Below are positions 1-64,000 of a stretch of 64,000 nucleotides of DNA, in pieces. Source of the DNA: Flavobacteriales bacterium (GTDB lineage Bacteria; Bacteroidota; Bacteroidia; Flavobacteriales_F; PHOS-HE28); NCBI GenBank assembly GCA_016788485.1, contig JAEUSV010000091.1, positions 138-64,137 of the forward strand. The letters are read 5' to 3'. Every line of letters starts with the position of its first letter. Within the stretch, counting starts at the first letter, position 1. The translations under genes and the position numbers were made by a program. The notes below the pieces were generated by a model. It was not told the DNA's origin. It saw only the letters and a list, made by a program, of their open reading frames with translations, and did not search any database.

Positions 1-988
1 CGCCATGAGCCTGAGGCCCGTGGCCGAGCACCTGGGCACGCTCCTCGGCAAGCCCGTGGTCTTCGCCACCGATTGCGTGGGCCCGGATGCCAAGGCCAAG
101 GCCGCGGCGCTGAAGCCCGGCGAGGTGCTGGTGCTGGAGAACCTGCGCTTCCACCCTGAGGAGGAGGGCGGCGACGAGGCCTTCAGCAAGAGCCTGAGCG
201 AGCTGGGTGATGTGTACGTGAACGACGCCTTCGGCACGGCCCACCGCGCCCACGCCAGCACCACCATCGTGGCCAGGTTCTTCCCCACCGCCAAGCTGTT
301 CGGCTACCTCATGCAGGCCGAGATCGACAGCGTGGGCAAGGTGCTGGGGGACCCGCAGCGCCCCATGACCGCCATCGTGGGCGGCAGCAAGGTGAGCAGC
401 AAGATCGAGGTGCTGCAGAACCTCATCGGCAAGTGTGATGAGCTCATCATCGGCGGCGGCATGGCCAACACCTTCGTGAAGGCCATGGGCGGCCAGACCG
501 GCGCCAGCCTCGTGGAGGACGACCTGCTCGACACCGCGCGCGGCATCATCAAGGAGGCCGAAGCGAAGGGCGTGAAGCTCCATATCCCGACCGACGCTGT
601 GGTGGCCGATGCCTTCGCCGAGACCGCCAACACCGACCAGTGCGCGGCCAACGCCGTGCCCGACGGCTGGATGGCCCTGGACATCGGTCCGAAGAGCATC
701 GAGGCCTGCCGCGCCGCCATCCTTCGCAGCAAGACGCTGCTGTGGAACGGCCCCATGGGCGTGTTCGAGATGAAGCCCTTCCAGCAGGGCACCATCGCGA
801 TCGCGCAGGCCGTGGCCGAGGCCACCGGCAAGGGCGCCTTCAGCCTGGTCGGCGGTGGCGACAGTGTGGCCGCGGTGAACCAGTTCGGCCTGGCCGACAA
901 GATCAGCTACGTGAGCACCGGGGGCGGGGCCATGCTGGAGTACCTGGAAGGCAGGGTGCTGCCGGGGATCGCCGCGGTGCAGGGTTGA
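1..988 (+). CDS. pgk: phosphoglycerate kinase, 5'-truncated by the window edge
   Basis: The translation of ORF 5..988 carries PGK hallmarks ([49 protein letters not shown]). The frame stays open to the window start. Confidence 0.95.
974..988 (+). repeat. 15-bp direct repeat copy 1 (GCGGTGCAGGGTTGA), includes the pgk stop codon
   Basis: An identical 15-mer recurs at 1568..1582, immediately after the PIN-toxin gene. Confidence 0.8.
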
Positions 989-1002
989 ACCCGTTCCCGG
1001 TG

Positions 1003-1010
1003 TAGCTTTG
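1003..1010 (+). promoter_or_regulatory. candidate Bacteroidota-type -7 box (TAGCTTTG)
   Basis: Matches the TAnnTTTG consensus. It lies 19 nt upstream of the ATG at 1030. Confidence 0.35.
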
Positions 1011-1029
1011 GGAAACGCCACGGTAAACC

Positions 1030-1203
1030 ATGACCACGATCCTCAAACGCAGCACTACGCGCAAGCAATTGGCCGCGCTGCTGAAAGCCAAGCGGCGCAA
1101 GCGTAAAGGCAAGGGGGTGGACGTGAAGAGCTTCGCAGGCAAGCTGAAACTGGCAGGAGACCCACTGGAGATCCAGAAGCGGATGCGCGATGGATGGAAG
1201 TAG
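1030..1203 (+). CDS. 57-aa putative antitoxin, absent from the ORF track because it is under 60 aa
   Basis: Hand translation gives MTTILKRSTTRKQLAALLKAKRRKRKGKGVDVKSFAGKLKLAGDPLEIQKRMRDGWK. The stop TAG is at 1201-1203. It overlaps the PIN gene start (1190) by 14 nt, the classic type II TA arrangement. Confidence 0.6.
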   Translation: MTTILKRSTTRKQLAALLKAKRRKRKGKGVDVKSFAGKLKLAGDPLEIQKRMRDGWK

Positions 1204-1564
1204 GCTGCTGGTCGATACCAACATCATCCTCTACGCACTGAAGGGGGATGAGGAGTTGACCGAGCTGATCCACGACCAGGACCTCTACATCTCGTTCATC
1301 ACGCGGATCGAACTGCTCAGCTTCCCGAAGATCGATGTGGATGGCATCAAGCTGATCGAGCGCTTCCTGGAACAAGTGCCCGTGGTAGAAAGCAATCCCG
1401 TGATCAACGCGGATGCGATCGCGCTGCGGCGCAAGAGCGGGTTGGAGGTGCCCGATGCGGTCATTGCCGCCAGCGCCCGCTTCATTGGCGGTCGCCTGCT
1501 CACCGCCGACAAGGACTTCCAGAAGGTTGAGGAGGAGATAGAGCTGTTGTTGTGGAAGCGCTGA
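1190..1564 (+). CDS. vapC: PIN-domain ribonuclease toxin (VapC-like)
   Basis: 124 aa. It has an N-terminal LLVDTNIILY with an acidic Asp, an internal ITRIELL, and a C-terminal LLTADKDF, the typical PIN acidic-residue pattern. Confidence 0.8.
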   Translation: MDGSRLLVDTNIILYALKGDEELTELIHDQDLYISFITRIELLSFPKIDVDGIKLIERFLEQVPVVESNPVINADAIALRRKSGLEVPDAVIAASARFIGGRLLTADKDFQKVEEEIELLLWKR

Positions 1565-1567
1565 GCG

Positions 1568-1582
1568 GCGGTGCAGGGTTGA
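1568..1582 (+). repeat. 15-bp direct repeat copy 2 (GCGGTGCAGGGTTGA)
   Basis: Identical to 974..988 and located 594 bp from it. Confidence 0.8.
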
Positions 1583-1729
1583 CCGCCGCGGCGCGGTGCC
1601 TGGGTTTCCGAGCGACCCCGAGGCAGCGCCGGCCCTGCTCTCGCCCGGCACTTTTCCCCTGCGGTCTGGCACCTGCCATGCCGGAAGCCTGGAGCTGATC
1701 CGCCTTGGGCCGGATGTCTTGTGCCCCGT

Positions 1730-2974
1730 TCACTCTACCACCACCGTCTGGCTCACGCGCTGGCCATCGTGGTCAACCTGCAGCGTGTAGCTGCCCTTGG
1801 CAAAGGCAGACAGGTCCAACGTGCGCTGGGTGCGGCTGCCGGAGGCGGTGAAGACCTCGTTGTGTACCAGAGCACCACGCGCATCGAACACCTGCATGCC
1901 CACAAGCCCGGTGAGCTCCAGCTCCACGGTGAACTGGCCGCGGTTGGGGTTGGGGAACACGCGGACGCCGCCGGTAGCCATGTGGCTGCCACCTACGCCC
2001 ACATTGGCAGTGACCTCAGTGCACAGACCGGCCGTGTTGATGCAGTTGTTGCCATCCAAGTAACTGTATGTGATCGAGTGCGCACCCAGACCCGCCCCGG
2101 CCGGATCGAAGGTGCTGCCTGTGACGCCCGGGCCGATGAAGACACCGCCAGCCGGATTGCCAACGAGCGTGACCGGCGCATCTGCCAGCGTGTAGCTGCT
2201 ACCAAGGCCGGTGAAGCTCACCGGATCGGGGCTGATGCAGGGGGTCTGCGGCTGAGCGCTGTAGAGGGCCTGGACCTCTGCTGGGGTGAGAGCACGGTTC
2301 CAAATGCCGATATCATCCAGAGTCCCATGGTAAAATGCACTATTTGATCCGGCAAATGGTCTTGCGCCAATCCACATCGGTAAATTATTACTGCTCAATC
2401 CACCAATAACACTTGATGCGGATACAGCAACTCCATTTATGTAAAGTTTGGCGGAATTGTTATCGTGTGTATATACTGCATGGACCCATGCATTGGTAAC
2501 GAGATCAGAATTAGAGTTATAGCTCACCCATCCATTGCTTCCAATAGTATACGTTGCCCATATTCCATTAACTGGAGTGGTTGATTCAAGAGCCAATTGA
2601 AAGCTTTGACCCCATCCGCTAGTTTCTCTTTTACTCACAATATGACCTTGATTTAACTGGCTGGACAATCCATAATCAAAACAATTATACCATGCCGATA
2701 TAGTTACGTTCTGTACATCCAGAGATGGTGAATCATCAATTGATATATAATTATCAATTCCATTAAATAAATATGCAGATCCTGAGTTTCCAAAGCGATC
2801 ATCTGTCAAGGTTGCGGCATTCACGGTGCCATTATTTCCATTCCCGCTCTCGTCATTGGCATTGCCGTTGAATGGCCACCAGCCTACAAGGCCATTGCTA
2901 GGGACGTAAGATGGAACCTGGGCCTGAAGCGTGAGCGCGGTGAAAAGGGTGAGGGTGGACAGAAGGTGACGCAT
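1730..2974 (-). CDS. secreted LamG/concanavalin-A-like lectin-domain protein with a T9SS C-terminal sorting domain
   Basis: It has an N-terminal signal peptide (MRHLLSTLTLFTALTLQAQ). The LamG-like core carries LDDIGIWNRALTPAEV. The C-terminus (VFPNPNRGQFTVELE...GSYTLQV) is typical of Por/T9SS CTDs. Confidence 0.8.
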   Translation of the reverse strand: MRHLLSTLTLFTALTLQAQVPSYVPSNGLVGWWPFNGNANDESGNGNNGTVNAATLTDDRFGNSGSAYLFNGIDNYISIDDSPSLDVQNVTISAWYNCFDYGLSSQLNQGHIVSKRETSGWGQSFQLALESTTPVNGIWATYTIGSNGWVSYNSNSDLVTNAWVHAVYTHDNNSAKLYINGVAVSASSVIGGLSSNNLPMWIGARPFAGSNSAFYHGTLDDIGIWNRALTPAEVQALYSAQPQTPCISPDPVSFTGLGSSYTLADAPVTLVGNPAGGVFIGPGVTGSTFDPAGAGLGAHSITYSYLDGNNCINTAGLCTEVTANVGVGGSHMATGGVRVFPNPNRGQFTVELELTGLVGMQVFDARGALVHNEVFTASGSRTQRTLDLSAFAKGSYTLQVDHDGQRVSQTVVVE

Positions 2975-3051
2975 GGTGCTGTCGGTTGAGGTGGTCGGTG
3001 AGACAGTAATGTGATGGTTGAGCGCGGTGGACGGTTCAGAGGCTATTCAAC

Positions 3052-3717
3052 CTATTTTCCGTATAACCAAGCTGGGCCGTAATCGATCGCCGCATGATCA
3101 GCGTAGCGTCCCGGGAATAGATCGAAGCTCTTTCCATAGGGGGTTCGATGAAATGCCTTGTCCATCCGCACCAGCCCGGCGTAATCCGGTCCGGGCACTT
3201 CGCCCAGCTCAAAGACCACGTCGAAGAGCTCGCGGGGATGAGCGTGCAGTTTGAATTCCTTCTGCTGCGCGGGTGTGAGGTCGTTCAGCATGGTCTGTAA
3301 CCAGCCTTTGGCATTGGCATGAGCCAGTACACGAGCGGCCTCGGCATCCGTAAGGCAGCGCACCTTGCGGATCACCGCCACCTGGTAGTAGCCGTCAGAA
3401 AGCTGGTTCGACGCTGGAGTCTTGCACGTGGGCAGCGTGTTGGCCTTGATGCAGATGCGCGTAATGAGCTGCAGCTCGGTAAAACTGCGGCCGGCATGCT
3501 TTTTCGCCTTCAGGGCTTGGATGTACCCGAACTGCCACAGGCCATCGCGGTGCGCGGGGTTGAAGAGCCACTCCTCGAAACCGAAACCATGCTTGCCTTC
3601 GAATAAGTCACCTTTCGGTGTCCTGCACTTCCCGCAAAACCCAGAAGGCTTCACCCAGCCATTGGCATTGGGAGTTATGCGGGTCCAAGGGCTTTGGGCA
3701 GGGACCGTCGTGCTCAT
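3052..3717 (-). CDS. hypothetical protein (221 aa), family not recognised
   Basis: Long ORF with no competing frame. The region has lower G+C than its surroundings. It contains GFGFEEWLFN and a single CxxC. Confidence 0.55.
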   Translation of the reverse strand: MSTTVPAQSPWTRITPNANGWVKPSGFCGKCRTPKGDLFEGKHGFGFEEWLFNPAHRDGLWQFGYIQALKAKKHAGRSFTELQLITRICIKANTLPTCKTPASNQLSDGYYQVAVIRKVRCLTDAEAARVLAHANAKGWLQTMLNDLTPAQQKEFKLHAHPRELFDVVFELGEVPGPDYAGLVRMDKAFHRTPYGKSFDLFPGRYADHAAIDYGPAWLYGK

Positions 3718-3808
3718 TTCCTCCGCGCTATGCCTACAATATTATCAATTATGCTTTAGTATCGAACCTGCGACACGCAGCGCACCCTGCTGGCTAGCAC
3801 ACCTTCAA

Positions 3809-4337
3809 ATGGAGCGACAGCGCGCACCAATAATCGCCCTCCACCCCATCACCCCCGCGGACATCACGCACATCCACCGCGGCCTCTCGCACCCGGAGGT
3901 GATCCGCTACTACGCCGTGCGCTTCATGACGCTGGAGGCCATCGGAGCAGATGGACTGGTACGCCACCATCGAGCGCGAAGGCACGGGGAAGTGGTGGGC
4001 GATCCGGTCGACGGAGGACAATGAGTTCCTCGGCGCCATCGGCATCAACTTCATCCATCCGGTTCATAAGCGCTGCGAGCTGGGCTACTGGCTGCTGCCG
4101 GAGCACTGGGGCAAGGGCATCATCCACGATGCGCTCGGCCACGTGCTCGACCACGCCTTCAACACCCTGGGGCTGCACCGGGTGATGGCCGAGGTGGAGC
4201 CGGAGAACATCGCAAGTGCACGGGTATTGCTGAAGCACGGATTCCATCGCGAAGGCACCCTGCACGAGTGCGAGCGCAAAGACGGTCGCTGTATCAGCCT
4301 GGACGTGTATGCTAAGTTGGCGCCCGAGCGGAACTGA
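3809..4337 (+). pseudogene. GNAT (RimJ/RimL-type) N-acetyltransferase interrupted by a frameshift near 3930-3950
   Basis: The N-terminal part (MERQRAPIIALHPITPADITHIHRGLSHPEVIRYYAVRFMTLEA) is in the frame of ORF 3422..4024. The remainder (..QMDWYATIEREGTGKWWAI...ELGYWLLPEHWGKGI...) is in the frame of ORF 3951..4337. Deleting one nt around 3941 joins them as ...MTLEASEQMDWY... Confidence 0.55.
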
Positions 4338-4461
4338 GCGCCAATGGCGTACCTTCGTGCGACCAAGGCCCAGGTACCGAACCCGCGCTTCCCCATCCCT
4401 CCGGATCCGGCAGCTCCTGTTCAGCACAGCACCGGCCGCGGCAGGAACCTAACCAAGCAGC

Positions 4462-4899
4462 ATGGCCGAGTCGTTCAACAAGCGCGAGAAAGAGAAGCGT
4501 CGTCAGCAGAAGCAGGAGGAGAAGGAACGCCGCAAGGCGGAACGCAAGGCGAACGCTCCGGGCGGTGGCTTGGACAACATGATCGCGTACGTGGACGAGT
4601 TCGGTCGCATCACCGACACGCCGCCCGACCCCACCAAGCGCCAGGAGATCAAGGCCGAGGACATCGAGATCGGCGTGCCCAAGCGCACGGCGGAGGAGGA
4701 GGATCCCACGCGCCGTGGTCGCATCGACCGCTTCGACGAGGACCGCGGCTTCGGCTTCATCCAGGAGGACGGCACGCGCGAGCGCTTCTTCGTGCACGTG
4801 AGCGAGATGATGGACGAGGTGAAGGTGGGCCAGGCCGTGATCTTCGAGGTGATGCGCGGCACCCGCGGCCTCAACGCCGTGAAAGTGCGCAAGGCGTAG
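4462..4899 (+). CDS. cold-shock-domain protein with a Lys/Glu/Arg-rich N-terminal extension
   Basis: The C-terminal third contains the CSD RNP motifs (RGFGFIQEDG...RFFVHVS). The N-terminal 90 aa are highly charged. Confidence 0.75.
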   Translation: MAESFNKREKEKRRQQKQEEKERRKAERKANAPGGGLDNMIAYVDEFGRITDTPPDPTKRQEIKAEDIEIGVPKRTAEEEDPTRRGRIDRFDEDRGFGFIQEDGTRERFFVHVSEMMDEVKVGQAVIFEVMRGTRGLNAVKVRKA

Positions 4900-4903
4900 G
4901 CCT

Positions 4904-5431
4904 TCAGTCGGCGGCGGCTTCCTGCACCTCCTTCTCCACGCGCTCCAGCGCCTGCTTCACCCATTTCGTTTCGCCCAGCGCGGGCACCAGCAGCGGTGCG
5001 AACGCGCGCACCGGCGCATAGAGCACCGAGCCTTCACGCGTATTGCGGTCCGGCGTCCACGAGGCCTCTTCCCTGGCGAAAAGGATGTTGAGCAGCACGC
5101 TCAGCACGAAGGCCTTGCGCACCACCGCGAAGGCCACGCCGGCCACCTTGTTCGGCAGGCTCAGCTGCGCCACGTCAATGGCCGTGGTGAGGGCGCGGCC
5201 CAAGAGGTTCACTGCGGCCAGCACCAGCAGGAAGGTCACCAGGAAGCTCACGGCCTCCTGGCCGGGGTCCAGGCCGAACCAGCCCGCCACCCTGTCGTTG
5301 AGGTGGATGCCCGCCCAGATGCCCGCCACCCAGGCCACCAGCGAGGCCAGCTCGCGCACGAAGCCGTGCAGGAAGCCCTGCACCACCGCGAAGGCGAGCA
5401 GCGCCAGCAACACCCAGTCCAGCCAGTTCAT
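4904..5431 (-). CDS. cvpA: CvpA-family membrane protein
   Basis: Starting at the internal ATG (5431) gives MNWLDWVLLALLAFAVVQGFLHGF..., a typical CvpA N-terminus with multiple TM segments. The 64 codons upstream in the ORF track look non-coding. Confidence 0.75.
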   Translation of the reverse strand: MNWLDWVLLALLAFAVVQGFLHGFVRELASLVAWVAGIWAGIHLNDRVAGWFGLDPGQEAVSFLVTFLLVLAAVNLLGRALTTAIDVAQLSLPNKVAGVAFAVVRKAFVLSVLLNILFAREEASWTPDRNTREGSVLYAPVRAFAPLLVPALGETKWVKQALERVEKEVQEAAAD

Positions 5432-5579
5432 GGATGTGAATGTGGGGAATGTGCGGCATGTGGCAATGCGGGCCGTCCGATGGCATCTTTGCGCCCCGCA
5501 GGAAGCCGAATTCTCCCCTTTCTCATTTCCACATACCCACCCCTTGGACCTCGCATTCGAAAAACGCTGGCGCGACCTC

Positions 5580-5873
5580 ATGAAGGACATGGAGCGGCGC
5601 TTCGACGCTCCGGTGGACCTCAACGGACTGATCTTCCTGGTGGGCGTTCAGGAGCTGGGGCAGCACGCCCGCGAGTTCAAGAAGGACGAGAAGGTGGCCC
5701 TGATGCACATCGCCATCTGCGTGCTGCTCACCCCCTACGGCTACTACAAGGAACTGGGGCGCGATGCCGACGGCTGGCCGCACTTCGAGCGGGTGAAGGA
5801 CCTGCCTCCCCTCAACGAGAAGGAGCAGGAACGGCTGATGAAGGAGGCGCTATTGGACTACTTCGAACGCTGA
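5580..5873 (+). CDS. hypothetical protein (about 97 aa); start uncertain
   Basis: This is the 3' part of ORF 5043..5873, which upstream is antisense to cvpA. A coding-looking segment begins at about MKDMERRFDAPVDLNGLIFLVGVQELG. A TTG at about 5544 is an alternative start. Confidence 0.5.
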   Translation: MKDMERRFDAPVDLNGLIFLVGVQELGQHAREFKKDEKVALMHIAICVLLTPYGYYKELGRDADGWPHFERVKDLPPLNEKEQERLMKEALLDYFER

Positions 5874-5940
5874 AGGTCCTATCGCACGTGCTGTGCCGAC
5901 CGGCACGGTCACGCACGAACAATGCTGTGGGAACAGCGGT

Positions 5941-6318
5941 CTACGGGGTCACCGGCACCAGCACCACGGTCTCCTCGTTGGTCTCTTCCTCGAGGATCTT
6001 GATGATGCCCTGGCCCACGGCGCTGTCCTTGAAGCTCACGATGTCGAGCACCGCGAAGCCGGCCTGGCCCTGCTTGTAGAAGTCGGTGTAATCGAAGGAA
6101 GCCCGGCCCTGTGCGTCCGTCATCTTCTCCTGGGTGAGCCGCGTGGGGTCGCCCAGGGGATAGGTGGGGTTGGCGTAGAGCTTCACATAGGCATTGGGCA
6201 CGATGAACCCATCCTCGTCCTGGATCGTGATGATCGCGGTGGTGGGCTTCTCCTTGTTGCAGGCCGCGAAGAGCGCAGCGGTGGCCACCAGGGTAAGCAG
6301 GCGGGCGGGAAGGCGCAT
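5941..6318 (-). CDS. small lipoprotein, function unknown
   Basis: The internal ATG gives MRLPARLLTLVATAALFAAC, a lipobox with Cys. A beta-rich body follows. Confidence 0.6.
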   Translation of the reverse strand: MRLPARLLTLVATAALFAACNKEKPTTAIITIQDEDGFIVPNAYVKLYANPTYPLGDPTRLTQEKMTDAQGRASFDYTDFYKQGQAGFAVLDIVSFKDSAVGQGIIKILEEETNEETVVLVPVTP

Positions 6319-6332
6319 CGGTCGGGTCGGAT

Positions 6333-6340
6333 TACTTTTG
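6333..6340 (+). promoter_or_regulatory. candidate -7 box (TACTTTTG)
   Basis: Matches TAnnTTTG, 13 nt upstream of the ATG at 6354. Confidence 0.4.
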
Positions 6341-6353
6341 GCAGCCTTGTTGC

Positions 6354-7094
6354 TTGGCCACCAGAGCTTCAAAGGTAACAAAGCCCATGACCCCCACGCA
6401 ACGCACCCTCTCACTTCTCGCCACCACCGTGGCATTCCTGACACTTCCCCTGCTCTCCTCCGCACAGGGCAAGGGTTCCGACAAGCGCCCCCGGGTGGAG
6501 ATCCGCACCGAGCTCGGCACCATGGTGGTGGAGCTCTACAACGAAACGCCCCAGCACCGCGACAACTTCCTGAAGCTGGTGAAGGAGCACACCTACGACA
6601 GCCTGCTCTGGCACCGGGTGATCCCGCAGTTCATGATCCAGGGCGGCGACCCCACCAGCAAGCACGCCAAGCCCGGCGAGCCCCTGGGCATGGGCGGCCC
6701 CGGTTACACCGTGCCGGCCGAGTTCAACAAGTCCTTCATCCACAAGAAAGGCGCCCTTTCGGCCGCGCGCCAGGGCGACCAGGTGAACCCCACCAAGTCC
6801 AGCAGCGGCAGCCAGTTCTACATCGTGCAGGGCAAGAGCTGGCAGGCGGCCGAGATCGACATGCTGGTGAAGCGCAAGCAGATGATGAACCCCGCCGGCG
6901 ACTACAGCTACACCCCCGAGCAGGTGGCCACCTACACCAGCGTGGGCGGCACCCCGCATCTGGACGGCGACTACACCGTGTTCGGTGAGGTGGTCCAGGG
7001 CCTGGAGGTGGTGGACAAGATCGCCGCCGTGCAGTGCGGCCAGGGCGACCGGCCCGTGCAGGACGTGCACATGTGGATGCGCATCGTGAAATGA
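6354..7094 (+). CDS. cyclophilin-type peptidyl-prolyl cis-trans isomerase, secreted
   Basis: Motifs: HRVIPQFMIQGGDP, SQFYIV, YTVFGEVVQGLEVVDKI. An N-terminal signal peptide is present. The alternative start is 6387. Confidence 0.9.
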   Translation: MATRASKVTKPMTPTQRTLSLLATTVAFLTLPLLSSAQGKGSDKRPRVEIRTELGTMVVELYNETPQHRDNFLKLVKEHTYDSLLWHRVIPQFMIQGGDPTSKHAKPGEPLGMGGPGYTVPAEFNKSFIHKKGALSAARQGDQVNPTKSSSGSQFYIVQGKSWQAAEIDMLVKRKQMMNPAGDYSYTPEQVATYTSVGGTPHLDGDYTVFGEVVQGLEVVDKIAAVQCGQGDRPVQDVHMWMRIVK

Positions 7095-8128
7095 GCCTCT
7101 CCGAACGCATCGCGGCCCTCGAGGAGGAAGTGCGCAACGCCGCGGCCCGCACGGCCGATGAGGTGGAGCGCTTCCGCGTGGCCATGCTCGGCCGCAACGG
7201 GGCCGTCACCGCCCTGTTCGACGACTTCAAGCAGGTGGCGGCCGAGGAGAAGCGCGCCCTGGGCCAGCGGCTCAACCAGCTGAAACAGAGCGCGCAGGCG
7301 CGCTGGGAGGAGCTGAAGCAGGCCTCCGAGACAGGTGCTGGCGGTGCCGTCCAGGAGGGCGATCCCACCCGCCCCGCGGCCATCGACGCGGCCGGCTCGC
7401 TGCACCCCATCACCCTTGTACGCCAGCGCATCGTGGACACCTTCGCCCGCATCGGCTTCACCGTGAGCCAGGGCCCCGAGGTGGAGGACGATCACCACAA
7501 CTTCAGCGCGCTCAACTTCCCACCGGACCACCCGGCCCGGGACATGCAGGACACCTTCTTCGTGGAGGGCGCCGGGCAGTATGCGCTGCGCACCCACACC
7601 AGCAGCGTACAGGTGCGCGTGATGGAGGGGTCCAAGCCGCCCATCCGCACCATCAGCCCCGGCCGGGTGTACCGCAACGAGGCCATCAGCGCCCGCGCCC
7701 ACTGCATGTTCCACCAGGTCGAGGGCCTGTACGTGGACAAGGGCGTGAGCTTCGCCGAGCTCAAGGGTACGCTCGATCACTTCGTGAAGAGCATGTTCGG
7801 CCCCGACGTGCGCATCCGCATGCGGCCGAGCTATTTCCCCTTCACCGAACCCAGCGCCGAGGTGGACATGAGCTGCACCATCTGTGGCGGCCCCGGCTGC
7901 ACGGTGTGCAAGCACAGCGGCTGGGTGGAGATCATGGGCTGTGGCATGGTGGACCCCGCGGTGCTCGCCAACTGCGGCATCGACCCCGAGGTGTACAGCG
8001 GCTACGCCTTCGGCATGGGCGTGGAGCGCATCGCCCAGCTCACCTACCGCGTGCCCGACCTGCGCCTCTACTGGGAGAACGACGTGCGCTTCCTGGAGCA
8101 GTTCCGGGCCGACGCGTTCCGCAGCTGA
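7091..8128 (+). CDS. pheS: phenylalanine--tRNA ligase alpha subunit
   Basis: Motifs: HPITLVRQRIVDTFARIGF, DTFF, FRPSYFPFTEPSAEVD, GCGMVDP, AFGMGVERIA. The ATG overlaps the upstream stop codon (ATGA). Confidence 0.95.
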   Translation: MSLSERIAALEEEVRNAAARTADEVERFRVAMLGRNGAVTALFDDFKQVAAEEKRALGQRLNQLKQSAQARWEELKQASETGAGGAVQEGDPTRPAAIDAAGSLHPITLVRQRIVDTFARIGFTVSQGPEVEDDHHNFSALNFPPDHPARDMQDTFFVEGAGQYALRTHTSSVQVRVMEGSKPPIRTISPGRVYRNEAISARAHCMFHQVEGLYVDKGVSFAELKGTLDHFVKSMFGPDVRIRMRPSYFPFTEPSAEVDMSCTICGGPGCTVCKHSGWVEIMGCGMVDPAVLANCGIDPEVYSGYAFGMGVERIAQLTYRVPDLRLYWENDVRFLEQFRADAFRS

Positions 8129-8163
8129 AGATCCGGCCGCCAAGGCACAACGATGCGAAGGGG

Positions 8164-9447
8164 ATGAGCGAAGAACTGCGTTCCTCGGCGCCCCGGCACG
8201 AAACCCTTTCCGCGGACGTCTGCATCATCGGCGGCGGCCCCGGTGGTTGTGCAGCGGCCCTGCAGCTCGCCCGGCACGGCGTGCGCACCCTGCTCGTTGA
8301 GAAGGCCACCTTCCCCCGCGACAAGGTGTGCGGCGATGCCCTCAGCGGCAAGGTGATGCGCACCCTCGAGCGCATCGATCCCGCGCTCGCCCAACGCGTG
8401 AACGCCGATGCGCGCCGCATGCCCAGCTGGGGCGTCACCTTCGTGGCCCCCGGTGGCCAGGCCCTGCGCGTGCCCTTCACGCGCGACACCGGCGTGGGCG
8501 AGGCCCCCGGCGCGATCCTGCCCCGCCTGGCCTTCGATGCCCTGCTCTTCGACGCCGTGAAGCGCAACGGCGCCGTGCAGGTGCTTGAGGCGACCGCGGC
8601 GAAACAGTACACCCGAACGCCCGATGGCTGGACGGTGGCGCTCGAAGATGGACGTACCGTGCGATGCAGGCTCGTGCTGGCAGCCGACGGGGCCAACTCG
8701 CACTTCGCGCGCCACGTGGCCGGGCTGCCCATGGAACCGCGCCACCACGCCGCCGGAGTGCGCGCCTACTACCGCGGCATCACCGGCCTCGACCCGCAGG
8801 GCTTCATCGAGCTGCACTTCCTCAAGGAGCTGCTGCCCGGCTACCTGTGGATCTTCCCCCTGCCCGACGGGCGCGCCAACGTGGGCCTGGGTCTGCGCGG
8901 CGACCGCGTGCGCGAACGCAAGCTCGACCTCAAGGCCGAGCTGCACCGCCTGGTGGCCACGCACCCCACGCTCAAGGACCGCTTCGCGAACGCCCAGCTC
9001 GAAGGACCGGTGCTGGGCATGGGATTGCCGCTGGGCAGCAAGCGCCATCCGCTCAGCGGTGATGGCTATCTCCTCATCGGTGATGCCGGCCACCTCATCG
9101 ACCCCTTCACCGGCGAAGGCATCAGCCACGCCATGATCAGCGGGGTGCACGCGGCCGACGTGGTGCACGAGGCGCTGCGCGAGGGGCGCACCGACGCGGC
9201 CTTCCTGAAGGCCTACGACGGGCGCGTGTGGAAACGGCTGGGCCAGGAGCTCGCGATCAGCACGCGGCTGCAGGACCTCGCCCACCAGGCCTGGCTCTTC
9301 GACTTCGTGGTGAAGCGCGCCAACCGCAACCCCGCGCTGGCCGACACCATCAGCAGCATGTTCACCGACCTCGACCTGCGCGCGCGCCTGAAACAGCCCG
9401 GCTTCTACATGGACCTGGTGCTGGGCCGCGGGTTGAAGCGGAACTAG
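8164..9447 (+). CDS. geranylgeranyl-reductase-family FAD-dependent oxidoreductase
   Basis: It has the DVCIIGGGPGGCAAA dinucleotide-binding motif, KVCGDALS, and LLIGDAGHLIDPFTGEGI. The start was taken at the internal ATG. Confidence 0.85.
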   Translation: MSEELRSSAPRHETLSADVCIIGGGPGGCAAALQLARHGVRTLLVEKATFPRDKVCGDALSGKVMRTLERIDPALAQRVNADARRMPSWGVTFVAPGGQALRVPFTRDTGVGEAPGAILPRLAFDALLFDAVKRNGAVQVLEATAAKQYTRTPDGWTVALEDGRTVRCRLVLAADGANSHFARHVAGLPMEPRHHAAGVRAYYRGITGLDPQGFIELHFLKELLPGYLWIFPLPDGRANVGLGLRGDRVRERKLDLKAELHRLVATHPTLKDRFANAQLEGPVLGMGLPLGSKRHPLSGDGYLLIGDAGHLIDPFTGEGISHAMISGVHAADVVHEALREGRTDAAFLKAYDGRVWKRLGQELAISTRLQDLAHQAWLFDFVVKRANRNPALADTISSMFTDLDLRARLKQPGFYMDLVLGRGLKRN

Positions 9448-9965
9448 GCCGCCTGCTTTCTCCGCCACACCATCACGGTCACGGCCAGGCACAGCCCAAG
9501 CGCTCCGCCAGCATAACTGAAGTTGTGCATGCTGCCCACGGCCAGGAAAGCGTGCGGGTCCTCCAAGCCCGGGGGTAGATACCAGCCGTTGGGCACCGTG
9601 TCGAGGAGGTACCAGCCGTAGGCAAGGCCGAGCAAGGCACATACCGCGGCCGTGCCCAAGGTGATCATGGTGGCACGCACGATCTCCTTGCGCATGCGCT
9701 CAGTGTCCTTGAACACAAGGCCCAGCGGCACCAGGAACAGCGCGATCAGCGCCCCCACCCACCACGTGGCCAGGAAGCCGATCACTGCAACGGTGGGCCG
9801 GTGTCCGCCGAACCACTGCGGCTCAAATCCGAACTGGTCGTACTTGAAGCGTGTGAAATACTCAGGTGCGATGGTGAAGCTCAGTTGGTCGTGCAGCGCA
9901 CCGTAGAGGCCCGCAAGGAGAGGAAGAGCCACCAGTCCGACCAACACGGTAATGATGCGTGCCAT
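9444..9965 (-). CDS. hypothetical integral membrane protein
   Basis: 173 aa with four or more hydrophobic segments. No family recognised. Confidence 0.55.
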   Translation of the reverse strand: MARIITVLVGLVALPLLAGLYGALHDQLSFTIAPEYFTRFKYDQFGFEPQWFGGHRPTVAVIGFLATWWVGALIALFLVPLGLVFKDTERMRKEIVRATMITLGTAAVCALLGLAYGWYLLDTVPNGWYLPPGLEDPHAFLAVGSMHNFSYAGGALGLCLAVTVMVWRRKQAA

Positions 9966-9974
9966 CGCTCTAAT

Positions 9975-10352
9975 TCACTTCACACGCACCACCAGCCCGT
10001 TGCCCAGGAGGTAGCGCCGCTTCACCTTCAGTGTTCCGATGGAGTGGTCGCATTGCACCGTCGTCACGTCGCGATCGCTCTCGAATGCCGCTCCGACCAT
10101 TCGGCCGGTACTGTCACGCATATCGCTGGGTCGGTCCCAAGCGCCAAAGCCATAGAGGATGTTCCGCTCCTGACCCGGACCGACCTGTAGCACCAGGGTG
10201 TCACCGGATGCGTCGGCCACCGGTTCCACCACCACGGTGAACGGTTCGTTGGAACGGTTCTCGACCAACAGCTGCTTCATCGGGTCGCAAGAGGACTGCA
10301 TCGCCCAAAGAAGAGCTGCACCTGTCAGCAAGGTGGGGCCACCAGCGCCCAT
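9975..10352 (-). CDS. hypothetical lipoprotein
   Basis: The internal ATG gives MGAGGPTLLTGAALLWAMQSSC. The longer ORF-track version would overlap the 3' end of pyk. Confidence 0.45.
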   Translation of the reverse strand: MGAGGPTLLTGAALLWAMQSSCDPMKQLLVENRSNEPFTVVVEPVADASGDTLVLQVGPGQERNILYGFGAWDRPSDMRDSTGRMVGAAFESDRDVTTVQCDHSIGTLKVKRRYLLGNGLVVRVK

Positions 10353-10366
10353 CAGGAGGCCAGGGC

Positions 10367-11788
10367 CTAGGCCGGGCTCAGCTTCAGCATGTTGGCCATG
10401 CCCTTCTCGGCGATGGGCATGCTGGCGATGTTGATCACCAGATCTCCCTTCTGCACGTGGTTGCGCTTGCGCAGCAGGTGCTTGATGTCGGCGATGGTGT
10501 GGTCGGTGCTCACCGTCTTGTCGTAGTAGTGCGCGCGGACGCCCCACACCAGGTTGAGCATGCACAGGATGTCGGGGTTGCTCGTGAAGGCGTAGATGTT
10601 CGCCTTCGGGCGCATGCTGCTGATCTTGAAAGCCGTGTAGCCACTGTGCGTCATCGTCACGATCGCCTTCACGGGCATGGCCTCGGTCATGCGCACTGCG
10701 GCGATGCTGATCGCGTCGCTCACGGTGCGCTCGTTGCTCTCCAGCGGCGGGTTGGGCACGTTGTACATGCCTTCGGCCGTCTCCATCTCCATCAGGATCC
10801 GGTTCATGGCCTTCACCACCTCCACCGGATGCTTGCCCACGCTGGTCTCGGCGCTCAGCATCACCGCATCGGCGTGGTCGAGCACGGCGTTGGCCACGTC
10901 GTTCACCTCGGCGCGGGTGGGCGTGATGTTGGTGATCATGCTCTCCATCATCTGGGTGGCCACGATCACCGGCCGGTGCATCGAGAGGCAGCGGCGCACG
11001 ATGTCCTTCTGCACCAGCGGCACCTTCTCCATGGGTATCTCCACGCCCAGGTCGCCGCGGGCCACCATCAGGGCGTCGGCCTCGCGGATGATGTCATCGA
11101 TCTCCAGCAGCGCCTCGGGCTTCTCGATCTTGGCGATCACGCGGGCGTGCTTGTCCTGTGCGCGGATGATGTGCTTGAGCTCGATGATGTCGCGGGCGCT
11201 GCGCACGAAGCTCAGGCCCACCCAGTCCACGTTCTGCTCCAGCGCGAAATCGAGGTCCTTCAGGTCCTTGTCCGTGAGGCACGGAAGGCTCACCTTGGTG
11301 TTGGGCAGGTTGAGGCCCTTGTTGGCGCTGAGCGGCCCCCCGTTGATCACGCGGGTGGTGACGCGCGAGCGGCCATCGGTGGCCACCACCTCCAGGCGGA
11401 TCTTGCCATCGTCCAGCAGCGCGATCTCGCCGGGCTTCACGTCCTGCGGGAACTGCGTGTAGGTGGTGCTCACCAGGCCGGGGCGGCCCTTCACGGGCTC
11501 GGTGGTGATCACCAGCTCGCTGCCGTCGGCCAGGTCGATGGGGCCGTTCTCCATCGCGCCCACGCGCAGCTTGGGGCCCTGCAGGTCGGCGAGGATGGCG
11601 GTGTTGAGCCCGAGCTCCTCGTTGAGCCGGCGGATGTTGGCGATGAGCTCGATGTAGAACTCGTAGGAGCCGTGGCTGAAGTTCAAGCGGGCCACGTCCA
11701 TGCCCGCGCGCATGAGCTCGCGCAGCACGTCGATGGGGGCGCTGGCCGGCCCGATGGTGGCCACGATCTTGGTCTTGGTATCGTTCAT
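10367..11788 (-). CDS. pyk: pyruvate kinase
   Basis: Motifs: KTKIVATIGPAS, ARLNFSHG, GPKLR, MVARGDLGVEIP, ATQMLESM. Confidence 0.95.
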   Translation of the reverse strand: MNDTKTKIVATIGPASAPIDVLRELMRAGMDVARLNFSHGSYEFYIELIANIRRLNEELGLNTAILADLQGPKLRVGAMENGPIDLADGSELVITTEPVKGRPGLVSTTYTQFPQDVKPGEIALLDDGKIRLEVVATDGRSRVTTRVINGGPLSANKGLNLPNTKVSLPCLTDKDLKDLDFALEQNVDWVGLSFVRSARDIIELKHIIRAQDKHARVIAKIEKPEALLEIDDIIREADALMVARGDLGVEIPMEKVPLVQKDIVRRCLSMHRPVIVATQMMESMITNITPTRAEVNDVANAVLDHADAVMLSAETSVGKHPVEVVKAMNRILMEMETAEGMYNVPNPPLESNERTVSDAISIAAVRMTEAMPVKAIVTMTHSGYTAFKISSMRPKANIYAFTSNPDILCMLNLVWGVRAHYYDKTVSTDHTIADIKHLLRKRNHVQKGDLVINIASMPIAEKGMANMLKLSPA

Positions 11789-11823
11789 GGGAGGTTGCCG
11801 GATGACCGGCGGAAGCACGTTGT

Positions 11824-12267
11824 CTATTGAAGCAGTTTATGGCCCGTGCGCAGGTCCTGGTAGGCCAGCGGAAAGGCGGTGAGCACGAACTCGCTCCCCC
11901 GCACCTGCTGCAGGAGGTCGGCGGCGCTGATGGGGGCTTGTTCGTCCACCACGAGGAAGAAGTCGGCCTGGCGCTGCTCCTTCACCAGGACACCGTCGTC
12001 GCCGTGGTTGTTCACCAGGGTCCAGCGTACGTTGTGGATGTCGTCCACATGCTCGAACACGGCGAAGTGGAGCTCCTTGCGCGGCCCGGGCTCGATGATG
12101 TCGTTCCTGCGGCGCGCCAGGTTGATGCCCAGCGACCGGTTCAACGACCAGCAGAGCCGGTAGTCGTTGACATGGCTGCTGATGCCCACGAGCATCACCT
12201 CGGGGTCCACGGGTTCCTCCAATCGGTACTTGGCCACGGGTTCCTTCCTGCGGTCGGTCGTGGCCAA
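11824..12267 (-). CDS. IPExxxVDY family protein
   Basis: It has the N-terminal KYRLEEPVDPEV...GISSHVNDYRLCWSLN signature of this Bacteroidota-specific family. Confidence 0.8.
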   Translation of the reverse strand: MATTDRRKEPVAKYRLEEPVDPEVMLVGISSHVNDYRLCWSLNRSLGINLARRRNDIIEPGPRKELHFAVFEHVDDIHNVRWTLVNNHGDDGVLVKEQRQADFFLVVDEQAPISAADLLQQVRGSEFVLTAFPLAYQDLRTGHKLLQ

Positions 12268-12294
12268 AGGTAGCGCCGCACGGTGGCGGACGGT

Positions 12295-13230
12295 TCAGGC
12301 CTCCTGGCCTGCGGGCGCATCATCGCCGGGAGCGGGTCCCTGGCCGCCCTCGTTGCGCGGCTGGCGGTCGCGGCCGTCGCGGCGTGGGCGGCGCTCCGGG
12401 TCGGAACCTGCGCGGCCCTCCCTGCGCTCGGCATTGCGGTCGTTCGGGCGCCGTGCCTCGCGCGGCTTCTCGCGCTTGGGCTGGTCGGGACGCCCCCCTT
12501 CACGGGCATGATGCCCCTCGCGGTGACGCATGGCCCGGAAGGCGCTCTGTGCGGCCTCCTGCTCGGCTTTCTTCTTGCTCTGGCCACGCCCCGTACCGCG
12601 CACATCCCCGTCCACCTTCACTTCGCACAGGTACGTCTTTCCGCGGCCGCCGCGGGCGTTCTCCTCGCTGATGTGGAACTCCACCTTGCGCCGCTTCTTC
12701 TGCCCCCACTCCAACAGGCGGCTCTTGCTGTCGCGGTCCTCCTGCTCGATGGTCTTGAGGTCGAAGTGCTGGTCCAGCAGGTTCACCACGGCCTTGCGCG
12801 TCTTCTCGAAGCCCTTGTCCAGGAACAGCGCGCCGATCACGGCCTCTAGGGCGTTGCCGGGCACACTTGTCTCCTGGTGGCTGCCCAGCTTGCTCTCCAT
12901 CACCCGCTCGATCTCCACCTTGCGGGCCAGGATGTTGAGCTGGTGCCGGCTCACGAGCATGCTGCGCATGCGGGTGAGGAAGCCCTCGCCCTGATCGGGG
13001 TAGCGGGTGAAGAGCAGCTCACCGATGATGGCATCGAGCACCGCATCGCCCAGGAACTCCAGGCGCTCGTTGTTCGGCAGCTCGGGGCCGTCGTCGGCGT
13101 TGGCGCTGCTGTGGCGCAGGGCCTGGCGCCAGAGGGGCAGGTTGCGCGGGGTGAGGCCGAAGGTCTTGCGGCACCACGCACGGATGCGCCGCTCCTCGGC
13201 GGTCGCGCGGCTGAACAATCGGGCTAGCAC
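12295..13230 (-). CDS. rnc: ribonuclease III with a 77-aa Arg/Glu/Pro/Asp/Gly-rich C-terminal tail
   Basis: It has the RNase III signature NERLEFLGDAVLD and a dsRBD (KSRLLEW...EQEAAQSAF). A low-complexity tail follows, encoded at 12295..12528. Confidence 0.9.
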   Translation of the reverse strand: MLARLFSRATAEERRIRAWCRKTFGLTPRNLPLWRQALRHSSANADDGPELPNNERLEFLGDAVLDAIIGELLFTRYPDQGEGFLTRMRSMLVSRHQLNILARKVEIERVMESKLGSHQETSVPGNALEAVIGALFLDKGFEKTRKAVVNLLDQHFDLKTIEQEDRDSKSRLLEWGQKKRRKVEFHISEENARGGRGKTYLCEVKVDGDVRGTGRGQSKKKAEQEAAQSAFRAMRHREGHHAREGGRPDQPKREKPREARRPNDRNAERREGRAGSDPERRPRRDGRDRQPRNEGGQGPAPGDDAPAGQEA

Positions 13231-13236
13231 GCGGGC

Positions 13237-14487
13237 TTAGCGGTACTTGCGGAAGATCACCGCGGTGTTGTGGCCGCCGAAGCCGAACGTGTTGCTCATG
13301 GCGGCGTTCACCGTGCGCTGTTGCGCCTTGTTGAACGTGAAGTTCAGGCGGGGGTCGATCTCGGGATCGTCCGTGAAATGGTTGATGGTCGGCGGAACCG
13401 TGTCCGTATGCACGGCCATGATCGCGGCCACGCCCTCCACCGCGCCCGCACCCCCGAGCAGGTGCCCGGTCATGCTCTTGGTGGCGCTGATGTTGAGCTT
13501 GTAGGCGTGCTCACCGAACAGGCGCTGGATGGCCTTCACCTCCTGCGGGTCACCGATGGGGGTGCTGGTGCCGTGCGTGTTGATGTAGTCGATGTCCGCG
13601 GGCGAAAGGCCGGCATCGTGCAGCGCGTACTTCATGCACAGCTCGGCCCCCAGTCCTTCGGGGTGCGGAGCGGTGATGTGGTAGGCGTCGCTGCTCATGC
13701 CCCCACCGATCACTTCGGCGTAGATCTTGGCGCCGCGGGCCAGGGCATGCTCCAGGTCCTCGAGGACGATGGCAGCGCCCCCTTCACCCAGCACGAAACC
13801 GTCGCGGTCCTTGTCGTACGGACGGGAGGCGGTGGCCGGGTCGTCGTTGCGCGTGCTCATGGCGTGGAGCGCGTTGAACCCGCCCACACCGGCCTCGTAG
13901 ATCGCGGCCTCGCTGCCCCCGGTCACCACGGCCGGGCAGATGCCGAGCCGGATGTAGTTGAAGGCGTCGATGAGCGCGTTGTTGCTGCTGGCGCAGGCGC
14001 TGGCGGTGACGTAGCTGGGGCCCCGCAGGGTGTGCTTCATGCTGATCAACCCCGCCGCGCTGTCCGCGATCATCTTCGGGATGAAGAAGGGGTTGAACCG
14101 CGGGGTGCCATCACCCCGGCCGAAGTTCATGCACTCGTCCTGGAAGGTCTTCAGCCCGCCGATCCCGCTGCCCCAGATCACCCCCACACGGTCGCGCTCC
14201 AGCTTGTCGGACAACAGCCCGCTGTCGGCGATGGCCTCGTCGGCGCACACCAGGGCGAACTGCGCATAGGGGTCCGTCTTGCGGGCCTCCTTGCGGTCCA
14301 TGAAGTCCTCGGGGTTGAACCCCTTGACCTCACAGGCGAACTGGGTCTTGAACTTGGAAGCGTCGAAGCGCGTAATGGGCGCAGCACCGCTACGGCCGCT
14401 CACCAGCCCCTCCCAGTACTCCTTGAGGGTGTTCCCGAGGGGAGTGAGCGCGCCCAGACCGGTGACGACCACTCGTCTGAGCTGCAT
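13237..14487 (-). CDS. fabF: beta-ketoacyl-ACP synthase II
   Basis: RVVVTGLG, active-site ACASS, HGTSTP.GD, GHLLGGAG, and a GFGGHN C-terminus. Confidence 0.95.
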   Translation of the reverse strand: MQLRRVVVTGLGALTPLGNTLKEYWEGLVSGRSGAAPITRFDASKFKTQFACEVKGFNPEDFMDRKEARKTDPYAQFALVCADEAIADSGLLSDKLERDRVGVIWGSGIGGLKTFQDECMNFGRGDGTPRFNPFFIPKMIADSAAGLISMKHTLRGPSYVTASACASSNNALIDAFNYIRLGICPAVVTGGSEAAIYEAGVGGFNALHAMSTRNDDPATASRPYDKDRDGFVLGEGGAAIVLEDLEHALARGAKIYAEVIGGGMSSDAYHITAPHPEGLGAELCMKYALHDAGLSPADIDYINTHGTSTPIGDPQEVKAIQRLFGEHAYKLNISATKSMTGHLLGGAGAVEGVAAIMAVHTDTVPPTINHFTDDPEIDPRLNFTFNKAQQRTVNAAMSNTFGFGGHNTAVIFRKYR

Positions 14488-14498
14488 GCGGCGCTAGA

Positions 14499-14735
14499 TC
14501 ACTTCGCGTTCTTCTCCACGTAGTCGATGGCCTGACCCACGGTCTGGATCTTCTCGGCCTGATCGTCAGGGATCGCGATGTTGAACTCCTTCTCGAACTC
14601 CATGATGAGCTCGACGGTATCGAGGCTGTCAGCGCCAAGGTCGTTGGTAAAGCTCGCTTCCGGCGTGACCTCGCCCTGATCGACCCCGAGCTTGTCCACG
14701 ATGATCGCGATGACCCTTGACTTGATGTCCGACAT
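14499..14735 (-). CDS. acpP: acyl carrier protein
   Basis: The internal ATG gives a 78-aa protein with the [14 protein letters not shown] phosphopantetheine site. Confidence 0.95.
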
Positions 14736-14853
14736 GTCCGTGCGTTTTAGTTGAGGCTGCAAAGGAAGCACATTTTCCATTCGCCGAGCCGGACGCCCCG
14801 ACACCTTGTGTAACCGGTGCAGGCACAAGGACTTAGACAGCACGAAAAACAGC

Positions 14854-15999
14854 TCAGGCGCAGGCCCTGCGGTACACGGCCATGGTCTCAACGGCCATGC
14901 GGTCCCACCCGAAACGGGTGCGATTGGCCCTTCCGGCGGCGATGAGGGCCGCGCGGCGGTCGGGTCGCGTGATCAACGCATGGAGCTCCCGGGCCACCTC
15001 CGCGGGGGCCTCGCGGTCCACATAGGCCGCGCCATCGCCGCCCACCTCGCGCAGCACGGGGATGTCCGTGCACACCACAGGGATGTCCATGGCCTGGGCC
15101 TCCACCACCGGCAGGCCGAAGCCCTCGTACCGCGTGAGGAAGAGGAAGAGGTCCGCGCCGCGGTAGATGTCGGCCACGGTCTTGGCCTGGCCGTAAGGCC
15201 GGATCTCCACCGCGCCCTGCAGCACGCCCAGTTGGATCCGCTCCTGCAGCGCGTGGAAATACGTGTGGTCGTTGTTGAAGCCGTGCATCACCAGGCGGGC
15301 CTTGCCGCGAAGTTCCGGATGCTCGTTCAGCAACAGCTCGAAGGCGTCCACCGCGCGCTTCTGGCCCTTGTAGGGCATGAACTTGGCCACGTACAGGATG
15401 GTGAAGGGGCGGTCGCCGGCCGGTGCAGGCTCCAGGGCCTTGGGAAGGTCCACGCCGTTGTGGATGGCGATCACCTCGGCCTTGCTGGCGGGGAACCGCT
15501 GCTTCGCCTCATCGCGGATGGCGGCGCTCACGGTGATCACCGCGCGGCTCTTCGCGAAGCACACCCGGCTGATCCAGCTGAAATAGCGGCCGGCCAGGCC
15601 CAGGGGCAGACCCTCGCGCTCGTGCATGAACTCATTGTAGAAGTCATGCACAGTGGTGACGCGGCGCACCGGCAGCAGGAAAGGGGTCTCGGTGGCCAGC
15701 TTGTGCAGCGCGCGGGCGCGGTGCACCAGGCACAGCACCGGGAGCGCCACGTGGATCCACAGCAACCGCAGCAGGGTGCTGCCCCCCAGGTCGGGGAAGC
15801 GGTGCAGCGTGACGCGCTGCAAGCCCTGGAAGAAGGGGAGCTGGTCGGGGTTCACCAGGCAATGCACCGCCACATCGGGGTCATCCAGCTTGTCCAGCTC
15901 GCGCACCAAGTGCTGGGCATGGGTCCAGATGCCGCTGCCGGAGCCGCCCTTCCCGGGCCGGATCGGCACCAGGTCGATCAACACGCGGTGGCGGCTCAT
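14854..15999 (-). CDS. glycosyltransferase, GT4/group-1 family
   Basis: C-terminal [18 protein letters not shown] motif. The ATG overlaps the upstream stop (ATGA at 15996-15999). The 655-aa ORF-track version is an artefactual 5' extension. Confidence 0.85.
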
Positions 16000-16874
16000 T
16001 TCTCGTCCGGCCATTTGGTGGACACCTTCTCCACGTGGAAGCGGCGGCGCGCACCGGAGCCATCGCCTTCGTAAAGGGCGTAGTCGACCGGACCATGCGT
16101 GTAGGCGCCGTTCAGGAGCTTCTCGGTGACGCGCAGCGCGTTGAGCGGCAGGCGCAGCGCACGGGCCCAGGCCGGCGCCTCGTTGCGCAGTTGCACGGCC
16201 TCGCGCTGCGCGCCTTCGCTCCAGCTGAGGTTGCCCCCGGTGAACGCGAAGGCGCTCAGGGGCATCGCGAGCGTGCGTGTGCGCAGCCCTTTCTTCAGCA
16301 TGCGCAGCACCAGGTCGTGGTCGCCCAGGTTGCGGAAGCGGGTATCGAAGCGCAGGTCGCCCTGCCAGATGCGGCGGCGGAAGAACATGCCACAGCTGAG
16401 GTTGTACAGGTGCGAGGTGGCGATGTAGGCGTAACGGGCCGGGTAGGGCTTGCGCGCGGCGAGCAGGCTGCCGTCGGGCCGCACCAGCAGGGCGCCACCG
16501 AAGAGCACGTCGAGCTTGGGATCGGCCGCGAACACCTCGCGTACGCGCGCCAGGGTGCCCTCCAGGTATTGCTCGTCGCAGTTGAGCCAGGCCACCACCT
16601 CGCCGCTGGCGGTGTCGAAGCCCTTGTTGAGCGCGTCGTACATGCCAGCGTCCCTGCCGCTGAAGTAGCGGAACGAGGACCCGGGCACAGGCTGCGGGCG
16701 CTGGGGCTCGATGGGCGTGGCCGCCGATGCCAGCCAGGCGGGCGTGCCATCGTTGCTGCCGCCATCGGCCACGATGTGCTCCACCTCCACCCCCTGCTGG
16801 TCGGCCACGGAGGCGCGGCACCGCTTGATGTAGGCGAGCATGTTGTAGCTGGGGGTGATGACGGAGATCTGCAT
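15996..16874 (-). CDS. glycosyltransferase family 2
   Basis: ISVITPSYN...HIVADGGSNDGT N-terminus and a DxD-type CDEQY. Confidence 0.85.
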   Translation of the reverse strand: MQISVITPSYNMLAYIKRCRASVADQQGVEVEHIVADGGSNDGTPAWLASAATPIEPQRPQPVPGSSFRYFSGRDAGMYDALNKGFDTASGEVVAWLNCDEQYLEGTLARVREVFAADPKLDVLFGGALLVRPDGSLLAARKPYPARYAYIATSHLYNLSCGMFFRRRIWQGDLRFDTRFRNLGDHDLVLRMLKKGLRTRTLAMPLSAFAFTGGNLSWSEGAQREAVQLRNEAPAWARALRLPLNALRVTEKLLNGAYTHGPVDYALYEGDGSGARRRFHVEKVSTKWPDEK

Positions 16875-17007
16875 GCGCGGGTCGCGTGGAACGGCCTTGT
16901 ACGGTGGCACGAAGAAAACGGATGCATCACCCGCGCGGACCGGCCACCCACAGCCCTCTTCCAACGGGCCATGGTGGGAACTTGCCGCGTGTACCGACCT
17001 TCGCGCC

Positions 17008-17580
17008 ATGATCCGCATCGCCGTGCTCGCCTCGGGCTCGGGCTCCAACACCCAACGGCTCATCGAGCACTTCGCGCAGCACGCGCAGGCCCGCGTGGTG
17101 CTGGTGGGCTGCGACCAGCCGCAGGCCGGTGTACTGCAGCGCGCCTGGGACCTGGGTGTACCCAGCTACCTGTTCAACGGCGTGCAGCTGCGGGACGGCA
17201 CCGTGCAGCGTGAACTGCTGGGCCAGCGCATCGACCTGGTCGTGCTGGCGGGCTTCCTGCGGCTGATCCCCGCCGACCTGGTGAAGGCCTTTCCGCAGCG
17301 CATCATCAACATCCACCCGGCGCTGCTTCCGAAGTTCGGAGGAAAAGGGATGTTCGGAAGCCACGTGCATGAAGCGGTGATCGCGGCTAAGGAGAAGGAG
17401 AGCGGCATCACCATCCACTACGTGAACGAGCATTACGACGAGGGCGAACACCTGTTCCAGGCCACCTGCCCGGTGCACGCCGGCGACACCCCCGAGGCCC
17501 TGGCCGCACGCATCCACGCGCTGGAGCATGCGCACTACCCGCAAGTGGTGGAACAACTGGTGCTGGCCAATGGCCTTTAG
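17008..17580 (+). CDS. purN: phosphoribosylglycinamide formyltransferase
   Basis: IAVLASGSGSN, INIHPALLPKFGG.G, TIHYV...DEG. Confidence 0.9.
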   Translation: MIRIAVLASGSGSNTQRLIEHFAQHAQARVVLVGCDQPQAGVLQRAWDLGVPSYLFNGVQLRDGTVQRELLGQRIDLVVLAGFLRLIPADLVKAFPQRIINIHPALLPKFGGKGMFGSHVHEAVIAAKEKESGITIHYVNEHYDEGEHLFQATCPVHAGDTPEALAARIHALEHAHYPQVVEQLVLANGL

Positions 17581-17639
17581 CTACTGGCTGCTGGCCGTGC
17601 AATGCTGTGCACGGCCAGCAGCCAAAGGCCATTGGCCGG
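17565..17639 (+). terminator. 75-nt two-helix hairpin spanning the purN stop codon
   Basis: A perfect 17-bp stem (17586-17602 pairs with 17609-17625) has a 6-nt loop. A second helix of about 13 bp (17565-17579 with 17626-17639) lies across a 6-nt bulge. There is no U-tract. Confidence 0.5.
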
Positions 17640-17658
17640 TAGCGCATTCCTTTGCGCC

Positions 17659-18267
17659 ATGCAGCTCGATATCGCCCAGATCGGCAAGGCCTTCCTGATC
17701 CTTTTCGCCGTGATCGATGTGATCGGCGGGATCCCCTTGATCCTGGAGGTGCGCAAGAAGGCGGGCCGGATCTACCCCCTGCGCGCCACGCTGGTGAGCC
17801 TGGGCATCATGGTCACCTTCCTCTTCGTGGGCGAGAAGATCCTTGGCGTGGTGGGGGTCGACGTGCGCTCGTTCGCCGTGGCCGGTTCGCTGGTGCTGTT
17901 CGCGCTTGCGCTGGAGATGACGCTGGGCGTGCGCCTGTTCAAGGAGGACACCTCGGCGCCTGGCCTCCCCAGCGACGACCCCAAGGTGTACAGCATCGTG
18001 CCGCTGGCCTTCCCGGTGATCGCCGGCGCGGGCACCATCACCACCATCCTCTCGCTGCGCGCGGAGTTCGAGACCGTGAACATCCTGGCCGCCATCGTGC
18101 TCAACATGGTGCCCGTGCTGCTGGTGCTCTTCCTCACCAACCGCATCGAACGCGCGCTGGGACGCGTGGGCCTCATCGTCATCCGCAAGGCCTTCGGCAT
18201 CATCCTGCTCGCCATCAGCATCAAGCTCTTCGCGGGCAACATCACCTACCTCTTCCCGAAGGCGTGA
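17659..18267 (+). CDS. MarC-family (UPF0056) integral membrane protein
   Basis: About 200 aa with six hydrophobic segments. FAVIDVIGGIPL and PLAFPVIAGAGTITT are typical of MarC. Confidence 0.8.
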   Translation: MQLDIAQIGKAFLILFAVIDVIGGIPLILEVRKKAGRIYPLRATLVSLGIMVTFLFVGEKILGVVGVDVRSFAVAGSLVLFALALEMTLGVRLFKEDTSAPGLPSDDPKVYSIVPLAFPVIAGAGTITTILSLRAEFETVNILAAIVLNMVPVLLVLFLTNRIERALGRVGLIVIRKAFGIILLAISIKLFAGNITYLFPKA

Positions 18268-18277
18268 GCCGCTTTCT

Positions 18278-18760
18278 TTGGCGCCCATGAAGATCACCGC
18301 CTACACCGACGGCGCCGCGAGCGGCAACCCGGGGCCCGGGGGCTACGGCGTGGTGCTGGAGGCGGGCCCGCACCGCAAGGAGCTATGGGGAGGCTACCGC
18401 CGCACCACCAACAACCGCATGGAGCTGCTGGCCGCCATCGTGGCGCTCGAATCGCTCAAGGGCACAGGGCACGAGGTCACCATCGTGAGCGACAGCAAGT
18501 ACGTGGTGGACAGCGTGGAGAAGGGCTGGGTGTTCAACTGGGAGCGCACCGGCTTCAAGAAGAAGAAGAACCCCGACCTGTGGCAGCGCTTCCTGCGCAT
18601 CTACCGCCAGCACCGCGTGCGCTTCCACTGGATCCGCGGGCACAACGGGCATCCGCAGAACGAACTGTGCGACCGCCTGGCCGTGGCCGCCCGCGAGCAG
18701 AAGGACCTTGCCGTGGACGAGGTGTACGAGCAGGAGGGCGAGGGGGAGCTGTTCGAGTAG
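18278..18760 (+). CDS. rnhA: ribonuclease HI
   Basis: YTDGAASGNPGPGGYG, TNNRMEL, DSKYV, W..V.GH.GHP.NE.CD.LA. Confidence 0.95.
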   Translation: MAPMKITAYTDGAASGNPGPGGYGVVLEAGPHRKELWGGYRRTTNNRMELLAAIVALESLKGTGHEVTIVSDSKYVVDSVEKGWVFNWERTGFKKKKNPDLWQRFLRIYRQHRVRFHWIRGHNGHPQNELCDRLAVAAREQKDLAVDEVYEQEGEGELFE

Positions 18761-18782
18761 AACCGCAAAGGCGCAAGGACGC
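18761..18782 (+). repeat. left inverted repeat of the GxxExxY cassette (AACCGCAAAGGCGCAAGGACGC)
   Basis: 20 of 22 positions match the reverse complement of 19196..19217. It begins directly after the rnhA stop codon. Confidence 0.75.
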
Positions 18783-18789
18783 AAAGCGA

Positions 18790-19179
18790 ATGGCCGCGGA
18801 ACGAACGGAGAACGATCTGGCGCGCGAGGTCGTGGATGCAGCGCTCAGTGTGCATCGTGAGGTTGGTCCGGGGCTGTTGGAGAAGGGTTACGAACATTGC
18901 CTGGCCTATGAGCTCCGTGAGCGTGGACTTCACGTCATTCAACAACAACCCCTTCCCGCGACCTATAAGGAAGTGGATTTGGACCTTGGTTATCGGCTGG
19001 ACCTATGGGTGGAGAAGAAGATCATCGTGGAGGTGAAGGCCGTGGAGTCCTTGCAGGATGTGCACATGGCTCAATTGCCCACTTACCTGAAGCTGACGAA
19101 GAACAAGCCCGGGTTGCTGATCACCTTCAATGTTCCGCTCATCAAACAGGGCATTCAACGCGTGGTGAACGGGCTTTGA
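18790..19179 (+). CDS. GxxExxY family protein (PD-(D/E)XK-like)
   Basis: GLLEKGYEHCLAYEL, YRLDLWVEKKIIVEVKAVE, AQLPTYLKLT, LLITFN. The start is the ATG at 18790, inside the longer ORF-track frame. Confidence 0.85.
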   Translation: MAAERTENDLAREVVDAALSVHREVGPGLLEKGYEHCLAYELRERGLHVIQQQPLPATYKEVDLDLGYRLDLWVEKKIIVEVKAVESLQDVHMAQLPTYLKLTKNKPGLLITFNVPLIKQGIQRVVNGL

Positions 19180-19195
19180 GACACGCTCACGCGTC

Positions 19196-19217
19196 GCGTC
19201 TTGGCGCCTTTGCGGTT
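19196..19217 (+). repeat. right inverted repeat of the GxxExxY cassette (GCGTCTTGGCGCCTTTGCGGTT)
   Basis: See 18761..18782. Confidence 0.75.
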
Positions 19218-19250
19218 CCCACCCACGCGACTTGGTAATTTCACACCCCC

Positions 19251-19760
19251 ATGGCCAAGCTGTACACCACCGTCAATGCCGGTGCCGAGCCGCTGGTGCT
19301 CGAGCGCACCTCCCCTTCCGCCCCGTGGACGCTGCCGGGCGGCGCACGGCCCGATCTGGTGCGCACCGGGCCCGGCCAGTACAGCCTGGTGCACAACGGC
19401 CGCAGCTTCCGCGTGCTGGTGCTCAAGGAGGACCGCGAGGCCAACACGGTGCGCCTGCGCATCGGCGCGCACACCTACACCGTGCAGCTGCAGGATGAGC
19501 AGAGCCGCCTGATGAACACCCTGGGCCTCGACAAGGCGCGCGGCGCGGCGGTGAAGGAGATCAAGGCGCCCATGCCCGGCCTGGTGCTCAAGCTGCTGGT
19601 GAAGGAGGGTGACACGGTGAAGAAGAACGACCCCGTGCTCATCCTCGAGGCCATGAAGATGGAGAACGTGATCAAGAGCCCCGGCGACGCCACCGTGAGC
19701 CGGATCCACGCGCTGGAGAAGACCGCGGTGGAGAAGGGGCAGTTGCTGGTGAGCTTCTGA
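19251..19760 (+). CDS. biotin/lipoyl-attachment-domain protein (biotin carboxyl carrier-like)
   Basis: The C-terminal domain carries IKAPMPG...EAMKMEN, the AMKM biotinylation motif. Confidence 0.8.
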   Translation: MAKLYTTVNAGAEPLVLERTSPSAPWTLPGGARPDLVRTGPGQYSLVHNGRSFRVLVLKEDREANTVRLRIGAHTYTVQLQDEQSRLMNTLGLDKARGAAVKEIKAPMPGLVLKLLVKEGDTVKKNDPVLILEAMKMENVIKSPGDATVSRIHALEKTAVEKGQLLVSF

Positions 19761-19764
19761 GGGC

Positions 19765-20691
19765 TCAGTCCTCCACCAGCTCGATATCGAAATCGACCAG
19801 GTCGATGAACTGCTGCACGCGCTCATCGATGTCCTCTCGGCTGATCTCCAGCAGGCGCTGCACGCCGAACTTCTCGCAGCAGAAGCTGGCCAGGGCGCTG
19901 CCCACGATGATGGCGCGCTTCAGGTTGTCGAAGCTGTGGTCCTGCGTGCGGGCCAGGTAGCCGATGAAGCCGCCCGCGAAGGTGTCGCCGGCGCCCGTGG
20001 GGTCGATGATGTCCTCCAGCGGCAGCGCCGGTGCGAAGAACACGCGGTCCTCGCTGAAGAGCAGCGCGCCGTGCTCGCCCTTCTTCACCACCAGGTACTT
20101 GGGGCCCATCGCCAGGATCGTGTTCGCCGCCTTCACCAGGCTGTGCTGGCCGCTGAGCTGGCGCGCCTCCGCATCGTTCACGCAGAGGATGTCCACGCGG
20201 GCGATCACCTTCTTCAGGTCATCCAGCGCGCTGTCCATCCAGAAGTTCATGGTGTCCATCACCACGAGGGCGGGGTCGGCGACCTGGTCGAGCACCTTGG
20301 CCTGCACCTTGGGGTCGAGGTTGCCGAGCATCACGTAGGGCGCGGCCTTGAAGTGTTCGGGCAGCTTGGGGTCCAGGTCGAGCAGCACGTTCAGGCGCGT
20401 CTCCAGCGTGTCGCGCGTGTTCATGTCGTAATGGTAACGGCCGGCCCAGAAGAAGCTCTCCTTGCCCTGCAGCACCTCCAGGCCCGCCAGGTCCACACCG
20501 CGCTGGCGCAGCAGGTCCATCATGTCCTTGGGGAAATCGTCGCCCACCACGCTCACCAGGCCGAGCTTGTCGAGGAAGAAGGAGCTGGCCAGGGAGATGT
20601 AGGTGGCGGCACCTCCGACGACCTTGTCGGCCTTGCCGAACGGGGTCTCGATGTTGTCGAACGCGACGGTGCCAACGGTGACAAGCTGCAT
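19765..20691 (-). CDS. PfkB-family carbohydrate kinase
   Basis: N-terminal VTVGTVAFD and the C-terminal DPTGAGDTFAGGF ATP-site motif. The alternative upstream start is at 20715. Confidence 0.85.
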   Translation of the reverse strand: MQLVTVGTVAFDNIETPFGKADKVVGGAATYISLASSFFLDKLGLVSVVGDDFPKDMMDLLRQRGVDLAGLEVLQGKESFFWAGRYHYDMNTRDTLETRLNVLLDLDPKLPEHFKAAPYVMLGNLDPKVQAKVLDQVADPALVVMDTMNFWMDSALDDLKKVIARVDILCVNDAEARQLSGQHSLVKAANTILAMGPKYLVVKKGEHGALLFSEDRVFFAPALPLEDIIDPTGAGDTFAGGFIGYLARTQDHSFDNLKRAIIVGSALASFCCEKFGVQRLLEISREDIDERVQQFIDLVDFDIELVED

Positions 20692-20776
20692 GGGCTGGGG
20701 GATGGATGGCCGCAAAGATGCGCGATCGGCGGGGCCCGGAACGAAAAAGGCCCCAGCATGTGCTGAGGCCTCTTCG

Positions 20777-20850
20777 CTCCCCGGACTGGACTTGAACCAG
20801 TGACCCCCTGATTAACAGTCAGGTGCTCTAACCAGCTGAGCTACCAGGGA
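20777..20850 (-). tRNA. tRNA-Asn (GTT), CCA not encoded
   Basis: The reverse complement folds as a cloverleaf: acceptor TCCCTGG/CCGGGGA, D arm GCTCAGCTGGTTAGAGC, anticodon loop CTGTTAA, T arm ACTGGTTCAAGTCCAGT. Confidence 0.9.
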
Positions 20851-20871
20851 AGGTTCCCCGTTAAGGGACGG

Positions 20872-20879
20872 CAAAAGTA
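20872..20879 (-). promoter_or_regulatory. candidate -7 box (TACTTTTG on the minus strand)
   Basis: Matches TAnnTTTG, 21 nt upstream of the tRNA-Asn 5' end. Confidence 0.4.
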
Positions 20880-20928
20880 GGTGGATCGGGAAAAACCGCC
20901 AAACATCACACCCACCTTTGTGCCTCCC

Positions 20929-21141
20929 ATGAACGCCCCTCCCCGCTGGAAGACGGCCCTGCTCATCTGGCTGGCCATCTATCCGTCGATCACCCTGCTG
21001 ATGCTCTTGTTCGGGCCCTATCTGGCGCTGCTTCCGATCCCGATACGCACGCTGGTGATGACCGCGGTGCTCGTGCCATTGATGGTGTTCGTGCTGCTCC
21101 CGCGCCTGCAGCGGTGGTTCGGCCCCTGGCTGCGTCGCTAG
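20929..21141 (+). CDS. small two-TM membrane protein
   Basis: MNAPPRWKTALLIWLAIYPSITLL... with two hydrophobic helices. The ORF-track start at 20881 is a GTG. Confidence 0.45.
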   Translation: MNAPPRWKTALLIWLAIYPSITLLMLLFGPYLALLPIPIRTLVMTAVLVPLMVFVLLPRLQRWFGPWLRR

Positions 21142-21162
21142 GCCCCGAACGCACGAGGGGCC
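21141..21162 (+). terminator. GC hairpin (GGCCCC-N10-GGGGCC) at the stop codon
   Basis: A 6-bp all-GC stem seen directly in the sequence. There is no U-tract. Confidence 0.3.
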
Positions 21163-21207
21163 GATGGTCTCCCACCGGCCCCCCGACCCGCTACGACCGG
21201 GCTGCGA

Positions 21208-21561
21208 TCAGGCTGCGGCCTGCTGCACCTTCGGCGTGAGCAACTGGAAGTCGCTCAGCACGATCTCCGTCACGTACCGCTTCTGCCCGTCGCGGCCCTC
21301 GTAGCTGCGGTGCACCAGCTTGCCCTCCAGGGCCACCTGGGTGCCTTTGCGCAGCAGACGCTCCACCATCTCGGCGGTGCGGCCCCAGGCCACCACGGTG
21401 TGCCACTGGGTATCGGTAACGCGCTCCCCATCGGCGTTCTTGTACCGGTCGTTCGTGGCCACGCTGATCCGCGCCACCTTCCGCCCCTTGGCGATCTCCC
21501 GCACTTCCGGGTCGAAACCCAGGTTCCCGATCAACTGCACCTTGTTCTTCAGCGTGTTCAT
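21208..21561 (-). CDS. ssb: single-stranded DNA-binding protein, paralog 1; short, with no acidic C-terminal tip
   Basis: OB-fold SSB pattern: NKVQLIGNLG.DPE, TQWH.VVAWG..AE, G..V.LEG.L..R.Y....G.KRY.TEIV. Confidence 0.85.
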   Translation of the reverse strand: MNTLKNKVQLIGNLGFDPEVREIAKGRKVARISVATNDRYKNADGERVTDTQWHTVVAWGRTAEMVERLLRKGTQVALEGKLVHRSYEGRDGQKRYVTEIVLSDFQLLTPKVQQAAA

Positions 21562-21805
21562 GACTACTTGGTTTTTGGTTTGACTCATGCCGAGGTTGCT
21601 GAGGCCATCGACGGTGCAAAGGAGGAACGGTGCATTCCGGACATTCGGCCAGTAGTCATTTGTAGTCGTTCACAGGCGTTTGCAACCGTTTGCTTTACGG
21701 CCTTCGAACACGCCAGGAACCGCCGAAAAGCCCGTTGCTGCTGGTGATCCCCTACCTTTCAAGAAGGAGCGGCCACAGGCAGCGCTTGGGAGGTTACCCC
21801 GCGTC

Positions 21806-22396
21806 TTGCTCTTGAAAAGGCCCTTTTTCGATTTGCGCGAGCTCACGGAACGCGAACTGGTGGAAGGCTGCCAGCGCGACGACCGGCGGTGCCAGGAGGC
21901 ATTGTACGGGCGTTATGCGCGGCGCATGTATGCCGTATGCCTTCGCTATGCGCGGCACCAGCTCGAGGCCCAGGACCTGATGCAGGAGGGCTTCATCCGC
22001 GTGTTCGACAAGCTCGGCGGATTCCGCATGGATGGCAGCCTGGAGGGATGGGTCCGCCGCATCATGGTCACCACCTGCATCAACCACTACCGCCGCAAGG
22101 CCTTCCAGAACGAGAAGTTCGGACTGGAGAACGTGCCCGACGGACCGGTGGAGCCCCTGGCCATCGACAACCTGGGCCAGGCCGAACTGATGAAACTGAT
22201 CGAAGGCCTGCCGGACGGCTACCGCATGGTCTTCAACCTGTTCGCGATCGAAGGCTTCGACCATGCCGAGATCGCCGACATGCTGGGCTTCGGGGAAAGC
22301 ACCTCGCGCAGCCAGCTGGCCAAAGCCCGACGCATGCTCCAACAGCGGCTGGGCGCACACATCGTGAACGAACATGAGCGAAAAGCATCCCATTGA
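21806..22396 (+). CDS. ECF-type RNA polymerase sigma-70 factor; non-ATG start, position uncertain
   Basis: Region 2 (DLMQEGFIRVF..L..FR) and region 4 (LPDGYRMVFNLFAIEGFDHAEIADMLG.SESTSRSQLAKAR). There is no in-frame ATG before region 2. Candidate TTG starts are 21806, 21812 and 21833. Confidence 0.8.
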   Translation: MLLKRPFFDLRELTERELVEGCQRDDRRCQEALYGRYARRMYAVCLRYARHQLEAQDLMQEGFIRVFDKLGGFRMDGSLEGWVRRIMVTTCINHYRRKAFQNEKFGLENVPDGPVEPLAIDNLGQAELMKLIEGLPDGYRMVFNLFAIEGFDHAEIADMLGFGESTSRSQLAKARRMLQQRLGAHIVNEHERKASH

Positions 22397-23729
22397 CGAG
22401 CTCTTCCACCGCTCCTTGCACGACGCGGAGGTGACCCCGCCGCCTGCGGTGTGGGAGGGCATCGCACGCGCGCGCCGCAAGCGGAGGGCTGGCTGGCTGC
22501 GGTGGGGCGCCCTGGCCCTGCTGTTGGCCGGCGCCGCCGGCCTGGGGCTCTGGAGGCCCTGGCACCAGGAGCCCGTGGCCCAGAACCCTGGACAAGCGAA
22601 CACCACACCCGCCGTGCCGCACACATCCATCGCGAGCACGCGCCCGAGCGACCCGGCTGCCACATCCCCGGACATCGCAGCGGATCAGCGCGCACCGGGA
22701 ACCACGGACATCGCACAGCCTGCATCAACGAAAACCGTCCGGTCGAACGACCCCGGCCCCAACACTCCACCGCCCGCAAGGAGGAACAGCGGACACCGCC
22801 CGGTCGCCAACTCCGGGATCAAGCCAGAACCGGCCGGACCCGCCGTAGCAGCCCCGGACCTGGCCTTGGAGACACCCGCCGATGCTCCCTCGACACCGCG
22901 CGATGGGCAGGAGCACCTGGCATGGCTCACGGTACTTGGACCCCGGACCACAGCTGCTCCCGCGGTAAGTCCGCTCGGTCGCGAACGATCACCCTACGTG
23001 CTGCCGGGTGCGGAATGGTGGGTGGCCTTGGAAGTGGGCCGTCACGACGTGGACCGCTCGTGGTCCGGCAAGGATGAGGCGCTCGTGGAGGCGCTCAACG
23101 GCACGGAGGTCCCCCATCCGACCTGGAGCGCCGGGGCCCTGTTCGGCCGCACCTGGCGCAGCGGCCTCGGTGTTTCGGTCGGTGCGGCGTACGAAGGCTC
23201 GCGGTACGAGTTCGACCACGTGGAACAGCAACTTCCTGTTGATTCCGTGATCGAGTACACCTACCTCGTCACCCTCGACACCCAGGTCTTCGTGAGCACC
23301 CCGGCCACCACCGTGGTCTATGGGGAGCCTACGGAAACACGGGTCACCGGCAGTAACAGTCTGGGTATCCTGCAACTGCCCGTGGAACTTTACTGGCACG
23401 CACCGGTGAAGCGCTGGTCGTTCGGCGGGCGCATCGGCCTGATAACGGAGCTTACGCTGGTGCGACGGGGCTACACCCTGGTGAATGACGAGGAGCTCGG
23501 TCTGCTCAGCGCCCCCTGTGGCGAGGAGCGCTTCGATAGCCGTTACGGACCGGTGCTCACCGGCATCATCGGGGCCGACCTGGGCTACACCCTTACCGAG
23601 CGCTGGGGGCTCTGGCTCTCCCCATCGTACATGCGCGGCCTTGCCGCCTTCGGCACAAGCGATCAACCCTGGTCACTGCCCGAGCGGTTCAGCCTGCGCA
23701 TGCGACTTTCGTACTCGTTCATCCGCTGA
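22374..23729 (+). CDS. membrane-anchored protein downstream of the ECF sigma gene (possible anti-sigma or outer-membrane beta-rich protein)
   Basis: The start overlaps the sigma gene 3' end by 23 nt. It has a short cytoplasmic N-terminus, one TM (WGALALLLAGAAGLGLW), a Pro/Ala/Thr-rich linker and a beta-strand-rich C-terminal half. Confidence 0.6.
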   Translation: MSEKHPIDELFHRSLHDAEVTPPPAVWEGIARARRKRRAGWLRWGALALLLAGAAGLGLWRPWHQEPVAQNPGQANTTPAVPHTSIASTRPSDPAATSPDIAADQRAPGTTDIAQPASTKTVRSNDPGPNTPPPARRNSGHRPVANSGIKPEPAGPAVAAPDLALETPADAPSTPRDGQEHLAWLTVLGPRTTAAPAVSPLGRERSPYVLPGAEWWVALEVGRHDVDRSWSGKDEALVEALNGTEVPHPTWSAGALFGRTWRSGLGVSVGAAYEGSRYEFDHVEQQLPVDSVIEYTYLVTLDTQVFVSTPATTVVYGEPTETRVTGSNSLGILQLPVELYWHAPVKRWSFGGRIGLITELTLVRRGYTLVNDEELGLLSAPCGEERFDSRYGPVLTGIIGADLGYTLTERWGLWLSPSYMRGLAAFGTSDQPWSLPERFSLRMRLSYSFIR

Positions 23730-23732
23730 TCC

Positions 23733-24884
23733 GTGATGCGCACGCTCCTCCTGTTCACCCTGCTACTGCCCGGCCTGCTCCGCGGCCAGCTCTTCGACCT
23801 GGGCCTGCGCGCCTCGGGTCCGCCCTGTGACAGCACCCTCGTGGTCGACTTCGCCGTCACCGACAACGGTGGCATGCTTTACACCTACACGGCCGATATC
23901 GACACGGGGAACGTCACCGTGGTCGGCCTGCAATGGAACCTGTACAACATCGGCCTATCCTCCGGCGCCGGACCCTCGATCACCGAACAGTACTTCGTGC
24001 CGGGCCAGTACGCAGTGTGCCTAACAGTGGATGCCCTCGATGCACAGTCGATGCCGTGCAGCAGCACCGCATGCAAGCTGGTCACCGTGTACGCCGACAG
24101 CACATGCTCCGACCTTCTGGCGGATTTCACCATCACGAACATCGCGGGCAATACCGTCACTTTCGATGAGCTCGCCTCCTTCACCGGTCCGATCGCCAGC
24201 TACGACTGGAACCTCGGCGATGGGGCTTCCGTGAACGGTCCTTCGCCCACGCACACCTTTCCCGGGCCGGGACCCTTCGAGGTGTGCCTGACGGTGACCG
24301 CCGCACCGCCCGACGATGAATGCGCCGCCACCAAATGCAAGTGGCTTTACCTGGGCCCGGGCAATGTGCCCTGCTCCACCCTGCTGCAGCCGGGCTTCCT
24401 GTTGGTGGTGGTGGACAACACCGTGGGGGTGCTGGACACCTCGCTGACCTCGGGCATGAACTACACCGTCGACTGGGATTTCGGCGATGGCTATACCACC
24501 AGCGGAGCAGTGGCCTACCATGGCTACGATGTGAGCGGATTCTATAACGTGTGCCAGACCGTCACCCTTTGGGGGCCGCTGAACACCGACACCTGTTCCT
24601 CGGTGACCTGCCAGCCGGTATATGTGGACGTGCTGGGCGTCACGGAGCGCGAGGACGCTGGGGGGATCGTGGCATGGCCGGTGCCGGCCGGGGATGCACT
24701 TACGGTCCATGGCCTCCGTCCCGGCACACGGTCGCTGCGCCTGCTGGACGGCCAGGGTCGCGTGGTGCGCGTCTTCGAGCGCGTGGTCGAAGGAGGCCTG
24801 CTTGACCTGGGCGGCATCGCACCGGGGATGTACCTGCTGCAAGAAAGGGACAGCACACGCTCGGTGCGAGTGATCAAGTCCTGA
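23733..24884 (+). CDS. PKD-repeat protein with a T9SS C-terminal sorting domain
   Basis: Repeated W.LGDG......P.H.F..PG.Y.VCLTV PKD motifs. The C-terminus is VAWPVPAGDALTV...GMYLLQ...RVIK. Confidence 0.8.
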   Translation: MMRTLLLFTLLLPGLLRGQLFDLGLRASGPPCDSTLVVDFAVTDNGGMLYTYTADIDTGNVTVVGLQWNLYNIGLSSGAGPSITEQYFVPGQYAVCLTVDALDAQSMPCSSTACKLVTVYADSTCSDLLADFTITNIAGNTVTFDELASFTGPIASYDWNLGDGASVNGPSPTHTFPGPGPFEVCLTVTAAPPDDECAATKCKWLYLGPGNVPCSTLLQPGFLLVVVDNTVGVLDTSLTSGMNYTVDWDFGDGYTTSGAVAYHGYDVSGFYNVCQTVTLWGPLNTDTCSSVTCQPVYVDVLGVTEREDAGGIVAWPVPAGDALTVHGLRPGTRSLRLLDGQGRVVRVFERVVEGGLLDLGGIAPGMYLLQERDSTRSVRVIKS

Positions 24885-24939
24885 GAACGAAGAAGGGGCA
24901 CCGCTTGCGCGACACCCCTTCACACGCAGGGCTCCGACC

Positions 24940-25296
24940 CTAGTTGGCGACCTCCTCGCCTGCGTTGCTCACCAGCTCGAAGTCGTTGAGCACGACCTCC
25001 GTCACGTACCGCTTCTGGCCATCCTTGCCCTCGTAGCTGCGGTGGACCAGGCGGCCTTGCACGCTCACCTTGGTGCCCTTGCGGAGCTGTTGCTCCACCC
25101 GCTCGGCCTGCTTGCCCCAGGCCACGATGGGGTGCCATTGCACATCGTCCTGCCACGTGCCTGTCGCATCCTTCCACCGGTCGTTGGTGGCCATGCTGAA
25201 CTTGGCCACGCGGCGTCCGCCCTTCACCTCCTTCACCTCCGGGTCCCTGCCCAGGTTGCCCAGCAGCTGCACACTGTTCCGCTTCATCGTTTCCAT
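24940..25296 (-). CDS. ssb: single-stranded DNA-binding protein, paralog 2
   Basis: Collinear with paralog 1 at roughly 60% identity by eye: SVQLLGNLGRDPE, VQWHPIVAWGKQAE, LVHRSYEGKDGQKRYVTEVV. Confidence 0.85.
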   Translation of the reverse strand: METMKRNSVQLLGNLGRDPEVKEVKGGRRVAKFSMATNDRWKDATGTWQDDVQWHPIVAWGKQAERVEQQLRKGTKVSVQGRLVHRSYEGKDGQKRYVTEVVLNDFELVSNAGEEVAN

Positions 25297-25376
25297 GTTC
25301 CTGTCGTTGTTGTTCGTGGTTCGTTTCCGTTGACGACGCAAAGGACAAGCGGCCCTGGAGCGACAGTCGGGCAGTT

Positions 25377-25384
25377 GTCATTTA
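25377..25384 (+). repeat. target-site duplication, left copy (GTCATTTA)
   Basis: An identical 8-mer directly abuts the other transposon end at 29346..29353. Confidence 0.9.
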
Positions 25385-25412
25385 GGGAACTATATACCAG
25401 TTGGGACAGGCC
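25385..25412 (+). repeat. left terminal inverted repeat (GGGAACTATATACCAGTTGGGACAGGCC)
   Basis: Perfect reverse complement of 29318..29345. Confidence 0.95.
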
Positions 25413-25468
25413 GGAAAGCGCGTCCCTATTGAGATGTGTGCCTCGTTCCAACAATGATCGTGGATAAG

Positions 25469-25519
25469 TGCTGACCGGTTGCTGACGGCCTGCTGATCAC
25501 CGCCGGTAGATTTGCTGAC
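25469..25519 (+). promoter_or_regulatory. four TGCTGAY direct repeats phased at 11, 11 and 22 bp
   Basis: TGCTGAC at 25469, 25480 and 25513, and TGCTGAT at 25491. The last copy abuts the ATG at 25520. Confidence 0.5.
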
Positions 25520-26062
25520 ATGGACGCCACCGAACAGTTCGCGCACTTGCGAAAACTGCTGGACGAGGCTCTCTTGCTTGTCAGTGAGCTTGAGGCTGAA
25601 CAGTTGGTTGGTTCGCATACTGTCCTGGCTAAGCCTGATGCTCACGTCCGATCGCAACTCTTGACCCCGACCGGGAAGATCCGGGGGCTGTCCGACCGTA
25701 TCATCGGTGCCTTGCGAGAGAAGCAAGAACCAATGACGGCATCCGAGTTGACGACCGCTGTGTATGATCGCCAATATGGTCTGTCATACGACGCCATGAA
25801 GCGCAGGGTGGCCGTCTGTACATCTGCTCTCCATAAACGCCAAGGCAAGCTGGTATGGCAGAAGATGGAATCCGGAGAGGTGTACTGGTACTTGCCTGAA
25901 TGGGTAGAACAGGGGAAACAGGCATGGAAGGGCTCCTTGATAACTGATCGCCTCCTGGTGGTGCATGATATGCTGAAAAGCACCCATCCCCGCCTCCAAA
26001 CACCTACGGAAAACACTGAGACTAACCCATCACCTAACGACGACGAGAGTTCCTTGTCATGA
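25520..26062 (+). CDS. transposon cargo: 180-aa hypothetical protein, possibly winged-helix
   Basis: Unique long ORF in this stretch. The central segment (LSDRIIGALREKQEPMTASELTTAVY...GKLVWQKMESGEVYWYLPEW) resembles wHTH/HARE-HTH-type layouts. That reading is inference only. Confidence 0.55.
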   Translation: MDATEQFAHLRKLLDEALLLVSELEAEQLVGSHTVLAKPDAHVRSQLLTPTGKIRGLSDRIIGALREKQEPMTASELTTAVYDRQYGLSYDAMKRRVAVCTSALHKRQGKLVWQKMESGEVYWYLPEWVEQGKQAWKGSLITDRLLVVHDMLKSTHPRLQTPTENTETNPSPNDDESSLS

Positions 26063-26150
26063 TGATCGTGTGCCGTTCGCCGCGTCGTAAGCGGTCGAAC
26101 CCGTCCCGACCGGGACAGGGCTGAGATACCAGCCGGATGAACTGCACGCA

Positions 26151-26248
26151 ACCACCGTAGCTCAAAGGATAGAGCGTCCCGCGCCACCTACTGCTGCAAC
26201 CAGGGGAGGCACTGAGGGAAGATGCAGGTTCGAGTCCTGCCGGTGGTA
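26151..26248 (+). ncRNA. 98-nt tRNA-like gene with a grossly extended anticodon arm (apex loop CTGCAAC, GCA)
   Basis: Perfect 7-bp acceptor (ACCACCG/CGGTGGT). Canonical D arm (GCTC-AAAGGATA-GAGC) and T arm (GCAGG-TTCGAGT-CCTGC). There are 47 nt between D and T arms where 21-22 are expected. Confidence 0.5.
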
Positions 26249-26493
26249 CTAGTCGCGGCCGAAGCCGGTCCCATTAGCCGTCCAACCGGGGTGGCAGCCC
26301 CGGGCTTAGGCAGAGGAGGTAGAGCTCCCAAACGCGACCCCTTATTTCAAGCGAGGCTCGGTTCCGAAGGGGGCCGGGCCTCGTCTGCAAATGTATGGTG
26401 CGAATTACTTCGATCCAAACGCCCTCCCAGTGAGGGCGCGCCACATCCAGCGCACGAGGTCGTGGATCTAGCGGAACCTGGGGTGAACGAAGC

Positions 26494-26619
26494 TCACTTG
26501 CGCTTGCTCTTCTTGGTGGCCTTCTTGACGGCCTTCTTGGGCTTCTTGACGGCCTTGGTCATGGCGACCTTTAGCACGTCCTGAAACTCGCCCTGGATCT
26601 TCAGCGTCCGGTCTTCCAT
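26494..26619 (-). CDS. transposon cargo: 41-aa Lys-rich micro-protein, absent from the ORF track
   Basis: Hand translation gives MEDRTLKIQGEFQDVLKVAMTKAVKKPKKAVKKATKKSKRK. Nearly every codon ends in G or C. It starts 28 nt downstream of the transposase stop on the same strand. Confidence 0.45.
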   Translation of the reverse strand: MEDRTLKIQGEFQDVLKVAMTKAVKKPKKAVKKATKKSKRK

Positions 26620-26647
26620 GTCGTGAAGGTATGCGACCGACCCGGCC

Positions 26648-27571
26648 TCACTGGGCCTTGCCGATCAGTTGACGGTAGGTGATGCGGCGACCTTCGGCCT
26701 GCTGAACGGCCAGCGTATGGCGGTCCTGCTGGCTGAACTCCCGCGTGTTGTACCGGAACGTGAACTCGTCGCAGTAGCGATCCAGGTGCTTGGGGCTCAC
26801 GTAGTGGTACACACCTACCATACCGCGCTTGAAGAGCGCCCAAAAGCTCTCGATCGTGTTGGTGTGGGCGGTTCCACGCACGTACTCACCACCGCTGTGG
26901 TTCACCGTTTCGTGGATGTAGGTCCGGGCCAGTCCGGTATAGCCGTTGTGCTCGTCCGTGTACACGGTGGCATCAATGGCTACGTGCTTCCGCATAATGG
27001 GCTGGATGGTGGCCTTCTTGCTGTTCAGCACCGACTTGGCGACCACCTTACCACCACGCTGAACGATGCCGAACACGGCGGTTTTGCCAGCGCCACCCTG
27101 GGCACCTTCGATGCGCTTGTTGAGGTGCTTGTTCGCCTCCTTGCCACCGACATAGGTTTCGTCGCACTCAACTTGCCCGGCCAGCATTGCGGGCGCGTTC
27201 TCCTTCAGCATTTCACGAAGGCGCGATAGCACGAACCATGCACTCTTCTGGGTGATGCCAAGATCCTTGGCGAGCTGCACGCTGCTGATGCCTTTGGGGT
27301 GGTTGCAGGCGAGGTAGATGCCAATGAACCACACGCGGAGGGGAAGCTTCGTGTTCTCGAAGATGGTGCCGGTGGTAACACTGAACTTCTTGCCGCACTC
27401 CTTGGAGCAGCACTTGTAGCGCTTGCCGCCTTCGATGCTGTAGGCACCTACGGTACCACAGAAGTGGCACGCGGCCGGGCCTTGGCCCCAGCGCAGGGTG
27501 GCAAGGTGCTTACGGCAAACCCCTTCGTCGCTGAATTGGGTGGTGAGCTGGATGATATTCTCGAAGCGCAT
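26648..27571 (-). CDS. IS1595-family (ISXO2-like) DDE transposase
   Basis: N-terminal zinc ribbon (CPHCG-like: ACHFCG...YKCCSKEC), an HTH (ISSVQLAKDLGITQKSAWF), and a DDE core (ECDETYVGG...VYTDEHNGY...HTNTIESFW). Confidence 0.9.
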   Translation of the reverse strand: MRFENIIQLTTQFSDEGVCRKHLATLRWGQGPAACHFCGTVGAYSIEGGKRYKCCSKECGKKFSVTTGTIFENTKLPLRVWFIGIYLACNHPKGISSVQLAKDLGITQKSAWFVLSRLREMLKENAPAMLAGQVECDETYVGGKEANKHLNKRIEGAQGGAGKTAVFGIVQRGGKVVAKSVLNSKKATIQPIMRKHVAIDATVYTDEHNGYTGLARTYIHETVNHSGGEYVRGTAHTNTIESFWALFKRGMVGVYHYVSPKHLDRYCDEFTFRYNTREFSQQDRHTLAVQQAEGRRITYRQLIGKAQ

Positions 27572-27592
27572 GGGGCTGTGTTATTGAACAGC

Positions 27593-27616
27593 CCAAAGGT
27601 ATATACAATGCATATA
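27593..27616 (-). promoter_or_regulatory. TIR-like promoter/operator module upstream of the transposase gene
   Basis: The minus strand reads TTGACA-N17-TACCTTTG (-33/-7 like). It overlaps the palindrome GTATATAC (27598-27605) and CATATAC (27610-27616). Confidence 0.5.
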
Positions 27617-27620
27617 CGTG

Positions 27621-27779
27621 TCAAGTGGTGGCCGAAAGCTTTTCCTCCAGGGTCCGGCGGATGAAGTCGGACAAGGTCCGTCCCTCCTTGGCCGCAGCCT
27701 TGACGAGGCGAGCCTTCAACTTGGCGTCTATGCGGATCAGGACGTTCGTGTCCTTGGGCGGGAGCGTGGTCTTTGCCAT
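27621..27779 (-). CDS. transposon cargo: 52-aa ribbon-helix-helix (CopG/Arc-like) protein
   Basis: MAKTTLPPKDTNVLIRIDAKLKARLVKAAAKEGRTLSDFIRRTLEEKL shows a beta-strand then helix-helix pattern typical of RHH regulators and antitoxins. Confidence 0.65.
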   Translation of the reverse strand: MAKTTLPPKDTNVLIRIDAKLKARLVKAAAKEGRTLSDFIRRTLEEKLSATT

Positions 27780-27787
27780 GGGGCCAA

Positions 27788-27805
27788 GATATACAACGTA
27801 TATAC
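27788..27805 (-). promoter_or_regulatory. second copy of the promoter/operator module, upstream of the RHH gene
   Basis: ATATACAACGTATATACG matches ATATACAATGCATATACG (27601-27618) at 16 of 18 positions. It contains GTATATAC at 27798-27805. Confidence 0.5.
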
Positions 27806-27860
27806 GCAGAAGCGCCCTGGTCGGGAAACCAGGGCGCTTCTGCGAGGGGGCAGGAAGCAA

Positions 27861-28043
27861 CTATGATGCTTCGCCAGAAACGCGGTAGACAAAGGACCCC
27901 ACCGCCTTGAGGCCGTCATATTCTACGCTGTCGTAGACGAATGAGCTTGCCATGTCAAGGGGCGAATCCTCAAGTGCCTCAACCGCGCTAATCATCTCAT
28001 CATCAAGGCCTAATGCTCTGAGTTGGTCAATAATCTCGGACAT
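27861..28043 (-). CDS. transposon cargo: 60-aa acidic protein, translationally coupled to the protease gene
   Basis: Its ATG shares one nt with the protease stop (TAATG at 28041-28045). The sequence is Asp/Glu-rich (MSEIIDQLRALGLDDEMISAVEALEDSPLD...). Confidence 0.55.
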   Translation of the reverse strand: MSEIIDQLRALGLDDEMISAVEALEDSPLDMASSFVYDSVEYDGLKAVGSFVYRVSGEAS

Positions 28044-29086
28044 TACTTCGTGGCCGTTTTAGGGTCGTGCAATTTAATGACGCTGTATGACTCCGAAATG
28101 AACAGTTTAGCGAAGCTGGTCCTCTCGAACAGGAAATGCATAACCGCCCACAGCCTCCGCATCGCTACGTCAAGGCCCTTAATCGACTCAGCATGAGTGA
28201 TTTTCAACTCGCACTCACTCCACAGAACATCCCTCGGAATACCCCGGCTATGGGACTTCCACTTTGAGGCTCTGGCGAGCCGCTCGGCAATCTCGCCCGC
28301 CCGCTTCCGCTTCTCATCTGGCGTTACGGGGATACCGACTTTCGTCGTTTGATGCTCTGTCCAGTTCTTGAACTTGTAGTCATGGAGGTAGTTTTCAACC
28401 ATCTCCTTTGAATAAGCGGTGGCCTGGATCGCGTTCCCGATTTCCTTGGCGTCAAGCCTATTCAAGATCTGTACGTCTGTCCAGTCTGGCTTTTCGTTCT
28501 TGAGCATCCTTGCCTTGCCCCTATCCTGAATATCCTGGATAACGGTCAAGACTCCTTGTAATGGAACGAACACGCCATCTCGATTCGGGCCCTGAGGGTC
28601 GGTTGGCCCTAAGTACGACGATGGCCCCATGATAATGTCATTACCGCTCGTGGCAAATATGGTTCCTGCGCTCATTGCGGATTGCAGGATAATGAAGGCC
28701 ACGTCATCGAACTTCGCCCGAATCTTATCAACGAACTTGGCCACTTGCTGAGCACTTCCGCCAGGGGTAACAAGGACAATATCAAGTGCCTTTCCAGTGG
28801 CGTCGACCGAGTTTAGTAGTTCGTCAAACGGAAGGTCATCGGTGTTGTCGATTGCCGTAAATGCGCCAACCTTTGCGTTGATGACGTTCGCTGCATAGCA
28901 AATGATTGGTCGCTTACGAATCGCTTGAATCTCCTTCAGGCCCAACACAATGTCATCGGGGGCTGCTATTTGTGTCAGTCCAGCCGCAACCAAGCTGGCG
29001 TATTCTTCCCCAACCTTCATTATATCATAAGGTGTTTTCCTGGTCGGTGGCGTTGGGGGGGGCGGTGGAGGAGGTGTGGTTGCCAT
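28043..29086 (-). CDS. transposon cargo: SDH-family Clp/crotonase-fold serine protease (serine dehydrogenase proteinase-like)
   Basis: LDIVLVTPGGSAQQVAKFVDKIRAKFDDVAFIILQSAMSAGTIFATSGNDIIMGPSSYLGPTDPQ matches the characteristic core of this family. The N-terminus has a PPPPPPPTPP run. The alternative start is 29113. Confidence 0.75.
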   Translation of the reverse strand: MATTPPPPPPPTPPTRKTPYDIMKVGEEYASLVAAGLTQIAAPDDIVLGLKEIQAIRKRPIICYAANVINAKVGAFTAIDNTDDLPFDELLNSVDATGKALDIVLVTPGGSAQQVAKFVDKIRAKFDDVAFIILQSAMSAGTIFATSGNDIIMGPSSYLGPTDPQGPNRDGVFVPLQGVLTVIQDIQDRGKARMLKNEKPDWTDVQILNRLDAKEIGNAIQATAYSKEMVENYLHDYKFKNWTEHQTTKVGIPVTPDEKRKRAGEIAERLARASKWKSHSRGIPRDVLWSECELKITHAESIKGLDVAMRRLWAVMHFLFERTSFAKLFISESYSVIKLHDPKTATK

Positions 29087-29149
29087 GTTTCTAATACATA
29101 GACCCCTAAGCAAGGAAATGTTTTTGAAACCCTACCGCATCACCCAAGT

Positions 29150-29157
29150 GTATATAC
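29150..29157 (-). promoter_or_regulatory. third GTATATAC module, upstream of the protease gene
   Basis: CCCAAGTGTATATAC parallels CCCAAAGGTATATAC (27591) and the TIR sequence CCCAACTGGTATATAG (29325). Confidence 0.45.
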
Positions 29158-29317
29158 ATTACCTTCGACACGTTCTTTCACATCGCGGGCACCGGGTCAG
29201 TAGGCCGGTGACGAAGCAGGGGGCGGGCGCATGAACCATCCCCAGGGAGCCTAGCTAAGGCACCAACACCCGCAGACCCGCAAATCGAGGCCGACCGGCC
29301 AGCGGGCGCACTCATAG

Positions 29318-29345
29318 GGCCTGTCCCAACTGGTATATAGTTCCC
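29318..29345 (+). repeat. right terminal inverted repeat
   Basis: GGCCTGTCCCAACTGGTATATAGTTCCC is the perfect reverse complement of 25385..25412. Confidence 0.95.
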
Positions 29346-29353
29346 GTCATTTA
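29346..29353 (+). repeat. target-site duplication, right copy (GTCATTTA)
   Basis: Identical to 25377..25384. Confidence 0.9.
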
Positions 29354-29479
29354 CAGTCGCTTACAGTTGTTTGCTGTCGTTTGTTTGGCGCCTTGGTCCT
29401 TGGCAGGGGGATCGGCTCGCGGACCCGCTGGGTGCTCGTTCCCGCTATATTTAGCGGCCCAAGTGAAGACTCCCCATAC

Positions 29480-30325
29480 ATGAGCGAAGCGAAGAAGAAG
29501 ATCATCCTGGTGCCGACCGACTTCACCAAGGTGGCCGATTGCGCCATGAACCATGCGATGAAGCTGGCCGAGCGCAGTGAAGCGGACGTGGTGCTGCTCC
29601 ATATCGTGGACAAGGCCAATGATGTGGACGAGGCCATGACGAAACTGGAGCTGGAGGTCGGCCGCGCACGGAAGTGGAACACGACCGTGAAGGTGAGCCC
29701 GCTGGTGCGCGTGGGAAGCGTTTACGAGGACATCGGTGATGCGGCGGCCGAGATCGGCGCAGGCCTCATCATCATGGGTACCCATGGCATGCGCGGCATG
29801 CAGTTCATCACCGGAAGCCGCGCGCTCCGCGTGATCACCAACAGCTCGGTGCCCTTCATCGTGGTGCAGGAGCGCCTGATCAAGGACGAAGGCTACCGCG
29901 ACATCGTGGTGCCGATGGACCTGCACAAGGAATCCCGCCACAAGCTGACGCTGGTGGCGGACATGGCGCAGTACTTCAAGAGCCGTGTACACCTGGTGGT
30001 GCCGAAGGAGACGGATGAGTTCCTGCACCACCAGCTGGAGAACCACCTGAAGTTCGCCAACACCTACCTGAACGAGCGTGGCGTGGAGCACACCTCGGTG
30101 ATCCTGGACACCGACAGCGATGAGTTCGTCAAGGGCCTGATCCGCTACGCGGTGAAGGTGGACGCCGACCTCATCGCCATCGTGAACATGCTCCAGAACA
30201 GCATCTTCGGCGTGCTGGGCGTGCCCAACGAGCAGGAGGTGATCACCAACGAACCCATGGTGCCCGTGCTGACCATGAACCCCCTCAACAACACCGTGAG
30301 CAACATGCCGGTGTGGGGGCCCTAG
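29480..30325 (+). CDS. tandem-domain universal stress protein (UspA family)
   Basis: KKIILVPTDFT...LLHIV and GTHGMRGMQFITGS, plus a second Usp-like half. The start is the internal ATG. Confidence 0.8.
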   Translation: MSEAKKKIILVPTDFTKVADCAMNHAMKLAERSEADVVLLHIVDKANDVDEAMTKLELEVGRARKWNTTVKVSPLVRVGSVYEDIGDAAAEIGAGLIIMGTHGMRGMQFITGSRALRVITNSSVPFIVVQERLIKDEGYRDIVVPMDLHKESRHKLTLVADMAQYFKSRVHLVVPKETDEFLHHQLENHLKFANTYLNERGVEHTSVILDTDSDEFVKGLIRYAVKVDADLIAIVNMLQNSIFGVLGVPNEQEVITNEPMVPVLTMNPLNNTVSNMPVWGP

Positions 30326-30347
30326 GCGCATTCCGACGGAGAACAGG

Positions 30348-30374
30348 AAAGGCCCGCTTGAAGCGGGCCTTTTT
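30348..30374. terminator. bidirectional rho-independent terminator
   Basis: AAA-GGCCCGC-TTGAA-GCGGGCC-TTTTT lies between the convergent usp and phosphatase genes. Confidence 0.8.
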
Positions 30375-30391
30375 CATCGCATCGCAGCGGT

Positions 30392-32176
30392 CTACGCACG
30401 CATCCCGATCACCAGGATGTCGTCGACCTGTTCATGGGCGCCCTTCCATTGGTTGAGGGCTTCGAGCAGCATGATCTTCTGGCGTTCCATGGGCAGGCCA
30501 TGGATCTCCAGGAGCAGCTCGCGGAACCGCCGGTACAGGAACTTCTTGCCCTTGGGACCACCGAACTGGTCGGCGTAACCATCGGAGAAGATGTAGATCA
30601 CATCCCCTTTGCGCAGCTGTATGCGGTGGTCGGTGAAGGCGCGGCCCTGCAGTTCGAAGCCACCGATCGGCATCTTGTCGGGGGTGAACTGGACCACCTC
30701 CCCCTCGCGCACCAGGTAGAGCGGGCAGTTGGCACCTGCGTAGTCGAGCTCGAGGCTCTCGGGGTCGAGCGCGCACAGGGCCATGTCCATGCCATCGCGC
30801 ACGAACTGGTCACGGTCCTTGTGCAGCGCGTCGAACGCGATGCGGTTAAGGTCCTCGAGCACCTTCGATGGACGCACATGGTCCACCGTGCGCACGGCCT
30901 GGTTGAGCCCATTGTGGCCCACCAGGCTCATGAAGGCGCCCGGCACACCATGGCCGGTGCAATCGACCGCGGCGAACACCACCTTGCCGGCGACCCTGTC
31001 GAACCAGTAGAAATCACCGCTCACGATGTCCTTCGGACGGTAGAACACGAAGCTCTCGGGCAACAGCTCCTTGATGCGCCTCTCGGGCGGCAGGATGGAC
31101 TCCTGCAGGCGCTTCGCGTAACGGATGCTGTCCGTCACGTTCTTGTACAGCTCCACCACCTTGCGGCTCTGGCGCTCCACCTCCTCCTTCTGCCGCACCA
31201 CCTCCTCGGTGCGTTCGTTCACCTTCTGCTCCAGGATGCGCTCGCGCTCGGCCAGCTCCTGCCTCATCTTCAGCAGGGCATGCCCAAGCACGTCCTCCTC
31301 GCTGAGCGGGTCGTAAGCCGTGTTGAAGTCACCGGCCGCCACCGCGTGGCTGAAGTCGGTGGTGCGCTTGAGGCCATCGATGAGCCCCGCCAGGGCCTTG
31401 CCCATCTCTCCGATCTCGTCGTTGCGGTCGGGGATGCGGCTGCGGGGGAAGACCCCCCGGCCAAGGCTGAGCAGCACACTGCGCAGACGTCGCACGGGGC
31501 CAACGATGCCCCGGACGATCAGGAACGCCACCACCGTGCCGATCACCAGCAACGCCGTGCCCAGGTAGAGCACGAAGAACTGCAGTGAGTCGAAGCTGCG
31601 GATCATGCTCTCGCTCAACTGCTGGCGTTTGGCCTCCTGCAGCTTCAACAGCACATCCAGGTCGTTGAGCACCTTCTCCATGCGCTCATCGAGCGGACCG
31701 CCCTCTTCGGCCATGTCGCTCCGCTCGAGGTACACGAGGGGGTCGCGATAGCTCTCCAGGGAGGGCAGCATGAGCTTGATCTGGTCGTGCATGTCGAAGA
31801 GCTCCTGCATCTCGCTCGTGGTGCGGTTCAGCAGCCCCACCTCCTCCTTGCCCCAGTAGGCCGAAAGGGTGTCGATGCGGTCCATCACCGCCGGGAGCTC
31901 CTTGGTGGTCAGGTCCACCAGGGCGGTCTTCTCAGGTGCGTCGGGGATGCTCTCCACCTGGGCCCAGTGCTTGATGAGCATATGGGCGTTCACCAACACG
32001 TTGCGCAGCTCCACCAACGCATCCACGCCGGGGGAGTACACATTGTTGATCTGGTCGTTGATGCTCCTGCTGCGTTCCAGCGAACGGCTGGTGAGGAAGA
32101 CCACGAGCATGGCGAAGAAGATGAACAGGCCGAAGCCCATCCCGATCTTCCTTCCGATGGTCATCCTGAACCGCAT
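30392..32176 (-). CDS. membrane sensor with HAMP domain and PP2C/SpoIIE-type serine phosphatase domain
   Basis: It has an N-terminal TM, a periplasmic region, a second TM, and HAMP (IVGPVRRLRSVLLSLGRG...NDEIGEMGKAL). The C-terminus carries DIVSGDFYWF...AAVDCTGHGVPGAF...SDGYADQ. Confidence 0.85.
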   Translation of the reverse strand: MRFRMTIGRKIGMGFGLFIFFAMLVVFLTSRSLERSRSINDQINNVYSPGVDALVELRNVLVNAHMLIKHWAQVESIPDAPEKTALVDLTTKELPAVMDRIDTLSAYWGKEEVGLLNRTTSEMQELFDMHDQIKLMLPSLESYRDPLVYLERSDMAEEGGPLDERMEKVLNDLDVLLKLQEAKRQQLSESMIRSFDSLQFFVLYLGTALLVIGTVVAFLIVRGIVGPVRRLRSVLLSLGRGVFPRSRIPDRNDEIGEMGKALAGLIDGLKRTTDFSHAVAAGDFNTAYDPLSEEDVLGHALLKMRQELAERERILEQKVNERTEEVVRQKEEVERQSRKVVELYKNVTDSIRYAKRLQESILPPERRIKELLPESFVFYRPKDIVSGDFYWFDRVAGKVVFAAVDCTGHGVPGAFMSLVGHNGLNQAVRTVDHVRPSKVLEDLNRIAFDALHKDRDQFVRDGMDMALCALDPESLELDYAGANCPLYLVREGEVVQFTPDKMPIGGFELQGRAFTDHRIQLRKGDVIYIFSDGYADQFGGPKGKKFLYRRFRELLLEIHGLPMERQKIMLLEALNQWKGAHEQVDDILVIGMRA

Positions 32177-32182
32177 GGCCGT

Positions 32183-33082
32183 TCACTTCTCCGGCTGCGG
32201 CTCCTGCTCGAGCTGCTCGTAGAGCTGCCGGTAATGCTCGCTTTTCTTCTCGTCCTGGAGGCTGTAGTAGATGCCTTCAAGCCCCAGGAGCGTCTCCTTG
32301 CGCCCAGGGTTCATCTCGAAGGCCTTCAACATGTACGGCAGGGCGTCCATGAAGAACTCCCGGCTGGCCTCCTGGATGTGCTGCAGGCTGGGGATGTCGT
32401 TCTCCGAACTGATGCGCTGGATGTTGTAGACGCCACGGTTGTAATAGAGGGTGGCCAGGTTGTAGTTGGCCCCGTAATTGGCCGAATCGAGCTCCAGCAC
32501 CCGCTTGTAGGTCTCCACCGCCTTGTCGAAGCGGTCCAGCTTGTTCCTGTCCTGGTTGAACTGCTTGGTGTACACCGTGCCCAATGCGTTGTTGAACTCG
32601 ATGTCGCGCTCGCGCAGGTCGCGCTTGGGGTCGAGCCGCAGGATCGCCGTGCGGTACTTGCCATACAGCGTCAACGCCTTGTCATGGTCCAGTTCATTGA
32701 GGGCGCGTGCGGCATCGTTATAGAGGGTCTTGGCCAGGAAGTCGTAGGCCTGGATGCTGCTCTGGCTGAACTCCTTCGCCGTGTCCAGCTCGGTGCTCAT
32801 GTACAGGCTCGCCATCGCCTCGTCGCGCAGGGTTCCGGCATCGGGGGCGGCGGGCGCCTTCTTGTACAGGTCCTTGTACACGAACCCGCGCAGGACCCAG
32901 GCCTCCGGTGTGCTTGCATGCTCCGGGCTCTTCACCGCCTGGTCCAGCAGTGCGCGCGCGCCATCCAGGTCACCCTCCTGGTACTTCCGGTTGGCGTTCA
33001 CCAGGGCGTCCGGCTGGGCCATCGCGCCCGACCAGGCCCCGGCGAGGGCCAGCAGAAGGAAAAGGAGGCGCAGGGTTCTCAT
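32183..33082 (-). CDS. secreted TPR-like repeat protein
   Basis: Signal peptide MRTLRLLFLLLALAGAWSGAMAQ. It is helical-repeat rich (Y/A/L periodicity). The ATG overlaps the upstream stop (ATGA at 33079-33082). Confidence 0.7.
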   Translation of the reverse strand: MRTLRLLFLLLALAGAWSGAMAQPDALVNANRKYQEGDLDGARALLDQAVKSPEHASTPEAWVLRGFVYKDLYKKAPAAPDAGTLRDEAMASLYMSTELDTAKEFSQSSIQAYDFLAKTLYNDAARALNELDHDKALTLYGKYRTAILRLDPKRDLRERDIEFNNALGTVYTKQFNQDRNKLDRFDKAVETYKRVLELDSANYGANYNLATLYYNRGVYNIQRISSENDIPSLQHIQEASREFFMDALPYMLKAFEMNPGRKETLLGLEGIYYSLQDEKKSEHYRQLYEQLEQEPQPEK

Positions 33083-33657
33083 TTCGCGACGGAATGGGCC
33101 AGGTTCACGAGGGTGGTCCCCACCTCGAGCTTGTGCTGCGCGGCGTTCTTCAGGCTCAGTTCGTACTTCAGGGTGTTGGCGATGCGCACGAAATTGACCA
33201 CGCTGCCATCCTCCAGTGCGCCCTCGTACTCCGTGACCAACAGGGTGGGCCGGCCCTTGAGGTTCTTGTACAGAGCGGGCATCAGCGCGAGGTCCGATTG
33301 GCCCACGAACAGGATGTGGCAGGGCTCCACCTCGGCAGAGCGCGGCAGCTTGAGCACCTCGATGGGCTGCTTGCCGATGCTGCGCGAAGCGTACTTCTTG
33401 ATCAGCTCCTGGTACAGGTTGGTGCTGCCGATGACACCGATCTTGAAATTGCCGGACTTCATGCCCGGGTCCTTCCACTCCACCAGCTTCGCAACATTGT
33501 AGATGTAGCTGGCCTGTACGATCGCGGAGGTGTCCTTGTCGGCCTCGCGCGGGTCCGTGGCCGACAGCAGGGCCGGCAACAACAAGAGCAGTACGAGCCA
33601 GCGATGGGCCTGGGCCCAACGGGGTGCGGAGCGCGTACTTTTGACGAGGCCTGCCAT
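33079..33657 (-). CDS. YfiR-family (DUF4154) periplasmic protein
   Basis: ASYIYNVAKLVEWK...FKIGVIG...CHILFVG...TLLVTEY...VNF is the characteristic YfiR/DUF4154 pattern. The start was chosen at MAGLVK. Confidence 0.75.
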   Translation of the reverse strand: MAGLVKSTRSAPRWAQAHRWLVLLLLLPALLSATDPREADKDTSAIVQASYIYNVAKLVEWKDPGMKSGNFKIGVIGSTNLYQELIKKYASRSIGKQPIEVLKLPRSAEVEPCHILFVGQSDLALMPALYKNLKGRPTLLVTEYEGALEDGSVVNFVRIANTLKYELSLKNAAQHKLEVGTTLVNLAHSVAK

Positions 33658-33685
33658 TGGCGGGTTCACCGAGCTTACCGATCCC

Positions 33686-35161
33686 ATGCCGGAGATCCTA
33701 GCCCAACGGCGGCAAAGTAGGCGCACCCTGCTGCGGGCGGGGTTGTGCCTGGCCCTCTTGTATCCACAGTACGGTGTTGACGCACAGGTATTTGCGGCGA
33801 TCGACTCCGCAGCCAAGGCCGCTCCAATGGGCCATGGCTGGCTTCAGTGGAGCACCACGCACATCGGCCACCGGCTCACCGGATCGCCACAAGGAGCGCG
33901 TGCCGAGGAGACCGCGGACAGTCTTTTCCGCAGCGGCGGGCTGGAAAGGGTGACCTTCCATCCCTTCGAGGCCCGGGCCTGGCAGCGCCAGGGCGTGACC
34001 CTGCATCTTGCGGCCGGCGACAGCACGTACAGCCCCGCCTGCGTGGCCTTGGCCCATTCACCCGTGTCCGCCGATGTCTCCGGGACGATCGTTGACCTCG
34101 GCAATGGATTGGGGGCCGACCTTGCCCGTATCGGCGATGGGCTCAGGGGCCGCATCGCCTTGGTGAACATCGGGCTCATCGATGCACCCAAGGAGGCCGG
34201 CAACCTGCACCGCTCCGAAAAGACCGCCCTGGCCATCAAAGCGGGCGCGGCCGCCGTGATCTTCGTCAACAACGTGGACGGCCATGTGCTGCTCACAGGC
34301 ACGGCCTCGGTCGATGGCAACCTCATCCCGGTGCCGGCAGCCTGCATCAGCAGCGAGGACGGGGCCACCATCCGGCGATGGTTGCATGCGGGTCGCCCCG
34401 TGGAGGCCACGCTGCGCATGACCAACCGCAGCGACATGGTGACCGCGCGCAACGTGATGGCCGAGATCCCGGGCACCGACCTCGCCGGGGAGGTGATCCT
34501 CGTGGGTGGGCACCTCGATTGCTGGGACCTGGCCACAGGCGCCACGGACAACGGCCTGGGCTCCTACAGCATCCTGGATATGGCGCGGTGCCTGAACAAG
34601 CTGGGGCTCAAGCCGCGACGGACGATCCGTTTCGTGCTGTTCATGGGCGAGGAGCAGGGCTTGTTGGGATCACGCGCACTGGTGGAACACTATCGCGGCA
34701 CCGGCGAACTCGCGCGCATCCGCTGCATGGTGAACATGGACATGACCGGCCACCCACAAGGCTTCGGCATCACGGGGCCCGAGGGATGGAAGGAACTGGT
34801 GGAGCGGATCAACGGGGAGATCCGTGCGGTGGACAGCACCGCCTTCGCCGGTCGCACCAGCACGGGGGCCTGGTTGCATAGCGACCATCAGCCGTTCATG
34901 CTGGCCGGCGTCCCGGTGATCAACCCGCACAGCGACCTCGGCGGCCATGTGTACGGCTGCTATCACAGCAGTTGCGACGACATCCACCTTGTGGACCCGG
35001 AGGCCATGGTGGACAATGTGCGCTTCGTGGGCATGCTGTTGCTCGCACTGGCCAACGAGCGCGAACTGCCCCCGCATTTCACGGACGACGCGTTGCGCGC
35101 CCGCATGATGAGCGAGGGGCTCGAGGAGAAGCTGCGGATCGGCGGGGACTGGCGCTGGTAG
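33686..35161 (+). CDS. M28-family aminopeptidase with PA domain
   Basis: NVMAEIPG...VILVGGHLDCWD...ATDNG.G, FMGEEQGLLGS, and SDHQPF metal-ligand motifs. Confidence 0.85.
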   Translation: MPEILAQRRQSRRTLLRAGLCLALLYPQYGVDAQVFAAIDSAAKAAPMGHGWLQWSTTHIGHRLTGSPQGARAEETADSLFRSGGLERVTFHPFEARAWQRQGVTLHLAAGDSTYSPACVALAHSPVSADVSGTIVDLGNGLGADLARIGDGLRGRIALVNIGLIDAPKEAGNLHRSEKTALAIKAGAAAVIFVNNVDGHVLLTGTASVDGNLIPVPAACISSEDGATIRRWLHAGRPVEATLRMTNRSDMVTARNVMAEIPGTDLAGEVILVGGHLDCWDLATGATDNGLGSYSILDMARCLNKLGLKPRRTIRFVLFMGEEQGLLGSRALVEHYRGTGELARIRCMVNMDMTGHPQGFGITGPEGWKELVERINGEIRAVDSTAFAGRTSTGAWLHSDHQPFMLAGVPVINPHSDLGGHVYGCYHSSCDDIHLVDPEAMVDNVRFVGMLLLALANERELPPHFTDDALRARMMSEGLEEKLRIGGDWRW

Positions 35162-35164
35162 CGT

Positions 35165-35686
35165 TCAGGCCTTGCCTTCGGCCCCGTCCGCCTCGGCGGT
35201 GGTGAGGCCCTGCAGGTCGCGATCGAACAGGTAGAGCCCGCCCTTGTCACCACCGATCAGCTTGAGCTTGTCGATCAAGGTGCGCGCCAACGCTTCCTCC
35301 TCGATCTGCTCGCTCACATACCACTGCATGAAGTTGTGGGTGGTGTAGTCCTTCTCCTTCAGGCATGTGTCGACCACCTGGTTGATGGTGGAGGTGACAT
35401 GGGTCTCGTGCTCGAGCAGGCTGCGGAAGATGTCGGTGGTGTCCTTGTAGTTCTTCTGGGGCTGCTTCAGCGCAGGGACCATGGCGTGCCCGCCGCGCTC
35501 GTTCACGAACTTGATCAGCTTGAGGGCGTGCATGCGCTCCTCGTCGCTGTGGCGGTACAGGAAGGCCGCCGTTCCGCTGAGGCCTTGTGTTTCAGCCCAG
35601 CTGGCCATGGCCAGGTAGGTCTGACTGCTCATCGACTCGATCTCGATCTGTGCATTGAGTGCCGCCTCGATCTTCTTGCTCAGCAT
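35165..35686 (-). CDS. ftn: non-haem ferritin
   Basis: LN.QI..E..SS..YL.MA.W, EE..HA.K, and QWYV.EQ.EEE di-iron ligand pattern. Confidence 0.9.
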   Translation of the reverse strand: MLSKKIEAALNAQIEIESMSSQTYLAMASWAETQGLSGTAAFLYRHSDEERMHALKLIKFVNERGGHAMVPALKQPQKNYKDTTDIFRSLLEHETHVTSTINQVVDTCLKEKDYTTHNFMQWYVSEQIEEEALARTLIDKLKLIGGDKGGLYLFDRDLQGLTTAEADGAEGKA

Positions 35687-35705
35687 GGCTTCGTTGGTTG
35701 TTCGT

Positions 35706-35713
35706 CAAAAGTA
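35706..35713 (-). promoter_or_regulatory. candidate -7 box (TACTTTTG on the minus strand)
   Basis: 19 nt upstream of the ferritin ATG. Confidence 0.4.
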
Positions 35714-35735
35714 ACGTGCGTGTCCGGGCCGGGGT

Positions 35736-36299
35736 TCACTTCGTGTTGAACGTGTTCATGGCATGGCCGATGCCCATGAGCGCCACATCCAGCACCGCAT
35801 CACGCGCCAGGGCCACCCGCTCGGGCAAGGCCGCCACCTCCTCCCTGGACCAGGGACTGAGCACGTAGTCCGCTTGGCGGCCCTTGGGGAAGTCACTGCC
35901 GATGCCGAACCGCAACCGTGGAAAGGCTTCGGTGGCCAGCAATTGGATGATGCTCGTAAGGCCGTTGTGCCCGCCGGCCCCGCCGCTTGCCCGCAGGCGT
36001 ATCCTGCCGAAGGGCAGGGCCAGGTCATCGGTGATCACCAGCACACGCCCGGCGGGTATCCGCTCCGCGTCCATCCAGTAACGCACGGCCTTGCCGCTGA
36101 GGTTCATGAAGGTGGTGGGCTTGATCAGCACCAGTGTCCGGCCCTTGTGGCGCACCTCGGCGCGATCGCCCAAACGGTCAGGCGCGAAGCGCATGCCCGC
36201 ACCGGAGGCGATGGCGTCCAGCACGGCAAAACCGATGTTGTGGCGTGTGCCGTCGTATTCGGGGCCGGGGTTGCCCAGGCCGACGATCAGGTGCTTCAT
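35736..36299 (-). CDS. pth: peptidyl-tRNA hydrolase
   Basis: LIVGLGNPG.EY..TRHN.GF and GG.GGHNGL. Confidence 0.95.
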   Translation of the reverse strand: MKHLIVGLGNPGPEYDGTRHNIGFAVLDAIASGAGMRFAPDRLGDRAEVRHKGRTLVLIKPTTFMNLSGKAVRYWMDAERIPAGRVLVITDDLALPFGRIRLRASGGAGGHNGLTSIIQLLATEAFPRLRFGIGSDFPKGRQADYVLSPWSREEVAALPERVALARDAVLDVALMGIGHAMNTFNTK

Positions 36300-36314
36300 G
36301 GCGGTGGCAAAGGA

Positions 36315-36342
36315 AACGGGCCCGGGGATCCCCGGGCCCGTT
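36315..36342 (-). terminator. 28-bp perfect palindrome between rplY and pth
   Basis: AACGGGCCCGGGGATCCCCGGGCCCGTT. A second palindrome, GGGGCCCGGGCCCC, lies at 36354-36367. Confidence 0.5.
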
Positions 36343-36374
36343 CAGGCGGATGCGGGGCCCGGGCCCCGGATGGA

Positions 36375-37010
36375 TCACTTCTTGGCGGCGGGCTTGGCCT
36401 CGGCGGCCTTCGCCGGAGCGGCGGCGGCGGCGCCGGCAGCGGGTGCTGCGGCAGCGGCCTCCTCCACCTTCTTCGGCATCTTCACCGCGACCACCACATC
36501 GCTGGGACGCTCCAGCACGGCGAGGCCCTCGAACTTGAGGTCGCGCACGCGGATGCTGTCGCCCACCTCCAGGGCGTTGATGTCGAACTCCAGGTGCTCG
36601 GGCAACGCGGCGGGCAGGCCCTTCACGCGCAGTTTGCGCAGCGGCTGGCTCAGCTTGCCACCCTTGCGCACGCCGGGGCTCTGGCCCACCAGGCGAAGGG
36701 TGAGCATGACGCTCGCCTCCTTGCTGTCGCTCATCTCGATGAAGTCCACGTGGAGCAGGCTGTCGCTCACGGGGTGGAACTGCTTTTCGGCGAGGCGCGC
36801 CAGACGCTTCTGGCCATCGATGTCGATCTCGATGCGGTACACCTCGGGGGAGTGCACGATCTTCTTCAGGGGAGCCTCGTCCACGCTGAAGTGGATGGTG
36901 CTCTCGCCACCGTACAGGACGCAGGGTACGCGCTTGTTGCGGCGCAGCTGGGCGGCGCCCTTGGTGCCCTGCACCGTGCGCAGGCTGCCGTTCAGTTCTA
37001 CTTTCTTCAT
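36375..37010 (-). CDS. rplY: 50S ribosomal protein L25 / general stress protein Ctc, with Ala/Lys-rich tail
   Basis: R.G.VP.V.YG motif region, then a beta-barrel domain and a C-terminal AAAAPAAGAAAAAPAKAAEAKPAAKK. Confidence 0.9.
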   Translation of the reverse strand: MKKVELNGSLRTVQGTKGAAQLRRNKRVPCVLYGGESTIHFSVDEAPLKKIVHSPEVYRIEIDIDGQKRLARLAEKQFHPVSDSLLHVDFIEMSDSKEASVMLTLRLVGQSPGVRKGGKLSQPLRKLRVKGLPAALPEHLEFDINALEVGDSIRVRDLKFEGLAVLERPSDVVVAVKMPKKVEEAAAAAPAAGAAAAAPAKAAEAKPAAKK

Positions 37011-37083
37011 TGCTTGGTTCGCCTGGCCGGCGCGGCTTTGGAGGTTTTGACGGTCTGATCGTCTGGGTGACGCCTGGTCTTGG

Positions 37084-38031
37084 TCAGGCGATGATGAAAT
37101 GGCTGCTGATGCTCTCGTGGTTGCGCACGCGCTTGATGACGTCGGCGAACAACTGCGCCACGGTGAGCTGCTTGATCTTGGTGGTGCGCGCCCGCTTGGC
37201 CTCGCTGATGGGAATGGTATCGGTGACGATGAGCTCCGTGAGGCTGCTGCGCTCGATGCGGTCGCAGGCCTCGCCGCTCAGCACGGCATGGGTGCACACC
37301 GCTCGTACGCTGTTCGCGCCCAGGTCGGTCATCATGTCGGCCGCCTTGGTGAGCGTGCCCGCCGTGTCGACCATGTCATCCACCAGCACCACGTCCTTCC
37401 CCTTCACATCGCCGATCACCGTCATGCTCTCCACCTGGTTCGCCACCTTGCGCTGCTTGTAGCAGATGGCCATGTCGCAGCCCAGGTGCTTGGCGTAGGC
37501 GCTGGCGCGCTTGGTGCCGCCGGTGTCCGGCGCCGCCATCAACAGGTTCGGGAGGGCCAGCTCCTGGATGTGGGGCAGGAAGATGCTGCTGGCGAAAAGG
37601 TGGTCCACCGGCACCTCGAAGAAGCCCTGGATCTGGTCGGCGTGCAGGTCCATGGTCATCACCCGGTCCACGCCGGCTGCCGTGAGCATGTTGGCCACCA
37701 GCTTGGCGCCGATGCTCACCCGCGGCTTGTCCTTGCGGTCCTGGCGGGCGAAGCCGAAATAGGGCATCACCGCCACGATGCGCTTGGCGCTGGCACGCTT
37801 GGCGGCATCCACCATCATCAGGAGCTCGAAGAGGTTGTCGCTGGGGGGGAAGGTGCTCTGCACGATGAACACCAGTTCACCGCGCACCGTCTCCTCGAAG
37901 CTCGGCTGGAACTCACCGTCGCTGAAGCGGCTCACCGTCACTTCGCCCAGCCGCTCGCCGCTGTAGGCGGCGATCTTCTCGGCCAGGTACCGCGTGGCGG
38001 AACCACTGAAGATCTTGGCGCTCTCGTACAT
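37084..38031 (-). CDS. prs: ribose-phosphate pyrophosphokinase
   Basis: IFSGSA...RFSDGE, MPYFGYARQDRK-like (MPYFGFARQDRK), and VLVDDMVDTAGT. Confidence 0.95.
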   Translation of the reverse strand: MYESAKIFSGSATRYLAEKIAAYSGERLGEVTVSRFSDGEFQPSFEETVRGELVFIVQSTFPPSDNLFELLMMVDAAKRASAKRIVAVMPYFGFARQDRKDKPRVSIGAKLVANMLTAAGVDRVMTMDLHADQIQGFFEVPVDHLFASSIFLPHIQELALPNLLMAAPDTGGTKRASAYAKHLGCDMAICYKQRKVANQVESMTVIGDVKGKDVVLVDDMVDTAGTLTKAADMMTDLGANSVRAVCTHAVLSGEACDRIERSSLTELIVTDTIPISEAKRARTTKIKQLTVAQLFADVIKRVRNHESISSHFIIA

Positions 38032-38079
38032 GGCGATGGGTCCTGGCTGCCCCCGCGCCCGCACGGGCGAAAGGGGGTG

Positions 38080-38087
38080 CAAATGTA
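38080..38087 (-). promoter_or_regulatory. candidate -7 box (TACATTTG on the minus strand)
   Basis: 48 nt upstream of the prs ATG. Confidence 0.3.
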
Positions 38088-38106
38088 GGGATCTTCCGCG
38101 GGTTAT

Positions 38107-38118
38107 CAACGATCGTTG
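38107..38118. promoter_or_regulatory. 12-bp perfect palindrome CAACGATCGTTG in the prs/rnr divergent region
   Basis: Seen directly in the sequence. The 10-mer CAACGATCGG recurs at 45473 and 45736. Confidence 0.35.
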
Positions 38119-38165
38119 GTGAAGCCCGTCCGGGCCATGGGCGCATTGTGCGACCTTCGTGCGGA

Positions 38166-40415
38166 ATGACCCCGAAACACGGCCAAGGGCCGAAGCCTTC
38201 AGACCTGGAACAGGAAGTCCTGGCGGCCGTGCGCCGCGCCGGCCACGCCGGCATCACCAGCCAGCAGCTCGCCCTTCAGGTGGGCATCCGTGACAAGGAC
38301 CAGCGCTACCGCATCTTCGACGCCATCGATGCCCTGCTCGACAGCGGCCGCATCCGCAGCGGGAAGAAGGGGCGTTACGTGAGCGCCCAGCAACGGGACG
38401 AGGCCGAGGGCACCATCGATATCATCGGCAGCGGCGGCGGCTATGTGCGCCTCACCGGCGACGACAGCGGGGAGGATGTCTACATCCACCCCCGTAGTGT
38501 GGGCATGGCCCTTCACGGCGACACCGTCCGGGTGCGCATCTCCCAAGGCCGCGGCACACGTCCCGAAGGGGTGGTGACCGGCATCGTGAAGCGCCGGCGC
38601 ACGGAATTCGTGGGGGTGGTGCACAAGCACCAGGGCCGGCTCGTGCTGGTGGCGGACGACCAGCGGGTGCAGCGCCCTTTCCTGATCCCCCCGGTGGACG
38701 CCAATGGGGCCACAGAGGGCGACAAGGCCATCATCGAACTGGGTGAATGGCGCGACGCCCGCGACCTGCCCCGCGGACGGGTGTCGCGTGTGCTGGGCCG
38801 GGCCGGAGAGCACCAGGTGGAGATGCACGCCATCCTGGCCGAGTTCGGGCTGCCGCTGGAGTTCCCCGAAAGCGTGCTGAAGGCCTCCGAGACCATCCCC
38901 AACGGCTGCACCCCGGAGGAGATCGCCGCCCGGCGTGACGTGCGCGCAATTCCCACTCTCACCATCGACCCCGACGATGCCAAGGACCTGGACGATGCGC
39001 TCAGCGTGCGCCGGCTGGAGAACGGCAACTGGGAGATCGGCATCCACATCGCCGATGTGAGCCATTACGTGCGCCCGAACACCGTGGTGGACATGGAGGC
39101 CGCGGCACGGGCGACCAGTGTATACCTCGTGGACCGCGTGGTGCCCATGCTACCCGAGCGCCTGAGCAACGGGCTCTGCTCCCTGCACCCCGGCGAGGAC
39201 AAGCTCACCTTCAGTGCCATCTTCGAGCTCGACGACCAGGCACGCATCCGGGGGGAGTGGTTCGGCCGCACCGTGATGCACAGCGACCGCCGCTTCGCTT
39301 ACCAGGAGGCCCAGGCGATCATCGACGGAGGCGATGGGACCATGAAGGACGAGGTGCTCACGTTGCACCGCCTGGCCCAGGTCCTGCGCAAGGAGCGCAT
39401 CGGCGCCGGCGCCCTTGAGATCGGGGGCAACGAGGTGAAGTTCAAGCTCGATGAGAAGGGCCGGCCCATCGGCCTGTACGAGAAGGTGATGGGCCCCGCC
39501 AACTGGCTCATCGAGGAGTTCATGCTGCTCGCCAACAAGCGCGTGGCCGCCTGGGTCGGCCGGCAGAAGAAGGGAGGCGTTCCGCCATTCGTGTACCGCG
39601 TGCACGACCTGCCCGACCCGGAGAAGGTGGCGCAGCTGCGCTCCCTGGCGAAGAGCTTCGGGCACGAGCTGGTGGTGCACCGCGAGGACGACCTGCCACA
39701 TGCCATCAACCGGCTGCTGAAGGCCATCCAGGGCACCGAGGAGGAGAAGCTGATCAAGCAGTTCACCATCCGCAGCATGGCCAAGGCCATCTACAGCACC
39801 GAGAACATCGGGCATTACGGGCTGGCCTTCGAGCACTACACGCACTTCACCTCCCCCATCCGCCGCTACCCCGACCTGCTGGTGCACCGCGCCATGGCGC
39901 ACTACCTGGCCGGCGGCCGCCACCTCGACCGGGAAAAGCTCGAGCTGAGCTGCAAGCACAGCAGCGACCAGGAGAAGCGGGCCTCCGACGCCGAGCGAGC
40001 GAGCATCCGGTACAAGCAGGCCGAGTACCTGCTGGCGCGCATCGGCGAGACCTTCGAGGGCAGCGTGAGCGGGCTCACCAGCTGGGGGGTGTACGTGGAG
40101 CTGGTTGGCAACCACTGCGAGGGCATGATCGCCCTGCGCGACCTGCCGGGCGATCACTACAAGTTCGATCAGGAGCGGTACGTGGTGGCCGGCCAGCGCA
40201 CCGGCCGCAAGATCCGGCTGGGCGAGGAGCTCACCGTGAAGGTGCGGGCCGTGGACATGGACAAGCGCACGGTGGACCTGGCGCTGGTGGCCATCGGTGG
40301 ACAAGCCGCCACGGGGGCGCCGATCGGCCAATGGAAGGAACTGGAGCGCAAGCGCGAGGCCGCCAAGGCCCAGGAAAGGGCCCGTCGCTCGAAGGGAAAG
40401 GGGAAACGGCGCTGA
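38166..40415 (+). CDS. rnr: ribonuclease R
   Basis: RNB-domain motifs (IDPDDAKDLDDALS, YLVDRVVPMLPE) and a C-terminal S1 domain with a basic tail. The ORF-track start at 38148 is a GTG. Confidence 0.95.
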   Translation: MTPKHGQGPKPSDLEQEVLAAVRRAGHAGITSQQLALQVGIRDKDQRYRIFDAIDALLDSGRIRSGKKGRYVSAQQRDEAEGTIDIIGSGGGYVRLTGDDSGEDVYIHPRSVGMALHGDTVRVRISQGRGTRPEGVVTGIVKRRRTEFVGVVHKHQGRLVLVADDQRVQRPFLIPPVDANGATEGDKAIIELGEWRDARDLPRGRVSRVLGRAGEHQVEMHAILAEFGLPLEFPESVLKASETIPNGCTPEEIAARRDVRAIPTLTIDPDDAKDLDDALSVRRLENGNWEIGIHIADVSHYVRPNTVVDMEAAARATSVYLVDRVVPMLPERLSNGLCSLHPGEDKLTFSAIFELDDQARIRGEWFGRTVMHSDRRFAYQEAQAIIDGGDGTMKDEVLTLHRLAQVLRKERIGAGALEIGGNEVKFKLDEKGRPIGLYEKVMGPANWLIEEFMLLANKRVAAWVGRQKKGGVPPFVYRVHDLPDPEKVAQLRSLAKSFGHELVVHREDDLPHAINRLLKAIQGTEEEKLIKQFTIRSMAKAIYSTENIGHYGLAFEHYTHFTSPIRRYPDLLVHRAMAHYLAGGRHLDREKLELSCKHSSDQEKRASDAERASIRYKQAEYLLARIGETFEGSVSGLTSWGVYVELVGNHCEGMIALRDLPGDHYKFDQERYVVAGQRTGRKIRLGEELTVKVRAVDMDKRTVDLALVAIGGQAATGAPIGQWKELERKREAAKAQERARRSKGKGKRR

Positions 40416-40425
40416 GCGCCGGGGA

Positions 40426-41181
40426 TCAGACGAGGTTCAGGCGCTTGCCGAGCTCGTCCTTGTAGCTGCCGCCGATGGGAATGACCTTCTTGTCGTTCTC
40501 CAGGATCAGGTTCGGCTGCTCAATGGCCACGATCTTGTCGATGCGCACGATGAAGGAGCGGTGCACCCGGAGGAACTCGCTCTCGGGCAGCTTGGCCTCG
40601 ATGTCCTTCATGGTGCTGTGGATCGTGTAACGCGTGTTCAGCGTGTTGATCACCACGTAATCCTTCCGCGCCTCGATGTAGTAGATGTCGCTCATCTTGA
40701 GCTTCACCAGGCGGCTGTTGCTCTTCACGAAGAGCAGGTCCTTGGTGGCGCCCTGGCTCTCCACCAGGTTGAAGAGCAGGTCGCGCTCCTTGAGCACCTC
40801 GGCCTCCTTCTTGTGCTTGTACAGCGCCATCTCGATCGACGTGTGGATGTCGATCTCCTTGAACGGCTTGATGATGTAGCCGTAGGGCTGGGTGACCTTG
40901 GCCTTGTTCAGCGTGCTCTCGTCGGCGTAGGCCGTGAGGAAGATCACCGGGATGTTGGTCTCGGTGCGGATCTGCGTGGCGGCCTCGATGCCGTTCATCT
41001 CCCCCTTGAGCATGATGTCCATGAGGATGATGTCGGGCTGGGTCTCCACGGCCAGTTTCACGGCCTGTTCCCCGGTGGCGGCAGCGCCCACGACATTGTA
41101 GCCCAGCTTCTTCAGACTGTGCTGGATGTCCTTGCTCACAATGCTCTCGTCCTCAACGACAAGTACGTTCGTCTGCGCCAT
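40426..41181 (-). CDS. LytTR-family two-component response regulator
   Basis: A receiver domain (VLVVEDE...DIILMDIML) is followed by a LytTR DNA-binding domain (IYYIEA..DYV.I.T....Y.......IE..LP...F.RVHRSFIV). Confidence 0.9.
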   Translation of the reverse strand: MAQTNVLVVEDESIVSKDIQHSLKKLGYNVVGAAATGEQAVKLAVETQPDIILMDIMLKGEMNGIEAATQIRTETNIPVIFLTAYADESTLNKAKVTQPYGYIIKPFKEIDIHTSIEMALYKHKKEAEVLKERDLLFNLVESQGATKDLLFVKSNSRLVKLKMSDIYYIEARKDYVVINTLNTRYTIHSTMKDIEAKLPESEFLRVHRSFIVRIDKIVAIEQPNLILENDKKVIPIGGSYKDELGKRLNLV

Positions 41182-41188
41182 GACCACG

Positions 41189-43801
41189 TCACTTGGGTAG
41201 TTCAAAAGTAATCAAATACGCTACCCCGGTCCCGTTCATACGCTGGATGCGGCCATCAAGTTGCCCGATGAGCGTATCCACGAGCTGAAGGCCGAGGTTC
41301 GCATCACGCTCTTCATCGAAGCCCTGCGGGAGGCCTTTTCCATTGTCGGACACCGTGATGTGCACCGTGCGCTGGTCGAGCCGGAGCCCGAGCTCGATCC
41401 GCCCTTCTCCGCCGCCGGGGAAGGCGTGCTTGAGGGCGTTGCTGATGAGCTCGTTGAGCACCAGGCCGCAGGGAATGGCCTGGTCGAGGCCCAGTTGCAC
41501 ATGCTCCAGGCGCTTCACCAGCTCCACCCGCCCGTGCAGGCTGTAGCTGTGCATGAGGTTGCGGCTCAACCCGTCGATGTAATCGGCCAGGTCGATGCTG
41601 CTGAAGTTGGTGTTCTGGTACAGGCTCTCATGGATGAACGACATGCTGCGGATGCGCCCCTGGCTTTCGCGGAGCAGCTCGAGCATGCGCGGGTCGTCGT
41701 CGACATAGCCGCCCTGGAGGTTGAGGATGCTGCTGATGATCTGCAGGTTGTTCTTCACCCGGTGATGGACCTCCTTGAGCAGCACCTCCTTCTCGTGCAG
41801 GCTCTCCAGCAGTTTTCGCTGGGCCTCCTTCTTGTCGGTGATGCCGTGGGCCAGGCAGCTCACCTCCACCACCTCCCCGTTCACGCGGATCGGGTTGAGG
41901 AAGTTCTCCACCCACAGCGGCCTGCCCGAGCGGTTGCGGAGCTCGACCTCGAACTGCTGCGGTTCGCCCCGCAAGGCGGCCCTGTAACGCTCCACGAAGG
42001 GCTCGTAGCGCGCATCGGCCACCCGCCCCATCATGGCCGCGATGAAATCGTCCCCCATGCGCACCTCTAGCTCCATGCCGCGCAGCAAGGACTGTTGGAA
42101 GTGCTCGTTCATGGAGGTGATCCGGAATCCGCGGTCGAGCGTCCAGATCATCATGTTCGCACTGCTCTCGAAGATGGCCTGCAGGCGGGCGGTCTGCTCG
42201 CGCACCATTTCCTCGGCCTCCTTCTGCTCGGTGACCTCGTGGCCGACACCGAAGACCTCGGTGACCCGGCCCTGCGCATCGAACACGGGGCTCAGGAAGA
42301 TCTCATTGCACACACGCTCGCCCCGTTGGTCGCGCAGGTCGGTCTCGAAGCGCAGGGCACGGCCGCTGAAGGCCTCGGCGTACTTGGCCTCCCAGAAACC
42401 GTGGTACGAATCGCTCGCGAAGCGCTTACGCGGCTGGTCCAGGTCGGTGTTCACCTCGGGCCGCACGCCATGCAAGCGCTCGATCATGTCCGCATAGCCC
42501 TTGTTGAAGCTGGTGAGCGCCACACGGTGATCGACGGTCCAGAACATGTGGTCGCCGCTTTCGAAGAGCGCACGCAGCTTGGCCTCCTGCTTGCGTGCAC
42601 TGGCCTGTGCCTCCACCATGCCTGTGATGTCGCGGAAGATGCTGCGTGTGGCCACGGCACGACCGTCGACGACACGCACCGAGCTGCTGCCTTCCACGTG
42701 CACCACACGACCATCGCGCGCCACGAAACGCGCCCGGATGGGACCGGGTTCCTGCCCCCCAAGCAGCTGTCCCCGCCACACCATGTATCGCTCCAGGTCC
42801 TCGGGATGCACCACATCGCGCAGGTGCAGCGATAGCACCTCCTTCTTCTCGCGACCGAGCGTGCTGCACCACATGGCGTTCGCGTACTGGAACATGCCAC
42901 CTTCATCAACGCTCTGGATGAGGTCGGTGGCGTTCTCGAACAGGTCGCGATAACGCTCTTCGCTCGCCCTGAGCGCTTCCTCGTCGCGGCGGGCCCTTGT
43001 GATGTCGCGGCTCACGCCCATGCTCCCGAGCAGCACACCATCCTCGTCGTACTGGCGCGATGCCGTGAGGAAGGAGGTGAAGACTTCGCCGTTGCGGTCG
43101 ATGTTGCGGACATCACCGGCGAAGGCCCCGTGTGCGTCGAGCTCGCGCTTGATGCGCAGGTGCTCATCGGTGCCGGCGTAGAGCGTGCTGGCCGGCCGGC
43201 CGAGCACATCCTCCGGCTCGTAACCGAAGCGGACGCTGGCCGCCGGATTGAACTCGGTGATGAGCCCATCGCGGTCCACGGCGATGATCATGTCCAGCGA
43301 ACTGTCGATGAGGCTTCGTGCGAACCGGCGGCTTCTCCGCAGCTCATCCTGCGTGCGCCGGTGCTCCTGGATCTCCGAACGCAATACCCGGTTGATCTCC
43401 TCGGCCATCCTGGACCGGGTACGCTCCTCCCGCAGGGAGGCATCGTCAGCCTCCTCCCTCACCAGCCACTGGACCACATCCTTCCCCGCCAGCGCCAAGG
43501 GAACACTGGTGATCCGCACCGGCCGGCCTTGTACGAACGAAGCTGTTTCCACCTGCGCATCGACCGCACCAGCGACCCGCTGGGCCAGTTCGCCGAAGGA
43601 AGGGTCCGTGAACAGGTCCGCCAAGCGAGCACCGGTAAGGTCCGTTCCACCGGATAGCGCGGTGAAAGCATTGTTCTGCAGGAGCACGCGGCCTTGTGCC
43701 ACCACCAGCACCGCATCATGCACCGGTGCAAGGGCGTACCGAAGCAGCTCCAGCCAGGCCTGTCCGGTCGTTCCGGTGATCTCCATGCCTTGGTCAACCA
43801 C
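41189..43801 (-). CDS. multi-PAS sensor histidine kinase (HisKA_2/HWE-type)
   Basis: It has repeated PAS modules. The phospho-acceptor box is EVHHRVKNNLQIISSILNLQ, and the C-terminus has a HATPase (NELISNALKHAF...DNGKGLP). Confidence 0.9.
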   Translation of the reverse strand: MVDQGMEITGTTGQAWLELLRYALAPVHDAVLVVAQGRVLLQNNAFTALSGGTDLTGARLADLFTDPSFGELAQRVAGAVDAQVETASFVQGRPVRITSVPLALAGKDVVQWLVREEADDASLREERTRSRMAEEINRVLRSEIQEHRRTQDELRRSRRFARSLIDSSLDMIIAVDRDGLITEFNPAASVRFGYEPEDVLGRPASTLYAGTDEHLRIKRELDAHGAFAGDVRNIDRNGEVFTSFLTASRQYDEDGVLLGSMGVSRDITRARRDEEALRASEERYRDLFENATDLIQSVDEGGMFQYANAMWCSTLGREKKEVLSLHLRDVVHPEDLERYMVWRGQLLGGQEPGPIRARFVARDGRVVHVEGSSSVRVVDGRAVATRSIFRDITGMVEAQASARKQEAKLRALFESGDHMFWTVDHRVALTSFNKGYADMIERLHGVRPEVNTDLDQPRKRFASDSYHGFWEAKYAEAFSGRALRFETDLRDQRGERVCNEIFLSPVFDAQGRVTEVFGVGHEVTEQKEAEEMVREQTARLQAIFESSANMMIWTLDRGFRITSMNEHFQQSLLRGMELEVRMGDDFIAAMMGRVADARYEPFVERYRAALRGEPQQFEVELRNRSGRPLWVENFLNPIRVNGEVVEVSCLAHGITDKKEAQRKLLESLHEKEVLLKEVHHRVKNNLQIISSILNLQGGYVDDDPRMLELLRESQGRIRSMSFIHESLYQNTNFSSIDLADYIDGLSRNLMHSYSLHGRVELVKRLEHVQLGLDQAIPCGLVLNELISNALKHAFPGGGEGRIELGLRLDQRTVHITVSDNGKGLPQGFDEERDANLGLQLVDTLIGQLDGRIQRMNGTGVAYLITFELPK

Positions 43802-43833
43802 GGGCCGAACTTAACCCGCGGATCGCACCATTG

Positions 43834-45441
43834 TCAGGGCTGCTCGTCCTCCCCCCCGCCGGGCTCGTAGGGGGGCGGCACCTTTTCCCCATCGATGCGC
43901 ACCTCGTGGTCGTCCTTGTAGCGGATGGTGATCGTGGGGTTGCCGTTCACATCGAACCAGGTGAAATCGCCCTGGCGCAGGCCCATGCTGTAGGTGCCCT
44001 GGGCCATCAACCCCCCTTCGGACCAGTACCAGCGGTGCCGGCCATCAGGCTCACCGTTCACATAGGTGCCCGTGAAGCTCTTGCGGCCATTGTCGTAGGT
44101 ATGCACCCACGGACCATCCTTCAATCCGTCCTTGTAGGATCCCTCTTCGCGGTGATCGCCGACGTGGTACACCCACTTCCCATCGCGCAACCCATCGATG
44201 TACTCGCCCTGGGTGATCACATTGCCGGTGTCATCGTACTCCACGGAGGCACCATCCTCCTTCCCCTTGCGGTAGTTCTCCTCGCGGTGACGGGCACCGT
44301 TCTCGTAGTACCAGACCCATAGGCCCTGCGCCTGACCGTTCTGGTAGCGTCCCTTCTGCTCAACGGCCCCACTGCGGTGGAAATAGGTCCAATCACCCTC
44401 GCGTCGGCCCGCCTTGTACTCGCCCTCTGCCCGTTTCTCGCCGGTGTTGTAATACTCCGTCCATCGACCTTCCAAGGCGCCCTGTTCGTTCACGGAACCC
44501 TCGCTCATGCGCTTGTCGCCCTGGTAGATCGCCGCGCCACTGACGCGTCCCTGCTCATCGTAGTAGCGGAACAGGCCCTCCTTGCGACCGTCGGCGGAAT
44601 AACTGCCAAGGCTGCTCACCTTGCCGTTGGCGTGGTAGGTGTTGCGGATCTTCAACAGCACCGTCTCCTGCGCACCGACCTGAACCTGGTCCTGATCATA
44701 CTTCACCATGTTCTTCAGGTTGCCGGTGGCGTCGTACTCCTTGAAGATGCCCTGGCGCTTGTCATCCACGAAGCTCCCCTCCCACTTGATCTTCCCGTTG
44801 GGATGGAACTCCTTCCACAGCCCCTGCCGGAGGCCGGCCTTATCGCGCCGGTTGATCTCCTCGCGCCGCTGCAGCACGCCTGCGCGATAGGTGATGATGG
44901 AGATCAACCTCCCGTCGGTCGCGTACTCGAAAGCCTTGCCGTCCTCCCGCCCATCCTTGAACGGAACCACTTTCTCGACGGTGCCATCAGGGTGGAAGAA
45001 CCGGGTATCGCCCTGTTTCAGGTCGTTCACAAAGAGCTCCTCGGAGACGAGCACCCCGCTGGTGTCGTACTTGCGTAGCGCGCCGTTCTTGCGATCATCA
45101 CGGTACTCGATCGTGGAACGCAGCATCCCCTCGGGGCCATAGAACCGCCACACGCTGTCCAGCTTGTGGTCCAGGCGGTTGCCTTCGCTCTTGAGCACGC
45201 CGTTCTCATGGTAGGCTTTCCAATAACCCTCGGGTCTGCCGTTCGCCAGGTAGCCTTCGCTGGCCACCTTTCCGTTGGGGTGAAAGTACTGCTTGAACCC
45301 GTCCTCGCCCTGCGCCAACACACCCACTGGGAGCATGCTCAACACACAGAACATGCATTGAATGATGTTCTTTAAAAGAAGGTGTTGATATGATAAGGGC
45401 TGTTGATCGTGTTGATGATCGGCCCGTGCGGTGCTTGACAT
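43834..45441 (-). CDS. MORN-repeat-variant / YwqK-like repeat protein
   Basis: It has about 20 tandem G.W..Y..NG....EG.Y..G...G repeats. The alternative start at 45354 would begin directly with a signal peptide (MFCVLSMLPVGVLAQ). Confidence 0.8.
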   Translation of the reverse strand: MSSTARADHQHDQQPLSYQHLLLKNIIQCMFCVLSMLPVGVLAQGEDGFKQYFHPNGKVASEGYLANGRPEGYWKAYHENGVLKSEGNRLDHKLDSVWRFYGPEGMLRSTIEYRDDRKNGALRKYDTSGVLVSEELFVNDLKQGDTRFFHPDGTVEKVVPFKDGREDGKAFEYATDGRLISIITYRAGVLQRREEINRRDKAGLRQGLWKEFHPNGKIKWEGSFVDDKRQGIFKEYDATGNLKNMVKYDQDQVQVGAQETVLLKIRNTYHANGKVSSLGSYSADGRKEGLFRYYDEQGRVSGAAIYQGDKRMSEGSVNEQGALEGRWTEYYNTGEKRAEGEYKAGRREGDWTYFHRSGAVEQKGRYQNGQAQGLWVWYYENGARHREENYRKGKEDGASVEYDDTGNVITQGEYIDGLRDGKWVYHVGDHREEGSYKDGLKDGPWVHTYDNGRKSFTGTYVNGEPDGRHRWYWSEGGLMAQGTYSMGLRQGDFTWFDVNGNPTITIRYKDDHEVRIDGEKVPPPYEPGGGEDEQP

Positions 45442-45451
45442 TGTGGGATAT

Positions 45452-45459
45452 CAAAAGTA
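45452..45459 (-). promoter_or_regulatory. candidate -7 box (TACTTTTG on the minus strand)
   Basis: 10 nt upstream of the ATG at 45441. Confidence 0.35.
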
Positions 45460-45768
45460 CTCAACGTGTTGTCAACGATCGGTGATATCCGTGGAGTACA
45501 ACAAGGACCGGATGAAGCTGGATTACGACCGGTCGATCCCACGATCGTGGATGCACAGGCTGGTGGGTCGTGGTGCATAGTTCGAGGTACCCATGCACCG
45601 CTCCCGATCGTTCGATCCCCGTGGGAATTTGCTGATGATGGATCCTTGTCCGGATCGGCCGATCGATCAAGGGAAGAGGACATGGATCGGAGCCCGATGC
45701 ATCATCAATAGTTATCCACGGGAAAACACAGTGATCAACGATCGGCCGGTTGGATCCGTTGACGGGGG

Positions 45769-45776
45769 TATCTTTG
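45769..45776 (+). promoter_or_regulatory. candidate -7 box (TATCTTTG)
   Basis: 37 nt upstream of the rpiB ATG at 45814. Confidence 0.4.
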
Positions 45777-45813
45777 AAGCGCGAAAGCCGCTGAAGGCTT
45801 GGCACTTGTGCGA

Positions 45814-46260
45814 ATGCGGATCTCGATCGGAAGCGACCACGCTGGCGTGGACCTGAAGCATGTGGTGAAGGACCACCTGAAGGCGGCCGGCCACGACGTG
45901 AAGGATGAAGGCACCCACGTGCGCGACAGTGTGGACTACCCTGACTTCGCGCATGCAGTGGCCCGTACCGTGGCCGGGCATGGCAGTGACCTCGGCATCG
46001 TGATCTGCGGCAGCGGGAACGGTGTCAACATCACCGCGAACAAGCATGCGGGTGTACGCGGTGCGCTCGCATGGAACGCGGAGGTGGCCGCACTCGCCCG
46101 GCAGCACAACGATGCCAACGTGCTGGCCCTTCCTGCACGGTTCATCGGCGTGGAGGAGGCCCTGGCCATCGTGGACGCCTTCCTGGCCGCCACCTTTGAA
46201 GGGGGGCGTCACGCCCGCCGTGTCGAGAAGATCGAGCCGGCCGGGGCGTCGAACCATTGA
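45814..46260 (+). CDS. rpiB: ribose-5-phosphate isomerase B
   Basis: MRISIGSDHAG..LK, GIVICGSGNG, NKH.GVR.A, ND.NVL.L..R. Confidence 0.95.
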   Translation: MRISIGSDHAGVDLKHVVKDHLKAAGHDVKDEGTHVRDSVDYPDFAHAVARTVAGHGSDLGIVICGSGNGVNITANKHAGVRGALAWNAEVAALARQHNDANVLALPARFIGVEEALAIVDAFLAATFEGGRHARRVEKIEPAGASNH

Positions 46261-46265
46261 CGTGC

Positions 46266-47840
46266 ATGCGAACCATCGTTCATCTCCGCAGCTTCGTGCT
46301 GCTCACCATCGTCCTGTGCAGCTGGCAGTTGCAGGCCCAGCGCGATACGCTGGTCGACCATTACCTGCGTACCATCACCCAGGCCGACCTGCGGCAGCAC
46401 CTGGAGGTGCTCGCCAGCGATGCCTATGAAGGACGCGAGACCGGCTTCAAGGGGCAGAAGATGGCAGCCGAGTACCTGCGAGGCTCCTTCAGCTCCTTCG
46501 GCATTGGACCGGTGCCACAATGGGAGCAGCGGGGGCTGCTGAGCCCCGGGTACGAGCAACCCTTCCACGTGGTGCTCACACGTCCCGGCGGCATCCAGCT
46601 CACCGTGGACGGAACGCCGGCCGTCTTCATGGAGGACCAGTTCTATTTCAGCGAGAAGGTCCGGGGAGAGCTGACGGCCAGCGAAGTGATGTACATGGGC
46701 GATGGGCTGGTGGCCCGGAAAGGGGATCCGTACAAGCTGGTGGATGCGAAGGGCAGGGTGGTGCTGGCCATGGCACCGGCCGTGACCGGGGATGATGGGG
46801 CGAGCGCGTTCTTCACGGCCATGTCCTTGCGGGCCATGGCGGCCAAGCGGGCTGGTGTGAAGGTGTTGCTGCTGGCCACACCCGATGCGGACCGACTGAT
46901 GAAGGAGATGGGCCATTACATCGGTTCATCGCGCATGCGGTTGAAGGAGGCGGCCAAGGAGGAGGCTCCTGCCGCGGACCTGCAGGTGGTGGTGATCGAC
47001 GAAGGCGTGGCCACGCGGATCCTGGCCAAAGGCGGCATCACCTGGAAGAAAGCGATCAAGGGGAAGGTGAAGGAGGGCACCCTGCTCCCCTGCCCCATCA
47101 CGCTTCAGTACAAGCCCAACGAGCAGGAGCTCCAGGCCGAGAACGTGCTCGGCTATGTCGAGGGCACGGACCTGAAGGATGAGCTGGTGGTGGTGACCGC
47201 CCACTACGACCATATCGGGATGGAAGGTGGCGAGGTCTACAACGGTGCCGATGATGATGGCTCGGGCACCGTGGCCTTGCTGGAGATGGCGCAGGCCTTC
47301 GCCAAGGCGCGAGCGAGCGGCCATGGTCCTCGCCGCAGCGTGCTCTTCATGCCGGTATCGGGCGAAGAGAAGGGTCTGCTGGGATCGGAGCACTACAGCG
47401 AGCATCCGGTGTTCCCGCTCGAGAACACCGTGGCCGACCTCAACATCGACATGATCGGACGCTTCGACACCGCGCACAAGGATGCGAAGCCCTATGTGTA
47501 CATCATCGGAAGTGACCGCATCAGCACGGAGCTCCATCGGATCAACGAGGAGGTGAACAGCACTCACGTGGGGCTTGAACTGGATTACACCTTCAACGCC
47601 GCCAACGATCCCAACCGGTTCTACTACCGCAGCGATCACTACAATTTCGCCCGCAAGGGAGTGCCGGTGATCTTCTACTTCAGCGGCGTGCACGATGATT
47701 ATCACCAACCCGGGGACGAGGTGGACAAGATCCGCTTCGACCTGCTCGAACAGCGTACGAAACTGGTGTTCGCCACGGCATGGGAGCTGGCCAACCGCCC
47801 CACGCGCATCGTGGTGGACAAGCCGGTGAAGAAGGAGTGA
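46266..47840 (+). CDS. M28-family peptidase with PA domain, secreted
   Basis: NVLGYVEG...VVVTAHYDH, GADDDGSGT, SGEEKGLLGS, SDHYNF. Confidence 0.85.
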   Translation: MRTIVHLRSFVLLTIVLCSWQLQAQRDTLVDHYLRTITQADLRQHLEVLASDAYEGRETGFKGQKMAAEYLRGSFSSFGIGPVPQWEQRGLLSPGYEQPFHVVLTRPGGIQLTVDGTPAVFMEDQFYFSEKVRGELTASEVMYMGDGLVARKGDPYKLVDAKGRVVLAMAPAVTGDDGASAFFTAMSLRAMAAKRAGVKVLLLATPDADRLMKEMGHYIGSSRMRLKEAAKEEAPAADLQVVVIDEGVATRILAKGGITWKKAIKGKVKEGTLLPCPITLQYKPNEQELQAENVLGYVEGTDLKDELVVVTAHYDHIGMEGGEVYNGADDDGSGTVALLEMAQAFAKARASGHGPRRSVLFMPVSGEEKGLLGSEHYSEHPVFPLENTVADLNIDMIGRFDTAHKDAKPYVYIIGSDRISTELHRINEEVNSTHVGLELDYTFNAANDPNRFYYRSDHYNFARKGVPVIFYFSGVHDDYHQPGDEVDKIRFDLLEQRTKLVFATAWELANRPTRIVVDKPVKKE

Positions 47841-49094
47841 TCAGCCCGCCTCTCCCACGGGCTCCTCGAGCAATTGGAGGATGAAGTCCTCCAGGCTCCG
47901 CTTGAAGTGCTGGTAGTGCTCCCCGGTGCCAGGGCCATAGAACCCTGTGCGGATCCGGCGGACCTTGCCCGACCTGTCGATCAGGATGCAGGTGGGGTAG
48001 CTCATCAGGTGGTCCAGGAAGGGCAGTTGCTGGGCGGTGTTCTCCTTGCTCGCCTGGCCGGCATAAGCGATCGGGTAGCGCACACCGAGCTCATCGCGGA
48101 AGCGACGTAGTGCCTGCAGGGCCTTCTCGTCCTCCTCGTACTTCTCGAAGGCGATGGCCATCACTTCCAGGCCGCGGTCGTTGTACTTGGTATACAGCTC
48201 GTTAAGGAGCACGGTCTCATCCACACAGTTGGGGCACCAGCTGCCCATCACCTGCACCAGCAAGGGGCGCCCGTTGTTGCGTGGTCCCGCCGGTGACGCC
48301 TTGCCCCCGTCGATCGTGGGCATCTCGAAGTCGATCATCTCATGGCCCTCCTTCAGGAAGGTCAGGGAATCGGGGTTTCTGAGCTGGAAGCCGGGGTTGC
48401 GCACCGCGATCCAGGGCTCTGTCCAGTGGATCCCGCTCCAATAGCGACCGATCAGGCTGTCGTTGCGCAGCGCCGCGGTGAACAGGAAGGCGTGGGAGCC
48501 GTCGAAGGCGGAGAGCTTCAGCGAATCACCGTCCACCACCCCTTCCAGGAAGCGGTAATCGCCCGTTTCAGTGCCGAAGGTCCCGGTGACCGTGCCGCCG
48601 TGCTGTTCAAAGATGCCGATGGCGGAATAGGCATCCTCGGTGCCTGCACTGAAATGGGCCTCCCAATGGCCGCTTAGATCGCTCCGTTCGGCTGCGCCGG
48701 ACGTGGCGAATCGTGGCGACGGGTCCGTCCGTGCCGTGAACGGGATGCGGTAGTCAGGGCCTTTGAGGTAGTTGACCCAATGACCGGTAAGGACGCTGTC
48801 GCCCTGACGCAAGGCCATGAACTCCGAGTCGAACAGGGGCATGCGGATGCGCACCGAATCACCGTTGACATGCACGTCACGCACCTCGATGCGCTCCTCG
48901 CCGTTGTGGATCACCAGGCGGAAGGCGGAGCTGTCCTTCACGACCTCGAACTGGACCGGAAGTGCGTGGCCCTTGAGGTCCAGGACTAGGCGCCAGGCGC
49001 CGGTGCGAAGGGTGCTTTCCCGCACCGGGCGCGGAGCCTGGCCGCAGGCACCCAGGAACAAGGCGATGACAAGTCCGATGGTCGCGGGCCTCAT
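47841..49094 (-). CDS. TlpA-family thiol:disulfide oxidoreductase lipoprotein with a large N-terminal domain
   Basis: Lipobox LFLGAC. The C-terminal thioredoxin fold carries WCPNC. Confidence 0.8.
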   Translation of the reverse strand: MRPATIGLVIALFLGACGQAPRPVRESTLRTGAWRLVLDLKGHALPVQFEVVKDSSAFRLVIHNGEERIEVRDVHVNGDSVRIRMPLFDSEFMALRQGDSVLTGHWVNYLKGPDYRIPFTARTDPSPRFATSGAAERSDLSGHWEAHFSAGTEDAYSAIGIFEQHGGTVTGTFGTETGDYRFLEGVVDGDSLKLSAFDGSHAFLFTAALRNDSLIGRYWSGIHWTEPWIAVRNPGFQLRNPDSLTFLKEGHEMIDFEMPTIDGGKASPAGPRNNGRPLLVQVMGSWCPNCVDETVLLNELYTKYNDRGLEVMAIAFEKYEEDEKALQALRRFRDELGVRYPIAYAGQASKENTAQQLPFLDHLMSYPTCILIDRSGKVRRIRTGFYGPGTGEHYQHFKRSLEDFILQLLEEPVGEAG

Positions 49095-49153
49095 GGGAAC
49101 GTGCAAGATATCCGTTGGCACCGAACGCACGAAGCGCGGGTGCCAAGCCAGCG

Positions 49154-50716
49154 TCACAGATCGAACTTGATGCCTTGGGCGAGCGGCAGCTTCGTGCCGT
49201 AATTGATCGTGTTGGTCTGGCGGCGCATGTAGGCCTTCCACGCGTCGCTTCCGCTCTCGCGGCCGCCGCCGGTCTCCTTCTCGCCGCCGAAGGCGCCCCC
49301 GATCTCGGCGCCGCTGGTGCCGATGTTCACGTTCGCGATGCCGCAATCGCTGCCCGCGGCACACAGGAAACGTTCCGCTTCACGCAGGTCGAGCGTCATG
49401 ATCGCGCTGCTCAGCCCTTGCTTCACGTTGTTCTGGATGGCGATGGCCTCGTGCACATCACCGCTGTAACGAAGCAGGTACAGGATCGGCGCGAAGGTCT
49501 CTTCCTGCACGATGGCCATGTCGGGCGTGGCCTCGACCACGGCGGGTTTCACGTAGCAACCGCTCTCGAATCCTGCGCCATTGAGAACGCCGCCTTCGAC
49601 GAGGATGCGTCCGCCCTGTTGCTTCGCGGCCTGCAGGGCGTGCTCGTACATGCGAACGGCCGCAGTGTCGATCAGCGGGCCCACGTGGTTCTGCTCGTTC
49701 AACGGGTCGCCGATGCGCAGCTGCTTGTAGGCGTTCACGAGCTTCTGTTTGAACGCATCGTACACCTTGTCGTGGATGATCAGGCGGCGCGTACTGGTGC
49801 AGCGCTGGCCGGCGGTGCCGACCGCACCGAACACACAACCGATCAGGGCCATGTCCAGGTCGGCCTTGTCGCTGATGATGATGGCGTTGTTGCCGCCGAG
49901 CTCCAGCAAGGAGCGACCGAGACGCTCGCCGACCGCCGCGCCCACGGCCTTGCCCATGCGGGTGCTGCCCGTGGCGCTCACCAGGGGGATGCGGCCATCT
50001 TGGCTCATCCACTCCCCTACCTCGCGGCCGCCGTTGACGATGCAGCTGACGCCTTCGGGCACGCCGTTGCGCTTGAACACCTCGGCCGTGATGTGCTGGC
50101 AGGCGATGCTGCATAGCGGGGTCTTTTCACTGGGCTTCCACAGCGTTACATCGCCACAGACCCAGGCCAGCGCGGTGTTCCAGCTCCATACGGCCACCGG
50201 GAAGTTGAAGGCGGTGATCACGCCCACCAGGCCGAACGGATGCCACTGCTCGTACATGCGGTGATCGGGACGCTCGCTGTGCATCGTGAGACCATGCAGT
50301 TGCCGGCTAAGACCCACGGCGAAGTCGCAGATGTCGATCATCTCCTGCACCTCACCGAGGCCCTCCTGGTAGCTCTTGCCCATTTCGTAGCTCACGAGCT
50401 TGCCCAGGTCGGCCTTGTGCTTCCGCAGCTCTTCGCCCAGCTGGCGGACCACCTCCCCGCGCTTGGGGGCGGGCCATGCGCGCCATTCAGCGAAACCCCG
50501 CTGTGCGGTCGCGATGACCTGTTCGTACTCGCTCTTATCGGCGGATCGGACCGCACCGATCAATGCCCCGTCCACGGGGCTGTGGCTTTCCAGCACCGCA
50601 CCCGAACCCTCCAACCAGACCTGCCCAGTGGAAACACCGCTGTTGGTCTCGTTCACCCCGAGGTTCCGTAGGATCTCGGTCAGGCGGCCCGGTGCCGCGG
50701 TCAAGGTCGTGCTCAT
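49154..50716 (-). CDS. aldehyde dehydrogenase, ALDH7 / piperideine-6-carboxylate dehydrogenase-like
   Basis: FNFPVAVWSWN, WKPSEKTPL, LELGGNNA, and the catalytic GQRCT motif. The N-terminal region resembles antiquitin-type enzymes. Confidence 0.85.
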   Translation of the reverse strand: MSTTLTAAPGRLTEILRNLGVNETNSGVSTGQVWLEGSGAVLESHSPVDGALIGAVRSADKSEYEQVIATAQRGFAEWRAWPAPKRGEVVRQLGEELRKHKADLGKLVSYEMGKSYQEGLGEVQEMIDICDFAVGLSRQLHGLTMHSERPDHRMYEQWHPFGLVGVITAFNFPVAVWSWNTALAWVCGDVTLWKPSEKTPLCSIACQHITAEVFKRNGVPEGVSCIVNGGREVGEWMSQDGRIPLVSATGSTRMGKAVGAAVGERLGRSLLELGGNNAIIISDKADLDMALIGCVFGAVGTAGQRCTSTRRLIIHDKVYDAFKQKLVNAYKQLRIGDPLNEQNHVGPLIDTAAVRMYEHALQAAKQQGGRILVEGGVLNGAGFESGCYVKPAVVEATPDMAIVQEETFAPILYLLRYSGDVHEAIAIQNNVKQGLSSAIMTLDLREAERFLCAAGSDCGIANVNIGTSGAEIGGAFGGEKETGGGRESGSDAWKAYMRRQTNTINYGTKLPLAQGIKFDL

Positions 50717-50733
50717 GCGTTTGGAATGGACCG

Positions 50734-50741
50734 CAAAAGTA
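50734..50741 (-). promoter_or_regulatory. candidate -7 box (TACTTTTG on the minus strand)
   Basis: 17 nt upstream of the ALDH ATG. Confidence 0.4.
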
Positions 50742-50958
50742 AGACCGACCGAACGGGGGCCGATATGGCGCACAACGTCTTCAGGAGGGGTTGCACGGCG
50801 TGTATGGACGCCCCGACCCCTTTGGAATCATAATCAACTGATAATCAGCACAATATGAATGGCCTCTAATTTCTTTGGAGCTGCGTTTGCTGCGCGCCGG
50901 AGGGGTGGAGTACTGCCCGGAGTGGGTTAGGCGCTCTGGGGGCTGAATAACGGCCTTC

Positions 50959-51867
50959 CTAGGGCTCCTGCTTCTGCGCGATGTAGAGCGAGCTGGATGT
51001 CGGGCGGTCCGAGGCAAGGGCAAGGAGGTTGGACCAGGCTCCTACTAGGGTGCCTTTGAGCAGTGCGGTGATCGGTCCTGCGCCGCGATGTTGTTCGGTG
51101 AGCATGCTGATGTAGGGTGCGTCGAACCACATGGGGCGCACCGCTTTCAAAGCGAAGCCATGTTCTTGGAAGAGCCGATTCATGTCGCTCCTGCGCAGGT
51201 GGTTCAAATGCCTGGGTACGTCGAGTGCGGCCCAGTCGGATCCGTAGTGTGTGGCATCCCAGCTCTCGCGGTCCGGTACCGCGATGAACAGGAAGCCCCT
51301 GTCCGCCATCACGCTGTAGAGCTTTTTGAGGGTGCGACGCAGGTCTGGAACGTGTTCGAGCACGTGCCACATGGTCACCACGTGGAATTGCTCAGCGGAG
51401 GGTATCTGGTCGAGGTTGGGCAGCACTTCGGCGGCTTGGTCGGCTATGGCTTGACCGCGTGCGCCGGTGTCTGGCTCCACTCCTGTTACGAGGTAGCCAT
51501 GTGCTTTCATGTGGCCAATGAACTGGCCTGTGCCACATCCCACATCGAGCAGACGGCCGTTGGGGCGGTACCTGGAAATGAGTTTGCGCTTCGCCTCCAG
51601 CGCTCGACGACGCACCACTTGGTAGAGCTTGTCCTGGAATGTGGCCGATGCGTTGGTGTGGGAGATGTAGCTGTTTGACCGATAGTAGCTTCCGATGCTG
51701 TTCTGGTCCGGTCGCGGGTTGGTGAACCACGCCTTGCAGTCAGGACATTCGGCAATGGTGAAAGTCTCCTGGCTCACGGTGTGGTCTCTCGCCCGGAGTA
51801 CAGGTTGGAGCGGACTGGCGCCACAGATGGCGCAGCTGGTGATGCTTTCGAGTACGGTGTGTTCCAC
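50959..51867 (-). CDS. class I SAM-dependent methyltransferase with an N-terminal zinc ribbon
   Basis: CAICG...CPDC is followed by LLDVGCGTGQF (motif I). The apparent GTG start lies inside the palindrome at 51861-51874. Confidence 0.8.
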   Translation of the reverse strand: MEHTVLESITSCAICGASPLQPVLRARDHTVSQETFTIAECPDCKAWFTNPRPDQNSIGSYYRSNSYISHTNASATFQDKLYQVVRRRALEAKRKLISRYRPNGRLLDVGCGTGQFIGHMKAHGYLVTGVEPDTGARGQAIADQAAEVLPNLDQIPSAEQFHVVTMWHVLEHVPDLRRTLKKLYSVMADRGFLFIAVPDRESWDATHYGSDWAALDVPRHLNHLRRSDMNRLFQEHGFALKAVRPMWFDAPYISMLTEQHRGAGPITALLKGTLVGAWSNLLALASDRPTSSSLYIAQKQEP

Positions 51868-51874
51868 GTGGAAC
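51861..51874. repeat. palindrome GTTCCACGTGGAAC, copy 1
   Basis: A perfect 14-bp palindrome in the 18-nt mnmG/methyltransferase spacer. The 19-mer TGTTCCACGTGGAACGATC is shared with copy 2. Confidence 0.9.
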
Positions 51875-51885
51875 GATCGGTTTTT

Positions 51886-53766
51886 TCAGCGGCCGAGGTA
51901 GACCATCAGAACGCTCAGGTCGGCGGGTGATACCCCGCTGATCCGGGATGCCTGGCCAAGGGTGGCGGGACGGATCTTATTGAGCTTTTGGCGGGCCTCG
52001 ATGCTGAGTGAGGTGAGTTTCTCGTAGTCGGTTTCAAGATCAAGCGGTACCTCGTCAAGGCGAGTGAGTCGCTCTGCGAGCTCTCGTTCCTTGGAAAGGT
52101 ACCCTTCGTATTTGACGTTGATCTCGATCTGTTCGCAGACCTCGTTCTTAAGGTCTCCGATGGCGGCAAGTGCGGTTTCTGTTTGGGGTGCCAGGGCCAG
52201 TATCGCATGCATGTCGAGCTGCGGCCGTGTGAGCAGTTCGTAGGCGCGCACCTTCTGGCGTACGGGGGTTGTTCCACGTGGAACGATCAGTTCATTGGCG
52301 CTTTCTGGGCTTACGCTTTCGTGCTGCAGGGCGTTGACGATGGCGTGGATGTGCTGGTTCTTCGACTCGACCCGGGCCATGCGTTCGTCGCTGGCCAGGC
52401 CGATGGTGTGGGCTCTGGGTGTAAGTCGGAGGTCGGCGTTATCCTGGCGAAGCAGGATCCGGAATTCCGCCCTGCTGGTGAACATCCGGTAAGGCTCCTC
52501 CGTGCCCTTGGTGATGAGGTCGTCGATGAGCACGCCGATGTACGCCTCGTCGCGGCCAAGAATGAGGGGTTCCTTCTCCTTGAGCTTCAGGCTGGCGTTG
52601 ATGCCGGCCATGAGCCCTTGGCATGCCGCTTCCTCATAGCCGGTGGTGCCGTTGATCTGCCCTGCGAAATAGAGGTTCTCTACAAGCTTTGTCTCCAGGG
52701 TGTGCTTGAGCTGGGTGGGGGGGAAGTAGTCGTACTCCACTGCATAGCCCGGCCTGAACATGCGCGCATTGGCGAAGCCCGGAATCCTGCGCAGGGCTGC
52801 GAGTTGCACCTCTTCGGGCAGGCTTGTGCTGAATCCGTTGATGTAGGTTTCGACGGTGTTCCAGCCCTCCGGCTCTACGAAGACCTGGTGGCGGTCCTTG
52901 TCGGCGAAGCGGTCGATCTTGTCCTCTATGCTCGGGCAATAGCGCGGTCCAAGGCCCCTGATGCGTCCATTGAACATCGGGCTCCTGTCGAAGCCGGTCC
53001 GGAGAATATCGTGGACCTCGGGCGAGGTGTAGGTCATCCAGCAGCTGAGCTGGCGCTCAAGCGGTCGGGTGGTGGGGGAGAAGCTGAACTTGCCTGGGTT
53101 GGTGTCTCCGGGCTGCTCTTCCATCTGGCTGTAGTCCAAGCTACGCCCGTCCACTCTGGGGGGTGTCCCGGTCTTCATGCGGCCGGCCTGAAAGCCGAGC
53201 TCGGTGAGCTGCTCGGTGATGCCATGGCTGGCTTTCTCGCCAGCCCTGCCTCCCCCGATCTGCCGCTCGCCGATGTGCATCACCCCGTTCATGAAGGTGC
53301 CGCTTGTGAGCACAACCGCGCGACCGGGGATGGTGTTGCCCAGGCTGGTGCGGACCCCTACGACCTGGTTGTTCCTGACCACGATGCCGGTAACGTTGTC
53401 CTGCCAGAAATGGACGTTGGGCGTTCGCTCCAACATCAGGCGCCATTCATGGGCGAAGAGGTTGCGGTCGTTCTGGGTGCGGGGGCTCCACATGGCGGGG
53501 CCCTTGCTCCGGTTCAGCATCCGGAACTGGATGGCGCTCCGGTCGCTCACGATGCCTGAGTAGCCCCCTAGGGCGTCGATCTCCCGTACGATCTGCCCCT
53601 TGGCCACGCCCCCCATGGCGGGGTTGCAGCTCATCTGCCCGATGACTCCCATGTTCATGGTGATCATCAGTACGCGGCTACCCAGGTTGGCTGCTGCCGC
53701 TGCTGCCTCGTTGCCTGCGTGGCCCCCGCCGACGATGATCACATCATAGGCCTCGTGCATGCTCAT
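51886..53766 (-). CDS. mnmG: tRNA uridine 5-carboxymethylaminomethyl modification enzyme MnmG (GidA)
   Basis: [41 protein letters not shown], and a C-terminal GVSPADL. Confidence 0.95.
52271..52284. repeat. palindrome GTTCCACGTGGAAC, copy 2 (inside the mnmG coding sequence)
   Basis: It encodes IVPRGTT in the variable C-terminal region of MnmG. Confidence 0.9.
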
Positions 53767-53788
53767 GGTTGACTCCTTGTTTCGTTGT

Positions 53789-53802
53789 GTTCCACGTGGA
53801 AC
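53789..53802. repeat. palindrome GTTCCACGTGGAAC, copy 3
   Basis: 23 nt upstream of the mnmG ATG. It shares the TGTGTTCCACGTGGAAC context with copy 1. Confidence 0.9.
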
Positions 53803-54040
53803 CTTGGCGCGGATCCTTGATCTTCAGGAGATTAACTCGTTCCTGTAGGTGTAGGTTCCATGGACGCAGCAAAGTTAGTGGTCATGTTGCAGGTACTTCG
53901 ATGCTTCGGCCCAATGGCGAGCTCTTCGAACACCTTATCAAGGATCCATTCACAGCCTGCTCCCAGTGTTCCACACATGCGACGCCAAGGTTGGCATGGC
54001 TTGCAAGGCCATTTTCCCGCCGGTTGGATAGTTTTCCACC

Positions 54041-55543
54041 ATGCAGCGCAGATCCCGGTCGTTGATAGCCATTTGGGCCCTGATGGGAGCCTTGTTCTCC
54101 GTTCTCACCGCCTGTGGTCCGGGCGGTGCCCACAAGGGAGCCGGCTCGGCGCCCCCAGAGCCCTCGGGGCCCGATAACCTGGCCTACCGCTGGGCATCGG
54201 TTGTGCTGGAAGGAACGGCCAACGACACGGAGCGCAACCGGCCGCGGCCTCCGGTGAACAGCCGCATGGTGGCCCTGCCCATGATCGCCATGTTCGATGC
54301 GTGGAGCCGCTTCGACAGCGTGGCCGTGCCCGTGTACTTGCGGAATGTGGAACGGCGGCCCTTGCCGGAGCGGTTACTTCGCGGCAAGGAAGCGGCCATC
54401 AGCTATGCGGCCTGCCGGGTGCTGCAGGAGGTATACCCTGCCGACTCGGCCCTGTTCGCCCAGCGGCTGAAGGAGTTCGGCTTCGACCCCACCGACCGCT
54501 CCACCGACCCCTCCACCGCCGTGGGCATCGGCAACCTGGCGGCGAGGGCCGTGCTCGATGCGCGGCACCACGATGGCAGCAACATGTACGGTGACGAGCC
54601 CGGTGCTGATACCCTGTACGGGGACTACACCCACTACAAGCCGGTGAATCCACCTGAGCGCATCAACGACATCGACCGCTGGCAGCCGAAGTACTTCGTG
54701 AGGGAGAAGGATGGCCATCGGTTCGCACCGGGTTGCCTGGCCCCGCACTGGGGCCACGTGCGGCCCTTCGCCCTGGACAGTGCCGCTCAGTTCCGGCCCC
54801 CGCCGCCGCCCCGCATGGGCGATACCCTGCTGGAACGGGAGGTGCGTCAGGTGGTGGCCCTGCAGGCCGCGCTCACCAACGAGCAGAAGGCGCTGGTGGA
54901 GTTCATGCGCGATGGTCCGCGCAGCGTCCAGCAGGCGGGCCACTGGCTCATTTTCAGCCGCGATGTGAGCGTGCGCGACAAGCACACCTTGGACCAGGAC
55001 GTGCAGATGTACTTCGTGGTCACCACCACGGCCATGGACTGCTTCATCGCCTGCTGGGACGCCAAGATGTTCTACGACAACAGCCGCCCGTACCAGCAGG
55101 TGCATGCCTTGATGGGGGAGGAGGACATCGTGGGGTGGGGTGGTCCGCACAAGGGCATGGTGAAGATGAAGGGCAGGCAATGGCGCCCCTACTCCCCTGA
55201 CAGTTTCCTGTGCCCACCGTTCCCGGCTTATCCCAGCGGGCACAGCACGGTGAGCGGAGGATGCAGCAGGGCGCTGGAGCTGTTCACGGGGAGCGATGCG
55301 TACGGCGTGAACGTACGCTTACTGCCCGGCTGGCTCACCGAGCCCGGCATCACCCAGGACAGCGTCACGCTCAGCTTCCCCACCTTCAGCTCAACGGCCG
55401 AACAGGCCGGATGGAGCCGGGTGCTCGGCGGCTATCACATCCAGACGGACAATGTGGCCGGGCTGGAACTGGGCCGGCGCGTGGCCGATGTGGTGTACGC
55501 CAAGTGCCGGGCGCACATCGATGGCACGGTGGAGCCGCACTGA
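54041..55543 (+). CDS. PAP2-superfamily / vanadium-dependent haloperoxidase-like protein, secreted
   Basis: Lipoprotein-type signal (LFSVLTAC). The C-terminal motifs PPFPAYPSGHST and GGYHIQTDN are characteristic of the acid phosphatase/haloperoxidase fold. Confidence 0.8.
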   Translation: MQRRSRSLIAIWALMGALFSVLTACGPGGAHKGAGSAPPEPSGPDNLAYRWASVVLEGTANDTERNRPRPPVNSRMVALPMIAMFDAWSRFDSVAVPVYLRNVERRPLPERLLRGKEAAISYAACRVLQEVYPADSALFAQRLKEFGFDPTDRSTDPSTAVGIGNLAARAVLDARHHDGSNMYGDEPGADTLYGDYTHYKPVNPPERINDIDRWQPKYFVREKDGHRFAPGCLAPHWGHVRPFALDSAAQFRPPPPPRMGDTLLEREVRQVVALQAALTNEQKALVEFMRDGPRSVQQAGHWLIFSRDVSVRDKHTLDQDVQMYFVVTTTAMDCFIACWDAKMFYDNSRPYQQVHALMGEEDIVGWGGPHKGMVKMKGRQWRPYSPDSFLCPPFPAYPSGHSTVSGGCSRALELFTGSDAYGVNVRLLPGWLTEPGITQDSVTLSFPTFSSTAEQAGWSRVLGGYHIQTDNVAGLELGRRVADVVYAKCRAHIDGTVEPH

Positions 55544-55621
55544 CCGCGCTCGCTCCTGTTCCGCAGCGGGCGCTGTATCTTTCAGCGTTCGATCGCGTAC
55601 CACGCCCATATTCACCGGACC

Positions 55622-56497
55622 ATGGAGGTAAAGAAGGTCGATGCGTCGGAGATCACTCCGGAGCAGTTCTACGAGGAGCATTGGAAGCCCGGCATCCCGC
55701 TGGTGTTCAAGAACGCCACCAAAGTGTGGGGTGCCTACAATACGTGGACGCCGGATTTCTTCCGGTCGCGTTTCGGCGATCGCCGCACGGTGGTCGATGG
55801 CAAGGAGTACACCATGCGCGAGATCTTCGACCTGGTGGAGGGCAAGGACACGAGCCGCCCCGTTCCATACCCGTGCAAGTACCACATCCCCACCCAACTG
55901 CCCGAACTGGTGGACATGGTGAAGCCCGTGAACCTGGGGTTCGCCCAGCCCAACTGGCTGGAGAGCTCGTGGTTCAAGCGGGGCTACTGGGGCAGCGCAC
56001 TGGAGCTGTTCATCGGCGGTCCCGGCGGCAAGTTCCCCTATGTGCACATCGACTACTACCACCTTAGCGCCTGGGTGAACCAGCTCTACGGCCACAAGCA
56101 GTTCACGGTGTGGCCGCGCGGCCAGGACGAGTGCATGTACCCCGAGCCGGGCGACCGCTGGAAGAGCTCGATCCCCGACATCGAGAACGTCGACCTGAAC
56201 AAGTACCCGAAGTACCGCAACGCCACACCGATCACCTTCGTGGTGGGGCCGGGCGAGACCCTCTACATCCCCGTGGGCATCTGGCATACAGCCAAGAACC
56301 TGGAGCCCACCATCTCGGTGGCCTTCGACCTGCTGAACGCGGAGAACTTCCCGGCCTTCCTGAAGGACGTCTGGGGCTTCAAGCGGCGGGAAAGCCTGGG
56401 AAAGGCCATCGCGGCCACGGGATACGCGGCCGTGGGTGGGGCGCTATGCCGGATGGGCGATGCCTTCGGCGTGAAGCGCGACCCGATGCACAACTGA
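55622..56497 (+). CDS. JmjC/cupin-like domain protein (cupin_8-like)
   Basis: ITPEQFYEEHWKPGIPLVFKN, H.D......W..Q..G.K....W, and GETLYIP.GWWH-like (GETLYIPVGIWH). Confidence 0.75.
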   Translation: MEVKKVDASEITPEQFYEEHWKPGIPLVFKNATKVWGAYNTWTPDFFRSRFGDRRTVVDGKEYTMREIFDLVEGKDTSRPVPYPCKYHIPTQLPELVDMVKPVNLGFAQPNWLESSWFKRGYWGSALELFIGGPGGKFPYVHIDYYHLSAWVNQLYGHKQFTVWPRGQDECMYPEPGDRWKSSIPDIENVDLNKYPKYRNATPITFVVGPGETLYIPVGIWHTAKNLEPTISVAFDLLNAENFPAFLKDVWGFKRRESLGKAIAATGYAAVGGALCRMGDAFGVKRDPMHN

Positions 56498-56501
56498 CCC
56501 C

Positions 56502-56927
56502 TCAGTAGCGGGCGAGGTACTTGTCCTCCAGGGCCTGCATGGCCGCGCGCTTGGCCTTGCTCTTGTCGCTATGCCCCAGCAGGTGCAGCAGGCCATGCAC
56601 CATCACGCGCCGCAGCTCGTGCTGGGCGCTGACACCGTAGGTGGCCGCGTTCTCGCGGATGCGGTCGAGGCTCATGAGCACATCGCCGCTCACCCCGTTG
56701 TTGCTCTCCACCGGGAAGGTGATCACGTCCGTGTAGTCGTCATGCTGCAGGAAATCGCGGTTGTAGCGCAGCAGCGCCTTGTCGCTCATGAGCACGAAGG
56801 ACACGGTGTCGATGCGCGTGCCATGGTCCTGGGCCACGCGGAAGAGCCAGGTGCGCAACCGCTCGCGATCGCGGAACACGTTGGGGACCTCCTGCACGAT
56901 GAAACCGATGGTGCCGGAGGTGGGCAT
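56502..56927 (-). CDS. ybeY: rRNA maturation endoribonuclease YbeY
   Basis: It carries the zinc-binding motif HGLLHLLGHSD. Confidence 0.95.
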   Translation of the reverse strand: MPTSGTIGFIVQEVPNVFRDRERLRTWLFRVAQDHGTRIDTVSFVLMSDKALLRYNRDFLQHDDYTDVITFPVESNNGVSGDVLMSLDRIRENAATYGVSAQHELRRVMVHGLLHLLGHSDKSKAKRAAMQALEDKYLARY

Positions 56928-56931
56928 GGGA

Positions 56932-57369
56932 CTACTCCTTGACGGGTTGAAGGCTGAACGCCATGGCCACCGTGGCCCCGTTGTCGCTGAACTCCACGCT
57001 GTCCGCCAGCGCGCGCATGAGGAACACGCCGCGGCCGTGGGGCTTCTCGATGTTCTCCGGATCGGTGGGGTCGGGCAGGCTGTTGAAATCGAAGCCCGGA
57101 CCCTGATCGCTCACCACGAACACGATCTTCTCGCCCTTCACCTCGTAGCCGAGGGTCACCTGCTTGGAGGGGTCGAGGCGGTTGCCGTGGTGGATGGCAT
57201 TGTTCACCGCCTCGGTGAGGGCGATGAGGATGTTGCCGTAATGCGACTCGTGCACGTTGTGCTTCTGGCAGGCCTCATCGATGAGCTTTTCCGCGAGGGC
57301 GATGTTCTCGGCCTTGGCGGGGAACTCGATGCGCTGCGTGAACTGTACGTCCTCGATCAGGGCTCCCAT
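56932..57369 (-). CDS. RsbW/SpoIIAB-like anti-sigma serine kinase (HATPase_c_2)
   Basis: ALTEAVNNAIHHGN (N-box), SDQGPGF (G1), and HGRGVFLM. Confidence 0.75.
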   Translation of the reverse strand: MGALIEDVQFTQRIEFPAKAENIALAEKLIDEACQKHNVHESHYGNILIALTEAVNNAIHHGNRLDPSKQVTLGYEVKGEKIVFVVSDQGPGFDFNSLPDPTDPENIEKPHGRGVFLMRALADSVEFSDNGATVAMAFSLQPVKE

Positions 57370-57377
57370 CAGCGTTC

Positions 57378-60300
57378 TCAGGGTCGGTCAAATGTATCGA
57401 AATACTCGTTGACCCGCTCCTTGTAGTACGGCTTCAATCCGGCGGGGACGGTTCGCAGCAGTTCCGTTTCGCGCTGCTTGGTGCGGTGGTGCTCGAAGAA
57501 GCGTGCGGGATCCTCGTGCGGCACATCGCGCCCTTCGGTGCTCTGGCGCTTCTGGTCGAGCTCCCGTTCGCGCTCGGCCTTTTCGGCCTCCAGCAGGCGC
57601 ACCATGATGTCCTGCTGCCGCCGCAGGGTCTCTGGCGTGATGTTCTTGTTCACGATGTCCTTCTCGTTCTTCTCCATCTCCTCGGCGAGCTTGTTGAGCC
57701 CATTGCCCGAGCCGCTCCCGTCCTTGTTGAGCTCCTGGGCCATGCGCTGCATCTCCTTGCGGATGGCGGCCTGTTGCGCGGCGAGCTGGGCCAGCTGCTG
57801 GCTCATGCCAGGTCCCATGCCGCCCGGGTTCTTCTCACCCGGCTTGGGCCCCTGTTGCTTGCCGCCCTTCTCCATGGCCTTCCTCATCTCCTCCAGCTGC
57901 TTCTGAAGGGCCTGTTGCTGGGCCTTCATCTTGGCCATGCTCGGCTTCTTGCCGCTGCCCATGCCGCTTCCGCCGGGCTTGTTACAGGAGCCGCTGCCGG
58001 GCTTGCCGCTCTGCTGTTGCTGCTGCTGCATCTGGCGCAGGGCCTCCTCCAACAGCAGGGCCAGGTTGTTCAGGCTGGTCATGGCGCGCTGCTGCTTGTC
58101 GGCGGCCACGGGCTTCTCCCGCTCGTTGGCGCGGCTGCCGTTGATGCGCTCCATGGCCTCGTCCATGTTGGCGTTCACGGCGTTCATCTCGCGGTTCACC
58201 GTGGCCTGCAGCTGCGGAACGCGCTTGCTGAGGGCGAAGAGCGAGTCCTCGACCACGCGGGCATCGTCGCGCAGTTTCTTCTGGGTGCGGCCCAGGTCCA
58301 CCAGGTGGGGGTCGCGCGCGCCGGTGCGCTGCAGGTCGGCCATGGTGGCCTCCTGCTCCAGGCTCAGGTGCACGATGTTCTCCAGCAGCTGACGCAGGGC
58401 GTCCATGTCCTCCTCGGCCTGCTCCTGCTGGTCCTGTTGCATGGCGCTCTTCATCTGGAAGGCCATCTGCTCCATCTGCTCGCCGGCCTTCTTCTGGCTG
58501 TCGCCGGCCTTCTGCTTCTGGTCCTTCTGCAGCTGCTCACTGCTCTGCTGCTGCTGTTGTTGGATGTCCTGCTCCTGCTGCTCGGTCTTGGGCAGCTCCA
58601 TGGGGTCCTGCAGCTCCTCGTTCTTCTTCTCCAGCTCGTCCAGCTCCTTCCGCACGTCCTCGAAGGCCTTGTTCAGTTCCTCCTGTTTCTTCTGCAGCTC
58701 TTCCTTGGGGGTATCGCCGGCCTTGGTCTCCTCGGATAGTTTCTTCTGCTCCTCGGCGAGCTTCTCCAGCTGGTCGGCGATGTCTTGGGCCTTCTGCTCC
58801 ACCTCCATCTGCTTGAACTGCTCCAGCGCACGGTCCAGCTCCTTCTCGATGTCCTCCTGGCCGAGCTTCATGTCCTTCATCTGCTCCTGGAGCTTCTCCT
58901 TGTCGAGCTTCTCGAGCATCTCCTGCACCTGCTTGTAGAGCTCCTTCATCTCCTCGTTGAGCACGTTCTCGAAGAGCTCCTGCACCTGTTGCTGCTTCTC
59001 GAGCAGGCGCTCGTCCATCTGGCGGTACTCCTGCTGTTCGGTGCGCTGCTGCTCGAGCTTCTGCGTGGTGTTCTCGATGCGCTGCTGCAGCTGCTTCTGC
59101 CGGTCGAGCACGTTCTGCAGCTTCTGCTGGTCCTGCCAGTTGAGCTCCTTTTTGTCGAGCATCTCGCGGCGCAGCTTGTCGAGCTCGCGTTGCAGGTCCT
59201 GCGCCTCGCGGATGCCCTGTTCGAGCTCCTTCTTGATCTGCTCGCCCTGCTGGTCCTGCTTCTCGGACAGCTCCTTGAGGGTGGGGGCCTCGAACACCTG
59301 CAGGCCGCTGCGCGCGCTCTTGCTGCCGTTCACGCCGTCGTTGTCCCACACCTCGAACCAGTACTCCAACCGGTCGCCCGGCGCGAGGGTGAGCGTGGAG
59401 ATGTCCCAGCCGTGGAAGAACTGCTGCCGGGTGTTGCGCGGGTCGATGCCCAGCTCGACCGTGCGTTCGCGCGCATCAGCCGCCACGCTGTCACCGCCCT
59501 GCGCGAAGCGGTAGTGGAAGAGCAGGCGCTTGAAGCCGTGGTCGTCGCCGATGTCGCCCTTGAAGTACAGGCGCTTGGGCGCGGTGCTGTCGGCCTTCTG
59601 CTCCACCAGGATGGTGGGGTGCAGGTCGGGCACCACGTCGATGTGGTACTGCAGCGGAGCGCTGGCCTGGCGGTCGCCCTTGGCGGGGACCATGCGGTAG
59701 GTGCGGCTCTGCAACAGGCGCCGGCTGGCGGTGAAGCGGTCCTCGCCCTGGGGCCGCAGGCTGTAGGTGGTGTCGTCGAACGCGAGCTCGAGCACATCGG
59801 CGCTGCGCGTGGTGGCCGTCCAGGTGATGCGCGTGCCGGCGGGCACCTGGGCATCGCCGGTGTTGCCGCGCTGCTCGGTGGGCATGCCCAAGTAGGCCGG
59901 GTACTCGAGCTTCATGGCCAGGTCGAGCACCAGGGGGTCGGGCACGGTGATCAGGGTGCGCTCCACCGATCGGAACCCTTCAGCCTCCAGGTGGAAGGTG
60001 ATGGGGTCGTGCACGTTGCGGAAGCGGTGGGTGAAGCGCGTGGCGTCCTGCTTCACCAGGGGTACACGCACGCCGTCCACCACCACCTCGGCCTGTTGCG
60101 GCACCACGGCGCCCCTGAGCTCCACCTGCAGCTCGAAGTCCTGGTCCTCGGGCACGGCGAGCGTGTCGTTGAGCACCACGAAGTCGAAGGGGGCCTCGGG
60201 GGCGAACTCGCGGGTGTGGGCGAGCAGGCGCTCCGTGGGCCCGGTGATGAGGCTGGGCGCCGCGAAGAGCAGCACCACGAGCACGGCCAGCGGAGGCAGG

Positions 60301-60782
60301 GCGTAGCGCAGGTAGCGGGTGTTGCGCCGCAGGTCGATGGCGTTGCCGAAGGGCACCGGCTTGAGCTCGCGGCTGCGCTGGGCGATGGAGGCCTCGATGA
60401 GCTCGCGCCGCGCGGGGTCCTGTTCCGCCTGCTCACGGAGCTGGAGCGTGTTGAGGAGCTTGTCCTTCACCTCGGTGAAGTGCGTGCCGATGATGCGCGC
60501 GGCCTCGGCGTGGCCGATCACCGGGCCCAGGCGGAACAGCTTCACCAAGGGCACCACGATGAAACGCCCGAGCACGAAGGCCGCCGCGGCGATGTACGAC
60601 CAGAAGAGCACGGTGCGCGCGGTGGTGCCGAAGCGCCCGATGGCCTCGCCGATGGACACCAGCAGGAAGAAGGCCACGAGCAGGCCCACGCTGTAAAGCA
60701 CCCCGCGGATCAGCCGGTCCTTGTAGTACCGGCGGATGAACGCGTCGAGCTTGGCGATCAGCAGGGCGTAATCGGAGGACAT
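57378..60782 (-). CDS. 1,134-aa membrane-anchored protein with a roughly 450-aa Gln/Glu/Lys coiled-coil region (DUF4175-like)
   Basis: Hydrophobic helices near the N-terminus, a beta-rich middle region, then a long heptad-like Q/E/K/L tract with QQQQQ runs and a Gly/Ser/Pro/Met patch. The start was taken at MSSDYALLIAKLDAF. The family name is from memory and is tentative. Confidence 0.7.
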   Translation of the reverse strand: MSSDYALLIAKLDAFIRRYYKDRLIRGVLYSVGLLVAFFLLVSIGEAIGRFGTTARTVLFWSYIAAAAFVLGRFIVVPLVKLFRLGPVIGHAEAARIIGTHFTEVKDKLLNTLQLREQAEQDPARRELIEASIAQRSRELKPVPFGNAIDLRRNTRYLRYALPPLAVLVVLLFAAPSLITGPTERLLAHTREFAPEAPFDFVVLNDTLAVPEDQDFELQVELRGAVVPQQAEVVVDGVRVPLVKQDATRFTHRFRNVHDPITFHLEAEGFRSVERTLITVPDPLVLDLAMKLEYPAYLGMPTEQRGNTGDAQVPAGTRITWTATTRSADVLELAFDDTTYSLRPQGEDRFTASRRLLQSRTYRMVPAKGDRQASAPLQYHIDVVPDLHPTILVEQKADSTAPKRLYFKGDIGDDHGFKRLLFHYRFAQGGDSVAADARERTVELGIDPRNTRQQFFHGWDISTLTLAPGDRLEYWFEVWDNDGVNGSKSARSGLQVFEAPTLKELSEKQDQQGEQIKKELEQGIREAQDLQRELDKLRREMLDKKELNWQDQQKLQNVLDRQKQLQQRIENTTQKLEQQRTEQQEYRQMDERLLEKQQQVQELFENVLNEEMKELYKQVQEMLEKLDKEKLQEQMKDMKLGQEDIEKELDRALEQFKQMEVEQKAQDIADQLEKLAEEQKKLSEETKAGDTPKEELQKKQEELNKAFEDVRKELDELEKKNEELQDPMELPKTEQQEQDIQQQQQQSSEQLQKDQKQKAGDSQKKAGEQMEQMAFQMKSAMQQDQQEQAEEDMDALRQLLENIVHLSLEQEATMADLQRTGARDPHLVDLGRTQKKLRDDARVVEDSLFALSKRVPQLQATVNREMNAVNANMDEAMERINGSRANEREKPVAADKQQRAMTSLNNLALLLEEALRQMQQQQQQSGKPGSGSCNKPGGSGMGSGKKPSMAKMKAQQQALQKQLEEMRKAMEKGGKQQGPKPGEKNPGGMGPGMSQQLAQLAAQQAAIRKEMQRMAQELNKDGSGSGNGLNKLAEEMEKNEKDIVNKNITPETLRRQQDIMVRLLEAEKAERERELDQKRQSTEGRDVPHEDPARFFEHHRTKQRETELLRTVPAGLKPYYKERVNEYFDTFDRP

Positions 60783-60904
60783 CGCATCAACAACGCCGCG
60801 GTGTCGCGCGCATTGCGGGTTAAAGGTAGGGCGGTGAGGCGGCGGGGGGCCACGCCTTCGGTACACGCCGGGGTGTTAAAAGGATCGAAGGGAGTGAGTG
60901 CTTT

Positions 60905-62119
60905 TCAGGGCTTTTCGCGCCTCAACGCGCGCAGCGCACCGAAGGCCGCCAGCCCGCCCACCACGAGCATGGCCACCCACACCCACCACTGTGACAGGTC
61001 GAAGGGCTTGTGGGCTGCGGCGCGGGGCACCGGGATAAGGGCGCCCAGGACCAATGTGTCCAGCGGTGTGGGCAGGCTGTCCTGGAAGTGCGTGAGGTCG
61101 AAGCGTGGTGCTGAGGCCGCGGGGTCGCCGGTGGTGAGCGTGTAGGTGACCCCGGCCTGGAGGTTGGCGAGCAGCGCGCGTTCAAGCTGGAGCACCTCGA
61201 GGCGGGTGATCCGCAAAGGCCTGTCATCGCCGTTCTCGAGGGCCAGGAACAGGGTGTCCACCGCGACCCCTGGTCCGGTGATCACAGGTCGTGCGTACGA
61301 GGCGATGGTGCCGGCGCCGAGCTCCTCGGTCCAGCGGTGCATCACCTTGCGCCGGCGCTCCTGACGTTCTTCCTGGCGGTACGTGTACAGCCGGTAGTGA
61401 CGCAGGTAAGGCACGGTATCCGCCACGGCGAACCGGAGGCGATCGATCACCAGCGGGTGGTCGGCGGTGATGCGTACCAGCGTGCGACCCTTTACCTCGA
61501 TGCGGTCCCACCGTGCGGTGGTGATGGTCTGGTAACGGCCTTCGCTGCGGGCCTGTACGGTGTGTCCCACCGAAAGCACCTGCACGGGCGCGGTGAGCGA
61601 GTCGTTCAGCTCGATGCGGTAGTAGCGGTGGTCGCTCAGGGGCAGGTCCACCCAACGCAGGCTGCGTGCCTCCTCATCGCCGGAGAGGCTCAGGTGATCG
61701 TCCTTCACCATGAACCAGTGGCGGCGGTCGTCGCTGCCGGTGATGCGGGCGCTCTTGCCCACCTCGGCGTTTCGGATGCCCAGCGTGAAGCCGTCCATGA
61801 GCGTTCCCTGGGGGACCTCGAACTCCACCACGGTGCGCCGGCCTTCGCGGTCGTTGCGCAGCATGGTGAAGGCTACCGCATGGGCCTCGCTCACCTGGGC
61901 CGGTGCCGTGCGCACCACGAAGGGCACCAGGGTGGAATCGGGTGCAAGGAGGCGCACGTCGTTCAGGGTGCCCTGCGAGCGGCCCACCACTTCGGGGGAA
62001 AGGCGCACGGCGTGCGGTCCGGTGCGCGCCGCGGGACCCACGGTGGTACGCCAGCCGGGTCGTTGGGCGATCGCGGCCAGGCCCAGCAGCAGGGCGATCA
62101 GGCTAGTTCGCAGGCGCAT
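60905..62119 (-). CDS. secreted hypothetical protein (tentatively DUF3999-like) with a C-terminal TM
   Basis: Signal peptide MRLRTSLIALLLGLAAIAQ and a C-terminal WWVWVAMLVVGGLAAFGAL anchor. The start overlaps the upstream gene's stop by 17 nt. Confidence 0.6.
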   Translation of the reverse strand: MRLRTSLIALLLGLAAIAQRPGWRTTVGPAARTGPHAVRLSPEVVGRSQGTLNDVRLLAPDSTLVPFVVRTAPAQVSEAHAVAFTMLRNDREGRRTVVEFEVPQGTLMDGFTLGIRNAEVGKSARITGSDDRRHWFMVKDDHLSLSGDEEARSLRWVDLPLSDHRYYRIELNDSLTAPVQVLSVGHTVQARSEGRYQTITTARWDRIEVKGRTLVRITADHPLVIDRLRFAVADTVPYLRHYRLYTYRQEERQERRRKVMHRWTEELGAGTIASYARPVITGPGVAVDTLFLALENGDDRPLRITRLEVLQLERALLANLQAGVTYTLTTGDPAASAPRFDLTHFQDSLPTPLDTLVLGALIPVPRAAAHKPFDLSQWWVWVAMLVVGGLAAFGALRALRREKP

Positions 62120-64000
62120 CGGTGTCGTCCTTGAGCAGGGCCTTGAGCTTCTGGTACAGGAAGCTCACCACCAGCAGCAGCACGCCCAGGCTGATGAACG
62201 CGGCCACGCGTCCGCCCTGCGAGGCGCTGCGGATATCGAACAGGAAGAGCTTCACCAGGGTGAGGCCGAAGAGGGTGAGCGCGATGATGCGCACGGTGCG
62301 GATGCGTGCGCGCATGCCGTAGGCCATGAACAGGAAGCTGCCGATGCCCCACAGGATCGGGTAACCGGCGGTGCGGGCCTTGTGCAGCGCGCGCATCGCC
62401 TCATACGGCTCCGGGGTGGGCGGCTGGTTGGCCAGCAGCAGGTGGTCGAGCTCCTGGCTGGCGATCACCACCAGCAGGGTGCAGAGGACCCAGGCGTAGG
62501 TGTTCCACTGCGGGGAGCGGAGCACGAGCAGTTCGCGCGACCAGCGCATCACGCGCGTCACCAGGGTCACCACCAGCCCGAAGGCGAAGGCATGGAGCAG
62601 CACATGCCCATCCCATTCGCCACCGGCGAGGTGCTCGCGCAGCTGGCGCATGCCCATCTCGTAGTGCCAGGTGATGTAGAGCAGGAAGGCGAAGGCGAAG
62701 AGCGGACCGAAGGCCCAGCGTGTAAGGCGCCCAGCATGGCTGGTGAGCATGTCGGCCACGATGAGGTACAGCAGCGTCCACGCCATGCCGGCCATGGCCA
62801 CGGAGCCTTCGGGCAGCATGCGGCCGAGCTGGTAGTTGAGCTCCAGCAGGCCCACGAGGTAGCCCAGCCCCGCGGCCGCCGTGGCGAGCACGCCCCGCCA
62901 CACCGAGCGGTGCAGGCCCGGAAGCACCTCATGGTCGACCGGCCACTTCGCCCACAGGCGGAACTGCAACGCGAGCGACAGCACCACGGCCGCGCCGGCG
63001 ATGAACACGCGGTTCAGCAGGGGCATCATCAGCTTGTGCTGCGGCGCGGAATACAGCCCCAGGTCCATGATGAGGCTGATGACCATGAGCGCGCTCACCG
63101 CCAGGCTGGCGCGTTCCACCAGGCGGATGCCGGAGCGGTGCGCGAACCACACGAGCAGCACGCCCTCGGCCGCCCAGAAGAGCGTGATGTGGTCCCCCTC
63201 CAGTTGCACGGGCGCGGCCAGGCTGATGAAGGTGAGCACGATGCCGATGAGCAGGTGCACGAGGTTGCGCGGCACGCGCTCGTCGCGGTAAAAGCGCAGC
63301 GCGAACACCACGTTCACCGCGGCGAGCAGCACGCACAGCAGGCCGCCCACGCGCACGTCGAGGTCGGTTAGGAAGTGCATGCCCGTGCCGAAGTACACCG
63401 CCGTGTTGAGCAGGAAGAGCGAATAGTCCAGCGGGGTGAAGGCGGTGCGGTGGCGCAGGTCGTACCAGAGCACCATGGCGAAGAACACGGCGTAGAACGC
63501 GGTGGCGAAGGCGAAGGCGGTCCACACCGGTCGCGGGTCGAGGTCGGTGTACCCGCTCATCGACCAGGCCACGAAGAGCAGCCAGGAGAGCGCGAAGGAG
63601 AGGATGTTGAGGATGCTCCACTTCTTGTAGTTCGCGAGCACCAGCATGCCCGCGTCGAGGATCAGCAGGTAGGAGAAGAGCACCTTGTAGTTGCCTTCGC
63701 CGGTGCTCACCATGAAGGGGGTGGCGAAGCCGCCGAGCAGCGCGATCACGGCCAGCTCGCGGCGGTCGTACAGCAGCGTGAAGAGCACCCCGAGCGCGGT
63801 GATGCCCACCATGATCGCGAAGGCTGCGGTCTGCCCCAGGATGTGGTAGTCCTGGAAGGCGATGGCGATGCTGAAGTAGAGCACGCTGAGGCCGCCGCCC
63901 ACGAGCACGGAGCTGAAGGCGCGGAAGCTCTCGCGAAGGCGGTGCGCGAACAGCAGCAGCACCGCACCGCTGCCGATGCCGATGAGCGTGCGCGCGGTTT
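62103..64000 (-). CDS. large polytopic membrane protein (DUF2339-like), 5' end beyond the window
   Basis: More than 15 hydrophobic segments. LLGGFATPFMVSTGEGN is the type of motif seen in DUF2339 proteins. The frame remains open to nt 64000. Confidence 0.7.
   Translation of the reverse strand, partial: TARTLIGIGSGAVLLLFAHRLRESFRAFSSVLVGGGLSVLYFSIAIAFQDYHILGQTAAFAIMVGITALGVLFTLLYDRRELAVIALLGGFATPFMVSTGEGNYKVLFSYLLILDAGMLVLANYKKWSILNILSFALSWLLFVAWSMSGYTDLDPRPVWTAFAFATAFYAVFFAMVLWYDLRHRTAFTPLDYSLFLLNTAVYFGTGMHFLTDLDVRVGGLLCVLLAAVNVVFALRFYRDERVPRNLVHLLIGIVLTFISLAAPVQLEGDHITLFWAAEGVLLVWFAHRSGIRLVERASLAVSALMVISLIMDLGLYSAPQHKLMMPLLNRVFIAGAAVVLSLALQFRLWAKWPVDHEVLPGLHRSVWRGVLATAAAGLGYLVGLLELNYQLGRMLPEGSVAMAGMAWTLLYLIVADMLTSHAGRLTRWAFGPLFAFAFLLYITWHYEMGMRQLREHLAGGEWDGHVLLHAFAFGLVVTLVTRVMRWSRELLVLRSPQWNTYAWVLCTLLVVIASQELDHLLLANQPPTPEPYEAMRALHKARTAGYPILWGIGSFLFMAYGMRARIRTVRIIALTLFGLTLVKLFLFDIRSASQGGRVAAFISLGVLLLVVSFLYQKLKALLKDDTDAPAN

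Follow-up and report, generated by a model that had tools for sequence, protein, structure and literature searches.

A unit of 3,961 bp is inserted in the leader of one of the two ssb paralogues of a Flavobacteriales MAG, within the 64,000-nucleotide stretch of DNA analysed here (the window). It is very probably a recently inserted transporter IS, that is, a passenger-carrying member of the IS1595 family, in which passengers appear to be combined with a core characteristic of its clade. The whole unit was moved by its TIRs and transposase with an 8-bp staggered cut, and its ends are as follows.

25377-25384, no strand: left copy of the target-site duplication, GTCATTTA, read directly.
25385-25412, plus strand: left TIR, GGGAACTATATACCAGTTGGGACAGGCC.
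29318-29345, minus strand: right TIR, from the inverted-repeat pair and chance estimate.
29346-29353, no strand: right copy of the target-site duplication, GTCATTTA, read directly.

An inverted-repeat search returned a perfect 28-bp TIR pair with 100% complementarity (25385-25412 and 29318-29345), and with up to 3 mismatches allowed the 28-bp TIR occurs at only these two sites in the window, for a chance expectation of 0. The 8-bp direct repeat GTCATTTA abuts the TIR at both ends. The TIR starts GGGAAC, so that both ends begin with GG as in the IS1595 family. The G+C content of the element is 0.564 and that of the two 10-kb flanks 0.654 and 0.646; within the element it is lowest in the protease cassette (0.51-0.52) and 0.55-0.63 in the remainder. 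All this agrees with a preliminary description of the DNA, which had reported perfect 28-bp TIRs, identical 8-bp repeats, a G+C content below that of the flanks and a gene content of transposase, protease, 60-aa acidic, RHH, 180-aa and Lys-rich ORFs with a tRNA-like gene, each of which was found again.

The filled site can be compared with an empty one. Contig L168, from another sample, carries both flanks at 99.5-99.7% identity, with GTCATTTA present once and the element absent. Its positions 1-328 correspond to 25057-25384 of the window (99.7% identity) and its positions 321-1396 to 29346-30421 (99.5% identity), the 8-bp overlap being the target-site duplication, so that the two alleles differ by exactly the 3,961-bp element and one 8-bp copy of the duplication. 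The right junction is matched at 100% identity in an independent assembly, L001, and the left junction is known from the window's own assembly only. The preliminary description had taken the insertion to be recent and of one unit, and had suggested looking for the empty site; L168, with its single GTCATTTA, bears out this reading, and we call the insertion recent because a strain of 99.5-99.7% identity keeps the empty site. It had also proposed that removal of the element with one copy of the duplication gives a match to the leader of the other paralogue, ssb-1 (21214-21549, minus strand; 61% amino-acid identity), and the ssb-1 leader does align collinearly across the junction of the reconstructed empty site. 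Ongoing mobility rests on this one filled/empty polymorphism. A second copy of the exact element was not found in public collections, the exact TIR has no match among 185,579 representative genomes, and for neither the transposase nor the protease is the exact product on record outside the same locus. The further copies for which a search had been suggested were not found in these collections as exact TIRs or elements; what the search gave was related elements with homologous TIRs.

26648-27571, minus strand: gene (924 bp) for a 307-aa IS1595-family DDE transposase with an N-terminal zinc ribbon, from Pfam and NCBIfam.

The transposase matches Pfam PF12762 (DDE_Tnp_IS1595) over the full length of the model (1-153/153, 2.1e-45) and NCBIfam NF033547 (transpos_IS1595; 3.5e-60, 203.5 bits, cut-off 75), and its N-terminus matches PF12760 (Zn_ribbon_IS1595; 8e-8, 32.6 bits, cut-off 25.4). 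The zinc-ribbon residues C35, C38, C54 and C59 are kept in at least 97% of 121 relatives, across which D137, D206 and K248 are conserved; we take E241 to be the third acidic residue. The closest annotated plasmid matches are no more than 50% identical and carry no label beyond 'IS1595 family transposase'. [quoted passage not shown] The earlier assignment to this family is upheld by the domain scores, the zinc ribbon, the GG-starting TIRs and the 8-bp duplication, and the remark that this length is typical holds for two of the related elements too (see GTGTGTTC and TTCCTTTT below). The transposase gene is intact and the element autonomous. Its DDE transposase recognises the 28-bp TIRs and inserts the entire 3,961-bp unit through an 8-bp staggered cut.

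Four related elements with homologous ends lie elsewhere, two of them with 8-bp target-site duplications of their own, and contig L170 holds a fifth TIR pair. L002 carries an element of 3,796 bp, with the duplication GTGTGTTC and a frameshifted transposase gene, and L011/L012 one of 4,208 bp, with the duplication TTCCTTTT. The L172 element is about 4.24 kb with perfect TIRs, at the ends of which a target-site duplication was looked for and not seen, and L085 has a minimal version of the element. In L170 the same TIR pair encloses about 1.9 kb of non-transposase genes. The passengers of these relatives are varied: an NYN protein in L002 that matches the PADLOC-DB v2 model HEC-09 (3.7e-49), DUF433-PIN_10 with a proteasome-like protein, and small secreted-looking proteins. 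HEC-09 gave no protection in published tests (bioRxiv 10.1101/2024.01.29.577857). The clade would seem to have variable slots that are filled by differing passengers in the relatives. The parts that recur around the transposase gene are these.

26494-26619, minus strand: Lys-rich 41-aa micro-ORF (pI 10.5), directly downstream of the transposase gene.
27598-27617, minus strand: operator-like direct repeat GTATATGCATTGTATATACC 5' of the transposase gene, where it overlaps a -7 box of the Bacteroidota type (TAccTTTG).
27621-27782, minus strand: 53-aa ribbon-helix-helix (RHH; CopG/Arc-like) protein, matching PF01402 (27.6 bits, cut-off 20.5).
27788-27805, minus strand: operator-like repeat GTATATACGTTGTATATC, directly 5' of the RHH start codon.
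29150-29157, minus strand: single GTATATAC half-operator, 5' of the protease gene.
29158-29317, minus strand: subterminal non-coding leader adjoining the right TIR, 80% identical to L002 4652-4818.

The RHH protein, which also matches a PHROG Arc-like repressor, is encoded 5' of the transposase gene in the relatives too, near-identical in L085 and 60% identical in L172, with an RHH-like gene at this place in L011. Of the 10 copies of GTATATA in the window 8 lie within the element, for an expected 0.22, and when these repeats and the promoter boxes TAnnTTTG were mapped relative to gene starts the GTATATGCATTGTATATACC-type arrangement of repeat and -7 box was seen to recur in L085, L011 and L172; RHH gene and GTATATAC repeats together precede the transposase gene in the window, L085 and L172. 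L085 carries GTATATACACTGTATATC at the position equivalent to GTATATACGTTGTATATC, and its RHH operator has AATGTATATACACT in common with the protease half-operator. The RHH protein is probably a repressor of the element's promoters: it would bind the direct repeats of GTATATAC that overlap two promoters of the Bacteroidota type, that of its own gene and that of the transposase gene, binding to GTATATAC being suggested by position only, and a sequence related to these repeats appears to sit inside each TIR. A role as a RelB/CopG antitoxin of a type II toxin-antitoxin pair was rejected, the gene that follows being that of the transposase in the window as well as in L085, L011 and L172, and matches to RelB, TacA or FitA antitoxins were weak and below cut-offs. 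The core of the leader, CGGCCTACTGA(C/T)CC ... AAAGAAC, is also present in L011, between TIR and RHH gene, and a Lys-rich micro-ORF also follows the transposase gene in L002 (frameshifted) and in L172 (39 aa, MAKKEQPLKITGTLDGVLRVAVTPKK...). The core of the IS clade would thus comprise the TIRs, a subterminal leader of ~160 nt, the RHH repressor, the transposase and the small Lys-rich protein.

Between leader and RHH gene lies a cassette of about 1.3 kb.

28043-29086, minus strand: serine protease with an SDH-type ClpP fold; translation from the ATG at 29086 gives 347 aa, from Met23 325 aa.
27861-28043, minus strand: acidic 60-aa protein (pI 4.05), its ATG overlapping the protease stop codon (TAATG).
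27805-27844, minus strand: perfect 17-bp hairpin that separates the acidic ORF from the RHH promoter.

The protease matches PF01972 (34.8 bits, cut-off 31.3) and phrog_11747 (3.8e-42), and its best match in the PDB is the NfeD protease 1510-N (E=0.018), with the catalytic serine region of which its MSAGT motif aligns. MSAGT and TPGGS are invariant, and the 296 homologues are about 50-56% identical. Assignment to the NCBIfam equivalog NF047768 (Clp_like_SDH) was rejected at 40.4 bits, the cut-off being 250, in favour of a divergent subfamily. From the overlap of the two genes the acidic protein appears to be translationally coupled to the protease, and the hairpin is probably the terminator of the cassette. 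In L166 and L167 the protease/acidic pair occurs away from any IS, the small ORFs after the protease homologues having a common N-terminal motif, L(K/R)xxG(F/L)x(E/D)E. This is a pre-existing two-gene cassette and the sole part specific to the window element. It may have been placed behind a retained half-operator, and its expression is therefore probably under the element's own control.

The likeliest role of the cassette, tentatively assigned, is that of an addiction- or defence-type two-component module with the acidic protein as inhibitor, substrate or adaptor of the protease. That the pair instead serves ordinary housekeeping or stress proteolysis and is carried by chance is possible, though not probable. 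The five window proteins have no match among the PADLOC-DB v2 defence models, the neighbours in L166 and L167 are mostly metabolic genes and among solved structures the nearest relatives are NfeD proteases, which process membrane proteins; all this would suit such a role. Against it, the family is patchy and metagenome-wide, members from different phyla being about 50% identical, a phage protein family is among its matches and distant homologues lie beside HicAB in phage accessory regions, and the variable slots of the sister elements are filled by toxin-antitoxin or defence-candidate genes.

The left part of the element, on the other strand, holds a protein gene and two RNAs.

25520-26062, plus strand: 180-aa protein of a small conserved family.
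26151-26249, plus strand: tRNA-like gene (Rfam RF00005, 52 bits, E=2.5e-9, gathering score 29).
26243-26340, plus strand: structured RNA motif of ~90 nt, with five helices and an invariant hairpin loop C(C/U)CAUUA.

The 180-aa protein had been called an orphan, which it is not: homologues are present in L002, in L172 and in the same MAG (P0242), and the family comprises 36 clusters at E<=1e-3 among 1.84e9 representatives. It has no match in Pfam, NCBIfam, PHROG or PADLOC. The predicted fold has a long N-terminal helix and, after it, an H-H-H-beta-beta region that resembles a winged helix, the AF2 model being poor (pLDDT 42). The tRNA-like RNA of the preliminary description is real, at 52 bits; its acceptor, D and T arms are canonical and its MFE fold is a cloverleaf. 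The anticodon arm is extended and aberrant: 35 nt stand where the Rfam model expects 9, by itself the arm has no stability beyond that of shuffled sequence (z=0.35), and ARAGORN proposes two layouts that exclude each other, 'Pyl-CUA' and, with a 12-nt 'intron', Cys-GCA. A functional decoder was rejected, as the anticodon is ambiguous and is not set in a 7-nt loop on a canonical 5-bp stem. At the equivalent place L002 has a 73-nt tRNA(UGC), also at 52 bits.

Directly 3' of the tRNA-like gene, with its start given as 3 nt after it, the RNA motif is 80% identical to L172 6516-6610 and has an RNAalifold consensus of 26 pairs; a covariance model of it (R1) finds L002 1343-1433 on the minus strand (E=7.5e-5), and no Rfam family matches. 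Across the three elements 100% of cells are paired and 9 pairs are changed on both sides, which 0 of 500 shuffles reach, these counts being from a three-sequence alignment fitted to the model. The motif, which had gone unnoticed, is a structured RNA kept in the three elements with compensatory changes. The acceptor/T-arm half of the tRNA-like gene, which is intact, may, speculatively, be an RNase P/Z processing signal that frees the downstream RNA, and the winged-helix-like protein, the tRNA-like gene and the RNA could form one protein-RNA module carried as a passenger. It is somewhat unlikely that the two RNAs are functionless, decaying remnants of captured host tRNA genes. Such decay would fit the aberrant anticodon arm of the window copy, the L002 tRNA, which has a UGC anticodon but, as read from its sequence, not the G3:U70 pair that marks alanine identity, the absence of a tRNA from L172 and an alignment of the window and L002 tRNA-like sequences in generic tRNA features only. 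It would not fit the intact acceptor, D and T arms of both copies, the full pairing and double-sided changes of the motif in elements whose 180-aa proteins are just 26-28% identical, or the order of protein, tRNA-like gene and motif, kept in two elements while other modules are shuffled.

The preliminary description had regarded the bulk of the element as uncharacterised cargo. Passenger genes are indeed present and the protease/acidic cassette is specific to the element, but the RHH gene with its repeats, the micro-ORF, the leader and the 180-aa protein with its RNAs recur in relatives and so would seem to belong to the accessory equipment of the IS clade.

A transporter IS inserted as one unit can be set against an origin in two steps, in which a minimal IS of ~2.6 kb (leader, RHH gene, transposase, Lys-rich ORF and the protein-RNA module) landed first and the cassette was captured later at the locus, the 3.96-kb unit itself never having transposed. 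The lower G+C of the cassette (0.51-0.52, elsewhere 0.55-0.63), its bounds at a duplicated operator half-site (29150-29157 and 27788-27805) and its own terminator hairpin, and its existence apart from an IS are as this origin would have them; we consider it improbable nonetheless, as only the empty (L168) and full (window, L001) states are seen and the cassette lies inside the TIRs, beside the conserved leader, exactly where L172 holds other passengers, a position that fits capture before the present insertion. An ancient fixed locus with genes syntenic with ssb and mere mimicry of a transposon, for which the failure to find identical copies elsewhere in public collections might speak, can be dismissed almost entirely, as it is refuted by the empty allele with its single GTCATTTA and near-identical flanks, and opposed by the perfect TIRs and duplication, the departure from the host's G+C and the relatives at unrelated sites with duplications of their own.

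About 4 kb in total is within the size range of passenger-carrying IS1595 members, and the ISfinder groups of the family with passenger genes include ISNwi1, ISPna2 and ISNha5. A transporter IS has passenger genes unrelated to transposition within its TIRs, which move with it (bioRxiv 10.1101/2021.05.26.445724), and it is an established category in the IS1595 family (bioRxiv 10.1101/2021.05.26.445724; PMC3129680, citing Siguier et al. 2009). Here the cassette lies within the TIRs, and what separates the empty from the filled allele is the complete 3,961 bp together with 8 bp. Since passenger-bearing IS1595 elements are already described the window element belongs to a known kind, and the 'unknown functional module' of the preliminary description overstated the novelty of the architecture. 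Like other IS1595 transporter ISs it has a DDE_Tnp_IS1595 transposase with a zinc ribbon, GG-starting TIRs, an 8-bp duplication and passengers inside the TIRs; unlike them its clade has a conserved RHH gene with operator repeats, a Lys-rich micro-ORF and the 180-aa protein with tRNA-like and structured RNAs. We found no descriptions of an RHH regulator, Lys-rich micro-ORF or such a protein-RNA module for the IS1595 family, and the RNA module is an unexplained extra beyond the known transporter-IS architecture. L170, with the same TIRs around about 1.9 kb and no transposase, resembles mobile insertion cassettes or MITE-like derivatives and suggests that transposase-less derivatives exist in the clade, whereas the window element is autonomous.

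Repressor-controlled transposase promoters are known from IS1 (InsA) and the Tn3 family (TnpR as repressor). The arrangement here is similar, with a small DNA-binding protein gene just 5' of the transposase, repeats overlapping promoters and related sequence in the TIRs, but the regulator is of the RHH (CopG/Arc) type and its binding putative. The protease has the ClpP/crotonase-like signature of SDH/NfeD ClpP-fold proteases (PF01972; PH1510 1510-N), with the TPGGS oxyanion and (A/M)SAGT nucleophile motifs, and differs from them in an extra C-terminal region of ~180 residues and an obligatory small acidic partner gene. Known tRNA-like processing elements include mascRNA, downstream of MALAT1, and tRNA-linked small RNAs; the tRNA-like gene is like the mascRNA type in its intact acceptor/T-arm half, aberrant anticodon half and place directly 5' of a structured RNA, and unlike it in lying in a bacterial IS, with processing that is putative.

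The element upstream of ssb-2 is 3,961 bp long and is bounded by a 28-bp perfect inverted repeat, GGGAACTATATACCAGTTGGGACAGGCC at 25385-25412 with its reverse complement at 29318-29345, and the octamer GTCATTTA abuts these terminal inverted repeats (TIRs) on both sides, at 25377-25384 and 29346-29353. Both features had been put forward in a preliminary description of the element as a freshly inserted IS1595-family transposon, and both can be read directly in the window sequence. No further site with up to three mismatches to GGGAACTATATACCAGTTGGGACAGGCC is present in the 64-kb window, 0 being expected by chance. The element contains the following features:

25520-26062, plus strand: 180-aa ORF (the 'orphan'), without a family match
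26151-26249, plus strand: tRNA-like gene
26494-26619, minus strand: Lys-rich ORF, 41 aa
26648-27571, minus strand: transposase, 307 aa (DDE_Tnp_IS1595, 2e-45; Zn_ribbon_IS1595; NCBIfam transpos_IS1595, 3.5e-60)
27621-27782, minus strand: ribbon-helix-helix (RHH) protein, 53 aa
27805-27844: 17-bp perfect hairpin
27861-28043, minus strand: acidic ORF, 60 aa, pI 4.05, its ATG overlapping the protease stop codon (TAATG)
28043-29086, minus strand: SDH-type ClpP-fold protease (PF01972)

The G+C content of the element is 0.564 compared with 0.65 in the flanks, and is lowest, at 0.51-0.52, in the protease part. In the transposase the four cysteines of the zinc ribbon and residues D137, D206 and K248 are conserved amongst 121 relatives; in our reading, E241 is the third acidic residue.

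The site is seen without the element in L168 (Logan contig SRR23950804_69794, 1,396 bp), which stems from another run, SRR23950804, and encodes the flanking Usp protein residue for residue. Positions 1-328 of this contig match 25057-25384 of the window at 99.7% identity and positions 321-1396 match 29346-30421 at 99.5% identity, with six mismatches over the ~1.4 kb. The two matches overlap by exactly 8 bp, and these are GTCATTTA, present in L168 as a single copy. L168 carries the empty allele of the locus and comes from another public sample. The reading of the element as a recently mobile IS1595-family transposon is strongly supported. The filled right junction is reproduced at 100% identity in L001, an independent assembly from a different run (SRR10555722). 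An indirect argument for insertion, taken from the leader of the ssb paralogue, also holds: the paralogue (21214-21549, 61% amino-acid identity) has a leader that aligns across the junction with the reconstructed empty site. An ORF at 18383-18784, of the same length as the ssb gene, was considered as the paralogue and rejected. The two ssb leaders (21550-21700; 25297-25384 with 29354-29420) share a conserved TCCTTTGC box and both carry CAAAC-type words with a period of ~10 nt, the upstream words being parted from ssb-2 by the insertion; no tandem array was called in them by Tandem Repeats Finder. The source genome is a Flavobacteriales MAG (locus tags JNL05_), and the C-terminal tail of a 383-aa repeat-rich protein encoded at 23733-24884(+) is of the kind found in type IX secretion substrates, which fits the Bacteroidota origin of the window.

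Further copies were also sought. The exact 28-bp TIR had no match in a scan of representative genomes, and look-ups of four exact products (transposase, protease, SSB and P0241, the last 100% identical to the 'orphan') returned none, but relatives with homologous TIRs were seen. A transposase scan of genomes gave mostly distant relatives of at most 47% identity, mostly from Acidobacteriaceae, and in metagenomes all matches were at or below 45% identity except L085; these scans were otherwise uninformative for the clade of the window. None of the additional components of the window clade was found at ~150 other loci holding distant IS1595 relatives. The public contigs that carry closer relatives, or parts of them, are listed below.

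Elements related to that of the window (transposase identity; TIR; target-site duplication, TSD; length; contents)
L002 (and L003-L006): 89%, two frameshifts; TIR GGGAACTATATACCAGTTGGGA; TSD GTGTGTTC; 3,796 bp; 'orphan' homologue, tRNA(UGC), RNA motif, Lys-rich ORF, 72-aa membrane protein, NYN protein
L011/L012: 73%; TIR GGTAACTACTAACCAGTTGGGACA, 24 bp, perfect; TSD TTCCTTTT; 4,208 bp; RHH-like gene, DUF433-PIN_10, proteasome-like protein, one more ORF
L172, 5516-9754: 69%; TIR 25 bp, perfect; no matching TSD; ~4.24 kb; 'orphan' homologue, RHH, transposase, Lys-rich 39-aa ORF, three small ORFs
L085: 69%; right TIR seen; ~1.9 kb or less; minimal, with leader, RHH, transposase and one small ORF
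L170, 5688-7619 (IMG/VR phage contig, 35% GC): no transposase; window-type TIR pair with one mismatch; no matching TSD; ~1.9 kb

The L002 copy occurs at one genomic site in many samples and so looks fixed and decaying; its transposase gene (2326-3249) carries the two frameshifts and its Lys-rich ORF one. In L172, a phage-like contig, the octamers flanking the element differ (ACCGATCC compared with TCCCTTGC), which may reflect recombination between copies or the loss of one flank. The L170 segment may be a non-autonomous cassette derivative. A single TIR lies at 14109-14129 of L169, near the end of the fetched stretch, and the phage-like contig L011 carries, outside the IS, a permuted tmRNA-like gene called by ARAGORN at 3529-3891.

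Comparison of these elements separates a shared core from the cargo. The heptamer GTATATA occurs ten times in the window, eight of them within the element, against 0.22 expected, and its occurrences form direct repeats of the form GTATAT(A/G)C-N3-GTATAT(A)C. One such repeat lies directly upstream of the RHH start codon and another upstream of the transposase gene, where it overlaps a Bacteroidota-type -7 box (TAccTTTG); a half-site lies upstream of the protease gene, and a related sequence, TATATACCAGTTGGG, is found within each TIR. As the layout recurs in L085 and L172, and as a variant in L011, we infer that the RHH protein is the element's own repressor rather than cargo, its DNA binding being predicted from the positions of the sites. 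The Lys-rich ORF and a leader of ~160 nt adjoining the right TIR are likewise common to related elements. In L011 nothing separates the leader from the RHH and transposase genes; the protease cassette lies between the leader and these genes in the window, and the 'orphan' module does so in L172, so that this position behaves as a cargo slot. The earlier view that the bulk of the element is cargo is only partly right: it stands for the protease cassette, but not for the RHH gene with its operators, the Lys-rich ORF or the leader, which recur in relatives. In the leader no hairpin conserved in register was found across the elements, and it is treated here as a sequence motif. A subterminal box, GAAAGAAC-N5-7-(C/G)AAGGTA, lies ~150-190 nt from the element tips, at 29158-29200 at the right end in the window, at both ends in L002 (~1195-1215 and ~4655-4680), and at ~5735-5760 in L011 and ~5680-5710 in L172; it may be a protein-binding site. 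The only GTATATAC palindrome of the window outside the element is at 2469-2476.

The protease has ~300 homologues of about 50-56% identity across phyla, nearly all unannotated, in which TPGGS and MSAGT are invariant, the latter aligning with the catalytic-serine region of the NfeD protease 1510-N. In two unrelated genomes (L166 and L167) the homologue is followed within 4-9 nt by an ORF of 66-70 aa sharing the N-terminal motif of the acidic protein of the window; the two-gene cassette thus predates its capture by the IS. The genes upstream of these two homologues proved unrelated to the 'orphan'. The protease matches the phage protein family phrog_11747 (3.8e-42); a scan of viral sequences gave no match, no PADLOC model matched the cassette, and the literature search on the SDH-type family yielded nothing but papers on an unrelated 'SDH'. 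It is solely the kind of genes in the sister elements that suggests, by analogy, a role in defence or addiction. In L002, the NYN protein has a PADLOC match (3.7e-49) to the candidate HEC-09, for which published assays showed no protection (bioRxiv 10.1101/2024.01.29.577857).

The family of the 'orphan' is small (36 clusters at E<=1e-3 in the 1.84 billion representatives searched) and has the conserved core TPxGxIRGL...EPMT...RRVxVxTS...W.LP.W. Its secondary-structure order is a long helix and then H-H-H-beta-beta; the single-sequence AlphaFold model is of low confidence (pLDDT 42) and was too poor for a fold search. A paralogue of 68% identity (P0242) lies on another contig of the same MAG (L165) and shares with the 'orphan' ~25 nt of upstream sequence, CAACAATGATCGTG.ATAA; neither a TIR nor a tRNA is visible within the 1.1 kb available, and a GC-rich multi-hairpin stretch was noted by eye after the gene.

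In both the window and L002 a tRNA or tRNA-like gene follows the 'orphan' gene on the same strand. That of the window reaches 52 bits with the tRNA model of Rfam, has normal acceptor, D and T arms, and its anticodon region is 35 nt compared with the 9 expected by the model; ARAGORN gives two incompatible layouts, and the stability of the extended arm does not exceed that of shuffled sequence. Long 'tRNA' calls near the distant relatives L110 and L014 were weak ARAGORN calls lacking TIR context and were dropped. Directly 3' of the tRNA-like gene, a stretch of ~90 nt (26243-26340(+)), not noticed before, is 80% identical to 6516-6610(+) of L172, where it also follows the 'orphan' gene. RNAalifold gave five helices for this pair, and a covariance model built from it found a third copy in L002 at 1343-1433(-), downstream of its tRNA (E=7.5e-5). 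Over only three sequences, in an alignment fitted to the model, 75 of 75 cells pair and 9 of the 26 pairs persist although both partners have changed; none of 500 shuffles reached the real value and slid controls collapsed. The hairpin loop, C(C/U)CAUUA, is invariant, and none of the three copies matched an Rfam family.

As a working idea, the intact acceptor/T-arm half of the tRNA-like gene would be a putative RNase P/Z processing signal that frees the ~90-nt RNA. It would seem unlikely that the 'orphan', tRNA-like gene and RNA work together in this IS1595 clade as an accessory ribonucleoprotein system, in which RNase P/Z would cut the tRNA-like element and the small RNA released would act with the winged-helix-like 'orphan' to control or direct the element, for example in regulating transposition or choosing the target, or would act on host RNA. 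If true, no RNA-based accessory module would have been described before for any DDE IS in the IS1595 family. The conserved structured RNA adjoining a tRNA-like gene is in any case an unexplained component that is directly testable.

In near-identical strains of an uncultured Flavobacteriales bacterium the locus is either filled or empty, a clean natural example of the movement of an entire cargo-carrying IS as a single unit. The IS1595 clade to which the element belongs, found in Bacteroidota and their phages, has a fixed chassis of TIRs, leader, RHH regulator, transposase and Lys-rich ORF that accepts different, interchangeable small cassettes (a protease pair, an NYN nuclease or a PIN toxin-antitoxin pair), which makes its members plausible vehicles for moving addiction- or defence-type genes over short ranges. 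Their cargo is also a route to nominating candidates such as the widespread, unstudied pair of protease and acidic protein.

Passenger-carrying IS ('transporter IS', tIS) were defined on the IS1595 family and are described as confined to the IS1595 and IS66 families (bioRxiv 10.1101/2021.05.26.445724; PMC3129680 citing Siguier et al. 2009). The family features given in the literature (8-bp TSD, zinc finger and DDE_Tnp_IS1595; PMC8101967) are all present in the window element and, as it also carries passenger genes, it is a further transporter IS of this family. Its ends and DDE(x6)K signature presumably resemble those of the ISNwi1 group, which includes passenger-carrying members. To our knowledge, conserved control by an RHH protein and its operators, a Lys-rich ORF and a protein-RNA module have not been described for the IS1595 family. 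Overall, the element is a tIS whose recent activity is well documented and whose cargo is modular, with one unexplained conserved RNA in addition.

Follow-up and report, generated by a model that had tools for sequence, protein, structure and literature searches.

A tRNA-shaped RNA with an extended anticodon arm in the structured RNA array of an IS1595-family transposon

An IS1595-family transposon with an array of structured RNAs

The region analyzed here (hereafter the window) is a 64,000-nucleotide stretch of contig JAEUSV010000091.1 from a Flavobacteriales bacterium. It contains a transposon of 3,961 bp bounded by a perfect 28-bp inverted repeat, GGGAACTATATACCAGTTGGGACAGGCC, with the left terminal inverted repeat (TIR) at 25385-25412 and the right TIR at 29318-29345; 8-bp direct repeats with the sequence GTCATTTA, a target duplication, flank the two TIRs at 25377-25384 and 29346-29353. 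The transposase gene (26648-27571, reverse strand) encodes an IS1595-family protein of 307 amino acids with a Zn-ribbon and a DDE domain, as reflected in its Pfam matches to DDE_Tnp_IS1595 (2.1e-45) and Zn_ribbon_IS1595 (7.7e-8). A Pfam match also places an SDH-type protease in the transposon.

The forward strand of the transposon, convergent with the transposase gene, carries a gene that we call orfX (25520-26062, 180 amino acids) and, in its 3' UTR, an array of structured RNAs. From 5' to 3', the array consists of a structured RNA that we call motif A (26068-26149), a 98-nt tRNA-like RNA (26151-26248), a consistently folded four-way-junction RNA that we call block B (26249-26339), and a GC-rich hairpin (26352-26393) with which the array ends. 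The head-to-tail arrangement of the tRNA-like RNA with two more structured RNAs had been overlooked in the original prediction, which was made from the letters of the window. A promoter scan returned one weak promoter-like site at 25429-25458, scored against a sigma-70 consensus that may not be the host's, and a scan of the window for canonical terminators found none.

Because the TIRs and direct repeats bracket 26151-26248, the tRNA-like RNA lies inside the IS1595-family transposon, as the original prediction had proposed in calling it transposon-borne. It thus has the attributes of an IS1595 passenger: it sits between the TIRs of an element that has an 8-bp duplication around it and a DDE_Tnp_IS1595 domain inside it. 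The intact TIRs and target duplication suggest that the transposon was recently active, and for a transposon that looks recently active a cargo that is long dead is unlikely.

Anatomy of the tRNA-like RNA

The tRNA-like RNA has the layout ACCACCG-TA-GCTC-AAAGGATA-GAGC-G-(43 nt)-AGAT-GCAGG-TTCGAGT-CCTGC-CGGTGGT-A, and each element of the anatomy described for it at the outset was found at 26151-26248 on the forward strand. A 7-bp acceptor stem (ACCACCG/CGGTGGT) is followed by discriminator A, with no encoded CCA; the D arm (GCTC-AAAGGATA-GAGC), the 4-nt variable loop (AGAT) and the T arm (GCAGG-TTCGAGT-CCTGC) are all canonical. The anticodon arm is 43 nt long, compared with the usual 17 nt, and consists of a 4-bp base and a 35-nt insert (26181-26215).

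We ran the tRNA finder and Rfam searches that had been recommended for this locus. ARAGORN called a tRNA of 99 nt there, and the Rfam tRNA model (RF00005) matched with 52 bits, above its gathering threshold of 29 (E = 2.9e-8 in the 64-kb window). The Rfam alignment runs end to end over model positions 1-71, and its sole anomaly is that 35 nt replace 9. With a 7-bp acceptor stem, a G18G19 D arm, a GTTCRANYC T loop and a score above gathering, the element belongs structurally to the tRNA family. We rejected the label "tRNA-Pyl(cta)" that ARAGORN gave it, as this label comes from a forced fold in which the D and anticodon stems are mispaired; neither CUA nor GCA stands in a canonical loop with the identity elements of a tRNA-Pyl or a tRNA-Cys.

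The minimum free energy (MFE) fold is a cloverleaf with a long imperfect anticodon arm. The folding energy is unremarkable (z = -1.57; 16 of 200 shuffles equally stable), and since this stability is near that of the shuffles, the case for a tRNA shape rests on the covariance-model score together with the compensatory changes in homologues described below. Inspecting the arm by eye for K-turn, loop-E and box C/D-like motifs, we found none that fits.

The source MAG (3.58 Mb, 168 contigs, 84% complete) holds one copy of the tRNA-like RNA. Two further ARAGORN calls in this genome were rejected as tRNA-like RNAs: a "tRNA-Cys" on contig C75, which lies inside a 622-aa ORF and lacks Rfam tRNA support, and a "tRNA-Pro" on contig C106, which resembles coding sequence as judged from the ARAGORN drawing alone. 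A Plastid-ycf2 match from Rfam on the strand antisense to the tRNA-like RNA was considered noise.

Motif A, block B and orfX

Motif A has the closing helix GUGUGC/GCACGC and a core made of GUAAGCGGUCGAA, a hairpin and CUGAGAUACC. Motif A modules were found in the window and in three other genomes of the genus (G097, G139 and G011), with the common core pattern GUAAG-GGUC-AA ... GAGAUACC. The closing helix differs from lineage to lineage and is always complementary, and covariation support for the motif as a whole is moderate only. Searches of Rfam, permissive thresholds included, gave no credible match to motif A. The GC-rich hairpin at the other end of the array has a terminator-like stem with no T tract in the window; an equivalent hairpin with a T tract occurs in G097, G139, G136 and G011, and in G028 the hairpin is kept by compensatory changes (GAGGC/GCCTC to GAAGC/GCTTC).

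Block B is closed by helix P1 (GUCGCG/CGCGAC, at 26252-26257 and 26333-26338) and further comprises a P2 with an AAGC cap, a long and variable P3, and a P4. Its invariant core is CCGAAG-N-YGGUCYCAUUAGCC ... UAGG. Using a covariance model (R2), we found block B in seven credible genomes of the genus and, at the level of the class, in 5 other families whose members range from 41 to 57% GC and have the identical invariant core. In the genus alignment, itself fitted to the model, the fraction of paired cells is 88.8%, compared with 25-52% for slid controls; compensatory changes occur at 14 pairs. Block B has no Rfam family, even at permissive thresholds. A Hammerhead_II match (16.5 bits, E = 2) obtained when motif A and block B were searched permissively against Rfam was regarded as noise, and a 28-bit match to block B in G001 was discarded as coding sequence.

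The genomic neighborhood of block B is also conserved. In loci L182, L183 and L184, block B directly follows an orfX-like gene and lies just upstream of an IS1595 Zn-ribbon transposase, and the same order of orfX, block B and IS1595 transposase is found in G028 and G013 of the genus. The transposase adjoining block B in G028 is 66% identical to that of the window. Because this order is repeated across families, we infer an ancestral unit that appears to consist of orfX, block B in the 3' UTR of orfX, and then the IS1595 transposase, in places preceded by an RHH gene; the tRNA-like RNAs appear to be genus-level additions between orfX and block B. Judged by its covariation and its context, block B is an unnamed RNA family tied to IS1595 transposases, and as such it may be a more important lead than the tRNA-like RNA itself.

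The orfX product begins with a long N-terminal helix and continues into a winged-helix core, which an AlphaFold model predicts with confidence (pLDDT ~90 over residues 55-130). Its structural neighbors in Foldseek are Fur- and MarR-type domains, histone H1 and TFIIE winged helices, all at E > 0.001, and weak profile matches lead to the Z-alpha domain of ZBP1. No Pfam, PHROG or NCBIfam family was found for it, and from the model we describe it as a predicted coiled-coil/winged-helix protein. Homologues lie upstream of the RNA array in G139, G136 and G011, with remoter ones in G013 and G028.

The tRNA-like RNA as a module of the array

Across these loci the same order recurs, with orfX followed by a string of structured RNAs and then the GC-rich hairpin; what varies is the content of the string. 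Of the 7 credible block B loci of the genus, 4 also contain a tRNA-like RNA: one copy each is present in the window, G097, G139 and G136 (94 nt in the last, at the equivalent position), and none in G028 and G013. In G011 the equivalent position offers no more than a degenerate tRNA-shaped segment, which the Rfam tRNA model does not pick up. Conversely, G094 carries two tandem tRNA-like RNAs (100 and 104 nt) beside an IS1595 transposase without block B. The position relative to motif A varies as well: motif A lies 5' of the tRNA-like RNA in the window and 3' of it in G097 and G139, and a different structured segment takes the motif A position in G013 and G028. In G139 a tyrosine integrase precedes the module, and the island that carries both also has a C5 methylase. 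By its distribution over these loci, the tRNA-like RNA is an optional, movable module of the array.

Homologues and selection on the tRNA shape

We built a covariance model (R1) from the tRNA-like RNA of the window and searched it against the genus, covering 121 of its 131 species representatives. This yielded two full-length homologues of 99 nt, in G097 (91.5 bits) and G139 (88.5 bits); with the Rfam tRNA model the two score 45.2 and 45.7 bits. As the two are identical at 97 of 99 positions, they leave only two independent lineages, and the covariation rests on few events. A pattern scan with the core of the insert found no further true copies in all GTDB species representatives or in JGI metagenomes; the matches L050 and L052 were rejected as chance matches in coding DNA.

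In a model-guided alignment, the window and G097 sequences are identical at 79 of 99 positions, and the differences are unevenly distributed. The D arm (15/16 identical), the T arm (17/17) and the 35-nt insert (31/35) are nearly unchanged, and identity falls to 6/14 in the acceptor stem and 4/8 in the 4-bp base of the anticodon stem, so that 12 of these 22 positions differ between the window and G097/G139. Five double changes are compensatory, at pairs 2:71, 4:69 and 5:68 of the acceptor stem and 27:43 and 29:41 of the anticodon-stem base. The sole changed stem pair that is uncompensated is 1:72, where the window has A-U and both G097 and G139 have a C/A mismatch. The neighbors diverge more, with orfX proteins 35% identical and block B ~68%.

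Compensated changes in the stems together with near-unchanged D and T arms argue that this is not a decaying pseudogene. The pattern is the signature of a tRNA framework under selection for its shape and, as far as comparison of the sequences goes, of an evolutionarily maintained RNA. The insert, identical at 31 of 35 positions between lineages, would then be sequence-constrained and payload-like. We note that the high identity of the tRNA-like RNAs between lineages could be due in part to recent exchange of the module and not to purifying selection.

Carried further, that argument leads to a quite different account, in which a tRNA gene was inactivated by an insertion in its anticodon loop and has hitch-hiked on the transposon ever since, its similarity between lineages reflecting recent horizontal spread and not selection. 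A possible source exists, since the element resembles a low-GC, 72-nt tRNA-Arg(CCU) found in ~16 genomes of the genus, with which it shares the D loop, the AGAU variable loop and the T arm. Only three copies are known, from two lineages and with none in JGI metagenomes, the thermodynamic z-score is no lower than -1.57, and the segment of G011 is badly degenerate, all of which would suit a relic. Against this stand the compensation of all five variable stem pairs besides 1:72, next to neighboring DNA that is far more diverged, and the apparent recent activity of the carrier transposon. In addition, independent tRNA-like RNAs with other long arms occupy the equivalent place in G136 and G094, suggesting that the module has been repeatedly retained. 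We therefore consider a passenger relic rather unlikely. The early judgment that the element was too regular for random decay agrees with the five compensatory double changes and with 1:72 as the only non-standard stem pair; the homologues show the reverse of the uncompensated stem substitutions that had been named as grounds for refuting it.

The tip of the arm and decoding

The original prediction had placed a Cys-type anticodon loop at the tip of the arm, displaced by 13 bp. A CTGCTG repeat permits two registers there, the MFE register CUG-CAAC-CAG with a 4-nt loop and an alternative with the 7-nt loop CTGCAAC. Across the three sequences, the MFE register has 1 pair broken in the homologues and 1 conservative change (U-G to U-A), whereas the helix register first proposed has 2 pairs broken. 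Neither register gains a compensatory change, so the inner fold of the arm is without covariation support. The triplet GCA of the window is GGA in G097 and G139, its central C having changed to G. The arms of the sister tRNA-like RNAs (that of G136 and the tandem pair of G094) are also long but unrelated in sequence; a GCAA tetraloop caps one of them, which has no anticodon-like loop. The displaced Cys-type loop is thus unsupported on three counts: the homologues do not keep the triplet, the MFE fold uses the other register and the sisters' arms are unrelated. The covariation and MFE check proposed with it accordingly upholds the cloverleaf and its compensated stems but not the arm-tip register.

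The start of the arm is no more suggestive of an anticodon. The anticodon stem is followed by CGCCACC, with G instead of U at position 33, and when the element is compared with a decoding tRNA (5-bp stem, 7-nt loop, U33, purine 37, standard distance from the elbow) it does not qualify as one. A loop ~13 bp further from the elbow lies out of reach of the decoding centre, given the geometry of tRNA and ribosome. On its sequence, then, the tRNA-like RNA is a tRNA mimic and no decoder.

Long-insert tRNA-shaped genes in environmental sequences

We next searched more widely for the D arm and T arm of this element at a spacing of 36-66 nt, compared with ~26 nt in normal class I tRNAs. The search matched 76 metagenome and 12 viral contigs, with 63 distinct ones among them. 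In at least 30, a good acceptor stem is combined with a 5-bp base of the anticodon stem on either side of the long insert. About half of the long-insert tRNAs on this scaffold begin their loop with U33-NNN-R37 after the 5-bp stem, an intron-like position, and some look archaeal; the rest, like the window element, lack this start. Several of the loci sit in phage-type tRNA arrays, and block B is absent from all 88 environmental loci. These matches indicate that long-insert tRNA-shaped genes are a broader, largely unannotated phenomenon, fairly common in environmental and viral contigs, where standard finders mislabel them, for example as "tRNA-Pyl". Among them the window element is a particular, apparently selected case in a new setting, as DNA-transposon cargo joined to a new RNA family.

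The intron-like half of this set raises the question of whether the window element might itself be an intron-containing tRNA, from which removal of the 35-nt insert would leave a functional decoding tRNA. We regard this as very improbable. With CGCCACC after the stem and G at 33, there is no way of excising nucleotides that would give back a canonical loop of 7 nt. The host, whose tmRNA lies on contig C20, belongs to the bacteria, which are not known to have a protein-dependent tRNA splicing endonuclease. A group I intron would add roughly 200 nt or more, including the P1-P9 ribozyme elements, and 35 nt is far too short for one; the same point had been made from the letters at the outset, and it holds in that Rfam intron families gave no match even at E ≤ 5.

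The phage-type tRNA arrays bear on another alternative, that of a tRNA decoy or mimic. Such an RNA would sequester, or be the target of, an anticodon nuclease, a VapC/PrrC-type toxin, a modification enzyme, a synthetase or EF-Tu, and would so protect the host's tRNAs or tune a conflict system of the transposon. Decoy roles are plausible for the long-insert genes in such arrays of metagenomes and viral contigs, and the elbow and acceptor of the window element are canonical. Anticodon nucleases, however, read the anticodon loop, which is absent here; the apical triplet is not conserved (GCA to GGA) and the arms of the sister elements are unrelated. Among the annotated genes of the transposon we identified none for an anticodon nuclease or a tRNA-modifying enzyme, nor any gene for a tRNA-targeting enzyme among those of the transposon or of the G139 island. 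A decoy role at this locus is accordingly a doubtful prospect, and neither it nor the primer function also suggested at the outset has specific support.

A candidate natural tRNA scaffold

The reading we put forward, tentatively and as somewhat short of an even prospect, is that the tRNA-like RNA is a non-decoding natural "tRNA scaffold" that gives the RNA array a handle for processing and stability. The acceptor/T-arm minihelix, the G18G19/T-loop elbow and the D arm are what RNase P, RNase Z and the CCA-adding enzyme recognize in a tRNA, and the anticodon loop is the part read by ribosomes and most synthetases. The element has a canonical acceptor, T arm and G18G19/T-loop elbow and lacks the anticodon loop. 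By sequence and fold it is therefore what a processing handle should be, an intact minihelix and elbow embedded between other RNAs of a predicted transcript.

We envision that transcription from the left end of the transposon would yield orfX, the tRNA-like RNA and the structured RNAs on either side of it as one RNA. The intact acceptor, D and T arms of the tRNA-like RNA would fold into the tRNA L-shape, which the tRNA maturation enzymes of the cell would recognize. RNase P would cut at the 5' end, 1 nt past the closing helix of motif A (which ends at 26149), and RNase Z would cut after the discriminator, 3 nt ahead of block B P1 (which starts at 26252), so that the polycistronic RNA would be resolved into discrete pieces with defined ends. 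The gaps of 1 nt and 3 nt on the two sides fit such predicted cleavage at both ends. The tRNA body would serve as a stable, nuclease-resistant carrier that separates and stabilizes the neighboring RNAs, and it would display the conserved 35-nt hairpin, probably to a protein partner; the orfX protein, with its winged-helix core, would be the first to consider.

In the source genome, CCA is not encoded in about 34 of 42 genuine tRNA genes, and a homologue of the CCA-adding enzyme is present; a tRNA shape without CCA would thus enter the normal maturation pathway of this host. An optional and movable occurrence, as found here, is what may be expected of a punctuation or scaffold unit. At the same time, most block B loci have no tRNA-like RNA, and the tRNA handle is therefore not required for the biogenesis of block B. 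We also considered the insert as an antisense RNA directed against the transposon and rejected this, since no duplex of the arm within the transposon beats shuffled controls (the best, at -39.7 kcal/mol, compares with -38.4 ± 2.4 for shuffles).

The candidate partner of the hairpin also leads to an explanation in which the tRNA body matters little. Here the 35-nt arm, alone or with block B, would be the component of a ribonucleoprotein (RNP) that binds the orfX protein or the transposase and regulates transposition or expression of the transposase. It draws on the constant place of orfX immediately upstream of the RNA array, on the predicted nucleic-acid-binding winged-helix core, on the insert as the most sequence-constrained part outside the tRNA (31/35), and on the architecture of orfX, block B and IS1595 transposase that is kept across families. 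Yet G136 and G094 have orfX homologues with wholly different arms, and most loci have orfX and block B but no tRNA-like RNA. The winged-helix assignment is generic, with no Foldseek match at E ≤ 0.001, and winged-helix domains usually bind DNA. On balance, we consider an RNP component of this kind unlikely, although it deserves some weight.

More speculatively, a subfamily of IS1595 elements spread over at least 6 families of one class might carry a dedicated RNP system, made of the winged-helix protein and block B, motif A and plug-in tRNA scaffolds with variable hairpins, that controls or directs transposition. This proposal is a long shot. If it is true, it would constitute a new class of transposon-encoded functional RNA, with the tRNA-shaped module as nature's tRNA scaffold. 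In view of the discoveries of bridge RNA and omega RNA, block B is a concrete new candidate in the search for RNA-guided or RNA-regulated transposition.

Comparison with known systems

tRNA mimicry is known from the 3' ends of plant viruses, from tmRNA, from bacterial Y RNAs and from the processing of mammalian long non-coding RNAs. Our literature searches for IS1595 elements with a non-coding or tRNA-like RNA, and for tRNA-like RNAs with an extended anticodon arm on transposons, returned nothing relevant. In the searchable literature we found no description of an apparently maintained tRNA shape that has a hairpin in place of the anticodon loop, is transposon cargo and is fused to other structured RNAs.

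Among structured RNAs of mobile elements, the bridge RNA of IS110, the omega RNA of IS200/605 and RNA-OUT of IS10 likewise lie inside an element next to its transposase. The likeness is architectural only: no guide-like variable segments, and no complementarity to the element ends or the target, were found here, and IS1595 enzymes are DDE transposases without a known RNA cofactor. Intron-bearing pre-tRNAs, whether archaeal (BHB) or bacterial (group I), have in common with the window element that extra nucleotides interrupt the anticodon arm of a canonical cloverleaf. They differ in that the insert of the window, in a bacterial host, extends the stem continuously, with no anticodon loop to restore.

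YrlA and tmRNA are closer in kind, being bacterial non-coding RNAs that pair a tRNA-mimicking module with another RNA domain. YrlA, however, has a circularly permuted tRNA-like module and binds Rsr through a long stem, and tmRNA has no equivalent of the D arm and needs SmpB. No Rfam match to Y RNA or tmRNA was found at the tRNA-like RNA. With respect to processing, the nearest parallels are mascRNA of MALAT1 and its counterpart in MEN-beta, tRNA-like RNAs within long non-coding transcripts whose cleavage by RNase P and RNase Z defines the ends of the neighboring RNA; neither is a decoder. The window element shares the tRNA-like fold embedded in a longer RNA, with cleavage here a prediction. 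Those RNAs are eukaryotic nuclear lncRNAs, and the anticodon arm of mascRNA is short and poorly conserved, in contrast to the extended and conserved arm described here.

The closest match in design is man-made. In the engineered "tRNA scaffold" of Ponchon and Dardel, the tRNA shape gives precise processing and protection from nucleases in E. coli (PMC3753655). The acceptor, T and D arms are kept in that scaffold, and a hairpin insert continues the anticodon stem (PMC3753655), as in the window. In contrast to the engineered construct, the window element occurs in nature, as part of a DNA transposon and with other structured RNAs fused to it, and its processing and stability are predicted properties. 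Should the scaffold reading prove true, tRNA punctuation would join the ways in which bacterial non-coding RNA arrays are matured, and mobile elements would have reached the same solution as RNA engineers did for stable recombinant RNAs.

Block B and its neighborhood

Block B, a four-way-junction RNA, lies at window 26249-26339, at 8362-8451 of extracted locus L015, at 8048-8137(-) of L016, and in L182-L184, loci from other families of the class. Its invariant core reads CCGAAG-N-YGGUCYCAUUAGCC. Among the 131 genomes of the genus, 7 carry block B, and it was also present in five further families within the class. A gene resembling orfX, the predicted winged-helix gene, is found directly 5′ of it, and in most loci an IS1595 transposase, in some cases preceded by an RHH gene, follows directly 3′. 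Rfam contained no family matching block B, and we propose it as a candidate functional RNA specific to an IS1595 subfamily.

Where RNA modules meet, an AU-rich linker, TATTTCAA(G/A), appears repeatedly: on both sides of block B, and 3′ of the tRNA-like in two genomes, G136 and G097 (window 26340-26350; L015 8340-8362 and 8452-8462; L016; L048 8160-8170). An RNase E-type enzyme might cleave at this linker, or the linker might mark a joint at which RNA modules have recombined. Just 3′ of the transposase stop, and convergent with the RNA array, is a Lys-rich micro-ORF ending in MTKAVKKPKKAVKKATKKSKRK* (window 26494-26562(-)).

tRNA-shaped genes at related and environmental loci

Two long-arm tRNA-likes are arranged in tandem, 19 nt apart, in genome G094 (C119; L049 4562-4784), with an orfX-like gene on one side, an RHH and IS1595 transposase pair on the other, and no block B; operator-like repeats, GACTTTGTCTTAC, flank the RHH gene. 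Between orfX and the RNA module motif A in G011 (C57; L091 ~7845-7935(-)) there is a badly degenerate tRNA-shaped segment, GGAGGC...GCCGAGTGGTTAGGC...CCGGTTCGAGTACGG...GCCTCC, which has a class II-type D arm and was undetected by the Rfam tRNA model at E ≤ 0.1.

Among metagenome and IMG/VR contigs (L093-L180), at least 30 distinct tRNA-shaped genes with the D/T scaffold, the D and T arms of the tRNA-like, have an anticodon arm enlarged by an insert of 20-45 nt. Some of these genes belong to phage-like tRNA arrays (L106, L109, L104, L122, L149, and L156). One recurrent family, whose arm is CGGTGTGGGGTAG-hairpin-AAGYCCCCTGAGATCCGAGGTT, includes the viral contigs L174, L178, and L176, the last with an encoded CCA. 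ARAGORN assigns these environmental genes arbitrary anticodons and introns.

Within G000, the MAG containing the window (84% complete), no canonical tRNA-Cys was found, and two ARAGORN calls were set aside as apparent false positives: an 87-nt “tRNA-Cys(gca)” (C75:19745-19831(-)), inside a 622-aa ORF and without Rfam tRNA support, and a 97-nt “tRNA-Pro(cgg)” (C106:44668-44764(-)), judged from its sequence and drawing alone. C75 also contains two tandem, hairpin-rich ~90-nt repeats (about 22795-22980; L186 6296-6480), whose weak match to an Rfam miRNA family we consider spurious.

A low-GC tRNA-Arg(CCU)

A 72-nt tRNA-Arg(CCU) was found in approximately 16 genus genomes (L019-L034, e.g., G030:C1:79392-79463; also L048 2933-3005(-)). 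Its GC content is 44-51%, versus ~65% for the genus. A mobile element probably carries this tRNA gene. It has the D loop, AGAU variable loop, and T arm in common with the tRNA-like, whose scaffold may have descended from it.

Follow-up and report, generated by a model that had tools for sequence, protein, structure and literature searches.

Gene content and boundaries of the transposon

The window (the whole stretch of DNA that we analyzed, 64,000 nucleotides) contains a cargo-bearing transposon of the IS1595 family, with genes for a transposase, a ribbon-helix-helix (RHH) protein, an acidic mini-protein, and a serine protease (Table 1). The first-pass annotation of this DNA had proposed that the protease module travels on a transposon. 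This was borne out: the terminal inverted repeats are perfect over 28 nt, an 8-bp target-site duplication, GTCATTTA, can be read off the sequence on both sides (positions 25377 to 25384 and 29346 to 29353), and the transposase matched PF12762 (E value, 2e-45), NF033547 (E value, 4e-60), and PF12760. The features expected of the IS1595 family, namely, a DDE_Tnp_IS1595 transposase, terminal inverted repeats, and an 8-bp duplication, are thus all present. The G+C content of the transposon is 51 to 58%, compared with 60 to 69% for most of the flanking DNA.

The element shares its DDE_Tnp_IS1595 domain, Zn ribbon, inverted repeats, and 8-bp duplication with passenger-carrying, ISXO2-like insertion sequences (IS) of the IS1595 family. 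However, it differs from ISXO2-like IS in having an RHH gene with paired operators upstream of the transposase and approximately 2.9 kb of cargo, which consists of the protease/mini-protein cassette, a tRNA-like gene, and a 180-aa open reading frame (ORF). An exact-sequence look-up of the transposase gave no recorded match, and plasmid matches to the transposase were all at most 50% identical. The one exact match to the protease, L027, turned out to be this very locus from the same organism; therefore, it is not an independent copy of the element. A scan of the region for sigma-70 promoters and terminators was uninformative. Separately, we read a Por/T9SS-like C-terminal tail in the sequence of a neighboring ORF, from which the host may be a member of the Bacteroidota.

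Table 1. Features of the transposon, with positions in the window
Feature	Position	Strand	Basis
Whole IS1595-family cargo transposon, 3,961 bp	25385..29345	.	Inverted repeats, target duplication, low G+C
Left terminal inverted repeat, GGGAACTATATACCAGTTGGGACAGGCC	25385..25412	+	Repeat search: 2 matches, 0 expected
IS1595-family DDE transposase, 307 aa, N-terminal Zn ribbon	26648..27571	-	PF12762, PF12760, NF033547
Operator-like repeat GTATATACAATGCATATACG, between RHH stop and transposase start	27599..27618	.	Repeat search; same arrangement in L036
RHH protein, 52 aa, transposon regulatory module	27621..27779	-	PF01402, NF041551; L036 homologue
Operator-like repeat ATATACAACGTATATACG, just upstream of RHH start	27789..27806	.	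Repeat search; same arrangement in L036
Perfect stem-loop, mini-protein stop to RHH promoter	27805..27844	-	17-nt arms; fold of 18 pairs
Acidic partner protein, 60 aa, pI 4.05	27861..28043	-	ORF list; downstream homologues; profile search; AF2
SDH-type ClpP/crotonase-fold serine peptidase, 347 aa	28043..29086	-	PF01972, phrog_11747, AF2, Foldseek
Single GTATATAC copy, upstream of protease start	29150..29157	.	Motif count; minus-strand context AATGTATATACACT
Right terminal inverted repeat	29318..29345	-	Repeat search

The protease has a predicted ClpP-like fold

The length of the protease given in Table 1 is that from the ATG; an alternative TTG at 29113 would give 356 aa. The N-terminal tail, MATTPPPPPPPTPPT, is Pro rich and basic, and the core reads VLVTPGGSAQQ...ILQSAMSAGTIFATSGNDIIMGPSSYLGPTDPQ, which includes the TPGG oxyanion motif. 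Against Pfam PF01972 (SDH_protease), the protein scored 34.7 bits (gathering threshold, 31.3), with the match confined to residues 104 to 175; PF01972 was present in 120/120 protease homologues among the matches listed. The AF2 model had a pLDDT of 91, and its best Foldseek matches were SppA, ClpP, and the NfeD protease 1510-N, with E values of approximately 1e-4 and 26% identity to 1510-N. The only solved sequence relative was likewise 1510-N (E value, 0.005). Ser139 of the motif AMSAG aligns with the catalytic Ser97 of this protein, and the S97A mutant entry of 1510-N has Ala in the same column. These results agree with the first-pass annotation, which had described an SDH/Clp-fold serine protease core behind a proline-run N-terminus, proposed the Ser of AMSAG as the nucleophile, and called for profile searches and structure prediction. 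By profile, fold, and motifs, the window protein is an SDH-type ClpP-fold peptidase, with Ser139 as the predicted nucleophile and with putative proteolytic activity.

The annotation had also set apart the C-terminal 150 aa or so as an extension. This did not hold, as the family alignment shows the region conserved along the whole approximately 350-aa family, and phrog_11747 covers residues 59 to 336 (E value, 4e-42). We found 296 full-length homologues with 50 to 56% identity to the protease. Its score against the NCBIfam equivalog NF047768 was 40.3 bits, far under the cutoff of 250; thus, the window protease belongs to a divergent clade and is not that equivalog. Some of its relatives carry an NF047768-type name at NCBI. 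No transmembrane segment was predicted in the protease, and both it and the mini-protein are predicted to be soluble.

The protease and the mini-protein form a conserved pair

The ATG of the mini-protein overlaps the TAA stop of the protease (TAATG at 28043), as had been noted on first pass. The N-terminus of the mini-protein is modeled as a two-helix hairpin (helices at residues 2 to 10 and 15 to 25; pLDDT, 85 to 89) with the family motif LxxLG, and the remainder, including the acidic tail, is of low confidence (pLDDT, <50). Members of the partner family are approximately 60 to 75 aa long; the N-terminus is conserved among them, and the C-terminus varies. The pI values of the partners are 4.1 to 5.7, and the N-terminal tails of the proteases have a median pI of 11.2. 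A partner profile search matched 45 proteins, among them the window mini-protein (E value, 7.8e-6). Every one of these is called "hypothetical," none has a Pfam domain, and at least 12 of the 45 apparently share a genome with a protease match. Neither a DNA-binding fold nor a Pfam match was found in the mini-protein by Pfam, profile search, or AF2.

A homologous small acidic ORF lies directly downstream of the protease in 19 of the 20 bacterial genome loci in which this was testable, and its start is offset from the protease stop by −3 to +21 nt. Together with the TAATG overlap, this confirms the tight coupling that had been proposed for the two genes. Pair-bearing loci span Chloroflexota, Bacteroidota, Nitrospirota, delta- and gammaproteobacteria, and Poribacteria. 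The partner ORF is also present at L025 and L030 and in all seven of the close viral contigs that include downstream sequence. When the neighbors at 22 bacterial loci were compared all against all, only the protease and the mini-protein were conserved. The partner is not strictly obligatory, because the intact protease at L019 stands alone. No such partner was found beside more distant SDH proteases (25 to 31% identity). Protease and mini-protein are a horizontally mobile two-gene cassette that is conserved across phyla.

The RHH protein belongs with the transposase

The RHH protein scored 27.7 bits against PF01402 (RHH_1; gathering threshold, 20.5) and also matched NF041551. The palindrome GTATATAC occurs four times in the window, where no copies are expected, and three of the copies precede the transposase (27599), the RHH gene (27798), and the protease (29150). 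The first-pass statement that the RHH gene has its own copy of a shared operator was therefore correct. A 17-mer, ATATACAAYGYATATAC, is found only at 27601 and 27789. The site at 29150, read off the sequences, has a 14-nt match to the RHH operator of L036.

L036 is a related IS, with a transposase 69% identical to that in the window and a homologous RHH gene (E value, 3e-21) directly upstream of it. The L036 RHH gene has the same two operators, and L036 has neither protease nor mini-protein. Among 80 relatives compared, L036, the closest, was the only one with an upstream RHH gene and paired operators. In the window, a stem-loop (18 pairs; −39.8 kcal/mol; z score, −8.4) separates the pair from the RHH gene; it is terminator-like, without a clear U tract. 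The first-pass annotation had asked whether homologues of all three genes are co-localized in other genomes. This is true of the protease and the mini-protein, and it fails for the RHH protein, which recurs near the pair at none of the 22 bacterial loci. Furthermore, no cassette with an RHH homologue but without an IS1595 transposase was seen among the loci examined. Thus, the RHH protein belongs with the transposase and not with the protease cassette.

The RHH protein would bind the GTATATAC-containing operators in its own promoter and in that of the transposase. Because of this putative binding, we regard it as a regulator of the transposon and not as part of the protease system. The single site in the cassette promoter is probably a further target, and all three promoters are probably under RHH control through the shared GTATATAC operator. 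With GTATATAC also upstream of the protease, the RHH protein may therefore regulate the cassette in the window element.

Genomic contexts of the pair and of its enterobacterial relatives

The pair recurs at prophage ends and beside restriction-modification (RM) genes and integrases; the window copy is transposon cargo. In a P2-like prophage locus, it adjoins the integrase and Exc; in the prophage at L116, it lies between a lysis amidase and the integrase; and at L118, its neighbors are a type II RM system and an integrase. An island locus has the pair together with HsdR, serine recombinase, ImmA-like, and BrxC-like genes, and its neighbors at other loci include type IIG RM, HEC-01, AriA-like ATPases, and three integrases. 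On phage contigs, the pair either lies close to integrase, lysis, or RM genes or precedes the terminase gene. Many neighbors of the pair are housekeeping genes, and no mobile or defense marker was found near it at L030. A phage head-maturation protease was considered and rejected (NF045542, 19 versus 120 bits; the pair is outside the portal-capsid head module).

Enterobacterial proteases of approximately 300 aa share 34% identity with the window protease and have the same C-terminal motifs. Each forms a pair with an ORF of 56 to 67 aa, directly downstream of and co-oriented with a prophage CI repressor. This arrangement occurs in four different immunity regions in E. coli, Klebsiella, and Enterobacter. 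The E. coli pair (WP_021518647.1 and WP_167851737.1) is present in 17 to 20 of 5,426 E. coli genomes and sits between cI and N, which is the rexAB slot; three E. coli genomes retain the small ORF without the protease. The enterobacterial relatives fill the same slot as lambda rexAB, downstream of the repressor and co-oriented with cI. However, rexAB has no sequence or fold relation to the pair, and the window copy is carried by a transposon rather than by a prophage. Comparison of the enterobacterial and window partner families by hhalign gave a probability below 1%, with only LKxxG aligned. As the partner families are not detectably homologous, the evidence from the repressor-downstream slot carries over to the window through the protease alone.

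Comparison with a catalogued defense system

The first-pass annotation knew of no characterized system with this composition. That claim was too strong: the DefenseFinder catalogue includes FS_HP_SDH_sah, a system of two genes whose name appears in PMC13532340, so the composition is not unprecedented. Compared by name and description, the likeness lies in two genes on a mobile element, one for a ClpP-fold protease of the SDH_sah type (PF01972) and one for a small or unannotated "hypothetical protein"; the window protease has the SDH_sah domain (PF01972). The system reportedly originates from Fillol-Salom et al., 2022, Cell 185:3248. In contrast, the window protease falls in a distinct clade of approximately 350 aa. 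The likeliest relatives of FS_HP_SDH_sah are the enterobacterial proteases described above, which have only 34% identity to the window protease and whose partner is not detectably homologous to the window partner family. PADLOC-DB v2 gave no meaningful match for the three window proteins or for the E. coli, Gordonia, and Shewanella relatives. Our search of the literature on PF01972/SDH_sah proteases and ClpP-like defense found nothing functional, and the defense-hotspot literature that we examined does not mention such a protease.

Interpretation of the two units

On balance, we favor the reading that one IS1595-family transposon carries two units, a mobile protease cassette of a conflict or defense type and an RHH-regulated transposition module. 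We regard the cassette as most likely an accessory module for conflict that a lysogen or a mobile element expresses, and its role is likely anti-phage defense or superinfection exclusion of the FS_HP_SDH_sah kind. In the mechanism that we propose, the helical hairpin of the mini-protein would dock on the protease, and its variable, disordered acidic tail would serve as a pseudo-substrate and inhibitor or as a cognate substrate and bait. Infection would then release the protease or redirect it toward a phage or host target. The first-pass annotation had suggested a toxin/immunity, addiction, or abortive-infection logic; of this, a conflict or defense logic is plausible, and the inclusion of the RHH protein in the unit is not supported. 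A bolder version, to which we give little weight, is that the hypervariable acidic tail acts as a bait or nucleic acid mimic that holds the basic-tailed ClpP-fold protease inactive, that a phage protein which binds or destroys the bait unleashes the protease, and that the same logic was recruited independently, with an unrelated partner, in the enterobacterial repressor-downstream slot.

The pair could instead be a toxin-antitoxin (TA) or addiction module, in which the protease is the toxin, the mini-protein is a labile antitoxin, and the mobile element is stabilized. Translational coupling, the location on mobile elements, the disordered acidic tail typical of antitoxins, and the small ORF that stands alone in three E. 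coli genomes, like an orphan antitoxin, all fit this model. The locus also resembles type II TA systems with RHH antitoxins in its small coupled genes and in having an RHH protein with palindromic operators. However, that RHH protein is linked to the transposase, and the acidic partner has no DNA-binding fold; by the 22-locus comparison, Pfam, and AF2, no DNA-binding antitoxin is conserved with the protease, and neither protein of the pair has a DNA-binding domain for autoregulation. Furthermore, L019 keeps an intact protease without a partner, and the distant SDH proteases lack one. To our knowledge, protease toxins of ClpP-like fold are not an established TA class. We therefore consider an addiction module unlikely, noting that it overlaps abortive-infection defense and is not exclusive of it.

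A protease-substrate maturation pair, as in NfeD/STOPP with stomatin or in leader processing, is about equally doubtful. In such a pair, an N-terminal leader would be recognized and an active C-terminal peptide freed for a cellular or signaling role unrelated to phage. 1510-N cleaves the product of its operon partner, and this protease, the sole solved sequence relative, shares with the window protease the ClpP-like fold (PDB 3bpp and 2deo), TPGG, (A/M)SAGT, and the aligned catalytic Ser. In both cases, the gene would be coupled to that of the protein acted on, and the conserved N-terminus and variable C-terminus of the partner are in keeping with this model. However, a membrane anchor is absent from the window proteins, the 60-aa acidic partner is not an SPFH/stomatin protein, the C-terminal half of the protease is unrelated, and the match to PF25145 (NfeD1b_N) was below threshold (21.2 bits; gathering threshold, 40). 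No modifying enzyme, exporter, or signal peptide was found nearby in the loci compared, and the patchy, mobile distribution speaks against a housekeeping role.

It is quite improbable that the protease regulates the life cycle of mobile elements, as an ImmA/ImmR-like anti-repressor that cleaves CI or the RHH protein and triggers induction or transposition. The pair does immediately adjoin CI in the four enterobacterial immunity regions, and an RHH regulator adjoins it in the window. However, close-clade pairs are far from repressors (near integrase or lysis genes, an RM system, or housekeeping genes), their conserved partner is the mini-protein rather than a DNA-binding protein, and L036 has an RHH protein and transposase without the protease. 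Finally, we rejected as very improbable the obligate three-gene system of the first-pass annotation, in which the RHH protein regulates protease and mini-protein: three co-oriented minus-strand ORFs do lie where it placed them, and GTATATAC precedes the protease as well as the RHH and transposase genes, but no RHH gene is near the pair at the other loci examined, the strong hairpin parts the RHH gene from the pair, and in L036 RHH gene, operators, and transposase recur without the pair.

If the defense reading of the cassette is true, a ClpP-fold protease and a dedicated mini-protein would form a two-gene system that is widespread, occurring in many phyla and on both prophages and transposons, and a class of protease effectors would be added. 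The partner family has no name, Pfam entry, or literature. The related pair downstream of the repressor in prophages of E. coli, Klebsiella, and Enterobacter is a tractable entry point, and the IS1595 element, with its probable RHH control and swappable cargo, is an example of how such cassettes move.

The protease and its mini-protein partner

All three co-oriented ORFs described in 27621-29113 by the first-pass annotation are present on the minus strand. The protease ORF carries the SDH-type motifs attributed to it, and PF01972 (SDH_protease) matches residues 104-175 above the Pfam threshold; an alternative start, TTG at 29113, gives 356 aa. PHROG 11747 (function unknown) matches residues 59-336 (E 4e-42), and no transmembrane segment was predicted. 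In a Foldseek search with the confident AlphaFold2 model (pLDDT 91), all matches were distant ClpP-fold proteins (SppA, ClpP, and the NfeD protease 1510-N; E ~1e-4), and 1510-N was the only match in a profile search of PDB sequences. Ser139, the AMSAG serine proposed as nucleophile, aligned with catalytic Ser97 of 1510-N, and the S97A mutant entry has Ala in that column.

A word-indexed search gave 296 homologues of about 345-370 aa (50-56% identity), and their alignment revealed invariant residues in the C-terminal part, among them W276/K277, H245, and H279. Because the homologues align end to end, what had been read as a C-terminal extension is instead an integral conserved domain. When we searched 1.84 billion cluster representatives with a protease profile, 4,426 matched at E<=1e-3 and only 212 at E<=1e-30. 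Thus, the close clade (~350-aa proteases like this one) is one minor branch within a large superfamily.

The acidic 60-aa ORF does start in a TAATG overlap with the protease stop, as had been noted. We sampled 24 loci from one-genome-per-species contigs, of which 20 were bacterial with sequence 3' of the protease. A 59-78-aa acidic ORF starts -3 to +21 nt from the protease stop in 19 of these 20 testable loci; the sole locus without it, L019, has an intact protease. The partners share the N-terminal motif (L/I)LKxLG(F/W)Sx(E/D)(F/L)I, present in the window mini-protein as IIDQLRALGLDDEMISAV, and the family profile recovered the mini-protein at E 7.8e-6 in a search of 5.8 billion sequences. Close viral contigs and two further metagenomic loci also have the partner, which is absent beside more distant SDH proteases (25-31% identity). 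No Pfam domain was found in the family, and 45/45 members found are labeled "hypothetical." In the AlphaFold2 model of the mini-protein, two helices at the N terminus (pLDDT 85-89) lead into a tail of low confidence. The partner proteins are acidic, with pI values of 4.1-5.7, whereas the N-terminal tails of the proteases are strongly basic (median pI 11.2). At one locus, in a gammaproteobacterial MAG (L016, ~5900-6979), a frameshift close to the 5' end has to be assumed for the protease gene, which points to a pseudogene or to misassembly; the partner ORF there is intact, with an ATGA overlap.

Features of the element and its cargo in the window
Feature	Position	Strand	Remarks
Inverted repeats	25385-25412 and 29318-29345		Perfect, 28 nt; element ends
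Direct repeat GTCATTTA	25377-25384 and 29346-29353		8 bp; flanks inverted repeats
180-aa ORF	25520-26062	+	Inside transposon; opposite orientation to other genes
tRNA-like gene	26151-26249	+	Inside transposon; Rfam tRNA 52 bits (GA 29)
Candidate 41-aa ORF	26494-26619	minus	Lysine-rich (…KKAVKKATKKSKRK); just 3' of transposase
Transposase	26648-27571		IS1595 family; encoded by element
Stem-loop	~27574-27595	minus	GGGCTGT…ACAGCCC; directly before transposase start codon
RHH ORF, 52 aa	27621-27779	minus	PF01402 27.7 bits; NF041551
Mini-protein ORF, 60 aa	27861-28043	minus	Acidic, pI 4.05
Protease ORF, 347 aa	from ATG at 29086	minus	TPGG and AMSAG motifs, proline run

The RHH protein belongs outside the cassette

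The 52-aa ORF is a ribbon-helix-helix protein, as annotated, but it is not the third member of a protease module. When every ORF of the 24 loci and the window was compared with every other, only protease and partner formed multi-locus clusters, and no third family recurred in Pfam and PADLOC scans of 149 neighbors. When metagenomes were scanned with the transposase, one close relative emerged, the related IS L036 (69% identity), in which a homologous RHH gene (E 3e-21) lies directly 5' of the transposase. The window's operator recurs there before the RHH start and again in the gap from RHH stop to transposase start; neither protease nor partner is present. Such an RHH was not found with the other 79 transposase relatives (<=45% identity). 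Thus, the RHH lies outside the two-gene cassette.

The claimed shared operator is real: the window has four copies of the palindrome GTATATAC (0 expected), three of which precede the transposase, RHH, and protease, respectively. The fourth lies far from the transposon, at 2469-2476. A perfect hairpin of 18 bp (-39.8 kcal/mol, z -8.4) sets the partner stop apart from the RHH promoter. The RHH may well act on the cargo promoter here too, in its capacity as regulator of the transposon.

The transposon

That the cargo travels on a transposon was confirmed by the inverted repeats, the direct repeats, and the IS1595-family transposase. The repeats bound a 3,961-bp element of lower G+C than its surroundings, inserted between ssb and a gene read as encoding a universal stress protein; the intact ends indicate recent insertion. 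The ends contain TATATACCAGTTGGG, similar to the TATATACCTTTGGG promoter/operator context before the transposase, and so may also be bound by the RHH or the transposase. L036 has a stem-loop of other sequence (GGTGCGT…ACGCACC, ~524-545) in the same position before the transposase, and the shared placement suggests that these stem-loops could occlude the ribosome-binding region.

The tRNA-like gene has canonical acceptor, D, and T arms but, within the anticodon arm, 35 nt where 9 are usual. ARAGORN called it "tRNA-Pyl, anticodon CTA"; the minimum free energy structure is a cloverleaf whose anticodon arm is long and imperfect, and the CUGCAAC in its apical region would read GCA. We found no counterpart in L036, L003, L025, or L028. 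The 180-aa ORF had no Pfam, NCBIfam, or PHROG match and no homologue among 80 related IS loci. The candidate 41-aa ORF overlies tandem 12- and 21-nt repeats. In a Crocinitomicaceae genome (L003), a degraded and only distantly related IS1595-family transposase (28%; 5040-5768) lies just 5' of the protease pair; a C5 methylase and an integrase are found in this locus as well.

Genomic contexts of the pair and its relatives

The pair is a mobile two-gene cassette, conserved while its neighborhoods constantly change. Close-clade pairs recur at prophage ends and beside restriction-modification (RM) genes and integrases: in a P2-like prophage between tail/lysis genes and integrase/Exc, in another prophage (L116) between integrase and lysis amidase, and at L118 adjoining a type II RM system and an integrase. 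At L121 the pair is upstream of the terminase and therefore outside the head module. Another pair is in an island that also encodes HsdR, RadC, a serine recombinase, and ImmA-like and BrxC-like proteins. Other neighbors include a type IIG RM enzyme, HEC-01, AriA-like ATPases, methyltransferases, three integrases, and many ordinary genes; at L030 the pair sits among housekeeping genes.

An enterobacterial sister clade (~295-300 aa; 34% identity over residues 89-331, E 4e-29) shares C-terminal motifs with the window protease and occupies a lysogen-expressed slot. The gene lies directly 3' of the prophage CI repressor gene, co-oriented, with a 56-67-aa ORF immediately after it, an order shared by four distinct immunity regions from E. 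coli, Klebsiella, and Enterobacter. The E. coli slot, between cI and N, is the one that rexAB occupies in lambda. The small ORFs share the motif MIxxLKxxGLhNxPxFxLAYGP; homology to the window partner was not demonstrable. Of 5,426 complete E. coli genomes, 17-20 carry the pair. Three E. coli genomes, strain 48 (L136, 3014-3184) and two others, retain the small ORF directly 3' of cI and beside hicAB, with the protease absent.

Proposed function and precedent

A conserved mobile pair, placed at prophage ends and beside RM genes and integrases, with a sister clade in the repressor slot, bears the signature of accessory conflict systems. We therefore favor, from genomic context, a role in anti-phage defense or superinfection exclusion. 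In such a system, the effector would be the protease, with the mini-protein as its cognate inhibitor, substrate, or bait. Three rival readings, each of them weakened by particular findings, are less probable: the pair could be a plain addiction module, protease and mini-protein could form a protease-substrate maturation pair like NfeD and stomatin, or the protease could be an anti-repressor.

PADLOC-DB v2 did not recognize the cassette proteins, and the searchable literature is silent on the function of such proteins. The first-pass annotation knew of no characterized system of this composition; however, DefenseFinder includes a two-gene system named FS_HP_SDH_sah (PMC13532340). An SDH protease with a small unknown protein thus has an anti-phage precedent, to which this clade and its partner may belong. 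FS_HP_SDH_sah reportedly came from PICI accessory regions (Fillol-Salom et al. 2022) and is reported to have been validated experimentally. What is new, in our view, is that the proteases form a distinct clade and have a conserved partner family that had not been described; in the window, the pair rides on an IS1595 transposon that is probably RHH-regulated.

The first interpretation is partly supported: the coupling and mobility of the pair hold and a conflict logic is plausible, whereas RHH membership is not supported and the claim of no precedent is too strong. Conservation of the pair across phyla makes the core finding sharper than first proposed, and with two genes rather than three it is also narrower. 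The cassette is a good and experimentally tractable candidate.
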